Origin: Blasia pusilla
Lineage: Eukaryota
Assembly: GCA_050084515.1 (NCBI GenBank)
Contig: CM114271.1
Location: 43,710,001-43,774,000 of the forward strand
Direction of reading: 5' to 3'
DNA: 64,000 bases
A model generated the notes under the pieces. The model ran no database searches. It was not told where the DNA came from and was given only the letters and a program-made list of their open reading frames with translations. A program made the position numbers and the translations under genes. This document shows positions 1 through 64,000 of this stretch, piece by piece. Each line of letters opens with the position of its first letter. Position 1 is the stretch's first letter.

Positions 1-54
1 TGCATCTCTTTGAGTGAGAACTTCGCCAATTACCGTTCTATGTCTCATCCACAG

Positions 55-1194
55 TATTCGAGGGCACAAAGTCGTTCTACAAGGAAGAGGATGAAACGAA
101 GCCTATCAACGCCTACGGTATCTCGAAAGTCGAAGCAGAGCGGCACATTAGAGCCAATTGGCCGAATTATGCCGTACTACGGAGCAGCATCATCTATGGG
201 CCGCAGCCAATTGTTCCTGTGCAAAAATCGCTTCCTGTACAGGTTTGTCTCGTTTGTGTGGAACCTCTCTACAGCTCCCTCCAAGCTCTGCCTGCCTCTA
301 GTCCTTCGTTTTCAGACGGACCGGGAAGTTCGTGCCGCTGCCTTGCTCTGCGTACTGAACTTTATGGTGTCCGATTCAGTGGATTGACAGCACTCTCGCG
401 ACAGGCAAGAAGACAGACTTTTTTGAAGACGAGTTCAGATGCCCGGTCTACGTGGAGGATGTCGTCACGGTGATTTTGTTAGTTATTGCGAACTTAACTA
501 CAGGTTCAAATTCACTTCCTCAACCTGCATCAGATGACAAGCACCTCTCATGTTATTTCCTCTGTGTACACTTTCCAGGTCATCGTACCGCTTTCTCATT
601 CTTCTCCTGCATTGCCCGCGTTTTCGCGCCATACTATTGGTGGCCAGAAAATTCACAGTAAGAATTTTTAAGCTCAATTTGGATTTGTTTGGACAAGATT
701 GAGTAAAGATTGTTATACTTACTTGGATACAGAGGGAGGGTTTGCGCAGCTTGTGCTCAATGTTGGCGGGCCAGAGCGGCTATCCCGAGCTGAGATGGCT
801 GAGGTGGTAGCTCGAGTAAGAGGATACGACTTGTCATTAATAAATCATGTGAAAGCATCAACGGTACGTACTTCCGTAAATTCCATCTCTGCATATGTAC
901 TCAGGGATATGGACTGCACATCTGTTATTCAATCTTTGATACACAATCAGTCTTCATCTCCATTTCATCGTGACAACTCATATAGATAAGTATAATCTTC
1001 CTCCGTTAATACTGACGGGGGTGATCACTTTGGATGATCTTCAGGTAAACCGAGGTGTTCACAGCCCACCTGACATATCTATGGATATTTCCAAATTGGT
1101 GTCGTTGTCTAAGATGAATATGACACGGTTTGCCGACGGTGTACGGCGAACTTTGGAAGTTAATAGCCCGGGGGAAAGCGGATTACAAGCATGA
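55..1194 (+). CDS. 3' part of a spliced RmlD-like / MAT2B-like NAD(P)-binding SDR gene (dTDP-4-dehydrorhamnose reductase family); 5' exons lie before the window
   Basis: GT-AG exons ~55-242, 380-503, 733-863 and 1045-1194 join to give FEGTKSFYKEEDETKPINAYGISKVEAE (YxxxK), LRSSIIYGP, FFEDEFRCPVYVEDV, LNVGGPERLSR and RGVHSPPDISMD; stop TGA at 1192-1194. Confidence 0.85.
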
Positions 1195-3120
1195 GAAATG
1201 CTTTCCTTTCCAAGGTTCACATTTACTCTGATGGGGTTCTGGTACCGTATAACACAGAATTTGTCCTGATATCTACTGTCACATTCACTCTTCTGTTCCT
1301 TTTTATCGTTTTGGGTGGCAGGAAATATGTGGAACTGGTGCATCTGATTTAAATGTTCATATATCTGGATGTTCGTGTAGCAATTTGACCGTCTCCTGTG
1401 TATGGTAAACTATCAAGAGATCTGTTAGTGTTCCGAGTATGGCAATCATAACGTCTATTCGCTGTAAGTTCCAGTTCTTCATTCGAAGTAATGATTTGTG
1501 TTGGGCTACGGAAGTTAAGATCCAAAGTAGAGAAACCCAAAGTATTGAGATTAAATAGAACTTTGCAGAGGTTGTTGGGTAAACTCGTTCCACCCAAGAG
1601 CTCCAAAGCTTGTGCATCGAGCAGTTTACTTTGACAGCGCAAGCTCTCCTCAATTTGTTATGCAAAAACATAATATACATTTTGAAGTTTGTCACATGAG
1701 GAATGACTGCCAAGAAGCTGAGAAAAGCAACGAAACGGTGCTTGGTCCTTCCCTTCAATTCAAAGCAACGAGCTTTTTCCAATCGACCAAAGAGTCGGGT
1801 TCAATGTCTGCGAAGTTCGAGGTCTCGCGCAACTTCTGCCCTCTTATCAAATATTTTTTCTGAAAAGATCTCCGGGGACATAGTATGCGATGGCCTGCCC
1901 TCCTGAGGTGTTTTTGAGATAGTTCTTCTTGAACCAGATTCAGGAAATTCCTTCAGGCCATGAAATCGCCGTTCTGAAGTAATCGTGAATCCACCATCGG
2001 ACACTCACGATAGCCTGGCAGCCGTACAAATTTCCCTCCTCTGATCTAGTTGTATTACTCAATCCAAGCAGTGAAGCAAGTTGAGAATGATCAAATATGA
2101 ATCCCCTGTCCTCTTCAGACACGGTCTATTAATGGACCGACGTGGTCTTCGCCAAGAACATGCTGTGTCTGAAAACGTGGTCGGTCCAACATGATGGCTG
2201 AGCTATCCTGATGCAGGCATGTATGTGCCACGTCACAAATGACGTGCTTGATGCAGTCCGTTTGTCTTGAATCGATCGACCTCTCTGGGTGCTCTCTGCC
2301 GTCGGAATGCCTGAGACCGCAGACTCGGTGCATAATTTCTCAGTGACACGAAGGCTCCTCCGCGCGGGACAGGATAGAAGTCAACAAGTAAACTGTCGAA
2401 TTATATCTTGGATTTGTGGCAAACACTTTCCTCTAAATACTGTTTTGCGTGCCCCGTGAAGTACAATTCACAATATGAAGACTTCGTTCATAACAATGAA
2501 TGTGACATGATGACTGAGATGGGCACTGGTTGTTTGTTGAAATGGGTCTTCACACTATTATTCCAGGTGATCCAGCTACTCTTGCAGACCTCTTGCAGAA
2601 CCCTAAAGCTTCACTGCGCGTTAGACCATCAAAAGCACTCTGCAGTCGTCAGATGTACAGTTCGTCCTCTACAGCGGGTGACCTCTAAAACTAACAGTTT
2701 GAAATCAAGATTTGGTGAGTTTCGCACGAACACCGAGTAGTATATAGGCTCCAAACCCAACCTGCTGCCAAACATTGTGCATCCATAGTTCACGGCCAAT
2801 GCAACTCGATAAAGCGCTGTCTGAAGTAGGTAGGTTGTGGTCAGGATTTCCGGCGACTTTGGGCTCTAAAGAACTGCACATACATCTGTCATACACCGAC
2901 TGGTACGCCCATGTAAAGCTTGGAATAAGTAAATTGTACACTTTCATACCCTTTGTTCTCGTAGGAATTAAGATTTCTTGAGCTAGCTAAATCCTTTGAT
3001 TGGGAACTCTGAAGGCGAGCTAACTAACTTAAGTTCTCTTTATTTACAACCAGAGGAGCCCCCTGTCACTTCAGCATCGGCACTTACGTGGATTGTATAT
3101 ATTCCTACCCCCTCTACATC

Positions 3121-6100
3121 CTAGACCCATGTTCCAGTTCCAACAAAACTCTTGAGACCACAGGTGAAATCTGCAACATCTGTGAAAGCAACCTTGTTTG
3201 CCTGCGGCGAATCGTCGAGCTCAAAAAGAATCTGCACATTTTGAAGGTCAAGCCGGCAGACTTGTTCAATGAGCAACTCAAACAGAAACATGTGCGATCC
3301 CCTCCGACTTATCCAGAAAGGACAAGCTACCAAAAATACTATCTAGCACAATGCATTTCCGGCAACTACCACAATTTGCAATAGATGAGTCAGTTTGTGA
3401 AGACAGAGGGCGACCGTCTACCAGTTCATTAAGTCCAGCATGTAGCAGAGGTGCCGGGATGTAGAGGGTGCATTGTGGACCTTTGCTCTGCAGCAGGAAA
3501 CAAGCGCCACAATGAGCATATACATCCACAAAACAATGTATTGTAATCACGTTGGCTTGAGTGAAGAGGAAAGATGGAACCTTCTCACTTCAACTGAGAT
3601 GGACCCTCCTAGCCTCTCGTCACTGAGCCTGTCGTCACTGTGTTCAGGAAGTGTAAACCAATTCGGACCTCAAGAAGATAGTCTACAGGTTCAAAGGTGT
3701 ATTTTCTAAAAGTGATTCTGCCACCAAAAATGGGCACCAAGGTGCTGCGATTACCTGCCAATACCGCCCAAGGTTGAAGCCGTTCAAGAGCGCTATGCCC
3801 TTGGACCAACCCACAAGTGATAAGAATGTGTCAGCTGGTTCATCAACACTGAGAAATCCCTGATAAAAAGATGGTCCCTCTGTCCAATTCTCGGCACCAG
3901 GGCCTGCAGTCATTCAGGAGCAACCCACAGAATTGACATCAACATGACTTGGATGCTAATGGTGGTATTTTGCATGTAGTCAGTTGCTGGATCAGATTGA
4001 ACACCCACGTCATACATAATACATCAATCATCAATATTGGTTTCTTGAGCAAGACTACTGAAGAGAATATAGCCCAAGACACCTGGAATGACCCTCCACT
4101 GATTACTCACGGAGATGTGGATGCTTGATCAGTAGAAGACCAAAACCTGCATACAACAGAGTTGAAGTGAAGTACCTGCTAATCTATCCACATCTGCTGG
4201 CATTGCGTTTGTGTTTGGTTCCACTTGCTCAGTAACCATTCCCAGGTCAAAACTTAGCTGTGCTTGCAAGGGGATTGGATATGCCACCCAGCCAAGAATT
4301 GGAGTGTCATCCAAAAGGACAGTGGACGTTATACCCTGTTAGGAACCATAATGTGATCCTGGGTCAGCGTCTGACATGTACCTTTAGTCACAAATAATTG
4401 AAGCTGGATGCCATATATCTACGCAAGGTGAAACAACTAACCTAACATTACCTTAGGATCATAAATGTAGGGACCGTAGTTCACTCGGCCCATATTTTCA
4501 ACCTGCAAAACATATTCAAAAATGAATGTTCATACCCTTAAAAAACAAACATCACTTGAGTGAATTGACTAAGCACACCCAAAGCATTGACAAGCTAAAA
4601 TGTTGACATACGAAATGTCTTCTACTTAAATCCACCAGATATTTGTTGCATTCCGCAGATCGAGTGAATTATAAAATTACAGTGGAGGTGGCAGAATATA
4701 TTTGAGCCAGTAAGAAAGAGGAAAAACCCTATAACTTGAAGGCCACAGCAACAATATAGTCCTGAATAGCCCTGAGGAGTCAGTTATTTGTTACTCTTAA
4801 GATGATCACTGGCACTTGAATAGGCCTGACTTATCGAGAGTCTCACCAGAATATCCAGTTGCAAACCAGGGACTGCGGCAATATCAGGCAACCACAACAT
4901 CTCATTTGACCAACGTTCAACTGTACCAATGTGCATGCGTCTACTTTGAGATTTATTGTCGCCCTCAGCTCCGATTCCTGGATGCACAACAATGTATACT
5001 TGTGCCCTGTCGTGAACCTGCAACCGACGGTTGTTGTCCAAAGTTTTAATCTGTGAGCAGCTTAGTGAATATACAGTACATGACGGAGGACAAAGGGTCT
5101 TAAGATATAATAAGTAAGGGCAGGTGCCAAGGCGAATTCAATATGGATCACCTGAGAAATTGCAAGTTTACTCCCACGTTTTGTGTGTGATGGTAAAATT
5201 GTTCGGTACAAAATAAAGCCTGACTCCTGACACAGCATCGTCAAGAAGCACGATGTAAGTGTAATGGCACTTAATTTGATGGCTGAATGACCGACTGTCA
5301 GGGACCTGGAATAACAGCACAACTGAAGACATTAACTTTACAAACTTCTACATAACCATCAACACTGGGATGGGAATGTTAGAACCTGATTTAGTATTTC
5401 CATTGCACAAGGTTGATCCATTGGTATACCATGTGGAGGTTCACTAACAACGTGTAGAAGCTGAAAAATAGACAGCAACCTCTCAAGCTCCACCTTCCCA
5501 AATGCTTTCCTTGGTGGCAAAGGTGGTGCATCAGGTAATTCGTTGGAACTGTAATGAGCTATAACTGTCTTTAGAGCTGTCCACAACATATGAGAAAATT
5601 TTGTGTCAAAAGACTGACGTAGATGCCATTGGACAATGCAGAATCCATCTTACACACTGATCTACAACAGAAAAGAACTTCCTGATGAATATGACGAATT
5701 CTTTTCTTTCACATGCTTGGTGTCAATACTACCACACGTAGGTTTATCAAACAGGATCAAGACTGGAGAAAATATGAAACTTTCTCAAACAAATTTTTTT
5801 GAGTTTCTCTGCTCCAAACCAGAGCTAGGTCGCAGAACTGTATCACCCTCATTTCTCTAGTCAAAACCACATATATGTCAACCATAACAACCTCATAATC
5901 AATCAAGAGATGATAACCCACCTTCAAATTTTCCACTCGTAATATCACCAGCCTCCCCTATTGGTGCATCCTGCAGGAAATAAGGGAGAGCATGTCGTTA
6001 GTCAGTAAAGACGTTCAAGAAGTTCAAACTACCACCATGACTAAGCAAAATGACCAGAAATTCCTCACTAATTAATGTATGACCTGCAAAAAGTGGCCTG

Positions 6101-9100
6101 TAAGTCCTTGATGCAAAAACATGCAATTGATATTAAGACATTTCTACTTAATTACGACCATGACATATACATAACTTCCTTGGCTGAACGAAATTTCATG
6201 TGATATCACAAGCTATGGAGTCTTGTTTAGAACTGAGATCCTACATAATCATAGGAAGTTATGTCAGGCTGGAAGTCAGAGGCTGATCCTCCTGTGTTTG
6301 CACCGCTGGAGAAGCCAAAGTTGCTTCCCCCATGTACCATCTGCAAGGAATAATACAGTTCAGAATGTGGGTGAAACTCCAAGAAGAGTAATCAAGTGGT
6401 AGTTATAGATAGGAACTTTGACCATCCCCAGCGCAACAACTAAGATATGTCAGCTGGTAGCACTGCAGCAGACAATGATACTCCCAAGACACGATAAGAT
6501 CAGAAAATACGGGCTGCCATTCCAAGAATTTAAGTCACTTCATACAAGAGAAAAGAAAGGCTGATGGAACAAAGGGATATCACTTACATAAAGCACAACT
6601 GAAGCATTGAGCTTTAGTAGCCGGTCCAAAGCTGCTGCTGTGTAGTAGGGATCTGTGTGAGCTAAAGGTTCACCCCAATGAGTGAGCCACCCGGTGTAAA
6701 ATTCACTGCAAGAGCGTGCACTTCCATCCAGTCCTTGAGAGAGAGGGTCGACAAGACGAAACTGGTGGCGTCTTGAATACTATGTAAGTTTTGAAGTGTG
6801 GATCCCACAAAAACTAAGGACTAACTATATTTCTACTACACCTGAAACATCCAGCGTGGACAAACAGCCAAATGTTTTACCTGGAAAGGGGTGGTGATTG
6901 GCCAGGAGAATTGAATTGTTTCTGGAGAGCAAATGCTGATTCTGCATCCCATTCTACAGGAAAGTCCACAACTGCAAGACAAATTCCCTTCTTATGCACA
7001 GAACCCACAAACACCTGGTAGGCCGAAGTAGACATTTAAACTATTCATCAATACTCGTTACTTCCAGATCCCACTACGTGCCAAAAAATTGAATCCGCTA
7101 TTCTCATCCAGACTTTGACCATCATAGATTCAGAGTTGAAAAGCTGAAAAGACACTTCCAAAGAAATCAAACCTGTATAAACATCTCCTCCACCAAGGCT
7201 CCCGTGTTTCAAGTTTTCTCTGACAGCACCATCAGTAGTGTACCTGAGAAACACAGGTCCGACTTAATCACAGCCATACTGTCAGCTTCCTTCGTAGGCT
7301 GTAGGCGCTTTAGCACAATTATAGACTGCACTGCCAGTGAATTATTGAAACCAGTAACACAAGTATATAATCTAAGACAAGTTAAGAAAAATGCATGGGT
7401 AAGTTGCCAGTATACTTTGATTCTAGAGTATAAACAAACACCCCCCAATTACCACAGATTTAATAACACTGTCAGATGGAAACTAGGGTTTAGGGTTAAT
7501 CTAAGTCACTCACAAAATTACATCTTCTCCTAAATGACCCTTGGCCTTAGCCACAAGATGTCGAATGTATTCTTTGTCCATCCCAAAGGATCCATACTCG
7601 TTCTCCACCTGCACGATGAAAAATAGGCCCGATGAATTAACCTCCCTTGTTGCAGTCTTCCTCGATGAAGCAGTGCTTGGGAGATTCAGATTGACGCAAA
7701 CAATGAACCACCTCTTAGGTCTTGGGAGATATCATACATGTTTTTAAGGTCAAGGATTATCTGCACAAATACTCCCTTCTGACATACAAGATGGCAGCTG
7801 CCAGAAGCAAAACAACATGTTCTTTCTATGATTCTGAGAGCTGCAAGTAAAGTTGATAGACTGCACATTCCACAAAGATAGTGATACCTGAATCATAATA
7901 ATTGGACCGCCCTCTCTGTACAGAAAGGGAACGAGCTTGGGAAGTAATTCATCCCACCACCCATCAACCTGCAAAACCGATGAACCAGATTTGTTGTGAT
8001 TGCGGGAAAGCAGATTTAGCGCTCTCCAAGATGGAGAACTGTAACATCCATGAGGAACTCGCACCTCACAGGGTGACTATTGCTACACAAATCCAGAATC
8101 GTGGACTAACGACAAAAGAAGTCATCACGTCCTAATTATGCGTATTGTAATGTGAAGCCCATGACCCTCTTGGGTACCTCCTGGATAATAATTCAGTTCA
8201 TTCATTCATTCTCTTATCACTTATTAGGAACAGTCCCTCCACTTCACCTTGACCTCAAAACAAATACTGGTAAAAATAGACTTTTGGAGGATAATCAACA
8301 GTTGCGTGCCTACAACACTGGCACCTATTTCCTTCGACGTACAGGCAAGAATACTTTCCACACCTTAGCTCTAGGTGCTAGTGCTCTTGTGGCACAATGA
8401 AATTCTGGCTACAATGGTTTCCCACGAAGTCAAGCTTTCCAGAGGAGTTTGCTGTCACCGAAACAGAGAAAACTTAAGTTACATGACAAAGATAGTTCAT
8501 AATCACCAAGTTGAGATACCGACTATCTGATGAGCGCAGCTTCAATTCAGGCTGCAATCCCAGCAACCAGGAAGGAAATCCACCAAAATCCCATTCTGTA
8601 GCCACAACGTGCGAGGGATTCTCAGAGGTGAGTCAAGAAAGAAACAAGGCTTCAAAGGAAAGGTAAGAATCAGCTAGAAGCCATAAAATTAAAAATTGCA
8701 TCATATTCCTGAAGCCTGACTTACAGCTACAGGCAATTTGATGACTAGAACTACAGAACCTCCTTTGACAGAAGGAAAATGTACGCCCTTTTCGTACAAC
8801 TGCCCACTCTGTCTTATCTTTCCAAGCACAACCCAAAGGAGCTGGTAACTACTTCTGGCACATGGAAATTGTGACGAAGCAATAGTTGATCTTATACCTC
8901 CGCATATGTAAGGTCCGATGCGAACCATCACCAGCATGTCAAGCTTTTGAATGAGTTCCAAGTATCCCTCGAGATTCGCATGGCCCTCAAAGTAAACCCG
9001 GTCAGGCCGCGGCTGATGCAGGTTCCATGGTACGTATGTTTGTATGACGTTCAACCCTAACGCTTTAGCTCTCAGGAGTCTGTCCTCCCAATACTGTTAT

Positions 9101-10174
9101 TATGCCAACATTCATTCAACTTCGTTAACCGGAAGTCATTTCTTGAACTGGTGTTTTTTCCTGTCATGCCCTTTCAAGTTTCACGTTGTCATTCGGAGTC
9201 TCAGATGTTTGTTGCATGACTTTTCTATCTGTGACGCATAACACACTCCACTACTGTTCTTCTTATCTTTGTGCCTAGAGCTATTTATTTAAGGGTTTCT
9301 TCAGAATCTCAAGCGGATAGCACTGGTGCAGAGGAACGAATTCCTGGGCAGCAGCCACAAGAAGCAGTCGAGCTTTCCTTTGGGTTCGTTCAGCAGATAT
9401 GCGAAATTCTCGATTATGGATCACTGCAATCTGATTTCCGCATTGTTCTGGGACTAAGTGAATCCAAGCTCATAGCATACATGATTTTGCAAGTAGACAC
9501 GGCTTCTTGTAGAAGAAACTCAGGAGTCAGATCATAGGAAACGGAAGGGTGCTAGTGTACTGCATGAACCTCAAGGATATCGAAGCGCTTGCCTGTGGAT
9601 GCACTCTAAAGTAGTGCAGATCTCCGCCGAGAATTCTGAAGGGCTCGCCATCCTTGTAGAAACTATCATTGGCAATCTCGAAACTACGCCCGCCTGCCGG
9701 CCTGTCCTGAAATGTTCAGAAGGGAAAGTATGAGTCAGAGGCGGAACCTTAGCTCACTTCATTTCGTCTGATTAGCAGACAGTCCACTGATCTGAGTCGA
9801 TTTTTCTCAAATTCTAAATTGCCCAACGCTACGAGTTCTAATACTACCCGCTGCAACGAGAGTAATTGGGAGCTCTGGAACTGTGAGATATTGTTCACAA
9901 TGATTCACAGGAGATGAATTTTGAAAAAGGGATTAATACTTCTGCTCAACCTCCATGTACAAGGGACTAGAGTTGAAGAACGTACGGAATTGGCCACAAA
10001 GGCATCACCCAGAAGAAGAAGAAGAAGTAGCGACAATACTGGCGGTAACAGCACTGTCAAAGACATGACGATGCGGCTGAAAGCGGAGACGAATCTGTAT
10101 CGCACCTGCAGAGATGAGAGCTTGGAGCGACCGATTTTCACAAGATTCAGCTCGCTCTGCAGCTGATCTCCCAT
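3121..10174 (-). CDS. BGAL17: Glycoside hydrolase family 35 beta-galactosidase, BGAL17-like, multi-exon
   Basis: Minus-strand exons carry GH35 motifs in order: N-terminal hydrophobic segment (~10070-10000), [16 protein letters not shown] (~9645-9593), [113 protein letters not shown]; stop at 3121-3123. Start is either ATG 10174 or ATG 10066. Confidence 0.9.
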
Positions 10175-10236
10175 GGGAAAGAACTAACGGGAGGGAGAAG
10201 TCGTAAGCTGCAACCAATCTATAATCTATCCCACGG

Positions 10237-10237
<1 letters not shown>

Positions 10238-10269
<32 letters not shown>
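10238..10269. repeat. (CT)n microsatellite in the 5' region of the beta-galactosidase gene
   Basis: Direct reading of the CT run. Confidence 0.9.
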
Positions 10270-10276
<7 letters not shown>

Positions 10277-12187
10277 GGGTCCCCGTGGACAGTAATTCAT
10301 TCATTCATTCATCCTCTCTTCCCGTTACATTTCCGTATGCCCCAAGCCTCGACAATTCATACGGCTCAGTCTCATGAAGTGACGAAAAATGAATCTCAAA
10401 TTAGGACCTCCTTTCCATCGCGAAGGACCAGAGCGGAACAGAGAGAATGGAGCAGCACGAGGTGTGTGTTAGCAAACTCAGTACACAACCATCGGATTTG
10501 CCGGGCCCACTACACTTTGGTATAATGCTACTGTTGCGACAGTGGTGAAGAAGGAAAATGGCGTGATACTAACGATGTGTCCATCGCACTTTCCGCGCTT
10601 GTGAAGGCTCACTTGTCTCGCCTGCGGGTTAGGCAATTCAGAGGAAGAAATGCTGAATATTGCCTGAGACAGGACGCTTGCGAAGAAAGAATACGAAGAC
10701 AAATATTCGTACAGATACATTTTCGGGCAATACACTCTGCTATTCAGAGCGTAATCGCTTCACACTTACTAAAAGCTAAAAGGGTACTTCATGGGATTCT
10801 CCACAATGGGGATTTCTGCAAATCCTTCAAAAGTGAAACTTCAAGAATCGGCCGCATGTCCACCCCCTGACGAAGAAAAGGTAAGTGCTTATCTTCCTCT
10901 ACCTATCTTCAAAGCGTGTGAGGAAATCATCCGATGGCTGGACATACATTGATACTTTGCTTGTCGGGCACTTGTGGGTGGATTTGACACAGCTTTTCCT
11001 ATACCACCGTACGCCCAAAGCCAATGCAGACTATGATAATACGACTGTTCGAATGAATTTCGGGAGAGACGAGTACCTGGCACGTGTGAAATGTTCATGG
11101 GAACACGTGTGAAATGTTAAGAGGGGCCATTTCCTTGTCGTGTTGACGTTCCAGGGGAAGAGGCAAGCCCAAAAGTTCTCGCACTTCATGGATGCTGTGA
11201 AGTTCATTATCATGAATGTGTTGGAAGTCCCACGGAGACTTGGCAAGACAGGACTTCATTTGCGACTAGACCCCACTTGCTTCCATTGCAGGACTCCAGC
11301 CTTTAGAAGAATTAAGATGTTTCAGACTCGGACACGAAGATTAGGTCCTTTTGGTGGCTGGGTCCAAATTCGGAAAACCTCACTACCTGTCTGTATTGGG
11401 GTCTCGCCATGACCACTCAGTTATTCAACCGTCCACGCTGGACCTAATATTCAGAACTCGCAGTTTTCTGGGCAATACTCGGGCTTGTGATCGGCAAGTG
11501 GAAGAACAAAACAGCTTCCCGTAAATTCCTTTCTTTTGGATTTTCAAAACATGAAAACACTCTAAGCTCAGCTCGACCAACTCATATAAGTAGTGATGAG
11601 TGTAAACCCACTTAGCAAATGAGGTAAGCCTAGGAACGTAAACAAGAGTGTACTTAGCCCTAACAAGCAACGCAGGTTTTATTGCTTAACATTCGCTTGC
11701 ATCCTAGTCTTCAATAACCAGATCTACCGATCAGCTTGCAAAGTATCATCTGTGGAACCTAGCTCATGATTTCCTATCACCCCAGCTAGAAAGGGTGAAA
11801 ACATGGATCAAGAAAACAAGCGCTTCGGTATACACAATGGAACTCGTGTCATTCCAGTGAGGACTTGATCATAAACTCCCGTTGATATCATTTCTTACCA
11901 GTATCCCCAGACCTCCTATCCCTACACCTCTGCATTGGTGGTACTTGTAAAATTTTGGTTTCATCAGACCCAAGTTCCAAGAGCATACAACATCAATCCT
12001 CATATGCCCCATGTGAGTTGAAAGAAATGGCTAGGGCTTTTGGAATTCTGGTCGTACACTCATGCATTTCGGCTTCCTGTGTTAACTACCCTACGTGTAA
12101 AGCTGATTTTAAGACGTTGAGAAGAACAGTCTTCTTGTCCTTTCTTCTTGCCAATTGCTGAGACAACCAGACACCATATCGGTAAAT

Positions 12188-14601
12188 TTATTTAGTATCT
12201 TGAACAAGGGATTTCTCCAGTGGAACCACTGAGTTATAGTGTTCCCCAAGCCCAAAGGCATGCCTGTGGTACGACACTCTGAGACTTGGATTTACCTCAG
12301 ATCCATCTTCCTGAATGTCTCCTTTATACTCCTTACCCATCTGCACATCAGGTAAAGCGGCAGAGAAAACAATGATATGCTTCTTTAGAGCATGAGATAA
12401 AGCCCCCAATTCCAGCTGCCCTCCCCACGCTGCTGTTGATTCAACCTCCTTACAGTATATCTCAAGCTTTGCCTCCAAGGTCACATTACTGTTTTCGCCT
12501 TCACTAGTCTCCGCCTCAATGAAGGGCATGAAGTCCTCTCCATGAGCCCGCATGTAATTAGCAGCTAATGATCTAAGTTCTTGATATGGATGTTGTACAA
12601 GTACTGGATGCAAAGCTAGCTGATCCTCTACTGCCCGATATAGACAGTGTCCATCAGATTTTATTTCCTTCAGAGTGAATCCCAGAGGTGCTAGCTTTGC
12701 CTGCAACTGCTGATCCTCCAGAACTCGCAGACTCACGACATTATTTTGTTCTTCCTGCAATGGTACACAAATATAAATAAATAAATAAATGTAGTAAACA
12801 GAACTCACCAATGAGAAGCACATCCTGGTATTTCCATCAGCACTAGGCCTAAATTAAATGATCAGGTCTTGAGACTTCATACTTGTATTCTTTGCTCTCG
12901 TTCAGCCTCCTGCTGAGCTCTTTTGTCTCTCCATTTCTGCCCTTTGGAAGGCCTGCTTGGATTACTGGTTCCATTTGCTGTGACGCCAGCTATTGCTTTC
13001 ACCTTCACCTCTATGCTGTTGGCCTCTTTCTCATCAACAGGTATACCCAAGGATGCCAGTTCTTTCACATGCCTAGCTTTTAATTTGATGTCGAGTCTCG
13101 AAACCTCCTCTTCCGCAAGCTTTTTCTTCGCCTTCTGCTCAGCTTTGCTACCCTTAGCAGCAGCTTTCTTCATAGCAATCTCCTTGTTTTGCAGTTCTTT
13201 AATCTCTTTCCTGCAATCAACACGCATGAACTTCAGATATGACGGATTCCTAGTCATACTCAAGTTGCAGATCTATCTTCAGAATGGTTGATGTGTAAAG
13301 AGTTTATTGGGTAGCTCTGCAACTACACCACACGGTACTATCGGTAATCATGTACATAATATATTCTCACCGTTTCGCTTCTTTCAACCTGACTGCTTCA
13401 TCCATGAGTTGAATGGGCGATGTCTATGGATATCAACATCCTACAAACTGACATGTTTATGAAATGATAGAGACTCAGTTGCCCCAGAGGCTAAGAGATT
13501 CGAACAAAGCAGCCCATCATGTGGATTTACCCTAATTGCAGTTTTGCCAACTCAATTTGGATTACTTTCATTTCGTTTTTGAGGGAAATGGGAAGTCATA
13601 GATAAGATGAGATAGTTACTTCGAAGCACCGAAGTTTCTGATCTCTTGGATGACAAGCGGGTACAAAAGTGGACCCAAATCAAGGGTAGAAACGACTACA
13701 TAGTAAACCTCCGGCCTCAGCGTACAATCCCAACTGAAGGAGGTAGTTGACAAGCAACGAATTTGACAGAAGTCGGAGAAACGGGAGTGGGATGACTTGG
13801 AGTGGACGCTCGGAAGACAGCACATTGGAAGCAGGTTTCCAGCTCGTTATCCATGCGAGAAAATACCAGTACGCGTCATCCAAACGGCTGATCCCCAGCT
13901 AGCTATTCATAGATTTGTGAGAGCTCTAAGTCCAATAAGCGTCCAGTTTCACGAGACCTACTTCGCTATCACGTCAAACTTAATTTCCAAAAGAAAATAC
14001 GCTTATACGAAAGAAGACTACAGCTGCTTGATATTGCAACGAAAAGATAACCAGGGCTTAATAGAGGCGGCTTTGATCATTCCAAATTTCAGGAGTAACG
14101 GTCCAAATTAGGTTTCTATTAGGATCCCCTTGGTGGATCAGGGCTGGCAGTTCAAACAATGTCCATATGAAAGACTGGTGGCTTTTATCACTGCGACGCG
14201 CACCAGAGTGCTCCATTCCTTCGAAACTCCCATTCCCAGGTCAGCATGGTGTAACATCTTATTCTTCGAGCAACCCGAAAGCAGCGAAAGGAGCAACCTC
14301 GCGGCAAGCAGCAAAGAACAGAAGCCAAGCGGATCGAAAGCATCGGCCAAACATCCCAAACGAAACGCTATTCCTGCGAAAAGAGACGACACACAGGGAA
14401 AAAAACGAAGCACTCAAGGGGGATGGGGCACAAGGACAGGACAGGACAGTACTGGTGACGTGCAAGCATTTCCGACCGCGTCTCCTTGCTGGCACCTCCA
14501 TCTCCATTTCCATTTGTCCCCGCAACCATACTATCACTAGACCCTCCTGCCGCCGCCGCTGCAGGTGCCGCTGAAGCTTCTCTCTCAGTGTCCTCCATCA
14601 C
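12188..14601 (-). CDS. OTU5: OTU-domain deubiquitinase, OTUD6B/plant OTU5-like; 3 exons (14601-14453, 13210-12883, 12754-12188)
   Basis: Exons splice in frame at GT-AG sites: [38 protein letters not shown], then the OTU core [19 protein letters not shown] and [16 protein letters not shown]. Confidence 0.9.
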
Positions 14602-15158
14602 TCATACCCTTGGCTTCAGCGCATTCTTCTCAAATCCCCTCCCTCCCTCGTTCCTCAGAACCAATTTCCCTCTCCTCTCTCCTTTACCAACAAACACATG
14701 AATACAACAACTCCTCCTTTCCTCTCCCCTCCTCTCTCTCTCTCTCTCTGTCTCTGAGAGGTCTTTGGGCGTTGCGTTCCTGCGCTACCACACTGGAACC
14801 GGAACAGAACAGCCCGTGGAGCGGAGCTGGTGATGGGCGTGCCGGGGCTACCGGGCCACCGGCAGCAGCCCGCGGCCGGGGAACGCGGTTTGCTCGCTCG
14901 TTCGTTCGTTCCCTGGGGGGATGGACGGACGCCTGTCCTACGGAGGAACCGAGAATCTCAAAATGGCGAGCGTACATCGATGGAATCCGTCCGTTCACCC
15001 CCCGCTTCATCTATGTCGTCTGCATGATGCATGATGATAATATAGGAGTAGGAAGGATAAATATACGATAAAGATATTATTACGGGCCATAGCCACGTCT
15101 AATTAAATGGTCACATCTGGCTAATTTAGAAAAATGGACTCGTCCGTATTCTCCATTA

Positions 15159-15187
15159 GTTTGTGCATGGCACGAGCACTGACTAGT
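15159..15187 (+). mobile_element. Possible Helitron 3' terminus
   Basis: Imperfect hairpin GTTTGTGC-ATG-GCACGAGC followed by ACTGA-CTAG|T, resembling the Helitron hairpin+CTRR end; the 5' end was not located. Confidence 0.3.
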
Positions 15188-15947
15188 GTTTTTAACGTTA
15201 AGAGCGTCGAGAGGAAGAGACGGAATTTGTTTCGTGCGTGAGAGTGTGCAAGCCCATGCAATTTTTTAGGAGAATGGATATGTTGGAGCCCATGGGAATT
15301 TTGGTGGTGTTTAGGGTTTAGGGTATAGCATGGGAGAGTGTCGCAGTTGCATGGAGTTTTCACTAGCCTTGTACGGAGTGTTTGTGTTGCATGGGAGTGT
15401 GTCCAGATCCTTGGAGTTCTTGAGACGTGGAGAGCGTGTTGGAACGGATTGAATATTTTAGACCCACGGTCGATGGAGTTTTTTCCTACCCTTATGTGGA
15501 GCATATGTGATGTTAGAGAGTTTTTCCACGCTAATGTCAAGACACATGGGGGTGTGTCCAAGTTGACTAGTTTACAACCCGTGCTATGTATGGGAATACT
15601 AATCATGCTTCTCAAAATTTCCAAAAAACTCTTGCCTCCCCTCTACCACGCGTCAATGAGGTAGGTGTTTGAAAATTAAGAATTCATCCTCCCTCAATAG
15701 TATAGATGGAGTTCTATCTACCCTTGGATGGAGCATGTACGTTCCATGGGAGTGTGTCCAAATCAATGGAATTCGAGGCGAATCGAGAAAGTGGAAGATC
15801 TTATGATGAAAGGACCTTCATTGCTAACCATATTTGTCACTTACTTGATATCCAAGTGTATACAAGCCAATCGAATTTTTGGGGGCTTGTTAGGGATGTG
15901 GGAGACATTGGTGTTTGAGGGGTTTCTTTCCTAATCATAAATCTCTT

Positions 15948-16470
15948 CACTTAGCCAATGTTGTTTATTTTATTGTTGGGGTTAGTTTTGGGTATCTTGT
16001 TTTTGTTTCATTTCGGCTAGTTATGGTCCTTAACGTATTTGACATTTTCAATCTCTCTTGGTTTTGATCAAATTTAATTTTCCTGTCCTATTTTCTCCAC
16101 AATGACCTTTCTTGAGGTTGATTTCAATTTTGTTTCATTTCATTTTTACTCATAATTACTATTTTGTGGGAATGTGATTTTATGTATTCAAATGAGGAAA
16201 TGATCATTACATAATTTTCCTCACCTAGCTAATGTTATGTATGTTATGGTTGGAGTTGGTTTAGGGGTTCTTGTTTTTGTTTCATTTTGGCTAATTATGA
16301 TCTTTGACATACTTGACATTTTTAGTCTCTCTTGGCTTTGACCAAATTGAATTTCCCCATCCTCTTCCTCCACAATAACCTTTCTTGAGGTTCATTTCAT
16401 TTTTAGTGATCATTGCTATTTTGTAAGAACATGACTTTATATATTCAAATGAGGAAATGATCTTTACATG
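15948..16470. repeat. Diverged tandem duplication of a ~250-270 bp AT-rich unit (~15948-16213 and ~16222-16470)
   Basis: Shared blocks such as TCTTGTTTTTGTTTCATTT, CCTTTCTTGAGGTT and TATTCAAATGAGGAAATGATC occur in both units. Confidence 0.75.
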
Positions 16471-16787
16471 AATGGATCCAAATAGGGATAGTTGTTGAAG
16501 GCATATTCATCATTGGGATACCTAATTAATTAAAGATAATTATTGAGCAATCATCCAATTGAGGAAAGACACATCTATTATTTGGTCACAACATGCTATA
16601 ATAATAATAAGAACATATTATATTTGGACTAGGGTTAGAGTTATAATATATCTATACTTTTGGGATTTATGTGATTATTGGATTGTATCTTTGTTATGAG
16701 TGGTTGGTTAAGTTTGGCATCCAGTCATTTTTGGGATTCACATTTCCAAAAAAGAAAAAATTGGAACAAATGACATGTGGACTTGGT

Positions 16788-16788
<1 letters not shown>

Positions 16789-16832
<44 letters not shown>
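16789..16832. repeat. (GA)n microsatellite
   Basis: Direct reading. Confidence 0.9.
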
Positions 16833-16837
<5 letters not shown>

Positions 16838-18619
16838 AAGGGACCTAGGATGTTAGAGTTCAAATTCCCTTAGGATGGAGGATGGATGTGACTTTATGAT
16901 CACTCAATGAAGGCTACATATAGTTCCACATGCGTCTAACTTAATTGTAACACCCACATCGTATCATGATGTAGGTGTTGATTTCAACCATATAAGATTT
17001 AGATATATTATTGCAGAGATTGATGTTGATACTATGATTACTTGAGGTGCTATTAGAATAACTGAGCCATAAAAAGATGGGATTGAGTAAGTCTCAAAAG
17101 TGGGGATAGACGGGAAACAAGCCTTGGTTTGCTGAAGGTTAATATTGTTGAGGCAATTTACATATTATCAATGGTGCCCCAAAAATCAATAGCGGAGCAA
17201 AGGCATCAATATGATGAGGAGTCATAGGCAAATCCTATGTAATCTTAAGTTGATCCAATGTTGAGTACGATGTTGTGGATGGCCACTATAGTATGTAAGA
17301 CTCAAATGTTTCTCATAGACTTGGAAGTACTTGAAGTTGAGCCATTTGAGGTATGTCATCTAGCTACCATGCTTTGTGAACATAGAGAGGTTATTGCCTC
17401 TCATATATAGGTCATTTGGGAGGAGGTGATGGACTTCTCTCCAAGAATGTATTGGAGATGTCGCCTAGTGGCTCACGGTAGGCTATGACTATCTTGTTGG
17501 TGGGTACGCCAACTACCTAGACTCATGATAGAGAAAACCCTCGGGGAGCTGACTATTACTTAGTGGCCTAAAATATGTATATGCACAAGTCACCATCCAG
17601 GATAAGGTAATAAACTTTGTTATGTGGATTCTACAATAAGCACATATATCTTATCTAGCAAGAATACAGTTTCCAAGGGTAGATGTTCATCCTTGCATGG
17701 AATGGTCCAAAGCTAGAACATTTGGAGACTTTGCATCATAGGATATGACCACATTAAACATCAAATGGTGAAGAGGTTTCCAAACTCTGATATGATGCTT
17801 ATGAGTATTATCTTTCAGTTCCTCTAGTATTTATTTAGAAGTTTGTTTTATATGTTAATTTGGCAAGCAAGAATTTCAATCATTTCCAAGCAAAGGTAAA
17901 TATATATTGAGAATACTAGAGGTTGTGTATATAGATGTTTGGACAACATCTCAATCTAATTTGATTGGTAGTGAGTAGTTTAAAACTTTTGTTGAAAAAT
18001 TCTCTAGATGAATAGGAATAAATTTCACGACATCAAATTCATAAGTATTTGACACATTCCATAATTTTAAGAATCTCTTAAAGAATAAATTTGGATATTA
18101 TATTCTTAAATGTAGATCAAATGGAGGAGGCAAGCTAATCTCTAGCAAGTTTGACGTTTTGCTACAACAACATAGCATCACATCTCTAATGGCAAGTTAA
18201 TTGTATTTCTACTTGAAAGCATAATGGAATAGAAGAGAGGAAGTATCAATACATACCATAAACAGAGAGGATTATTGTTGAATGAGAAAAGTGTGTCAAA
18301 GTTGTATTGGGAAGGATGTCACGTCTTTTAGGATAGATCGGTGAGATCTAGTAGAGCGCCTTCATGAATAGTGGAGGACAGGCTCAGTAGGTTGAGGATA
18401 ACTTGTTGAGGCCCCAAGAAACCTGAGAGAGCAAGTTTCCTTTCCGCTCATTTGGAGCCATATTGAGGCACTTACTATTTTAGGGAAGTAATATTTTGAG
18501 TATATGATCAACTTTCTATTTTTGGTAGTTGGCCCTTGACCTCCTAGATCAGGTCAAGAGCCAAGGAGGTGACTTGGGAGCATAGGTTACCATGGAGAGA
18601 GCTTGGGAGAGGGGAGGGG

Positions 18620-19360
18620 TGTCGTGCGCATATATATCGCTACACAACATACATCGCTGGTCACATCTACACCACACAACACCGATCTTCCCCACACATG
18701 GGTCGATCCACACATGTACAAAAATCAACTCATACATATACATGGAGATCACACAACAAAAATAAAGAGTAGTAAAAAAAGGCACACCCGGTCTAAAACT
18801 CCACTCCTCAATCTACATTGACATATTGAGCCTCGTCCACCCTGTGCTATCAAGGAATCCGGACGCTAGCACCCTAGTCCTATCTCACACACATACAAGG
18901 GAGGTGCTCCAACGGCCCAACATGAGAAAGATGGCTTAGGAAAGCCATCTTCGTCTCTTATATAGGGTTGGAAAGAGCCAAAAGGCTCTTTCCCTAAAAA
19001 TAGCCCTCTCCTTGGTAACCTACGCGCACAGGTTACCAAGGGCGGGTAACCAGGTCAACAAGTCATCCGGTTGTGAAAGACCTCAACATGAAAGTTGGCA
19101 AAAAACGACGTTCCTGACACAATGGACCTATCCTCAACCTCATCTGACACCGTGGGACAAAGTTACACTCAAGATAGTTTCCTGGCTCATGCGCCCTATC
19201 CACGATAGATCTCGGCCTATCTGCTACTCAGATGTGACAGCTGTTGTGCGCATACATATCGCTACATAACATACATCGCTGGTCACATCTACACCACATA
19301 ACACCAATCTTCCCCACACACGGGTTGATCCACACATGTACAAAAATAAACTCATACATA
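18620..19360 (-). repeat. 3' repeat block of element A: B1 (19360-19242) - GC - A2 (19239-18758) - 19-nt filler - B2 (18738-18620)
   Basis: 19242-19360 aligns with 18620-18738 (both 119 bp); 18758-19239 aligns with 28265-28742. Confidence 0.9.
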
Positions 19361-19436
19361 CGCCCCCCTAGCTGGCAGTTGGATCCCCCCAACTCCAGAT
19401 AGAAAATATCACATCTCTCTAACATGACCTACTACC

Positions 19437-19580
19437 CTATACACATCTCGGACACATCCATCGTCCTGTGGGAACCACATCAAGAGGGGGGGTCAGACAT
19501 GATATATGCCACCCTCAAGAACAATCATCACATACCAACATGGTGGCTGCACCCCTCGCAGATCCGCACAACATACACCT
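19437..19580 (-). other. PHD finger at the C-terminus of element A integrase
   Basis: CMLCGSARGAATMLVCDDCS*GWHISCLTPPLDVVPTGRWMCPRC = C4-H-C3 with the conserved W before the last CxxC. Confidence 0.85.
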
Positions 19581-21302
19581 CAAGCCTACAGGTATCACTG
19601 CCAAGCTCAGATCCATTGTCCCATCTACATTCGGAAGATGACATGGCGCACAATTGCGCACATCATCCTTCCAAACCATACCATCTCGTTCCTCCAACAT
19701 GAGGACTCCGGTCAGTAATACCTCGCGCACACGTAGGATCGCGGCGGCGGTAAAGATGACATCTAGCGTCGTGGGTGCCGCCTGCTGTAAATACACGTAA
19801 TCTCCAAGATGAAACCTCCTAATCCTTGGACGATAACCTCCTCCACGAATGGTCACGTACCTCAATGTATCTCTATGGTGGGCAATAGCTAAGTTCTCAA
19901 AGGCCATAGGCATAACTCTACGAAAAACTTCTGCCCTCTGAGAACATGTTTGTACCCACACATCTGGATCATCAAGATCTAACATCTCCGCCATGTCACG
20001 TCAAATCGCTGCAGGTAAATGTGGCTCTCTGCCAAAGAGCAAAAAGTACGGTGAAAATGACGCCAAGGATGCCTGCCGACTAAAGCGATAACCCATAGCC
20101 AACCATGGCAAGTGTAGGTCCCACTCCCTCAACTGTCCCCGTTGCAAGCCATACTTGCTCAATCATTTCTTCACCGTCTGTACCACTCTCTCCGCCAACC
20201 CATCTGCCTCAAGATGATCTCTGGACGTGGTGCAGTGATCTATCAGCACCTGATCACACAAGGCCTGAAACTCTCCCCTGAACTCGGTACCCTGGTCAGT
20301 CAACACCTCCGCCGGTGCACCAAAGTGACTAAGCACACGATCTAGAAACGCATAAGATGTTCCCTTGCTCGCCTTGTCTGGTAGTGCCACCAACTCTATC
20401 CACTTGGAGAAATACTCCACTATGACCAACACGTACCTATCATGACGCCCCGTCAATGGCAAAGGTCCCGCAAAGTCTAAACTCCACCAATAACCTAAAC
20501 CCATAATCGGCAAAAGATGTAACTGTGGGAGAATTGAAGGATGCTCGCACTGTGTCACATACCATACATCTGGCCACAAATTGCAGTACCCCAGTATGCA
20601 TGTCGCGCCACCAATACTGAACCTGGAGTAAGCTGTAAGTACGCTTTACTCCGAAATGTCCCAACTCCTCATGGGCATGTCGCACTACACGTGCTCGCTG
20701 GGAAGGATGAGGTACCACTCGTATCCTACCATCTCCCCATACCCGAAAAATATGAGTCCCCTCCCACCTGAACCTCTTGGCTATCTGTAGGATCCGATCC
20801 CGTTCCCTAGACTCACTATACTCGCAATGACGCCAGTGCGCAAGAACTCCACAACCTCCACGTCGTCATGGATATCACGACCACCTGTCGCCTCCTCACT
20901 AACCTCTGGATCCAAAGACTCATCATCCAACCCCACCACTGGAGTCATCACCAGTGGCTGACTTGCCATAGTCAACCAACAAATATAGGCAGATGCATGC
21001 CAACCGGGCACCATCTCCTCATCACTCTCTCCATGCCATCGAGCTCCTATGTCGTCTCTCTGACTCGGACATGGGTTACGACTCAACCTATCCGCATCCT
21101 GGTTCTGCCAACCTCGCGTATGAACCACCTCAAACTCATACTCCTATAGTAATAGAGCCCACATGGCAAGCTTTCCCGTAAGCTGCGGACTCAATCAACC
21201 ACCTCAACGGCTGATGATCAGTGATAAGTGTGAAAGGGTTGCCAAATAAATAGCACCTGAAATGTGCCACGGCCCACACTGCAGCCAAGCACTCTCCCTC
21301 AT

Positions 21303-21711
21303 CAAGCGGTAGATGACCAAGAGGTTAGCTGAACCAACATAAGGTCCTCTTGAAGAGGTCTTGGGTTCAACTCTCCCCTTGGACAGTGGGGGGCGGTCTC
21401 AACCCCAGGGCAGTGGCGTCCCCTACCTAGGGCATGGATGGTCCATGTTCGAGAGAGAGAGAATGCCTTGTGTGCCTTTCATGTGTGTGCCTTGACTATG
21501 CTCCCAGGTTAAAAAAAATCTGGATAAAATTCCAGACCTTCACAAAAAAAAGGAAAAAAAAAACAAAGAAACAAAAACCAAATCTCCTGAGTGAGAACCC
21601 CAAATCTAGATGTGAAGGTGCCATGTCGGATGCGATGTCAATTTCACATATGTGGAAGGGGTCCCATAAGCCAGATCGGCTTCCCGTGGACTAAAAATCT
21701 ACTCTACTCCA
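21303..21711 (+). mobile_element. tRNA-headed composite SINE inserted in the RNase H region of element A
   Basis: It splits ..YNSYE|GECL..; A-box-like TGACCAAGAGG (~21314) and B-box-like GGTTCAACTCT (21364-21374); A-rich linker; 3' tail ending in CTACT-type repeats; probable TSD CTCAT (21298-21302 / 21712-21716). Confidence 0.7.
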
Positions 21712-23244
21712 CTCATAAGAGTTGTACTTTGCCTCTGCAATGTTGTTCGATCGGCTCACGTAAGCCACAACGAACTCCCTCTCCTCGTCATCCCTCTGAG
21801 TAAGCACTACTCCTAGACCCAACATGCTCCAATCCGTATGTAACTGGAATGGGCGACCCCTAACCGATATGTGTAAAATGGGTGAGGACGTCAACCTGTC
21901 CTTGAGCTCCTGAGATGCTCGCTCCTGATCATCTCCCCACAACCAAACATGACCAAGTCTCGTCAACAAGGTCAAAGACTTTGCGATAGCACTAAAACCC
22001 TTGACATACCGTCGATAGAAGTTCGCCAGTCCAAGAAATGCTCGGACTCGACTCACATCTGTAGGGCGTGGAGTCTGCGCAATAGCCTCTACCTTCGTCT
22101 GCTGAACGCCTAACCCACTCGGGTATATGGTGTGTCCCAAGTACTCAATCAGCTCCTGAAAGAATCTGCACTTGCCTGGATGCATATGTAACTACAGTCC
22201 ATGTAACTGCAATCGCCGAAACGCCTCCTCCAAGTGTCGCTCATGCTCCTCAACCATGGAAGATAAGAATATCATCTATGTAACATCGTATAAAATCCAA
22301 GCCAGCCAGAATCCTATCCATCACTCTCTGAAACTCTGCAAGCGCGTTCTTCAACCCAAATGGTAAGAACCGCCATTGATACACGCAATCTCTCCCGAAC
22401 CGATCTATCCCCCAGAATGTTGTCTTCTCCCTGTCCTCCAACCTGATAGGAAGCTGATGATAGCCAGCACGAAGATCTAAAGTATTGAAGATCTTTGCAT
22501 GCCCTACCGCATCAAAGATCTCCTCAGGAGTAGGCATGGCGTACCGATATGACCTCGTCTCTCGGTTGATAGGACGGTAATCTCCACACATCCGCCTATC
22601 CGTCCAATTGCCATACATATCCTTCTTTTCCGGCATGATTGTGGCAGATGCGTACTCCCCATGTGATAACTCCACAAGTCCTGCCTCCAACAAGTCCTAA
22701 CTCCTGCTCTGAATCAAGGCTCACTCCATATGAGAATACCTGTAGGGTCGACAAAAGATCGGCTTATCACTAGCCAACTCAATCCGTATCCCGAGACCCT
22801 TCAGCGTACCCAAGTCTCTCATACTGAAGGCAAAACAACTGACATGCCCTCTCAGAAACCTATGAACTCGTCATCGCTCTCCTCCTATCAACTTGAGACC
22901 TCACATCATAGGCTCCCAAGTCTCCATTGTGACCTCACTCGGAGAGGACGCAACCTCCGGCTTTGGTTGCTATGTAGCAACACTAGCCACCTCCGCAACA
23001 GCCACTCCACTCTGACCTCCTACACCATACTCCACATCCGAAAAATGAACATGTGCTACTCTAGCCGCCTTCGTACTCTCTGCTCGAACGACATCCCAGG
23101 AAGTCCATGGGTGCCTATCTCTCCTCGTCTCGCCCCCAGCCAATGCTTGTACAGACCTTGTAGGCAATGGTCCAACTCCTGGATGTGACGGCATGGATGA
23201 CACTCACATCCGTCTCTGCTCAGCCATACCTAGGCTGACTATCC

Positions 23245-24200
23245 CCGTGAGACACTTGAGGTCCATCGCCTGCCCCAACACCTGTCTCCGGGATGCCTCA
23301 GTCATCCCTGGCACCGCCGTAGTACCGGTAGCGAACCCCATGGCGCGCTCGCGCTCATCTGCTGTAGGCTCCTACAATGATCCGGCCACCTCATCCCAAA
23401 TCATGCCTAGCCCTCCTTGACGAAAGGCATGAGATGCTGGGAAGCTCACCAACATAGGTAAGGTTGCCCTCAACTCCCCCATCCTATTGGCCATGGCCAA
23501 CGGTGGTCTATCATCCCGTGTCACCACATGAGATCGACGCCTTGAGCCCAAAATAGCATCCACTGTGAGATGTGGTGCTCTCTGGACTCCATCGTATGCT
23601 CAACTCAGTACCTCTGATGGTATTAGGTTCGTCCATCATAGTCGTGAACGATGGGCACGTGATCCAACTCTCGCCGCATCTAATAACACAGCAGGTCCCA
23701 ACCAAGACCTCACCTGATACACACTCGTCATCACACGTGCACGAGTGTCTCCCAACAACGGCACGTTCTCCAAGATGTACGTTGGAGAACATGTCTCACT
23801 CTCCTGCAAGTGTCGTACTACTTGCAGCATCTCCCTAAACATCCATGACCTCGGATCCTGCAATCCAAATCCTCGGCCAGCTGATGAATGACCCTGACAT
23901 GGCCATCCAGCAATCATCAAATGAAAGGTGCCAATTTTATCCAGATCCTGCGCCCCCACCAAAGAGATGTCGGTGGGTAGTGTATGCTGATATCCCCGTA
24001 CTGCAGATACCGGCAACAACTCAGGATACCTGTGGACGAATCTCGCCACGTGACGTAATGATACTCGCCGCGCGGTCTTATCTCTCTCCACATAAAGGTA
24101 TTGATGTACCCGTATGCCCGCCTGCAATATTGCAGCCAATCCGGTGCTAATCCCTCTGAAGAGATCTAACACCCTCCTATGGGCACTGCCACACAACGGG
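23245..24200 (-). pseudogene. C5 cytosine DNA methyltransferase domain inside element A pol, between protease and RT
   Basis: Motif I VLDLFRGISTG, II YLYVE, IV IAGWPCQGHS (catalytic PC), VI ILENV, VIII HRSRL, IX ERERAMGF..GTT and X RRQVLGQAMD, in canonical order. Confidence 0.9.
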
Positions 24201-27200
24201 TGTGGTATCCAGTGGGGTCAACGTCTCCACGCCAAGAGCCCTATTGCCACGTGACTCTTGCTGCTCCGGGATAAAAGCATGACCCCACGCCTGCCTCATG
24301 AGGTTGTCGGCACTCCTATGTAGCTCTCGAGTCGTACCCCACAATGGTGAAGAGGTATCGCCAATATGGGAAGAGACACCCGCCATGGCCTGTCTCTCCG
24401 TGGGACTATCCACTACTGGGACATCCTCTGCATGTGCGTTCATCTCCAGCAACTCTCGTGGCCAGCTAACACTACTTGTGAAAGCCGCCAACGTGGTCAC
24501 AGACTCTCCTAGTGATCGACCACCTTGTCCCGCAAACTCCAAGACTGACTCATCCGGCCGTCACCTGAGAGCCATCCCGGCCGATAAGCAACGGTCTCCT
24601 CCCACAACTCAAGAATGAATCCTAGGGGATATAACACTGTACTCCCCACCAACACATCGTACAACTCAGTTGGTGTCGTAATCGCACATGTGCGCACCAT
24701 AGCACTATCCGTCTCATGCTCTGGCTGGACTCTGACAACTATCTCTTGTCGAGTCATATACTATGTGGGTGACACGCCCCCAATCGAGGTCTGTATCTGG
24801 AAGGGACAAGGCTCAATGTCGGCCTTCCGTAACCCCAACGCTAAACACGCCGCCTTCCCTAACATCAAGGGTTGCGCTCCCGAATCAAGTAGGATGCGCT
24901 GCGGGTGGTATACTTTCCCTGTTGGACTAACCAAGCAAAATACTCAAGCTCGGTTATGTTATCCAGTGATACTACTCCACGTGTCACCACTGCTCGCTCT
25001 ATGGCCGGTCGAGCTGGCATATCTACCAACTTCGCCGCTGCCGCATGCCATGACTCGGTGGGGAACGTCCCGAGCACCGGCTCTGAGGGCAAGTCCACCA
25101 CCTCCTCAACTACCTCTGAACAAGAAGCAGTCATCTCTCCATGCTCACACAACATGGCGGCCAACCGGAACACCTCAGCTGGTCCAACTCCCAACGTCGC
25201 CAACTCTATGGCGGAAAATAGTGGAGTCTGACTTACTCTGGTGGCCACCTCCAACACTATGGTCGACACTGACTCCACTCGAGCCGGCATAGGAGTTGTC
25301 ACTCCAACTCCTCGTGAGGTCGACATAGGTACCTGAGCTACAGGCACCGCTGGTCGTTGAGGCACCATCGCTGGTGTGTGTAGTGCCTCCGACAATGTGA
25401 ATGACTGTGGAACCCTGGCCTGCCGCCCATCGGTCCCCTCTGGTGGGTCAATCTCAACTCCACCTCTTGATGGCTCGGTGCCTCTCGCAGCACCCGGAGT
25501 CACCATTGCAGGTGCCTCAACCTGGGCTGCACTAAACATAAATCCCATACTGGCCAGATCCTCACCCGGGTTAGGGTAAGAGATAGAAGCTAGAGTCACA
25601 CTAGCTGCTCGCAGCTCCGTGCCTTCCCTAAGCTGCATCATCATCATGGCAGCAATCCTCTGCTCCAACTGATCGATACGTGAGAGAAGTGTCGGCTCTG
25701 GTGCTCCTGCTCCATCTCCTCTGGTTGGTGGTGGTCCTCTACCACCACGTCCAGGAAGGACTCCCCGACCTCCTCCAGGATGACCGCCCCTAGGCCCTCG
25801 GCCTACCTCTGGACGTGCCCCTCGGCGAAGGTCAAAACATCTATCCCGAGTGTGACCATATCTGTGGCAATAGTCACATTGGTGCTGTGGTGGGGCCATC
25901 CTCCGTGGCTCCTCTGAGCAATCGGAGGCGCTGGTGGTCCTCTCCCATGCTGTGGGCAGTCTCTCTACCTATGGGACCCTCCACACGTCCAACAAGACCA
26001 CATCGGTCCCTACTGGGCAACATATGTAGGTACGGGTCGTTGCCTCATAGGCTCACAGTACCCACCCTGCTCTATAGGCACACTGGCTTGCTCCCGTGGT
26101 ACTGGTGCTCGCTGTGGCACTTGTGGGGCCACCGTTGCTCGTGGACCCGTCGACTCTCGAGAAAATCCAGCGGTCACTACTTGCTCCTCACTCATGTTGA
26201 GCTCAATACGCTTAGACAACTCAAAGACCACCTTCAATGTGGGCTTTGCTGTGTGAATCAACACCGCATCTCGGACTCTCTTCCGTAGTTCTCAGTCCAG
26301 AACCTCGTACCAATACTAGAGTGACTGCGCCTCAGTCACTCCATACGTAGCAATGATCAGCCTGCTCATGCGCGTGAATGCCTCTCTCAGACTCTCACCC
26401 GATCGTCGCTGAAAATCCTATAGACTCTTTAGCTTGTCGGTGCGTATGCCCTGGTAGCTCTTCCCCAACTGTCGGAAGAACTCCACCGTGGGGCTGAAGC
26501 TGGGTGGCCCTCTACCACCAGAGGTCTCTGCCACATCGCATGTCTCACTGCCCTCCTCTCCATCTAATCTCCGAGCTGATGGTGTGGGTCTCTATCCTCT
26601 CACAATCCCATCATATGCCTCGCGACCACTAGTAGACACATACCCTGGAGCCCAATACATCCTCCAGGCATCGATCTCTATTGAATATACTGATAAAAAC
26701 TCCATGTAGTCATCCATCGGAGGACGCTCCAAGTGGTGGAACAACCCCTTCCATGCCATGAAAGGGTTGAATCATGTCGGGGATATCTCCTAGAAGTCAC
26801 ATCACGTGTTGAACTCCTGGATAAAATCATCTAAGTCGATGGTGCCCACTGCACACGAGAAACGACGCATGCCCCGATGGCCCATGTCGTCCATCTCCTG
26901 CCAAGTACTATTGTCTCTTTCTGCGATCTCGTCACCAGACCCAGTGTTTAGTCATGACGATCCAGCCACAGATGGATGTCGAGGTAGCTCCTCAGTGATA
27001 ACCCCTTGGCATCTCACTCCACTCCGTGTCACACCACTACTACTGCTTGCACTACCCCATTCTTCCGAACCCTGGAAGAACGCCGTGATGACAAACCCTG
27101 TCTCACCCGCTCAAGCACTCAGACTCATCGAGAGCCTCCCACACGCCTCACTAGCTCACCTATGCTAACATCAATCTCGTGATGACATACCCGGCCTCAC

Positions 27201-28250
27201 GCACACTCAACACTCGGGCTCACCATGAGCCTCCCAACTGACTCACCTAACGTAGCGACACTCTCTAGGGTCATACACGCAACCCCTACTCGGCAACCGC
27301 CGTATATCCACCAACATGCTACACATGAAAAGAATCTACACTCGTCACCATCACTGCACCCACCTAGCACCAGCTACTACCCGATACCCAGCACTCTCAA
27401 TCACACACGACAAATGCGGGAAAAGGGACTCGAATGGGTAACCTGATCACGCCCTCCAACCTGCTGCACCATCAACATGCACTCCTCCACGTGATATGGC
27501 AACCTCCGCAACGCAACGCTCTCCTCGACCAACACGTCGATCCTCCCGTCAACAGATGCGGACAACCTATCGGCATCATGCGCACTGCCCCTCAACTCTC
27601 ACAACGCCCTGTCGCTCCCCAAAAACATCATGTCGCGCAAACCTCTCCGTCCATCCCCACACGCGGCATGTAACCTGACTCACCCTGGTCGGCTCCCAAC
27701 CATGTCTTCCCTTTTGACTACGTCCAACTTTACCACGTCACTCCCGCCAACGGTGGTACCATGTCGGACTGCGCTACCACGTTCAGCCCCTGCAACTCCA
27801 CCACATCGGGTCCTACCATGTTGGAGGGGGGAAAACCTGGCCCGCGGCCCTATGCGGCCCCCTTGGACCCTAAATGCGGGGAGAAAAGGGGGGGGGACGT
27901 CCAGCCCGTGGCCTGTTAGCGCCCGTCGCCCTACCCTAGCCTTCGCAACCTAACCTAGCCGTCTTTACTTGACAGCCCCCCCGTCGGCTGCAAGACCCAA
28001 ACCTGCCCTTTTCTTCTCTCTCCCGACATCCTCACTCGTGTACACCCGCCGCCCCACCACACACTACACTCGGCTGCTATCCCGCGTCAATCTGTACCAG
28101 CAAAATCTGAGAAAAATGGACAATGCTTCCGCCCACGGCCTTTTGAACACAAAAATGACAAATACGACGCCAACCAACGTCTCCACGGGCTCCCGACCAA
28201 GGCAACTCGCTTGTCTACTTGCAAACAACAAATTCCCACTAGCCCCCGAA

Positions 28251-28470
28251 CATCTTTCTCATGTAAAAATAAAGAGTAGTTAAAATGGCACACCCGGCCT
28301 AAAACTCCACTCCTCAATCTACATCGACATATCGAGCCTCGTCCACCCTGTGCTATCAAGGAATCCGGACGCTAGCACCCTAGTCCTATCTCACACACAT
28401 ACAAGGGAGGTGCTCCAACGGCCCAACATGAGAAAGATGGCTTAGGAAATCCATCTTCCTTTCTTATATA
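28251..28470 (-). promoter_or_regulatory. Element A promoter and self-priming site: TATATAA (28470-28464), predicted transcript 5' end (~28439) and complementary PBS (28264-28251)
   Basis: 28426-28439 ACATGAGAAAGATG is the exact reverse complement of 28251-28264 CATCTTTCTCATGT, which directly abuts A1. Confidence 0.7.
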
Positions 28471-28746
28471 GGGTTGGGAAGAGCCAAAAGGCTCTTCCCC
28501 TAAAAATAGCCCTTTCCTTGGTAACTTGCGCATAGGTTACCAGGGGCAGGTGACCTAATCAACAAGTCACCCGGTTGTGAAAGACCTCAACATGAAAGTT
28601 GTCAGAAACAATGTTCCTGACACAATGGACCTATCCTCAACCTCATCCGACACCGTGAGACAAAGTTACACTCAAGATAGTTTGTTGGCTCCTACGCCCT
28701 ATCCACGATAGATCTCGGCCTATCGGCTACTCAGATGTGACAGGGG

Positions 28747-28968
28747 TATACCTCAAGGAGAGAAAGCTTGAGAGCTCATTCTCTCTTTGTTGGACCTCCT
28801 GGCACGAGGCGGCGGAGCTATGGTCCCTTGCCTTGTGAGTGTAACCCAAGCCTTTCATTAGGAGAGTGGGTTTGGTTTGACATTGAGAGACACATGTGAG
28901 AGTGCGCACATGTGAGAACTATGGTGTTGTAAGAGAGATTAGATCTTATTTTACAAAGAGAGAATGAG
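28747..28968 (+). promoter_or_regulatory. Element B TATA-like box (28747), predicted transcript 5' end (~28775) and complementary PBS (28953-28968)
   Basis: CTCATTCTCTCTTTGT (28775-28790) is the exact reverse complement of ACAAAGAGAGAATGAG (28953-28968), which directly follows A1. Confidence 0.7.
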
Positions 28969-30610
28969 TGAGTGAGAGAGCTTCATAAGGGATCTCGTTG
29001 GTTGCTCAATGTTTGGTGCAGGTTGGGGGACCGTGTTCCCCCTTCATGGCTCATGGGAGTGCTCACCGGAGCAAGAGTCGTGCGAGTTTGCTGTTTTGCT
29101 TTGCTGATTTTTTGTAAGGTAGAGTGGCACGCGGAAGCGCTGCCCAATTTTCGATAGGAATTGAGTATTGGGGTGGATTGCTCCATGCCGCTGCTCTCGG
29201 GAGCACCATGTAGCTTGCTGATTTGTGTTCTCGCAGGTTTTACATTTTTGTTGGGAGAAAACAACGCGGAAGCGCTGCCAAATTTTGTGTAGGAGAAAGA
29301 GACATTGGGCTTTACAAAAATCCCCGTAAATTTTTACTAAAATGTTCGATTCCAAATATTTTTTAACATTGTTGTAGATCGTGAAGCCTTGCACGCTGTG
29401 CAAAAAATAGTGTGTAATTTAGAGTTGCGAGAAAAAAAGTTATGGTCAATCTTGCAAAGTTGCCATTGCTAGGCAATTTTTAGGGTTAAATTTTTCAAAC
29501 CCTAAACCAGCCGCCGGGCCGGTGGTGACTGTCTCTGTCAACGGTCAACCGTCACTATTGACGGAAACTATCACCATCAATGGTCAACCGTCATCTTCTA
29601 CGGTCAACCTTCACCGTCAACGATCCACCGTCCATCGTCGGCCATTGCCGCCGCCTAGCGCTGCTCAGAGCCGCGTTCGGCCGTTGTCCACCCTTTGGTT
29701 GCCGTTGCGGCCATTACGGAGTGGAGGGTCTTCCATCATTGATTCTCTGACTTGCACCGCCACCACGTACTTTGATTTGGCCCCCAGCGTCATCGTAATT
29801 TCGTCATCAACCAGTGATGGCAGGTGACCTCGGGTTATGGTGTTTGAGTTTTCATTTCATGTTGCTATGTTGTGATTGGTAGCCGCTCGACAACGATCGA
29901 GTACTGTGTCATGACGCCCATAGCCGCAACGCACCGCCGATTTCCGTGCCTCTTGTGGCCGCAACGCACCGTCTCGATCGCGGAGCCGCTCCTTCAGTAA
30001 GGTGTATACCGTGTGAATTGATGATTGAGGAGGGTAGGCCGCCAAGTGCCGCACCTCATTTCCAAGTGCCGTGTCGTTTGTAGCCGTTCCATGGTGCCTG
30101 TGCTGCATCCGACCGCTGAACCTGCACCGCACATCGAGTAGGTTTGAGCAGCGTTAGTACGAGAGGAGTACGACTTGTTGATTTAAGGAGTTATCTTCAC
30201 CACCGAGTTGGGGTCAAGATTTTCCGAGGAGCGACATGGACATTATTGTCAGGTTATCCATTCTAGTCTCTTACATTGCACGTGTGAGGGATTTCCAAGT
30301 ATTAGGAAGTTATTTGGGATATTGTGTTTCGTGTTGATGCTAGGAGCATCGATGATGTATGGGTTTAGGGGACATAGACCTATGTGGGATATCCAGAGTT
30401 GAGGATGGTCTATCAATGAGACGATAGATCAGTTGATTTGCCACACCACGGTGCTTGTTGCCGCACAGCACACGTCTTAGTGAGAGAGTGTAGATTGAGT
30501 GCCGCATGTTTAGTTTGAAAGGTTGAGGGATTACTCGCGAGATTGAGAGTGATCGTGTGAGAGGGGCACAAGGGCCATCACGGCGTTCTTTCAGGATTTT
30601 GAGAGGCAAG

Positions 30611-30725
30611 GTAGAGTAGAGTAGATTTTTAGTCCACGGGAAGCCGATCTGGCTTATGGGACCCCTTCCACATATGTGAAATTGACATCGCATCCGACAT
30701 GGCACCTTCACATCTAGATTTGGGG
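30611..30725 (-). mobile_element. 5'-truncated copy of the 21303-21711 SINE (3' tail only) at the start of element B gag
   Basis: Essentially identical reverse complement of ~21597-21708, including the CTACT tail. Confidence 0.85.
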
Positions 30726-33700
30726 TATACAACGTTTACAACGTGGAACGATATGTTCCAACATTTAGAGGGGGCGCCTATGGACGATTACCATGAGTTC
30801 TCCCACATATATGCCCTGGAGATTGAGGCATGGCGACTCTACTATAACCCACACTATGTGTCATGGACGAAGCCGTTCCTACATGAGGAGGAGGAGTCAA
30901 GAGAGGCTGATTCTTTTTCCACTAGTGATGTTTTAGGAGGGGTCACTCGCACTGGAGCAGTTACACTGTCTAGTCGGGTTCGTCCCAGGTTCAACCCCGT
31001 GGTTGAGTTCTTCGCTGAGTTGAGGGTGAGCTACCAAGGGGTACGGACGGAGAAGTTGCGGAGCATCCATGACTTCCAGAGGTGCTCGGTTGAGAGTTTG
31101 CGTGAGGCTTACACTCGCTTGCGCCGGTTGATCAACGTCACTCAGGGGGTGACAAAGGCTCAGGCTATTCAGTCATGGTACGCGATGTTGGACTGGACCC
31201 TGAGGACACGGGTACGGGAGGGGGTGCTTCTTATGAACACCTCCCCTACATTGCGAGATGTTCTTAGGACCCCCGAGAACATTGAGCACAATATGGCGGA
31301 GGAGAGCGTAGCCACCATGGGTTCTCGGCGAGAGCAGTCACCATTGTCTGCACCACTTGTGCAGCAACGTGGACTCGGAGATAGGTCCGCTTTGGGGCTC
31401 GACTGAGGAGCTTTGACACTTAGCCATTGAGCATGTGCAGACCGCGTGGAGCGAGACGTTTGCACTAGAGTGTGACTGGTGAGAGGAACCCCAGGTAGGC
31501 AAGAGTGCTGCTATGACCCCTTTGGATACCACCCCGATTGTGTGGTGCATCCCAGAGAAGGGTATTCGGATGTTGGATCTCTTTGGAGGGATCAACACTG
31601 GGTTAGTTGTTGTTTTGCACGCTGTAGTACGCGTGCAGCAATACCTGTATGTGGAGATTGATGATGTTGCGAGGCGCACTTCACTTCACCATGTGGCACT
31701 GTTAAGACTCCATTTTCCCGACTTGTTGTCTGTATCCGCCATGCACGGTTACTAGAGTTCCCTACCGAGGGACATTTCATTGTTGGGGGCGCAAGACTTG
31801 GAGCGGTTAGGGACCGTAGACTTGGTCATTGCTGGTTGGCCATGTAAGGGCCAATCGAGTGTTGGATGAGGTAGCGGGTTAGTTGACACTTGGTCCATGT
31901 TGTTTTGGGAGATGATGCGGATCTTGCGCCATTTACAGGAGCATCAACCTCGTTCTCCACCATACATTTTGGAGAATATGCCGATTTTGGGCGATTCGAG
32001 GTCCCACGTGGTGATGAGTGCACATGAGGTGCGCGCATGAATCGGCTCGGCAGTGTTTTTCTAGAGCACACCGCCCGCATCTTTGGTAGAGCAACTTGGT
32101 ACCACATGAGGTGTTGCGGAGGGCTTATGCAAGAGTGGAGTGTCCCTCCCATTTGTTGGTGGATTCTATATTGGATCTGGGCCGTTGATCATAGGCAATG
32201 AGGCACGATGATTGACGACCGTTGATTGTGGTCAACAGGATTGGCATGCCACGAGCAGCCTTTCCCACATTCATGAGTTTTCCCGCTTCCTATGCATTCA
32301 AGGAGGCCGGACCTCGCTTGGTTTGGGATGACCAGGTACAGAGGTTGGTGGAGCCCAATGCCGATGAGTGAGAGCAAGCGATGGGATTCCCTAGAGGAGT
32401 GACGGCAGTACCATCACTATCGGAGGCATCATGACATCATGTCTTGGGTTAGATGATGGACGTGAACTGCTTGACATGGATTTTCAGCCTAGAAGTAGCT
32501 GAGCAATGTCGTTTGAGGATGCGACAGATCAGAAAAGTTGCCTTGGTGAGCCCCATGCCTACCGAGACGGTTGAGGAAATGGTTGGGGGCGAGACCCGAG
32601 GAGATCGACACACCAGGGGTGATTGGGAGAGACACCCTTGGATTTCTTGGGATGTTTTGCAGGTACGCCAAGAGTTGATAGCCACAGCATTGAGCGTGGT
32701 TCTGGGTACTGCACGTGGAGATGAGAGTTCTATTGTCCGAGACAAGGTTGCACCATAGCAACCACCGATATCCGCACCAAAGACTCCTACCGTAGTCACG
32801 ATGGAGACTTGGGAGCCATATATGGGACCTAAGTTGATAGGAGGAGAGCGGCGTCAGATACACCAGTTCCTTAGGAGTTATAGGAGTTGTTTTGCATTTA
32901 GTATGTATGATTTGGGTACTCTGAAGGGTCCAAGGATCCGCATTGAGTTATCGAGTGACACGCCAATCTTTCAACGATCCTACAGGTACAGTGACATGGA
33001 GAGGGCTCTGATTTAGAGTAAGAGCCAAGACTTGGTCGGAGAAGGACTAGTAGAGATGTCGCATGGGGAGTATGCATCTGCCATTGTCATGTCCGCCAAG
33101 AAGGATGTGCATGGCAACGGGACGGATAGGCGGATGTGTGGAGATTACCGACCTATCAATCGACAGACGAAGTTCGATAGGTATACTATGCCCACCCTTG
33201 AGGAGATCTTTGATGCGATTGGGCATGCAAAAGTCTTCAAATTCATTGGATTTACGAGTCGGATACCATCAGCTGCCTATCAGATTGGAGGAGAGGCAGA
33301 AGCCGGCATTTTGGGGCATCGATCCTCATAGGAAGGATTGTTTGTACCAGTGGCAGTTCTTACCATTTGGGTTAAAGAACGCCCCGGCTGAGTTTCAGAG
33401 GGTCATGGATAGGATCTTGGCAGGTCTGGATTTTGCTAGAAGTAATATTGATGACATCATAATCTTAAGCGCCACGGTTGAGGAGCATGAGCGACATCTC
33501 GAGGAGATATTTCGACGATTGCAATAACATGAGCTGAAGCTACATCTAGGCAAGTGCAAGTTCTTCTACAACCAAATTGAGTACTTGGGTCATACGATAT
33601 ACCCAGGGGGCCTTGGTGTGCAACAGACGAAGGTAGAGGCTATTTCACGCATTCCACGCCCTACAGATGTGAGTCGAGGTCGTGCATACATGGGATTGGA

Positions 33701-35850
33701 GAACTTCTATCGACGGTACGTCAAGGGTTTCAGTTCAATTGCGAAGCCGCTAACCTTGATGACCAAGGTGGATCAAGAATGGCACTGGGGAGTTGAGCAA
33801 GAGAGAGCATTTCAAATGCTCAAGGACATATTGATGTGCGCGCCCATATTAAGGAGACCGATCACGGGATGTCCTTTCCAGTTGCATACCGATTGGAGCA
33901 TGTTGGGGCTCACCTAGTATGACGATGATGGTAGAGAGTTCGTGGTGGCTTACGCTAGTCGCTCGATCAATGCTGTAGAGGCAAAGTATAGCTCGTATGA
34001 GGATGAGTGCTTAGCTACAGTGTGGGCTGTCGCACAATTTCAGATGTTATCTATTCAGCAATCCTTTTACCATCATTACTGATCATCAGGCACTTAAGTG
34101 GCTGATGGAGTCCGATAAGCTAAGAGGGAAGCTTGCGAGGTGGACTCTTTCGTTGCAGGTGGTACATAGATCTAGGACACTCAACCAAGATGCATATGGT
34201 TTGAGCCGTAACCCATGCTCGAGTCAGTGAGATGCGAGTGGAACTCGTTTGCATGGTAAGAGTGACGAGGGGTTGGTGCCAGGATGGCATGCGTCAGCCT
34301 ATTTGGGCTTGTTGGCTATGGAGAGCCAGATTGCTGAGACTTTGATGGCGAAGTCTGATGGAGAGTCCTTAGATCCAGAGGCCGGTCAGGAGACGACAGG
34401 TGGCCGAGATATTTACGACGATGGAGTGGTCTTGGAGTACCTGCGTACTGGCAGCGTCGCGAGCACAGTGGGTGCTTGAGGGCGGGATCGGATCTTACAG
34501 TGAGCCAAACGGTTTTGGTGGGAGGGCACACATGTGTTGCGAGTGTGGGAGGATGGTAGAGTGCGTGTAGTGCCTCATACTTTGCAGAGAGCACGTTTGG
34601 TGTGTCATGCCTATGAGGAGTTGGGTCATTTTGGAGTGAAGCGAATGTACAGCTTGCTCCAGATTCAATATTGGTGGCGAGGCATGTAGACTAACGTTCA
34701 GCAATTTGTTGCCAAATGCATGGTGTGTGATTGAGTCCGAGAATTATTCAATGCTCCGACTCCACAGTTGCATCCACTTTCGATCATGGATTTAGGTTAT
34801 AGATGGAGTTTGGATTTTGCAAGACCTTTGCCTTTGACGGAGCGCCATAGTCGTTATGTGTTGGTGATGGTCGAGCACTTCTCGAAGTGGATAGAGTTGG
34901 TTGCATTGCCTAACAAAGCGAGTGAAGGAGTAGCATATGCCTTTCTAGATCAAGTGTTGAGTCATTACGGTATACCAGGTGAGCTGTTGACAGACCAGGG
35001 TATAGAGTTCCGCGGGGAGTTTCAGGCCTTGTGAAATCAGACACTGATCGACTACCGCACTACTTCGCGAGATCATTCTGAGGCGGACGGACTAGCGGAG
35101 TGGGTTGTGCAGACAATGAAGAGAGGACTACGCAAGTATGGCTTGCAGAGAGGTCATCTAGGAGATTGGGACCTTCGGTTTTCGTGGTTGGCGATGGGAT
35201 ACAGATTCAACAAGCAGGCATCCTTAGCATCTTTCTCACTACACTTATTGCTTTATGGCCAAGAGCCAGATTTACCTATGGCAATTCGTCGAGATGTTGG
35301 TGAGTTGTTGAACCTTGATGACCTTGATGTATGGATGCGAGCATGTTCTCAGAGGGCTGAGTTATTCCGGAGAGTGATGCCCATGGCGTTTGAGAACTTG
35401 GCGATTGCGCAACATCGGGATACGTTGAGGTATGCGACTATTCGGGGAGGTGGTTATCGACCTACTATCCGGAGGTTTCATCAGGGAGACTATGTCTACT
35501 TGGAGCAAACGGCACCCATGACGTTGGATGTGATTGCAGGGCGTACCATCTTGAGAGTGTGTGAGGTTTTGTCATCCGGTGTTCTCTTATTGGAGAGACA
35601 CGATGGTATGGTTTGGAAGGACCATATGCGTAATTGTGCGTCATGTTATCTTCTGAACATTGATGGTACACTTGATCCGAGCTTAGCAATAGTTCCTACA
35701 GACTTGCGGTGTATGTTGTGTGGTTCCGCCCGTGGTGCAACCACTATGTTAGTCTGTGATGGATGTTGGAGAGGATGGCATATGGCATGTTTGACGCCGT
35801 CTCTTTCTAGGGCTCATGAGGGACGATGGATGTGTCCCAGATGTACATAG
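30726..35850 (+). pseudogene. Element B gag-(deletion)-DNMT-RT-RH-IN-PHD polyprotein, decayed
   Basis: Gag core 30726-31390 is colinear with element A; zinc knuckle and protease are missing (deletion at ~31390). RT (MCGDYRPIN, NIDD), RH (HTDWS), IN (LDFARP, TDQG) and PHD CMLC..CDGC..WHMAC..WMCPRC (35709-35847) follow. Confidence 0.9.
31540..32480 (+). pseudogene. C5 cytosine methyltransferase domain in element B pol
   Basis: MLDLFGGINTG (I), YLYVE (II), IAGWPCKGQS (IV), ILENM (VI), EPNADE*EQAMGFPRGVT (IX) and VLG*MMDVNCL (X), with stops and frameshifts. Confidence 0.88.
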
Positions 35851-36030
35851 AGTGGGTAGTTCTACATTCTGACTTGTGTCTATGATATGGATGACAAGAA
35901 GGTGACTAACGATGGGGCCACATGAGCACCCGGCCTTCTTGCTCTAAGCGTTTGAGAGATGTACGTCATGGTAGGTAGGGAAAGATGGCTATCTGGAGTT
36001 AGAGAGACCTAACCACTAGTTAGAGGGATG

Positions 36031-36802
36031 ATTGGAGATATTTTGGTACTTTTTGTCTCGTTGTTTGGATGCCATGAATTAGCATGAGATCATGTGTGTT
36101 TGTGTGTCTGTTCGGTGACAGCGATGTATGTTGTGTAGCAATGTGTATGCGCACGATAACTATCACGTCTTTTAGGATAGATCGGTGAGATCTAGTAGAG
36201 CGTCTTCGTGAGTAGTGGCGGATAGGCTCAGTAGGTTGAGGATGACCTGTTGAGGCCGCCCAAGAAATTTGAGAGAGCAGGTTTCCTTTCGGCTCATTTG
36301 GAGCCATATTGAGGCACTTCCTATTTTAGGGAATTAACATTTTGAGTATACGATCGACTTTCTTTTTTTGGTAATTGACCCTTGATCTCCTACATCAGGT
36401 CAAGAGCGAAGGAGGTGACTTGGGAGCATAGGTTACCATGGAGAGAGCTTGGGAGAGGGGAGGGGTATACCTGAAGGAGAAAGAACTTGAGAGCTCATTC
36501 TCTTTTTGTTGAAATTCTTGGCACGAGGCGACGGAGCTATGGTCCTTTATCTTGTGAGTGTAATCCAAGCCTCTCATTAGGAGAATGGATTTGGTTTGAC
36601 ATTGAGAGATACATATGAAATTGCACACATGTGAGAACTATGGTGTTGTGAGAGAAATTCGATTTTATTTTAATTGGAAATATTTTAGAACTTCTTGTCT
36701 CGTTGTTTGGATGTCATGAATTAGCATGAAATCGTGCGTATCTGTGTGTGTATGTTCGATGACAACGATGTATGTTATGTATCGATGTGTATGCGCACGA
36801 CA
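36031..36802 (+). repeat. 3' repeat block of element B: B1 (36031-36158) - AC - A2 (36161-36671) - B2 (36673-36802)
   Basis: B1 and B2 align along their length; A2 aligns with 18317-18619 + 28747-28952 and with 55521-56021. Confidence 0.9.
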
Positions 36803-38798
36803 AGGAGTAATGACACATGTGGCATATTTTACAAATTGAACATCTAGAGCAAAAGTACATACAAAGACATTGGATAATCCTAATCTTTTATTTTTGAAAA
36901 AAAACGGTTCCTTATGCTTGGTTCGCACTCCAAGTGAAAAATGGAAGAAGTTAGATGTGACATACAAATGATGTATCTTACACGTCCAGAATATAGGTAT
37001 GTAGATATTATCATCCTTCCAATAAGTAATTGTATATTAATATTGATTTGGATGCAAATAAATGTTCAAGATAAAAAATAATTAAGATGGTCATGTTAGC
37101 ATCTAAGGGATATGCACAATAATTTGAGTTAGACTACGATCAGATGCTCGACTGGATAGCCAAGATGGTGATAATGAAAGCTATTGTAGCATTGGTAACA
37201 AGAAAACATTGGAGAATATATTAAATTAATTTCAAGAATGCATTTTTGTATGGAATATACATGATTCAAACCCCGTGGCATGTGCGTCTTGATTATTGTT
37301 CTTTGGTGTGCATACTAAAAAAACTCTAACAAGGCCAAACAAGCTCGCGCATAGTGAAATCAATAAGTTACTAAGACAATTCAAATTCCTTCCTCTCTTC
37401 GTATTTTATGGACAATACCTCAGTTCTGAGATTTTAAACTAATAACACCCTCTTCATACTTTGGTTTTTCTTGAATTTTCATGTAGAAATTGGAAACTCT
37501 CCTAATAAAGATGCAAGATCTACAAACAGCCTTGGCGCCTCAAAATACTTTACGCCCGGCTCATGATTTGCTGTTGCCAGTATTAGATTGTGTGTCCAGT
37601 AAACCGCATGATGGTTTTACTCAATCAATGTTCCTAGGGATAAAAGGTAGATGCATAACTTCGTCGTGGACAGTAGGGTACTCAAACCTTCTTTCAAGAT
37701 GAAATTTAGAAGGAGATTTTTTTTATGTAAAAATGACACATGAAACGGAAGATGAATTTCATCAATTAAGTTGTTTAAGCAAAAACTCTCCTGGAGTTAC
37801 CAGTACCTCATAAGTTCATGAGGGTTTACAAATCCTAAAAGGCCAACTTAAAGAAAAACTTGAATTCAACCCACGCGAGTTAAACCACTGGTTCAAGTGG
37901 AGCTAGCTGACTGGCATGGTATGAATGCAAACATATTCAAAGTGTGTCTCCCTCACAATAAATTCATGCATGCATATCCATTTAATGTATGGGTAAAAAT
38001 ACACTTATAAATTTTCAAATCTTGGAAAGATATTCGTAAAGAACATATTAGAGTCTAGATGCCCACAAAGCATTCAACCCAACCCTAAAGGAAAGACATT
38101 TAAGGAAACCCCATCTCCTATAGATGAAATAGATTAGGCGGAGACCCATCCTCGCCTAACCTAACTCCATCCCACACTCGTGAGTTCTTCCCACACTGGA
38201 CATCTTTTACAAGTGACCCCATAACTTGGGCTTCAAGGAGCCATATCTAGTATGACCTCTCCACTTGCTCACCATCAATATGATCAACCAGTTGGCTACC
38301 AAAAAGCTGCTGATGCATTTAAGAAACCAGAAGGAGAGCAGAGTAGAACTTAGAACTTAGAACTTACGAGTCCAAGACATGCAGGTTCTGTAGTACTGGA
38401 AGAAATTGGTGGTAATGCAGCTGGTGTTTGGAAAGAACAGCATGAATGAAGTAACTCCAAAAATAGTCACAAGTATGGGATCAATGGAGGAGAAACACAG
38501 GAAAAAAAGGGCTTCAAGCATAAAAGAGGAAATGTCAACACTGCCAAGGACTAATGACAAACAAAACAACAGAGCACATAGGACGCACGTACTCATCAGT
38601 TTCCGAAAGTGCAGAACCTGACACGTCAGTAAATCTTGATGTACATCTAGATCGAAAAAACTCTCCATTTTCCAGGTAAACATATTAAACAGCACCTGTG
38701 CTTTACCCTAGGACCTCCCAAACTACACGTTAAATGTTTCACCTCTTTCAATGAGAAGTCTAAATTTTTACTCCAAGAATTGAAATTTGTACAAGACT

Positions 38799-41401
38799 TC
38801 AAAAACTACTCAGCTTAGATTGCACTGATTTTGTTAGAAAGGTTTGGGTTTTACTGACCACCTCCTGAAGCACTGCCCGATGAGAACTAAGGTTTCCACC
38901 ATATTTTGTGACTAGACTGAGCAGAAGATTCCCAAATTTCAGTGAAGATGTAAACTCAGTGACAGCTCCTTCAAGAGCAAGTACTAAACCTGCAATAGTT
39001 TGCTGATCTAAGTTCAATTTCTTATTTACAAGGTTCTGCACCACCCCGACCATGCCTTCAGTCCATATCCAAGCCACCCGCAAACTGGGATCATAGCTCC
39101 TCTCTCCCATCATAACAAACATCTTCTGGATTAGAGATAAGAGTATGTCTTCAGGTATGCAGTCCTTTACCAGCCGATTAATCACTTCACATTGGATATT
39201 GGAAGCTCCTTCTTTCGAGGAGATCAACGGGAGTATAACCGAATCCATGGTTGCTCTAGGATGAGTCTTTCCCGCTAGAATCAAAGCGGTGATCAATACA
39301 CGAGAGGCAGGTCTTTCCAGAGCAATTAGCTTGGGGAGGATGATAGCTCGGAGGATTTGTGTTGACCAAGAATATCCGTCTTGCTCAGCCAAAAGATTAC
39401 CAACAAGTAAAAGCGTCACATCATCATCAACCTCCCATGCTCGTACAACAGAAAGGAAAGTAGTGAGATTTGAAGTAGTGCGAATGAGGTTGACTGCATC
39501 TGGAAGACTAGGTTCTTCACGGGAAACCAAGGCTCGCCTCAAAGATAGTGCCTGCAAGAAGATCTCTTCCCCAAGCTCTAATTTTGCAGTTCTTTCATCA
39601 TCCGTGTCTGAATTGTCCTGCTCTTTGCTCATCTCAGCTCTAGTTTCCAAGCAGTCCAAGTTCTCTTCCCCAATTTTTATCTTGTCTGACTTCTGAATCC
39701 CAATCTCTTTTGTTGTTGGTTCTTCTCTCAAACTCCTGCACAGAACAGCCTCTCTCTTATCGAACTCACAACCGTCTACTAAGGACACCTCCACATTCGA
39801 GAATGCACCTGATTTCCCTGGATAAGCTTCCAACTTAACAATTCTATCTGAAGACTGCAGTGGCTCCGACTTTTCCACATCAAGGCTGGTGCCTTGAACT
39901 TGCTCCGCTGCTTGAGTAGAAGGTGAATGCTTCAGAGGTAGCCAACCAAACAGAGAACTAGGCTGTTCTCTATAATCGTCAAGCCAGTCCGGAAGGTCAT
40001 TGTACTCTAATGTACTGGCACCTCCTGCTCCGAAGATCTCCTTATCTGAAGAATTGATGGAGTGCAAATCACAGCTGGGAGGTGAAGTGCGAGAGCCAGC
40101 CACTGGGAAAATATTGCGCCAAAAACAATGAGAACATATAACACAAATCCATCTATTCAACCATGGGGACATTTACCCCATTGAGGGTTTCAGTGCAGCG
40201 ACAACAAATTCTGTAGTACATACCTTGCGAGGATGATGACAAAGGACTTCCGATTTTGCTCAAAGCTGTCTTTAGAAGGGTTGTTGCCGCTTGAAAGACC
40301 CAAAATTCAGGTTCAGTGGGAGAGTCCAGGATCCAGCGAGCCAGAGCTTCCAGATCCCTGACCCGGAAACGCAGATGCTCCACATTTAGGAAAGTCAGCA
40401 CATCTGCTTGTACTGCACTAGGGAGTGTCTGCATCCAAATACCGCTGTCACCAGATGGTAACCGACATTTTTGTCAAGTACCTCTGAATACTAGCAACGA
40501 TATCGATCTATAACTCCCCTATGACAACACTTTCAGAAATCTGATCGAACCAGGATCACACCGCCCACCACAGGATCTCAATCCTGAAAATTTTCAAAGT
40601 CTGAAAGAACTTCGTCAAGTCGTTTGCCCCATCGGCTGAAAGATTCGATGAAAACCTAAAGTGAACCTTCATGCTCAGTAGTACTAAACTTGACAGCAAT
40701 AGAAATCCAAAGGAGGACGCACAAATCGCAGGCATTCCTGTCATTACTGCTAACTCCTCTTCGCCTTATGCTGGCAGTCCACAACAACTAAAGATCCCTC
40801 AAAAAAGAGTTACTCCTCCTAAACAACATACTTACTATAAAAAGTTGAAAAACAACGAAGAATCTGTTCATGTGCTTCAGAAAACAAGGGATGTGACCTT
40901 AAATCCGCTAGTCTAGTCACGAAAGTGCGGGATAATTGAAACGAGACGAGAGTCAACATCTGTCGATAGGGTGAGATCATAAGAGGGTTGACGCCAGGCA
41001 GAGATACAATGGATTAACGATATTTATTTACTTCTCGGTGACCGCAGACAACAAGAACAACATTTAGAGTTATCTTACCTGCCCATTGTCCCTTTCCTTT
41101 GAGTCTCCTCCTCCTCTTCCACATAAACAATCTCTGATCCGAGGAGATCTGGCACAAGACGCCACAATTCGCACACTCTCCTTCTCTTTCCTCCCATTTC
41201 GTGCTTCCCGTACGCGTCAAAAGCCGTCCCATATCTGTGACTCTCCACCCACTGGACGGCGGCCCCAACAGGTGAATCAGCGCTTCTGAGAATCTCCAAC
41301 AGCTGCTCCCACTCTTCCCTCCGATCCGTGGCAACTTCAGACACTCCGGCTCTCTGCGGAGCACACGACGCTTCTTGGACACGCTCATCGGCTCCGCGCA
41401 T
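38799..41401 (-). CDS. FANCE: Fanconi anemia group E protein homologue; predicted exons 41401-41079, 40444-40224, 40102-38799
   Basis: Exons join in frame at GT-AG sites (GTMG-S|GIWMQTLPSAVQADVLTFL...SSQ-V|AGSRT). The C-terminus has the FANCE helical-domain signature: IILPKLIALERPASRVL, IQCEVINRLVKDC, WTE..V.VVQNL, SSLKFGNLLLSLVTKYG, TFLTKSVQSKL. Exon 1 is less certain. Confidence 0.8.
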
Positions 41402-44400
41402 TGACAATCTCCAGCGAAGGCATTGCGCTCATGCCCAAACCCTGTCAACCATCATCTGTCCTCCTCTCCGCACCTCCACCCATCAAGTGCAGACCCATGC
41501 TGCACTCCTCGCTTTCTCCGCCGCGAATTTTTCGCTGCGACTTTCACAGATGTTCATTCAAACTCTCACCCCAAAACCCCTCCAAGCCCTACTACTTACA
41601 GTTCCAAAGGGGACCGACCGAATTTGTAAGGAGACACACTCAAGAGTCCTCAATTACTTTGGAGACACAAACCCTCGTATTTATGAGCAGAAACGGGAAG
41701 GAAAAAGGACTTCAAAGCCTCCGGGTACCAAACCTGGAAGTTGAGGGAGCTATCTCTTTCTAAGCCAACAAAAGCCCCGCTGGGCCAATTTAGGGTGCCC
41801 AAGAATCTTCAGAGACGGGGATCTTTGACATTCCTTAATAGAGCGACTCAACTTGGCCCTAAACAAGTGGGAGGCACCATGGACCTACGTAGGGTCCGGG
41901 GGAGTTTTTCCGCGGGAACCAATACATTGCCAATAATTGACAACATGGAAAAACTAGTTTTCCAACTGGTTTTCAGATATTTTATACAAATGAAACCTCC
42001 TATTTCCTGCCAACTAGTTTCAAATGAAATAGAAATTCTTGATTTCAATCGGCTACGATTATGCGTCATACTAGATCTCTCGATCTCCCGGATCATTGGG
42101 CCTATAAGAGTCACACAGCGAAATTTCACTAAGTAAATTAGCTTAGGAAAATAAAATTTCATGTTTAAGCCTCTTAATGATTCTTCATTGGTGCAGATTC
42201 CACTCTAGGAAAAGAGATAATAAATAAGATATAGAAAATATAAAATAAAGTAGTGGGTTGGTGTATTAATGAAAATAAAATTAAAGTGATCTTGGTTGAT
42301 GAAGAAGTCAAGGCTAGGGTACTTATGATAGTTGGGAGGATATGAAATGGGTCTATGACAATATTTGAAGAGGAGATAAAAAATAATCTACTCGTGTCAA
42401 AATGGGATTGGCTAAGCTTTGAGAAGAAGCCATATAGCACAAGATAAGATTAGTCTTATTTTGTACTATTGTGGATCCATTGTGAGTATATAAAAAAGAG
42501 GAATCTTCAAGGGTTGACCACCTTAAACTTCATTCTCGAATTTCTCTTGTCACTCTTGAGTGACACTTCTTATTGTCACGTACACAAGGATTTGGGATTG
42601 TACTTTGTATATGCTTATTTAGTGATCTATTTATCTAAATAGGCTTGCTCGAGTAGGGTTCAATACTAGTTGTGTCATTTTTCTTGTATACAAACGTAAA
42701 ACACTTTACACAGATTTCGTAGTTATGAATTTTGGGGTTAAATGTTACTCGGCACTTCCATTCATGATTCAGTGATTCCTATCGTAAGATAATGGAGAGT
42801 GTACGTAGTGATTTTATACTAAATAGGAAAACTTATGAGAGGATTCAATCTTGCATCAAGGATTGCCATAGCTAGAAGGTTCGTCCTTACTCGAAAAAAA
42901 CTCTCGACACAACATCGCGCGAGCTTGGATTGTGAGAACAGATGCATGCTCAAATTGAGGAAGGTGGGTATGGAATGTGTTTGCTATAAGCCCGAGTATG
43001 GCCCGTATCGAAATCGTAAGGCCCGTAGGGTCCGCGGCCAGGCCATATGCAGGTCGTCCCCGCGCTTAGGATGAGCCGATGTGGGTTAGGTAGGCTGACT
43101 AAGGGCCATGCGCAAGCTTCATATGGGTCTCTATGAGCAAGAAGCATGCTCAATGTGGCTACAAAACAAATGGCAAGAACATACGATGTGTTGTTAGAGC
43201 GATTGCAGGTTGGTTGAGCCTAGATCTACGTTAGGGCGCCGCAAACTCGATGTGGGCCACAAGAACCCAGGTTAGCACGGACATGTTCGTCCTAGGGACA
43301 GACATAAGTTTTCGAACATGGCCATATCCTTATCACTTCTTGACCAAAGATAACGCCAATTTCCAAAGTGATTAAGATCAACACTTCTTGATTTTGATCC
43401 CTTAGAGAGGCAGATCAAGAAGTACTGATCTTGATTACTCTTTCCACTTGTTTATAGTGATTGAGAAAAATTCTTTATAAAATTGATGAACGCAAGGATC
43501 ATTCCAAATGCTATAGTGATTGTGACCAATACTTCAAGATTCTAGTCACTCTTAGATCAAGGCCAAAGGTTAGTTTTAGAGTAATCCATATCAACAATTC
43601 ACTATTGATCTTGTGCACTTTAACCATCTTCAAGATGCCTAAGCCTATTAGGATGCATACAAGTTTAGTTATAATCCGTGTCCGAATGAAGAAAATATGA
43701 CTGAAGCTTGTGATGAGAGTGATAAGGATATGATGTTTGGATGACACCAGTCTACCTATTTAAGCGTTTTGATCATGGAGAGCCATATAGCATTCAATTT
43801 AGCATAAAAGTCAGATGGAGAATGCTTAGATCAAGAGACCAATGAAGAGGCAATAAGTAGTCAATATATGTATGAGAATGGGGTAGTCTTGGAGTAATTG
43901 TGTAGTGGCAACATAGCAAGTACAATGGGTATCAAAGAGCAAGATTGGAACCTACAACAAGCTAGATGATTCAAGTGGGAGTGAACACATATGTTATGAG
44001 TCTAGGAGGATTGTGGAGAATAAGTGGTACCTCATTTAGAATCATAATGTTGACAATAAATGCCAATGGAAATCATATAGCATATCCCTTATGGATTGCA
44101 AAGGTGGAGAAAGTAACTATAATGTATCAAGATATTCCAAAATAGATTGCAAAAGTTTGGAAAATATTTTTCAAAATTAAAACAAGAGGTAGAAATGTAA
44201 ATAGACATAAGATTTTTCCCTTATATTTAGGTTGAAGGAAAATAACCACCTTAAAGAAATCATTTTCGTTGTCATAGAAGCGATCTTTGAAATGCGGAAT
44301 ATGAAGAATGGACTTACTTTAAATTTACTAAAATAAGTTGGTGGTGGTTATTGTAATTGATAGGGTACATTGATAGATACCTTAAGACTAAATGTTAATT

Positions 44401-47100
44401 TTTGAATCTAATATTTATTTCGAGTTGCCTTACAATTCATATTGATTTCCACACTTCTATTTTTAAGAGGAAACTATCATACCAACTAACATGATTTTAT
44501 ATTTCCAATCACTTTCTTTTTCAACTTCTTTTGAATTATCAAAAGATAATTTGGTGTTAAACCAAAAATAGTTATATAAATGATATAATATTTAGAGTGA
44601 AGTCAAAAACTTCAACAATTTTCAAATTGAAAAGAAATTTTGACTAAGTGTTAAATATTAATCAAAGACTTAATTTCAACATTCAATTTGTATGCTTCTT
44701 CTCACTTTGAATTTCTTTTTAGTACCAAATTTATTTCAACCAAACAAACAAATTTCTAACTACTTCGAATGAAGATACATATATGGTAATATATAAATCC
44801 TTAATGTCATTTAATGACTAAGTTTGATGTTGCATTATTCCAATCACATTTATTTTGAAATTTCTTACTATTGGTTTTTTTAACCAAAATTGAAGCAATA
44901 AACAATATGTTTGATTCAACTTGGAGCAAAGAGATGCCATACTCTAAAAATGATATGGAAGTAGCATAATGCATGTCATTCAAATACTTAAGATACTATA
45001 TGATTTTGATTACTTTCAAATTTTCTTTATAGGTTCAAAAAAACAATCATAATGTTCCAAACAAACCTACAATCAATAATCCAAAATAACAACTTACATC
45101 CATGGAGCATTTAATGTTCCTTCGTAAAAATAAAAATTTATAATTTATTTCAGAATTGATATTTAACTTAACGAGTTTTTGAAATTTATAAAATTGCAAT
45201 CCATTCCATAAGACATTTAATTATTATTATTTATTATAGAAGGTTTCAAACCAAGAGGATAAAATGACCTTTCGCCTTGGATAAAGATTCATATGATTTT
45301 AAATCTAAGCTATTGTTTGTAATTTATGGATGTTGATAGTGATGCATGTTGTACAACAATGTGTTTGTAGAGAACAATTTACGACAGTTTGGCTCGCTCA
45401 TGATAGAATCTCACATTGCAACATATGTTGAAAGGCTTCATGTATGATAATTTCCATAAGCTTAGGTTGTAATTTTTTTTGGCATCTTCACACAACTGCT
45501 ATTTTTCTCCCCTCTTCATCTAGCCTATCCACATGTATTCCACTCACAATCTCTTCCCACAAAAATTTATTCGTCTTTGAAAGGGGCCGCATGATGGTTC
45601 ATTTTTCCTTTCCAAAATTTCATATCTTGTCAATATGACCAGATTTTCCCATTGCCATTTGTTTCCTCTATTGCTACCTCTCTCCATCCAACTTGACCCT
45701 AGTCCATTGCACAAGCACGTGAACAATAATAGTAGAGATTAAAATCCCATCTTTTCTATGAAAAGCTCCAAGAAAATGTATCATTACACGCAAGGTTAAA
45801 TATTTTCATGATAAAAATGCATAAATTGACTACAATTTTTTTTAAATCCCTTAAAATAACTTACTACTAGTTTATTTATATCATAGCCTCATGAATTTCA
45901 TGCAAGATTGAAGGATTTTTTTTTAAGTTTATAATTATTGGTATGTTCATAATTACCCAGACTTTTCATGATAGGAAGCTAGCCATGATTGGTAAATTTT
46001 TGTTAGGGCCATAAATTTTTTTGTTATTTTGTACAATCATTTCAAATCCAAAATTTGACACATGCCTCCATTTTTTTGTGGTGTTTTAAAATTCCAAACT
46101 ACCATTTTTTGGCAACTTTTACCAATACTAGTAAATTTTGGATAAATTTTACTAGTGGCAGTCAGTTTCCAACAAATGTTTGATAGGGTTTTTTTCCCCC
46201 TTTGATAGTTCCTTTAATTTTTTGTGCACATTTCCTTCTTTTTCCATGCATACTTCTAATGGCTCGTGGGCAAAGTGAAAGAGGAGCGTCTCTTTAGCTC
46301 ACACTCTCCTCCCTACATAATGCAAGAAAGCATATCATTCTTGCCTACTCCCTCCTGCATCTTATTGCATCCTTGGCAGGAGTTGAACCTAGCCATCTCT
46401 ACCAACCAAGGTTGCACGTGGACATATGTCGGTCCCGAGGTTAGACATGTCCGTGCATGCCCAAGTGCGGGCTCCATGAGCCTGCGTTGCCTGCGGCCCG
46501 TGCACACCGAGCATTCCACCCTTGCTCGGAAAGTGTGCACCATGCCCAACGCCCATTTTTGGTCGAGCCCACGTCGCGCGCTCTGACTCGTCGCCGCGAC
46601 GCCCCCCTTGAGAGCTAAGGGCTTTCAAGGGTTCTAGGAATTTTGGAGAAATCCGTTGCGGGCCTTCTGGGGGTTGTTGGATTTTGTTTGTGACACACTT
46701 GGATATTTGGGATCCTTGTTGTGTCCTAAATAAACCCCACTTGATTCTACATTAGGTGAGAGGTTGTGAATGTGGAAATCTCTTGTGTTACTTAATTTGT
46801 TTGGTTATTTGGAGATTTCCGAGTCACCAACTTGAGTTATAAATTTGTTTCATTGATTCCCTGAGCACATTTGGGTTGTGGAGGTGGTCAATGAAACTTA
46901 TCTAAATATGCACATATTCCTTTTGAGTGACCTACCTAAGCCAAAACCCTATTCCTCCATTCATTCGGGTGAGCATTACTCAAGCCATTGTCTTAGTATC
47001 TCATATCATCTTGTTTTCGGTACTTCCTTATCTCAACTCATACTACTTTTTTGTTGGTTTTTTTCTAAGGAGATTTTCGTATCCTCTTCATCCGAGCAAA

Positions 47101-48015
47101 ATGTTTAGTGGGGCCAAATTTTCAAGAGCGGGAGATAACCGAAATGAGACCAATGATAGACTTGATAGTGCCAAGAGGCCAAGAGTGAATTCTAGGAACG
47201 AATTCAACATGGCTATTAGAGAGGCCTGGTTAGATTGGTTTTTCCAACTTACGTTAGAGAACAGACGATCCTACATTTCGAGGGGTATAGATGGTTTCCA
47301 TGATTACACCTTGGAATTGCAAAGACTGGCTAGGAGATTTGCAGAAACATTTCATTGGGAAGTGGATGTCAAAGAGGCCGATATGTTAACTTAATTTTGT
47401 GGCCAACAAGGTGTTCACCTTGAGAGAGTGTATATTGATCTCAGGGTATTCAAGAATGAGTAGCTGAATGTTGCAGAGACCACTCCCATTGAAAGGTTTA
47501 GTTTTGGGTTAAGGAATGCTCGACGTCTTTTCAAGGGATGTAGTACTACCGTGGGCCAAACATTGATAGTTCCATGTGGTATTCCTTGGATTTTTTACAA
47601 GAACTTGGTAGTAGGAAATTATCCAAAGGATATTGTGGGATCAAGTTTACACGGAACAGTGTGCCGATGTAAAATAAACCAAACCCTTGCCTTTAGTGAA
47701 GATATTTACTTTTGCCTTAAGGTGTTTAAGGAATCATGTCGATTATATTCAAGAAAATTGATGATGCGCGAGGAAATATTTGCGACTATTTTACATCAAG
47801 GTTTTATTCGCATGGTGGGAAGGTTGATCGAGGATCCGCCACGTTGTATCTATCCATATTACAACGGTGGGCACTTTGAAAATTGGTTGCGAGTATGCCA
47901 TACCATGAAGAATGGCGGGGCTAATTTAGGAGAGTTGGAAAGGACCAGATGTCTTGCAATGGCATCTAATGTTGTCCAGCTAGTGGTTTCGCTTCTTGAT
48001 AACTTGTTTCTTTAA
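47101..48015 (+). pseudogene. Degenerate, truncated protein-kinase-like ORF (N-lobe only) in TE-rich DNA
   Basis: VGSSLHGTV (glycine loop), FCLKVF (beta3 Lys), REE (alphaC), LHQGFIRMVG and IYPYYNGG..ENWL (hinge); in-frame stops upstream; ends before HRD/DFG. Confidence 0.5.
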
Positions 48016-48189
48016 AAAATGTAGATGCATTCAAATCTCAACTTTCCATAACTTAATTCATGGTAATAGAAGCTATCTCACAACCAAAAATGGTACCGAT
48101 AGTACTAAGATCTATAAACTTGAATCATAAGATCTTACTCAATTTAGCAAGGTTGGAAAGAATATCAACATGAATAAAATATCAAAATA

Positions 48190-49120
48190 ATAGCATTTGG
48201 TTATGATGGTGCCTCTACAATTGTAGGCTCCCTACGATTATAGAGGCACCATCATAACCAGATGCTATTACTTTGGAATGTTCTAGTCCTTGATCTTTGA
48301 TTGAACTCTAACAAAATGTTAATGATATTATTAGAGCATCTAGATTCACAAAAAAGCAACCCTATGAAACAACACTACTCGAGTTGACCCTCCTCAATGA
48401 ATATTGCAAACACAACTAAATGTTGTGTCATAGAGATATCAATAGATTAGTAAGCCATAATACCAAAGAAAAGAGAGGCCTCAACTCTAGCTAGAGTCCT
48501 CTTCACTAAGACTTGGCTTATGAAGAAACACATCTCACTACAACTTTTCTCGTCTTAATACATATCCATTGTGATAGGTGCATTCACAACAAGCAAAAAC
48601 TTACAAAGACCCTTCAATTTTGAAAAGGGCATAGCCTCCTTTGCAAGAAAGTATGCACACCTAAATAAAGTCAGCAAAGCGACCTCGTTAGTTCGGTTGG
48701 ATGTAGGTATATGTGGCCTTAGCCATAGATTTCTTACCTCCATTGGCTGCCCAAGCATGTTTTACATGCTCATTTGACTTTGCATGATCTGTGAAGGCCA
48801 AAAACTTGTAGTTGATACCACCATCCCTAGCGAATACACTCTTGCCTTTACCTTTTCTAGAAACATAACAATGGATCCTCCCATTCTCTACATCAAAGCT
48901 TATCCAATTGTACATGGTATACCACACATGCTTTCATGCTAGACAATTCTTCTTGGGTTTGGATGCATTCTTGCCTAATATACTATGGTCTTCCCCCTCA
49001 TCAGATGATCTAGATAAAGCTATGATATCTGGTTGTTCCGTGGAAACCTCCTTGCATAACAATTCATCTATGATTATCGGGCGTTTGGTCATAACACATG
49101 CAAAATTGGATATTATAATC
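48190..49120 (-). mobile_element. hAT (ZNF862/DUF4371-type) transposase relic, N-terminal half
   Basis: Homologous to 53700-54574: WYTMYNWI..GRIHC..FARDGGINYK..DHAKSNEH, LFRCAYFLAKEAMPFSK, FFGIM, and a DGAS-type motif at ~48260-48240. Confidence 0.75.
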
Positions 49121-50235
49121 TACAAAGAGTACCCTTGTCAAATATAACCTAAATAACAAGTGCGCAACAAGAAGGCGGCGTGGGAATCGATTTAGGGTAG
49201 TGAGAGCAAAAGGCTATGTAGGCAATGACAATAACAAGGCTTCGATGAATAACAAAAGCAAAGCTACAGACAATGACAACAAGCTGACAATATCAAGGGT
49301 ATGGGCGTGGGCAATGTCAAGAACCATGCAATGAATGATAATGCTCAAGGAGAAATCATCACTATAGACTCGAGAAGGCAATCACATAGCATAAAAAGAA
49401 ATTGGGAGGCAAGATTGTAGCACGGAAAGGGCGGGAAGCAACAAGAGTTGTAAAGGCACCACAAATACGCTAGCCAAGAGGCAGGGCACAAGCCTAGAGA
49501 GTAGTGCAACTGCACAAGATGAGAGTAGAGAGGACACAACCACGAGATGAGAGTTGAGATGACACAACCACGGGATGAGAGTTGAGAGTTCAACAAGTCA
49601 AGAGCTTGGGACTTGGGACTTGGGCTTGGGAGGGCCTTGAAGCTTTGTGAGGAGGACACGAAAGTGAAGAGGGCACAATTGCAAGACAATAGCTAATGGT
49701 CGGTTGAGATTGATAGTTGGGAGACAATAAGTTGGGAGCCTAGGTCTGGGCGCTTCGTCTTGATCTGATTGTGCGTGATGGATAAAGATATTGTTCTTTG
49801 CACAAGCTCATGATTCTTCGCTCATTAATTTGCTGAACAACATTCAAACCAGAGGTACCACACACAAAGCTCTCTAATTGTTACGGTCAATTTTGCTGGA
49901 GAATCTGGCCGCAATGTTGGGATCGAATTATGAGCAATCGGCAACAATTGCACCTTTTTTGAGGAGGAGACATTAGTTAGGAGGGAACATTGCATAGCCA
50001 CGCGGAGGAGACAAACATAGGGACGATACGTTGCATAGCTATGAGATGAGAGGATAGTCTAGGCTCGAAAGTAGCGAGACTCGAGTAGAGAGTAGAAGCC
50101 TAGTCTTGGAGGGCAACGCAATGCGGCAACTTTCGTAGGGAGGGGAGGAGGAGAATGAGGTGGAGAGGCCAACAAGGAGCAAACCTTTCCTAAATAGTCC
50201 ACGGGAATCAAGCCTTCAAGCCCTTGAAGGGAGGT

Positions 50236-50648
50236 GGTAAGGGCTTCCGATGGGGTCTCCACCCCACCATAGAACCCCCTCCGAAACGCCTTTGGAGATC
50301 CTGCCTCTAGATGGAAGATCAGACGACAAGAATTGTTAACCTAGTTTGGCGGGTGGGGCATGCGCCGCCTCACTCCTAATCTATGATCAAAATAAAGCCA
50401 CTCACTGTGGAAAATATTTGACCATCTAGGGTCTAGGAGGAGGAGAATGATAAGGTGAAGGCCTTGGATGGGATCTCCACCCCACCATAGGACCCCGTCC
50501 AAAACGCCCTTGGAGACCCTACCATCGGATGGAAGATCGGACAAGAATTGTTAACCTAGTTTGGTGGGTGGGGCATGACACGCCTCACCTTAATCTATGA
50601 TTGAGATTAAATTAAACCATTTATTATGGAAAATATCTCACCATCTAA
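50236..50648. repeat. Tandem duplication of a ~195-bp unit (~50236-50428, ~50455-50648), probably TE subterminal DNA
   Basis: Both units share TCTCCACCCCACCATAG, GATGGAAGATC, ACAAGAATTGTTAACCTAGTTTGG and GGAAAATAT..ACCATCTA. Confidence 0.8.
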
Positions 50649-52314
50649 CACCCGGGGCCCCAATCATCGTCTTCACGATTTTTGGCAAAATGCAGAAATA
50701 ACCGCAATCTTGCATTTATTGCAAGATTGGGTAGGCTTCAAGGCAGAAGATCCAGACAGGTAATTTAAAAAATATTTCACAAATAAATAACAAACCCCAT
50801 GCATATCACTGTGGAATTCTTGTAGGCTAGTGGGGTGGTCGTGAGCTACGGGCACAATGGACCGGGTTCGAACTCGCTCGAGCGCTTCCTTTTGGCAGTC
50901 CCCTCTTACTTGCCTGCCCGCATTCAAGCTGGCCGATATGGCAATAAATGCAAGACCGTGACTATTTATGGGCTTCCATTTTCAGCAGTTGAAAAATAAT
51001 CAGACCAAATCCCAAAAACCTAGGGGCAATTACTTATCGAAAAGTGCCCCTTAACAATCCACTTTATGTTCCAAACCCGGCGGGAAGTGGTGGACTTCTA
51101 TTACTACCAACTCGTCTATTTTCGGTATCCCTCCTATTTGTGTCGGGAACCCTACCAAAAACATTTTTTTATAGCCCCTAAAATACTCAACTCCAAGTAC
51201 AGAGCTTGTAGAATGCAAGTTATCATGCAAGTTCTCAAACCTATGATGTGATTTTTTAACGATCGGATGCATATGAACTTTCCCGATTACTACACCTTGT
51301 TAACATCCAGTATGCTAGTGTGAATTCTCTCATTAATTCGGAATATAATAGTATCCATCGTGTTAGTGTTAATTCTAGACTGTTATTCTCCTCGCGCTTA
51401 TTCAACCTTGAGTTTGTAAACCCGAGGTCAAGATCCTGACGTCTCAGATTCTATTTTGGGTAACAAATTAAAAAGTTTATTACTACCATATCTTTCACGT
51501 GGAGAACTCTAGTGGAACAGAAGGTGCGCTCGCTGCGAGGGTGCAGCCCAGATTTGAGCCCGCTCGGCGTGACTAGTTTTGCACGAGCCCTTTGCAATAG
51601 TCTAACCTCGGGTTAGCTAACCTGAAGGTGAATAGGCGCGAGGCCTTCTTTTGCATGTGCTACTTCGACTTTATTAGTCCGATTGTATTCATGTTCTCCG
51701 AACTTCAAACATACGGCATGTCGTGTTATTCTCGACCGTATTAGTTCCCGATTGTGTTTGTGTTTCAGAATTCCGATATAAAACCCTAAACCAATGCCGC
51801 ATATCAAGGTCCGGGGAGTTTTTTTACAAGAGGGGTAAAGTTTTTGGCAAATGGTTGAATATATCAATAACTTAAAAAGTTTAACCGGTTTCAAAAGGTA
51901 ACATTTGAAATCCCCGACCAATTTTTGGGTGTTTTTTTCATTTTTCCGTTATTTTCTGAAAAAAAATAATTTCCACAGTTCATTTCCGATCACTCGGAAT
52001 GTTGTTAGGCCAATATCTGGGATTTTCAAAACCAACCGGAAAAATTGTCCCGGCCCGTTTTGGACTTCAACCTCTTTTGAACTTCTTTCCTTGTAGACTT
52101 CAATTCTTTTGGAATCATGACTTCATCTTTAAGGTAAAGATTCATTTCAGATCATTTTTTCACTAAATCATCCTTGGCAGGAATTAAACCCGGCTAGGCC
52201 TTCCACCAGTTGGGAGCCAAGGATCTTTCCTCTCCATAATACATTGAAGCTTTTGAAGAAAAGCTTCAATGTATTAGAAAAGGGACCCCTAACCCTAAAC
52301 TTCCCCCCCTCATC

Positions 52315-54574
52315 TTACACATCCACAACAACTTCACTTGGGTCTAAAACATCTAAATTTACACGGACCTCTGGTGGAATTTCTATCTCATAAAAATATC
52401 TCTCAGGATTGGCATACACATACCTAAAGTGTGCAGAATTCTTCCAAAGAACTATAGATTCAACCAACAAAACTGCACAATCATCTATTTCCCCCTCTAA
52501 GGCAATCCTAAGAACAACAACCAAATGCTTTGTCAATAATCTATTCCTACTTTTAGTCTTAATCACATTCTGCACAGAGAAGGCTCTCTCGCAAATAGCA
52601 ATACTAACACATTGTACCCTAGCAATGTTGGCTAAAATGAGCAAGTTAGAGAACTTACATTGCAAGGGCGGGCTCCAACTTACCATAGCCCACAAGTCCT
52701 TGAAGTTTTGATCTTTCCACTCCGTGGTGGCCATGAGCTTAAATGATTGAAACTCTTGTTTCACGGTTGCTACACTCAGTAAAGAAGGTTGCAAGTGACC
52801 ATTGAAGGGTAAGTCCATCCCAAAATGTGCACAGAGATCATCTAATTTCTTACAACCCCAGCTATTCAGTCCCACTTGCCTTGAAGGCATGTGTAGAAGA
52901 TTCATTATTCTCATAGGACTAATCAAATTGTTATCCTTAAACCGATCTTGTAAAGCTACACAAACACTCTCAGAAAAATTCTTTTGAAACAACAAGGAAA
53001 CCTCTAAATCCTTCCCGGTCCGATTCATCAACATTTCAATACTATGAAACTTTCTGCCCCTAATCTCAGACTGTAAACATTTCAAATACCCATATGGAGG
53101 ACCAAAGTCTGGTAGAATCTGATAACCAGTTTCTTTAGAGAAAGTTGAGGCATTCAGATTAGGGTTCTCCATTACAAAATTCATTATTATGGAAGCTATT
53201 TCAGAAGTCACTATACTACCTATGGTACTATACGCCTACAAACTTATATTGGAACACCTTACTCAAGTTAGCAAGGAGAAACAAAATCTCTGCCAAAACG
53301 TATAGTTGATAGACCATCTGAAATGATCTGAGTTTGTTATACAAATTTGCACCATTACCATCATCTTTTGAGGGCGAGATATCTCTGAAATATGTAAGGA
53401 CAGATTCCAATGAGTCACATAAAGTAGTAAAAGCCTGCCAACGTGACAATCAGTGAATCTTGTGCTACCACTTTATCACTTTCTGAGAATCGTTCAACTT
53501 CTCTTGCAAAGTTGCAAGACCACACTTCCTCTTGGACGAACTTCTAAAATATCCAGCTACTGCATTCAAGATTGAATCTACTTCTATAGATATTTCCTTA
53601 CACCCTACACCTTTTGCTGCTGTTAAAGCAGCGAGGTTCGTCGTGTGCGCCACACAATGCACAGACAACATAAAAGGATTCAACTTTTGTTTAAGTTGAC
53701 ATGGTACTCCATTTTGGCTTCCTACCATAGTAGAAGCTCCATCAGATCCAAAGGCCACCAATTTTCATCCCTCTAGTCCCGAATCCTTTATCAACTCCAA
53801 CAAATTGTAAGTGATTGCATTTGAACATTTCTAGGGACATTGTAGCAATCCTATAAAACAACTCTCTACATGGCCCTCATTTAAGTAAGTTGCAAATACA
53901 ACAAGGTGTCTAGTGACAGATATATCTGTGGACTCGTCAATCATTATCCCAAAGAAAGGAGATTGTTGCACTTTAGAAAGGTTCCTCCTGAGAAGAACCT
54001 GGCTAATATAATAACACATATCAACACAACTTTTTTCATCTTGGTACAAGTCACGAGTTATAGGTGCATTCACAGAAATCAATAACTTACACAGATTTGA
54101 GAACTTTGAAAATGGCAAGGCTTCCTTTGCAACAAAATATGCATATTTGAACAGAGTCAAAAGTGCAAGATCACAAGTCCGATTTGTAGTGGCTATAGCC
54201 TTGGCCATGGATCTGTTCCCCACATTCGCAGCCCATGCAAGCTTCATGTGCTCATTCGACTTACCATGATCTGGGAAGGCCGAAACCTTACAATTGATGG
54301 CACCATCCCTAGCAAAGGAGCTTTTCTCCTTACCCTGTCTACAAACTTTGCAAAAAATCCGACCAGATTCTACATGCAATTCTATCCAATCGAACAAAGT
54401 ATACCAAACATCCTTCCAAGCCAATCTGTTTTTTTCACTCTGACTTATCGGAGGAGTATTCGATTTGTCCCCTTCTCTCCCATTTGATGATCTTGACCTA
54501 CTATTCTCCTTTGCAAAGTCTTGACCAACTTTCTTGTGTAGCACCTCATTCATAGTTTGCTGTCTCTTAGCCAT
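52315..54574 (-). mobile_element. hAT-superfamily (ZNF862/DUF4371-like) transposase pseudogene; element ends not resolved
   Basis: TTF-type zinc finger (WYTLFDWI..FCKVC..DHGKSNEH), FGIMIDESTD, FGSDGASTMVG, HCVAH, RW and hAT dimerisation CERAFS..NVIKTKSRNRL; internal stops at ~53831, ~53465 and ~53228. Confidence 0.85.
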
Positions 54575-55520
54575 GTAGAGGCTCAGAGAGTGCAGTACTA
54601 TGACGTAGATACTAAAATATGGTGTAAAGGACCTACTATATTCTAAGTGCAATTTTCCTGAAACTGTTGTGCACTTCACTAAAGTAACCCAAACCCGCGA
54701 TCCCTAATGCCCTACCCAAGGCTCCACCTAAGTAAAACTCTAAGCAAAGTTGTGCAAGCTGCGCAACATAAAATTGTCACTTAGTAGGTGCTAAAGAAAC
54801 AATGAAGCTCAAGAAAATGCGGATCTGAAAAGTACTTAAACCCCAAGACTTGGCAAAAGATACTATCAGCCAATTCAATGTGTTATCAAACACACCTCAT
54901 TCCCTAAGGTCCCTAATCCCAACTCGGATTCATGTACATTCAGAGTTTAGAAACCACAGCTACTGATACTCAAGTAGCAATGAAGAGCACAAAGGCACAA
55001 ACACGAAGACTTCAAAGTTCAAACACTGCAACAGGTTAGTGGAGCTTCAAATTTCTACCAGTCGGAGTCCCCGAGTGTGCAGCTCAAGCGCAGCCGAGAC
55101 TCCACGAGCCAAGGAGACTCCACGAGCCAAGGAGACTCAAACGACAGCTCAAGTCGGGACTGGACCAGAGAAAAAAATGGTTGGACGAGTGCAAAATCGG
55201 AGTCTACGAAAAGAGCTTGGGCCTCGACGAAATCAGTAGCTGGTCAAAATCGGACCTATACAAGAGCAGCTTAGCAGCATGTAGCACAAGAGAGTTGGGC
55301 GGACTCGGGCCTGGACGAGTTATGGATTCAACTCAAGAGTCTCAAGTCAGTCTAGACGAGAGCATCTCGAGAGAGTCGAGCCTGCACGGGAGCTGATCAG
55401 GAGGAGTGCAACACACACTAGAGATTCGAGCCTGGAAAAAAAATGATAGCAAGAGCAAGAGCAGCATGCGCTTAAGTCTAGCGACTCGGGCCTGAAGGAA
55501 GTAAAGACCAAGCAGCAACG

Positions 55521-58500
55521 TATCACGTCTTTTAGGATAGATTGGTGAGATCTCGTATGAGTAGTGGAGGACATACTCAGTAGGTTGAGGATGACCCGTT
55601 GAGGCCGCGGGAAACCTGAGAGAGCAGGTTTCCCCTTCGTTTCGGCTCATTTGGAGCCATATTGAGGAACTTACTATTTTAGGTAAATACCATTTTGAGT
55701 ATATGATCGAATTTCTATTTTTGGTAAGTGACCCTTGACCTCCTACATCAGGTCAAGAGCCAAGGAGGTGACTTGGGAGAATAGGTTACCATGGAGAGAG
55801 TTTGGGAGAGGGGAGGGGTATACCTCAAGGAGAGGGAGCTTGAGAGCTCATTCTCTCTTTGTTGAACCTCTTGGCATGAGGCGGCGGAGCTATGGTCCCT
55901 TACCTTGTGAGTGTAACCCAAGCCTCTCATTAGGAGAGTGGGTTTGGTTTGACACGAGAGAGAGTGCACACCTTTGAGAGCTATGGTGTGAGATGGTGTA
56001 GAGAGAGATTGGATCTTACTTACAAAGAGAGAATGAGAGCTACAATGCAGGAGGTTGCTAGAGTTTCGCTGTGTTTGTAGGTTAGGGACCGTGTTCCCTG
56101 CTTCATGACTCATGGGAGTGCTCACGGGAGCAAGAGTCATTCAGTTTGCTATTTTCCTTTACCATTTTTTCGTACAGGAGAGTGGCGCATGGAAGTAGCT
56201 GCCCAAATGTTGGTAGAATTTGAGTGTGGGGGCGGATTACTCACGCCAGTGCTCTCGAGATCACCTTGTAGCTTTTTGATTTGTCTTTTCACAGGTTTTA
56301 CATTTTCTTTGGGAGAAATCAACACGGAAGCGCTGCCGAATTTTGTGTAGAAGAAAGAGACGTTGGGGTTTACGATAGTCCCCATCAGTTTTTATAGGAT
56401 TTTCTGATTGAAAATACTTTTTGACACCATCGTAGATTTTGAAGCTGTGCATGTTGTGCAATATATGGTGCACAATTTGGAGATGTGAGCAAAAAGTTAT
56501 GGCCAATTTTAGGGTAAAAATTGAAACCCTAAAGCAGCAGCTGACGTTGGCGACACCGTCACCGTCGACCATTGTCGCCGTCGCCGTCGCCATTGACCAG
56601 GCCGTCAACCTGTCGCAAGGATGTCAACCCATCGTCTGGCCGTCAACCCGTCGCCAGGACGTCAACCCGTCGCCAGGACGTCAACCCGTCGCCAGGACGT
56701 CAACCCGTCGCCAGGCCGTCAACCCTTCGCCAAGACGTCAACCCTTCGCCAGGCCGTCAACCCTTCGCCAGTACGTCAACCCTTGGCCAGGCCGTCAACC
56801 CTTTGCCAGGCCCTTCAACCCATCAACTGGCCCATTACTCGTCAAGCTGCCGTCGACCGACTGGGGTACTACTCTCGACGACGTGTGACCCAGTGATTTA
56901 TGGGGTCCGAGTTTTCTAGCTGCATTACTATGTTTTGAGTTGGTAGTCACTCCACAAAGATCTAGTTTTGTGACGTGATGCCCGTAGCCGCAACGCGCCG
57001 CCGATTGCCGCGCCGTGCTGCTCGTGGCCGCACCGCACCGTCTCGATCGCAGAGCCGCACCGTCATTATGGAGCGATCAAGTGTTGTTGTTTGAGATGGG
57101 GTTGCACTATAGCAACCACCGATATCCGCACCGGAGAGTCCTATCGTAGTCACGATGGAGACTTCGGAGCCAGATATGGGCCCTAAGTTAACAACAGGAG
57201 AGCGGCGCCGAATACATCAGTTCCTCAGGAGTTATAGGAACTGCTTTGCGTTTAGCATTGAGGATTTAGGTACGCTGAAGGGACCGGGGATCCGCATTGA
57301 GTTGTCAAGTGATACGTCGATCTTACGACAACCCTACAGGTTCAGTGATATGGAGAGGGCTCTCATTCAGAGTAGGAGCCAGGACTTGGTTGGAGTAGGA
57401 CTAGTGGAGATGTCGCATGGGGAGTATGCATCTGCCACTGTCATGCCTGCCAAGAAGGATGTGCATGGCAATTGGACGGAAAGGCGTATGTGTGGGGATT
57501 ACCGACCTATCAATCGGCAGACAAAGTCCGATAGGTATGCCATGCCCACCCCTGAGAAGATCTTTGATGCGATTGGTCATGCAAAGGTTTTCAGTTCATT
57601 GGATTTGCGAGCTGGATACCATCAACTGCCTACTAGATTGGAGGACAGGTAGAAGACGGAATTTTGGGGCATCGATCCTCACGGAAAGGATTATTTGTAC
57701 CAGTGGCGGTTCTTACCATTTGGGTTAAAGAATGCCCCGGATGAGTTTCAGAGGGTCATGAATAGGATCTTGGCTGGTTTGGATTTTGCTAGGTGTTATA
57801 TTGATGACATCGTAGTCTTTAGTGCCACGGTTGAGGAGCATGAGTGACATCTAGAGGAGGTGTTTCGACGATTGCAATTACATGGGCTGAAGCTACATCC
57901 AAGCAAGTGCAAGTTCTTCTACGACTTGATTGAGTACTTGGGTCATACGAAATACCCAAGGGGCCTTGGTGTTCAGTAGACAAAGGTAGAGGCTATCTCA
58001 CGCATTCCACGCCCTACAGATGTGAGCCGTGTTCGCGCATTCATGGGATTGGCAAACTTCTATTGGCGGTATGTCAAGGGATTCAGTTCGATTGCGAAGC
58101 CGCTGACCTTGCTGACCAAGGTGGATCACGAGTGGCACTTGGGGATGAGCAGGAGTGAGCATTTCAGTTGCTCAAGGACAAGTTGACGTCCGCGCCGATC
58201 TTGAGGAGACCGATCAAGGGGCATCCTTTCCAGTTGCACACAGATTGGAGCATGTTGGGGCTTGGAGCGGTGCTCACCCAACATGATGATGAGGGTAGAG
58301 AGCTCGTGGTGGCTTACGCTAGCCGCTCAAACAATGCTGCAGAGGCAAAGTATAGCTCGTATGAGGATGAATGCTTGGCTACGGTATGGGCTGTCGCACA
58401 TTTCAACTGTTACTTATTCGGCAATTCCTTTACCATCATCATTGATCCTCAACCACTGAAGTGGTTGATAGAGTCCGACAAGCTTATAGGGAAGCTTGCG

Positions 58501-60259
58501 AGATGGGCTCTGTTGTTGCAGGAGTATGATTTTCATGTGGTACATAGACCTGAGACGCTCAACCAAGATGCAGATGGGTTGAGTCGTAACCCATGACCGA
58601 GTCAACGAGATGCGATTGGAGCTCGATGGCATGGAGAGAGTGATGAGGAGTCAGTGCCAGGATGGCACGTGTCATCCTATTTAGGCATATTGGCTATGGA
58701 GAGCCAGAGTGTGGAGACTTCGATGGCGAGATCTAGTGGAGAGTCTTTGGATCCCGTGGCCAGTGAGGAGACGACAGATGGCCGAAATATTCATGATGAT
58801 GGAGTAGTCTTGGCGTACCTTCGGACTGGCAGCGTTGCGAGCACCGTGGGTGCTAGAGAGCGGGACCGGATCCTACAGAGGGCCAGACGGTTCGGTCGGG
58901 AGGGGACACATGTTTTGAGGGTTTGGGAGGATGGCAGAGTACGCGTAGTGCCGCATCCTTCGCAGAGACCACGACTAGTGCTGCATGCCCACAAGGAGTT
59001 GGGTCACTTTGGGGTGAAGCGGACGTACAACTTGCTCCAGATTTAGTATTGGTGGCGAGGCATGCAGATTGACGTTTAGTAGTTTGTTGCCACGTGCATG
59101 GTGTGTGATCGGGTCTGAGCATCGTTCAATGCTCTGACTCCACAGTTGCATCCATTACCGATCATGGGCTTAGGGTATAGATAGAGTTTGGATTTTGCAG
59201 GACCTTTGCCTTTGACAGAGCGTCATAGTCGTTATGTGTTGGTGATGGTCGAGCACTTCTCAAAGTGGATCGAGTTGGTTGCATTGCCTGACAAAGCAAG
59301 CGAGGGAGTAGCTTAAGCCTTCCTTGACAAAGTGCTGAGTCATTATGGCGCACCGGCCGAGGTGTTGACAGACTAGGGTACCGAGTTTCGTGGTGAGTTC
59401 TAGGCCTTGTGTGATCAGGCATTGATCGACCATAGCACGACTTTGCGAGATCATCCCAAGGCGGATGGATTAGCGAAGAGAGTTGTGTAGACGGTGAAGA
59501 GGGGTTTACGTAAGTATGGCTTGCATAGAGGTCACCTAGGAGATTGGGACGTCCAGTTGCCCTGGTTGGCGATGGGATACATATTCAACAGGCAAGCATC
59601 CTTAGTGTCTTTTTCACCATACTTGCTACTTTATGGCCGAGAGCCAGATTTACCTGCGGCCATTCGTCGAGATGCTGGTGAGGTGCTGGACCTTGATGAC
59701 CCAGATATATGGATGCAAGCATGTTCTCAAAGGGATGAGTTGTTTCGGAGAGTGATGCCCATGGCGTTCGAGAAACTTATTGAGTAACTTACTATTTTAG
59801 GTAAGTACCATTTTGAGTAGATGATCGACTTTCTATTTGGTAAGTGGCCCTTGACCTCCTACATCAGGTCAAGAGCCAAGGAGGTGACTTGGGAGAATAG
59901 GTTACCATGGAGAGAGTTTGGGAGAGGGAAGGGGTATACCTCAAGGAGAGAGAGCTCATTCTCTCTTTGTTGAACCTCTTGGCATGAGGCGGCGGAGCTA
60001 TAGTCCCTTGCCTTGTGAGTGTAACCCAAGCCCCTGATTAGGAGAGTGGGTTTTGTTTGACATGAGAGAGAGTGCACACCTTTGAGAGATATGGTGTGAG
60101 ATGGTGTAGAGAAAGATTGGATCTTACTTTAATTGGAGATATTTTAGTAGTTCTTGTCTCGTTGTTTGGATGCCATGAGTTAGCATGGGATCGTGCGTGT
60201 TTGTGTGCGTGTTTGGTGACAGCGATGTATGTTGTGTAGCGATGTGTATGCGCACGACA
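55521..60259 (+). mobile_element. Internally deleted copy 'element C' of the element-B subfamily, inserted upstream of the hAT transposase
   Basis: TATCACG.. to ..GCACGACA with TSD AACG (55517-55520 / 60260-60263). A1 = 55521-56021, followed by PBS 56022-56037 (complement at 55847-55862). Gag/PR/DNMT are deleted at ~57065; RT-RH-IN spans ~57155-59775; a second deletion removes PHD, B1 and the start of A2; A2 remnant ~59786-60130; B2 = 60132-60259. Confidence 0.9.
56603..56830 (+). repeat. 19-bp minisatellite (CGTCAACCCGTCGCCAGGA, about 12 copies) in the 5' UTR of element C
   Basis: Direct reading; period 19. Confidence 0.9.
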
Positions 60260-62215
60260 AACGCAAAAACACGGAGGATAGAGTTGCAGTTAGCAAACAC
60301 CAACAAGCAGCGCCGCGAAGAGATGAAGGAGCGAGCAGAAGCAGCGCTTCACGAACGAGCGAGTCTCAGCAAAGAAGGGAGGCATGCAAATGGCCCTCCC
60401 TCGGACCCCCTTCTCGACTACCCCTTGGGCCCCTCGAACGCTCAGAGTCTCGAGTCCGAGACTAAAGACTCCTGACTTGGCGGCTTGACCTAAGATGGAG
60501 GGCCTCGATTTAATCCAAACTTTTTAGTTTACCGGCAGCCGATAACTGATGCGGCAACAAACCGGAACGACCTTTTTGACTGGCAGCCAAAATCCAGATA
60601 GAACGGCGCACTTCCGTCACATATATCCCGAGATTCTGCAGAAAACCGCCTTATCCCTTTCCGGCCAGCAGTTTGCCGGGATACCTCCAAGCCCTATCGG
60701 AATTGCATCCGGACTTCTCTGAATTTGCCCGGAATTCCCTCAATTTCCCCGGCTAGGTCAACACGTAACCCCGGTTCTGCCCGTTCATTGCCGCATATGA
60801 GTTTCTTATGGATTTGTGCCGGTCGGGTCACTCGCAAACCCCGGATCTCCCCGTTCATTCTTTCTTTCATGGTGCCAGGTTACCACCGTTCTCGGCGGCG
60901 ACGCCAACCGATAACGGTCGTGGGACTCTTAGCTATAGCCACGTGTTTGAGACATGGGCGAGCGGGTGAGATGATCGTGACGATCCCAGAGAATTCCCGT
61001 GACCGACACAATCTCGGTACCGTCGGAGCTTTCTGTGTTCCTTCGGAGTCGTCATTGGTCGATGCTCCACTTCCAGAAGACCGGGGCCCACCTCACCTCA
61101 TTACCGAGTAAAACCGGCCCCTGACTCCCTGAGTACGGGCCCACGGGGAGCAGGGTCTACAAAAGTAACCCTTATGATGGCTCGGGATAGTTTTGTCTTG
61201 CCGTACCTGTTAGAACTTAGAAACCCAGTCCGTTAAATAAATAAATAAAATGAATATTTTCATTTTATTTCTTCACCGCCGATTTAATTAATTTTCTTTG
61301 ATTGATTATGATTATTTCATGCGGATTAAAAAAACACCCGCATTTTGGAGAGAAATGTTGACGGGTCCAGGATAGCCGTTCCGACAGGAGTCACCCGACC
61401 AGACCGCCAATGGCGACGTACGGCCAAGTTAGTAAGTAGTTCCCTCACCAGGATCTCAGATTCCCGGCTATCGGACTCTATCCAAGGTCAGGGAATTAGG
61501 AGAGTGCTTAGCGCTGGAACTTGAGATTAGTCACTAATAATCGAGGAGTCGATCAGTCAGGGATGCCGTGAGGCCGCGAGTGAGTGAGGGTCCTGACTCC
61601 TGAGGGACTGAAGAACGAAGGTTGGGCTGCAAAGTGCGAGCAGCAAACAAGCGCGAGGGACGGCTTGCATGCGATAGACTCGTCAGGATTCCAGAAGCAG
61701 TCACGAGGCGGGCCGGCATAATTGCGCCTGCACTGACTGCATTGAAAGTGCGTACAAATCGAATTGGCTCACAAAATTCTGTAGCGAGCGACTGAGGCGA
61801 GCTCCCCCCTGCGTGGTGGGCCCCCGGACAATGGTATTCAAGAGGTACAGTAAAGGATTGGACATGGGCCCTCGTTCTGTCTGGTGACTCTGCAAAGTGA
61901 GTGGATGGATGGATGATAATGTACTTGCCAATCCGTTATTGCTTTCCGATATCTGCAAATCTCGTGCAATTACCTCTTAAGGATTGGAGGGGATTATGAA
62001 AGACGAATAGACAGTGCCATAGCGGAATTCGGTAAACAGTCATTCAGAAGCACGCTTTGTGCGTGTGCGATCAAGCGTACTTTACTTCCCCTGTTCTTGA
62101 GCTCACTCTCGATCGCATCCCTCTTGACAATTCCCAGCAGACACTCTCTGTTCCTGTCGTATCCCTACGACCCTAGACCCCTAGGTGAACGATGGTACTG
62201 TAAGAGAGAGAGAGA

Positions 62216-62879
62216 GAAGAAAGAATCTATGAACTAGTACCCGGCGTCTCTTTGCGACCATAGACCCGTGCCCTGGTTGGACGAGGAGATCTGCAGGAGT
62301 AAGAATCGATGTTAGTACCGCATGAGAGGGAAGGGATTCCCTCGTATGATGTTCCGGAGTGCCTACCATGTGTACTGTTAGTGCGGAGCCTGTAGTTGTC
62401 ATCCAAGAAATTCTCGACTAGCACAATTTCTTACAGGAGTTTTCAGCCCAAAGATCATAATGACTGACCAGAGAATGTAGGCTATACTAAATGTGACAAA
62501 AAGCCCTGGTGATCCCAGATTGGTAATTTCAGCATAGTTTGTTGCTTAATTTTGCACAAGTGACCAGACAGTTTCATCCCCAGCATCGCACAATGTGCAA
62601 GACTTTCATTGTGCTCCCATTCTGTTCTTTCCGCCATTCAAGGGAATAGCCCCTGTCCCGCACTTGAGCCAAGTTCAGAATCAGGGATTCCCCCGGACAC
62701 AGTTATTGAGCTGTGGTTTTTCAGGACACACACTCAGCTGGGAGAGATGTGATTATTTTGCTGATTCATCGCTGCCGTGTCCTGTGAGAGTACCTCCATC
62801 CTTGATCTCTGCTAGTTCAGGGTGTTCAGTAGAGAGAGGTTTCATTCTTGAAAAAATATTCTTTTTTGAGCTTCCTCAC

Positions 62880-62922
<43 letters not shown>

Positions 62923-63125
62923 CACTCATTAAGCAGTGCCTGTCGTAGCCTTCGGACCATCGGCTCCGTGCCCTGGTTGGACGGTGCTTGAGACTGGGAT
63001 GGGTGTAGAGAGAGGAAGAAGTGAAGAAGGTACCATATGAGGTATGAGAGACTGTACTCATTAAGTAGTACCTGTCGTTGCCTTGCGACCATAAACCCAG
63101 CGCCCTGGTTGGACGGTGCCTGAAG
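62216..63125 (-). repeat. Three dispersed copies of a ~75-80 bp motif adjoining GA microsatellites (~62225-62290, ~62920-62993, ~63050-63125)
   Basis: Shared plus-strand core GACCAT..(C)G(T/C)GCCCTGGTTGGACG in all three copies; (GA)n at 62884-62919. Confidence 0.75.
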
Positions 63126-63384
63126 AACACATACAGAGTAAGAGAAAGAGAGAGAGGGTAGTTCGGGTGCAGTCGACGAATAAAAGTGCAGGACAGGGTT
63201 ACTATTTGTCGTTTCCTTCTGTACACCCAGCTCGAAATAGTGAGATAGAAAGCAAATCGAGAGAATAGACACGGCTCATTTGCTTTTCTTCCGTTGGAGT
63301 GTGCGTGAGTGACAATCGTTGTCCTTCATCTTGTTGGATGAGGGCTCCGTCGCATTGCGTCCGTGCGAGAGAAAGAAGAAGTGA

Positions 63385-63456
63385 TTTCTAGTCCACGGAA
63401 AGCCAACTTGGCATATTGGACCCCTTCCACATATGTGGCATTTACATCGCATCCGA
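63385..63456 (-). mobile_element. Diverged 3'-tail fragment related to the 21303-21711 SINE
   Basis: TAGTCCACGGAAAGCC..GGACCCCTTCCACATATGTG..ACATCGCATCCGA aligns with 30630-30697. Confidence 0.75.
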
Positions 63457-64000
63457 GAGAGAGAGCAGTACACATTATCCAGCTAGAGGTCAAGGCAGTG
63501 TTTTCAATTTCTTCTATTCACCAGACGAGCTTGGACAACTACGTGGAGGGCTGGGCAGGAATGTGTTCCTGGGTCCATTTTGCCGGTCTCTCGTCGGCAG
63601 TTAATTCAGCTTATCTGTCGTGTCCACATTTTAGCTCATCCTGTCCTTCTCTGAGCGTCGATGCCTCAACAAACTGAGCTGATTAATCCCCTCGCTTTCT
63701 AAGTTTTTTTCCCTCCTCCTCTTTCTTATTCTCAGCGACGGAGCTCGGAAATTGGTTACGTGGTCAAAGATCCCGTGTCATTCTTTGCGGGGAAAACCCC
63801 GAGAAATCACCACACTCAATGCTAGCGTGATCACATAGTTCCCTCGGCGCTACGAGCTTTCGTTGCTTGTGCTTTTCTTCGTCCATTATAGGCTCACGAG
63901 AGCTCGATCCGCTTCCAACGACCTCAATGAGGAGCTTGCTAGTAGATGGTCTAGAGTCGTCACTACAGCAAAATGGAGCTGGTCTCAGCTACGAGTTTGC

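Follow-up and report, generated by a model that had tools for sequence, protein, structure and literature searches.

A Ty3/gypsy-type retrotransposon of the liverwort Blasia pusilla carries a DNMT3-type methyltransferase domain upstream of a conserved in-frame TAG and a reverse transcriptase

The window analysed here is a stretch of 64,000 nucleotides of Blasia pusilla DNA (contig CM114271.1, positions 43,710,001 to 43,774,000), numbered from its first letter. It contains three retrotransposon copies, named A, B and C. Element A begins and ends with TGTCAC...CGACA in its own orientation, and its anatomy is as follows.

18620-28742, minus strand: element A as a whole, 10,123 bp, a decayed full-length copy (alignment of its junctions with uninterrupted copies, termini, self-blastn)
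18616-18619 and 28743-28746: 4-bp target-site duplication, GGGG on the plus strand
28265-28742, minus strand: 5' repeat A1, 92.75% identical to A2 at 18758-19240 (self-blastn)
24958-26894, minus strand: gag region, collinear with residues 1-615 of the Marchantia protein P0153 (tblastn)
24545-24955, minus strand: aspartic protease, 61% identical to P0153 residues 615-752 (tblastn)
24892-24857, minus strand: active-site stretch of the protease, LLDSGAQPLMLG
Between 24168 and 24214, minus strand: frameshift just before motif I of the methyltransferase (DNMT)
23216-24172, minus strand: DNMT3-type C5 cytosine methyltransferase domain, 319 codons
23638-23636, 23602-23600 and 23374-23372, minus strand: three in-frame stop codons in the DNMT
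22970-22972, minus strand: in-frame TAG followed by CAA CCA, between DNMT and reverse transcriptase (RT), a proposed leaky stop
22256-22918, minus strand: RT, RVT_1 (Pfam, tblastn)
20814-22275, minus strand: RNase H region, broken by a 414-bp insertion at 21298-21711 (Pfam, tblastn)
19443-20706, minus strand: integrase, with H2C2 zinc domain at 20706-20545 and rve core at 20492-20223 (Pfam)
19577-19443, minus strand: C-terminal PHD finger of the integrase (Pfam)
18620-19360, minus strand: 3' block, made of B1 (19242-19360), A2 (18758-19240) and B2 (18620-18738)

Element A sits nested in the 5' repeat of element B, which is a decayed copy of a sister subfamily. Element C lies further along the window.

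18317-36802, plus strand: element B as a whole, split by element A and 8,359 bp long when A is left out
18313-18316 and 36803-36806: 4-bp target-site duplication of element B, AGGA
18317-18619 plus 28743-28953, plus strand: 5' repeat A1 of element B
31570-32506, plus strand: DNMT domain of element B, its frame broken by 10 stops and, near 32045-32061, by a frameshift, with 6 positions uncovered
32756-32758, plus strand: in-frame TAG followed by CAA CCA
32789-35844, plus strand: RT, RNase H, integrase and PHD finger, the latter at 35710-35844 (Pfam, tblastn)
36031-36159, 36161-36672 and 36673-36802, plus strand: 3' block of element B (B1, A2 and B2, respectively)
55521-60259, plus strand: element C, a deletion derivative of 4,739 bp whose 4-bp duplication reads AACG

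Self-blastn and the termini gave a split direct repeat layout, A1-coding-B1-A2-B2, for element A. The same layout is complete in B and partial in C, so that the permuted LTRs described from the letters alone were confirmed. In element A, B1 and A2 are separated by two additional bases, GC. Both A and B match RVT_1, RT_RNaseH, Integrase_H2C2 and rve in Ty3/gypsy order, and the PHD finger expected after the integrase was matched by Pfam in both. All three copies share 4-bp target duplications and TGTCAC...CGACA ends. Such TG...CA ends, together with the duplications and a DDE integrase, indicate that the element inserts like an ordinary LTR element despite its split repeats. An identity as a DIRS-like element was considered and rejected on the rve/H2C2 integrase, the 4-bp duplications in 3/3 copies and the lack of any Pfam match to the tyrosine recombinase PF00589 in A or B. 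The junctions after repeat A1 were inspected for a primer-binding site and no tRNA match could be named there. The 414-bp insertion in the RNase H region of A is absent from most family copies, the uninterrupted joint 21297->21712 being present in 591 DNA reads.

In coding order, the element runs from gag and aspartic protease through the DNMT3-type C5 methyltransferase and the in-frame TAG to RT, RNase H, integrase and PHD finger. The sequence-only reading had placed the methyltransferase between protease and RT, and this holds for A, whose protease lies at 24955-24545. It does not hold for B, which has lost the protease: in tblastn it lacks the match to P0153 residues 255-820, which cover the last part of gag and the protease. 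Element C lacks everything from gag through the DNMT (the part matching B 30002-32733), as well as the integrase end and B1, and retains TAG CAA CCA at 57110-57118.

The methyltransferase domain of A shows motif I (VLDLFRGISTG, then YVE), motif IV (IAGWPCQG, 23914-23891), motif VI (YILENVP, 23779-23759), motif VIII (AHRSRL), motif IX (ADERERAMGF, 23362-23333) and motif X (RRQVLGQAMD). All motifs are present in A; in B, motif IV reads IAGWPCKG (31828-31851, Q to K), motif VI reads YILENMP (31963-31983, V to M) and motif VIII has an R to H change. The motif series proposed earlier is thus found in both copies, but their reading frames are not intact: with 3 stops and a frameshift in A and 10 stops and a frameshift in B, neither copy codes for an enzyme, which is a statement about these two copies and not about the family. 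The PF00145 profile, put forward earlier as a check, scored 29.7 bits in each of A and B, above its gathering score of 22. A metagenome scan gave two loci: L001, a relative whose intact domain is 65% identical and scores 45.9 bits, and L002, which stops inside the domain. Against 1.84 billion representative proteins, phmmer returned 2351 matches at E<=1e-3, 204 of them at E<=1e-30, showing that the domain match is not due to chance. In the ESM Atlas, all matches to the open 193-residue reading frame were generic phage and bacterial PF00145 clusters. When IMG/VR was scanned with the domain alignment, the 80 loci found were all phage-type methyltransferases, matching at 25-43% over part of the domain, and none was a retrotransposon.

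Within this superfamily, the domain groups with DNMT3 by sequence and predicted fold. In phmmer searches of the PDB, DNMT3A gave an E-value of 1.9e-7 and DNMT3B/3C about 1e-6, against 0.01 for DRM2 and 0.02 for HhaI. An AlphaFold model of the domain, made from L001 and not from a broken window copy, reached a pLDDT of 95, and Foldseek ranked DNMT3A/B/C at all positions from 1 to 49 with this model (E down to 3e-19, TM about 0.8 on the target), with an identity to human DNMT3 of only about 21%. The motif order I, IV, VI, VIII, IX, X is unpermuted in A and B, as in cellular DNMT3A, 3B and 3C, and the rearranged order of DRM2 (VI-X before I-IV) is absent. The earlier description had motifs IX/X as DNMT3/DRM-like and the order as unpermuted, and both the DNMT3 likeness and the order stand. 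Unlike the cellular DNMT3 enzymes, no PWWP or ADD domain was matched by Pfam beside the catalytic domain in A, B or L001.

To what extent the domain belongs to the family was assessed from its relatives and from read depth. The closest relatives, at 56-68% identity, are proteins of Marchantia polymorpha, Calypogeia and Sphagnum. The DNMT lies upstream of RT, or no RT is present, in all 43 close relatives, RT lies upstream of DNMT in none, and a Pfam protease is found upstream of the DNMT in 18/43. DNA read depth is about 1075 over the DNMT, about 1000 over gag, 1250-1490 over integrase and RT, and about 0.49 over single-copy flanking DNA. The DNMT is thus at the level of gag and at 72-86% of RT/integrase, and the depth suggests a family of roughly 2,000 copies. 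The domain is a trait of the family rather than a one-off capture, as had been proposed. The host is a land plant, again as anticipated: a flanking OTU gene is 77% identical to that of Marchantia paleacea, 73-74% to Riccia and 69% to Calypogeia.

The coding sequence of the domain appears constrained. Between A and B, dN was 0.325 and dS 2.13, giving a dN/dS of about 0.15; between L001 and A, dN was 0.253 and dS was saturated. These ratios are rough, as Nei-Gojobori dS was saturated in 9/30 comparisons. They argue against neutral evolution of the domain, which the sequence-only reading had named as a check. Among 150 relatives, the motif IV cysteine is kept in 146, the ENV glutamate in 150, the two motif VIII arginines in 148 and 147, the motif I glycine in 147, the motif IX glutamate and glycine in 148 and 149, and the motif X glycine in 146. 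As judged from these alignments, the domain is under purifying selection across the family, with its catalytic residues retained. Selection could also have kept the domain for a non-catalytic role, in which it binds DNA or a partner, for instance as a decoy or adaptor like DNMT3L that attracts or obstructs the de novo methylation machinery of the host. The sole relative tested in print is KnitGypsy-Dnmt3, from the charophyte alga Klebsormidium nitens. Its domain produced no methylation in yeast, which would fit such a role, but human DNMT3B also failed in that assay, so that the authors drew no conclusion from it, according to the available part of de Mendoza et al. 2018 (PMC5890265). Retention of the catalytic and cofactor-binding residues in 146-150 of 150 relatives is not the pattern expected of a pseudo-enzyme, and we regard a purely non-catalytic role as unlikely.

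The sequence-only reading had the DNMT in one continuous polyprotein with RT. This part had to be given up, because a conserved in-frame TAG separates the two, which leaves the DNMT in the gag-protease frame, as the predicted end of ORF1 (gag-protease-DNMT). TAG CAA CCA occurs at the homologous place in 4/4 DNAs (A, B, C and L001), which represent three lineages, A, B/C and L001, and the coding frame is identical on either side of it. The six bases after the TAG match CARYYA exactly in all four, in line with the UAG_CAR_YYA rule for leaky stops given in the available part of PMC3542737. Part of the conservation of the hexamer may be at the protein level, since CAA CCA encodes Gln-Pro. A GGTTGC upstream can pair with GCAACC across the TAG in a possible hairpin, whose stem is invariant among the four copies and so offers no covariation to assess. 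The presence of TAG-CAA-CCA between DNMT and RT is a new result of this analysis.

We propose that this UAG, in its UAG-CAR-YYA context, is read through by plant ribosomes. Most ribosomes would then make gag-protease-DNMT and a minority would continue into RT-RNase H-integrase-PHD, making the DNMT a Gag-level rather than a Pol-level product. The protease may free the DNMT, or the DNMT may stay on the Gag-protease precursor. The sequence-only reading also had a protease-released DNMT packaged in the particle, where it could methylate the cDNA before integration, which is likewise a hypothesis. In working copies, the enzyme would methylate the element's own DNA, either new cDNA or a fresh insertion, and the PHD finger on the integrase may pick the chromatin that receives the new copy. 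For the decayed copy in this window, we consider it probable that its DNMT segment derives from an element with such a leaky stop, Gag-level DNMT and self-methylation.

An active enzyme could instead act in trans, with the host genome or rival elements as its target, for example reshaping host methylation or silencing competitors rather than marking its own DNA. If the TAG is leaky, the DNMT would be far more abundant than RT and integrase, which fits a product acting outside the particle, and the roughly 2,000 copies point the same way. Against this, the 2018 authors argue for action in cis by elements with DNMT and RT in one ORF (available part of PMC5890265), but with a TAG between the two domains that argument does not carry over to the liverwort element. 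We think action in trans improbable, to about the same degree as a non-catalytic role.

The proposal of a leaky stop has its own alternative, in which active copies have one continuous frame and the shared TAG is inherited damage or is spliced out. In the distant relatives P0189, P0190, P0191 and P0033 the DNMT indeed runs into RT with no stop between them, and the DNA evidence for the TAG comes from only three independent lineages. However, the same codon is found in A, B/C and L001 although about half of the neighbouring residues differ among them, and L001 has just one further stop in 6.5 kb. Moreover, ORF1-type proteins of Marchantia, Calypogeia and the metagenome also end at the TAG site. 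Motif X could be placed in 33 relatives, and 26 of these end 72-196 residues past it, short of RT. Together with the 4/4 fit to CARYYA, these observations make an accidental or spliced stop very improbable. Finally, a host DNMT3 gene fragment lying among transposon debris, outside any element, would account for the likeness to DNMT3 but is ruled out by a read depth about 2,000-fold over flanking host DNA and by collinearity with single relative ORFs that join gag, protease and DNMT, the domain moreover lying inside an element bounded by target duplications and having no PWWP or ADD.

Expression was examined in three RNA runs. Sense RNA over the DNMT part was present at a depth of 3-10 in 3/3 runs, with antisense at 0-0.5. 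RNA depth from gag to DNMT was 4-8 times below that from RT to integrase, and part of the RNA comes from particular chimeric loci (loose ends, agreement 1.0). Full-length transcripts may thus be rare. We also looked for CpG depletion as a footprint of self-methylation. The observed/expected CpG ratio was 0.70-0.78 in the window copies, 0.57-0.63 in the host flanks and 0.28 in L001, which together give no consistent signal. The ratio in the window copies, being above that of the flanks, shows no sign of unusually heavy CG methylation there.

The element is of a known kind, Gypsy-DNMT3, described from Klebsormidium in 2018; what is new is the lineage of its host and the way its coding regions are laid out. 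According to the available part of that description (PMC5890265), KnitGypsy-Dnmt3 likewise has a Ty3/gypsy-type coding region, unrearranged DNMT3-type motifs, the A-coding-B-A-B repeats otherwise typical of DIRS elements, and purifying selection (Ka/Ks < 0.2, as compared with about 0.15 here); both hosts are streptophytes. The two differ in host, which here is a liverwort, with relatives in Marchantia, Calypogeia and Sphagnum, and in copy number, given as few in the same text against about 2,000 here. They also differ in layout: the DNMT shares an ORF with RT and RNase H in the alga (PMC5890265, available part), whereas in the liverwort element it comes after the protease and is followed by the TAG. 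If the TAG is read through, the liverwort DNMT and RT share a polyprotein in a minority of products. No Klebsormidium name was among our homologue matches, and the comparison is with the published description.

Type II elements of green algae and environmental eukaryotes (for example Haematococcus lacustris and Monoraphidium neglectum) have the order RT-RNase H-DNMT-integrase-PHD. Their DNMT is homologous (35-45% identity), their RT, RNase H and integrase are of the same gypsy type, and 17/27 long proteins scanned have a PHD finger after the integrase, but their DNMT follows RNase H and precedes integrase, where that of the liverwort element follows the protease and precedes RT. In a FastTree of the DNMT, one branch splits 48 type I and 12 unassigned sequences from 71 type II and 21 unassigned ones with a support of 99, which is a local SH-like value only. 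SymbioDIRS-Dnmt3 of Symbiodinium shares the DNMT3-type domain and A-coding-B-A-B repeats; it uses a tyrosine recombinase, in contrast to the rve and H2C2 domains and 4-bp target duplications found here, and de novo CG methylation in yeast was demonstrated for its class (PMC5890265, available part).

As for the stop codon, the layout resembles in sequence the leaky UAG of tobamoviruses (UAG-CAR-YYA): an in-frame UAG, followed in the liverwort element by CAA CCA, which fits CAR-YYA, stands between an upstream product, here one predicted to be abundant, and the polymerase. Gammaretroviruses produce gag-pol by readthrough at an in-frame UAG. In comparison with both, only the liverwort element would have a methyltransferase in its upstream product.

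Such elements, described so far in an alga and in dinoflagellates, extend to land plants. The 2018 survey, in the available part of its text, included no liverwort (PMC5890265), and a May 2026 preprint lists only Symbiodiniaceae and 'streptophytes (Gypsy-DNMT3)'. We found no mention of them in liverworts or mosses in the full-text literature, whose coverage leaves out most subscription journals. We tentatively extend the proposal to the wider group, while holding it to be rather doubtful in full: liverworts and Sphagnum, Marchantia polymorpha included, may carry a recently active lineage whose working DNMT3-type enzyme is made as a tail of Gag-protease, in Gag-like amounts through a leaky UAG, and writes methylation on the element's own new DNA.

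Cytosine methyltransferases encoded by transposons are counter-intuitive, because cytosine methylation silences transposons. The published hosts, a dinoflagellate and a charophyte alga, are hard to manipulate. The Marchantia polymorpha copies, annotated only as hypothetical proteins, are near-identical and hence young, and as this species has transformation, genome editing and published methylomes, the role of a transposon-encoded methyltransferase can be tested there. The conserved leaky-stop layout would alter how much enzyme is expected and where it acts: instead of a rare domain of Pol, it would be a Gag-side product made in abundance. If the self-methylation reading is true, some of the DNA methylation of land plants would be written by a transposon and not by its host.

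Self-comparison of the window together with the junction sequences delimited three copies (A, B and C) of one Ty3/gypsy-type retrotransposon family, each flanked by a 4-bp duplication.

Retrotransposon features of the window
18620-28742, minus strand: element A, duplication GGGG
18317-36802, plus strand: element B, duplication AGGA
55521-60259, plus strand: element C, duplication AACG
18317-18619, 28743-28953 and 36031-36802: repeat segments of B
18620-19360 and 28265-28742: repeat segments of A
26894-24958, minus strand: gag of A
24955-24545, minus strand: protease of A, with LLDSGAQPLMLG
31570-32506, plus strand: methyltransferase domain of B (Pfam PF00145)

A and B start with TGTCAC and C with TATCAC, and all three end with CGACA. 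Element A is nested in the 5' repeat of B, since 18317-18619 and 28743-28953 adjoin each other without interruption both in C and in the 3' repeat of B. The repeats are split in the order A1, coding region, B1, A2, B2, and B1 is separated from A2 by two extra bases (GC in A, AC in B), an arrangement resembling the circle junction of two LTR ends. The coding region of A runs gag, protease, C5 cytosine methyltransferase (DNMT), RT, RNase H, integrase, PHD finger; the PHD integrase and the permuted LTRs announced by the sequence-only reading were both recovered. The DDE integrase domains and the 4-bp duplications show that insertion is of the integrase type. The protease and the end of gag are missing from B. 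C lacks everything from gag through the DNMT but retains TAG CAA CCA and the Pol region. The insertions are old, as A1 and A2 are only 92.75% identical in A, 92.1% and 87.7% (two parts) in B and 93.4% in C.

Six-frame translation of 23100-24400 placed the DNMT of A on the minus strand, from VLDLFRGISTG at 24172 to SLGMAEQ at 23216. Motifs IV (IAGWPCQG), VI (YILENVP), VIII (AHRSRL), IX (ADERERAMGF) and X (RRQVLGQAMD) follow motif I in the ordinary, unpermuted order, as had been read from the sequence. The motif series claimed for A and B also withstood the profile check, PF00145 scoring 29.7 bits in both copies against a Pfam cutoff of 22. The position claimed between protease and RT holds for A and not for B, where the protease has been lost. 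Both window copies are dead: in A the domain is broken by three in-frame stops, and a frameshift lies immediately upstream of motif I; in B there are a frameshift, ten stops and six positions without coverage.

A search of all PDB sequences with the DNMT returned DNMT3A (1.9e-7), DNMT3B and DNMT3C as the best matches, followed by DRM2 (0.01) and M.HhaI (0.02). The metagenome contig L001 holds an almost intact relative, 65% identical, whose DNMT was predicted to fold with a pLDDT of 95 and a pTM of 0.92 (alignment of 28 sequences). Foldseek comparison of this model with the PDB gave DNMT3A, 3B or 3C at all ranks from 1 to 49, so that sequence and fold both point to DNMT3; motifs IX and X had first looked DNMT3/DRM-like. 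Pfam scans of A, B and L001 found no PWWP or ADD domain beside the DNMT. CpG is strongly under-represented in L001 (6810 bases; observed/expected 0.28, TpG+CpA 1.44), unlike in the decayed window copies (0.70-0.78).

The window also holds host genes with introns, next to the elements (1-15700 and 38300-42500), as well as other repeats.

Host genes of the window
18-470: RmlD-like exon
7753-9096, minus strand: family 35 glycoside hydrolase exons
12191-12853, minus strand: OTU deubiquitinase, expressed, intron 13210-14451 seen in RNA
38802-40172, minus strand: FANCE-like ORF

The OTU ORF is 77% identical to that of Marchantia paleacea, 73-74% to two Riccia species, 69% to Calypogeia fissa and 59-66% to lycophytes, ferns, seed plants and Sphagnum, which identifies the host as a liverwort. 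A direct repeat pair (48226-48939 and 53716-54421, 68% identical, ~5.5 kb apart), a minus-strand ORF with a C17orf113-type zinc finger (53834-54703) and a 270-bp tandem duplication (15936-16469) are probably remains of other mobile elements. The RNase H/integrase region of B (34259-34561) weakly matches 43716-44018 (67%), which may be a remnant of a different gypsy-type element.

Reads from one DNA and three RNA runs of the host species were aligned to 11800-28200 at 85% likeness. Mean DNA depth was ~0.49 over the single-copy flank 11800-17816, resting on ~20 reads, and ~1,100 over the interior of A; this ratio corresponds to roughly 2,000 copy-equivalents, give or take a factor of perhaps 1.5. 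Depth was 1071 and 1081 in the DNMT bins, 974-1038 over gag, ~1250 over the integrase and 1489 in the RT bin. The agreement between DNMT and gag indicates that most gag-bearing copies also carry the DNMT. Reads were mostly 85-95% like A: among 98,976, likeness was at least 99% for 497, 95-99% for 12,655, 90-95% for 46,798 and below 90% for 39,026. At the joint 18757-19361, ~416 of roughly 1,400 DNA reads skip 603 bases, i.e. one B-A unit, so a sizeable share of copies end in a single B, without the A2-B2 repetition.

Codon comparison of the DNMT of A and B gave a dN of 0.325 and a dS of 2.13 (ratio 0.15); between L001 and A, dN was 0.253 and dS beyond correction. The corresponding ratios were 0.05-0.17 for RT and integrase (all pairs except B versus C) and 0.33-0.40 for the DNMT-RT linker; with dS saturated, all these figures are approximate. 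Among 150 relatives, 146-150 retain the catalytic and cofactor-binding residues, depending on the residue. PF00145 scores, residues, depths and codon comparisons thus speak against the outcomes that the sequence-only reading had named as contrary to it, namely lack of PF00145, absence from most copies or neutral evolution.

The nearest DNMT relatives are found in Calypogeia fissa (68%), Marchantia polymorpha (54-71%, many proteins) and Sphagnum (43-51%), and among unnamed metagenome proteins. PF00145 was detected in 40 of the 43 close relatives scanned, with an aspartic protease upstream of the DNMT in 18, RT downstream in 5 and RT upstream in none; these counts and the matching depths of DNMT and gag sustain the view of the domain as a conserved family trait. 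In the DNMT tree the ten Marchantia proteins sit on terminal branches of 0.003-0.09 changes per site, which points to recent amplification in that genus. A representative search yielded many long proteins; of the 27 scanned, 25 are in the order RT, RNase H, DNMT, integrase, one has the layout of the window and one the DNMT alone (PHD finger in 17 of the 27). We sorted 149 relatives according to where protease, RT, RNase H and integrase lie: 45 have the DNMT upstream of RT, as in the window (type I), 71 have it between RNase H and integrase (type II) and 33 were unassigned. The two types lie on opposite sides of one branch of the DNMT tree (FastTree, support 99), with 60 rows including no type II on one side and 92 including no type I on the other. 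This split is compatible with one capture and a later move or with two captures, and the tree favours neither. Haematococcus lacustris and Monoraphidium neglectum, both green algae, are the sources of the named type II proteins. In some algal or environmental type II relatives, additional domains follow the integrase or lie close to it: a PTM/DIR17-like Tudor domain in P0013 and a G-patch in P0063 (own scan), P0341, P0342 and P0360 (precomputed Pfam).

L001 reads as a single frame across 6.5 kb with two stops only. The first, between protease and DNMT, is aligned with a sense codon in Marchantia and is probably damage. The second lies between DNMT and RT, where A, B, C and L001 (4/4) all carry TAG CAA CCA, in frame on both sides, within a linker only about 48-50% identical (protein) between lineages. 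CAA CCA fits CAR-YYA, the hexamer that confers leakiness on a UAG in tobamoviruses and further plant viruses (PMC3542737). Motif X could be located in 33 relatives: 26 stop 72-196 residues past it, before RT, one stops sooner and 6 continue into Pol. The Marchantia polymorpha and Sphagnum fallax gene models that continue (P0155, P0158, P0162, P0193) omit the stop-bearing linker, as would happen if the stop had been annotated as intronic; public annotation may thus hide a recoding site. P0189 and the more distant P0190, P0191 and P0033 are truly continuous from DNMT to RT. The shared TAG, its context and the proteins ending before RT suggest a first ORF encoding gag-protease-DNMT, with Pol (RT-RNaseH-integrase-PHD) presumably reached by readthrough of a probably leaky TAG.

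That the RNA libraries are stranded shows in the OTU gene on the minus strand, which has a depth of 25-69 in the first-mate-plus column and whose intron is recovered as a joint. Transcription of the family is low when reckoned per copy. Sense RNA reached depth 23-47 from integrase to RT and 3-10 over DNMT, protease and gag, antisense RNA being mostly below 3; in all three runs, depth over Pol was 4-8 times that over gag-DNMT. Perfect-agreement loose ends at 19621, 21649 and 21699 indicate that some of the Pol signal derives from particular chimeric transcripts, and deleted copies like C, or chimeric loci, could give most of the family RNA. The RNase H of A carries a 414-bp insertion (21298-21711) that DNA reads show to be missing from most family copies. 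RNA reads on both strands, with the loose ends at 21649 and 21699, suggest that this region is a separate small, expressed repeat; a 116-bp part is 99% identical, inverted, to 30611-30726 near the gag start in B.

The presence of a DNMT in this retrotransposon is thus confirmed by PF00145, element anatomy, family depth and constraint. A gypsy element with DNMT3-type domains and Ka/Ks <0.2 has been described in Klebsormidium nitens (de Mendoza et al. 2018, PMC5890265), and the A-coding-B-A-B repeats reported there for DIRS elements and the Klebsormidium element are shared by the liverwort family. The Klebsormidium gypsy enzyme gave no methylation in a yeast assay in which human DNMT3B also failed. 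The species table of that survey lists no liverwort and no Sphagnum; for streptophytes, the available text of a 2025 paper (PMC12344493) and that of a May 2026 preprint cite only the 2018 work. We found no liverwort or moss report of such elements in full-text searches, most subscription journals lying outside their coverage. According to the authors' statement in the reviewers' file (PMC5890265), the Klebsormidium DNMT shares its ORF with RT and RNase H, whereas an in-frame TAG separates them in the liverwort family. The element is a land-plant member of the Gypsy-DNMT3 kind, with a distinct coding layout in which a stop that is conserved and probably leaky leaves the DNMT on the side of Gag.
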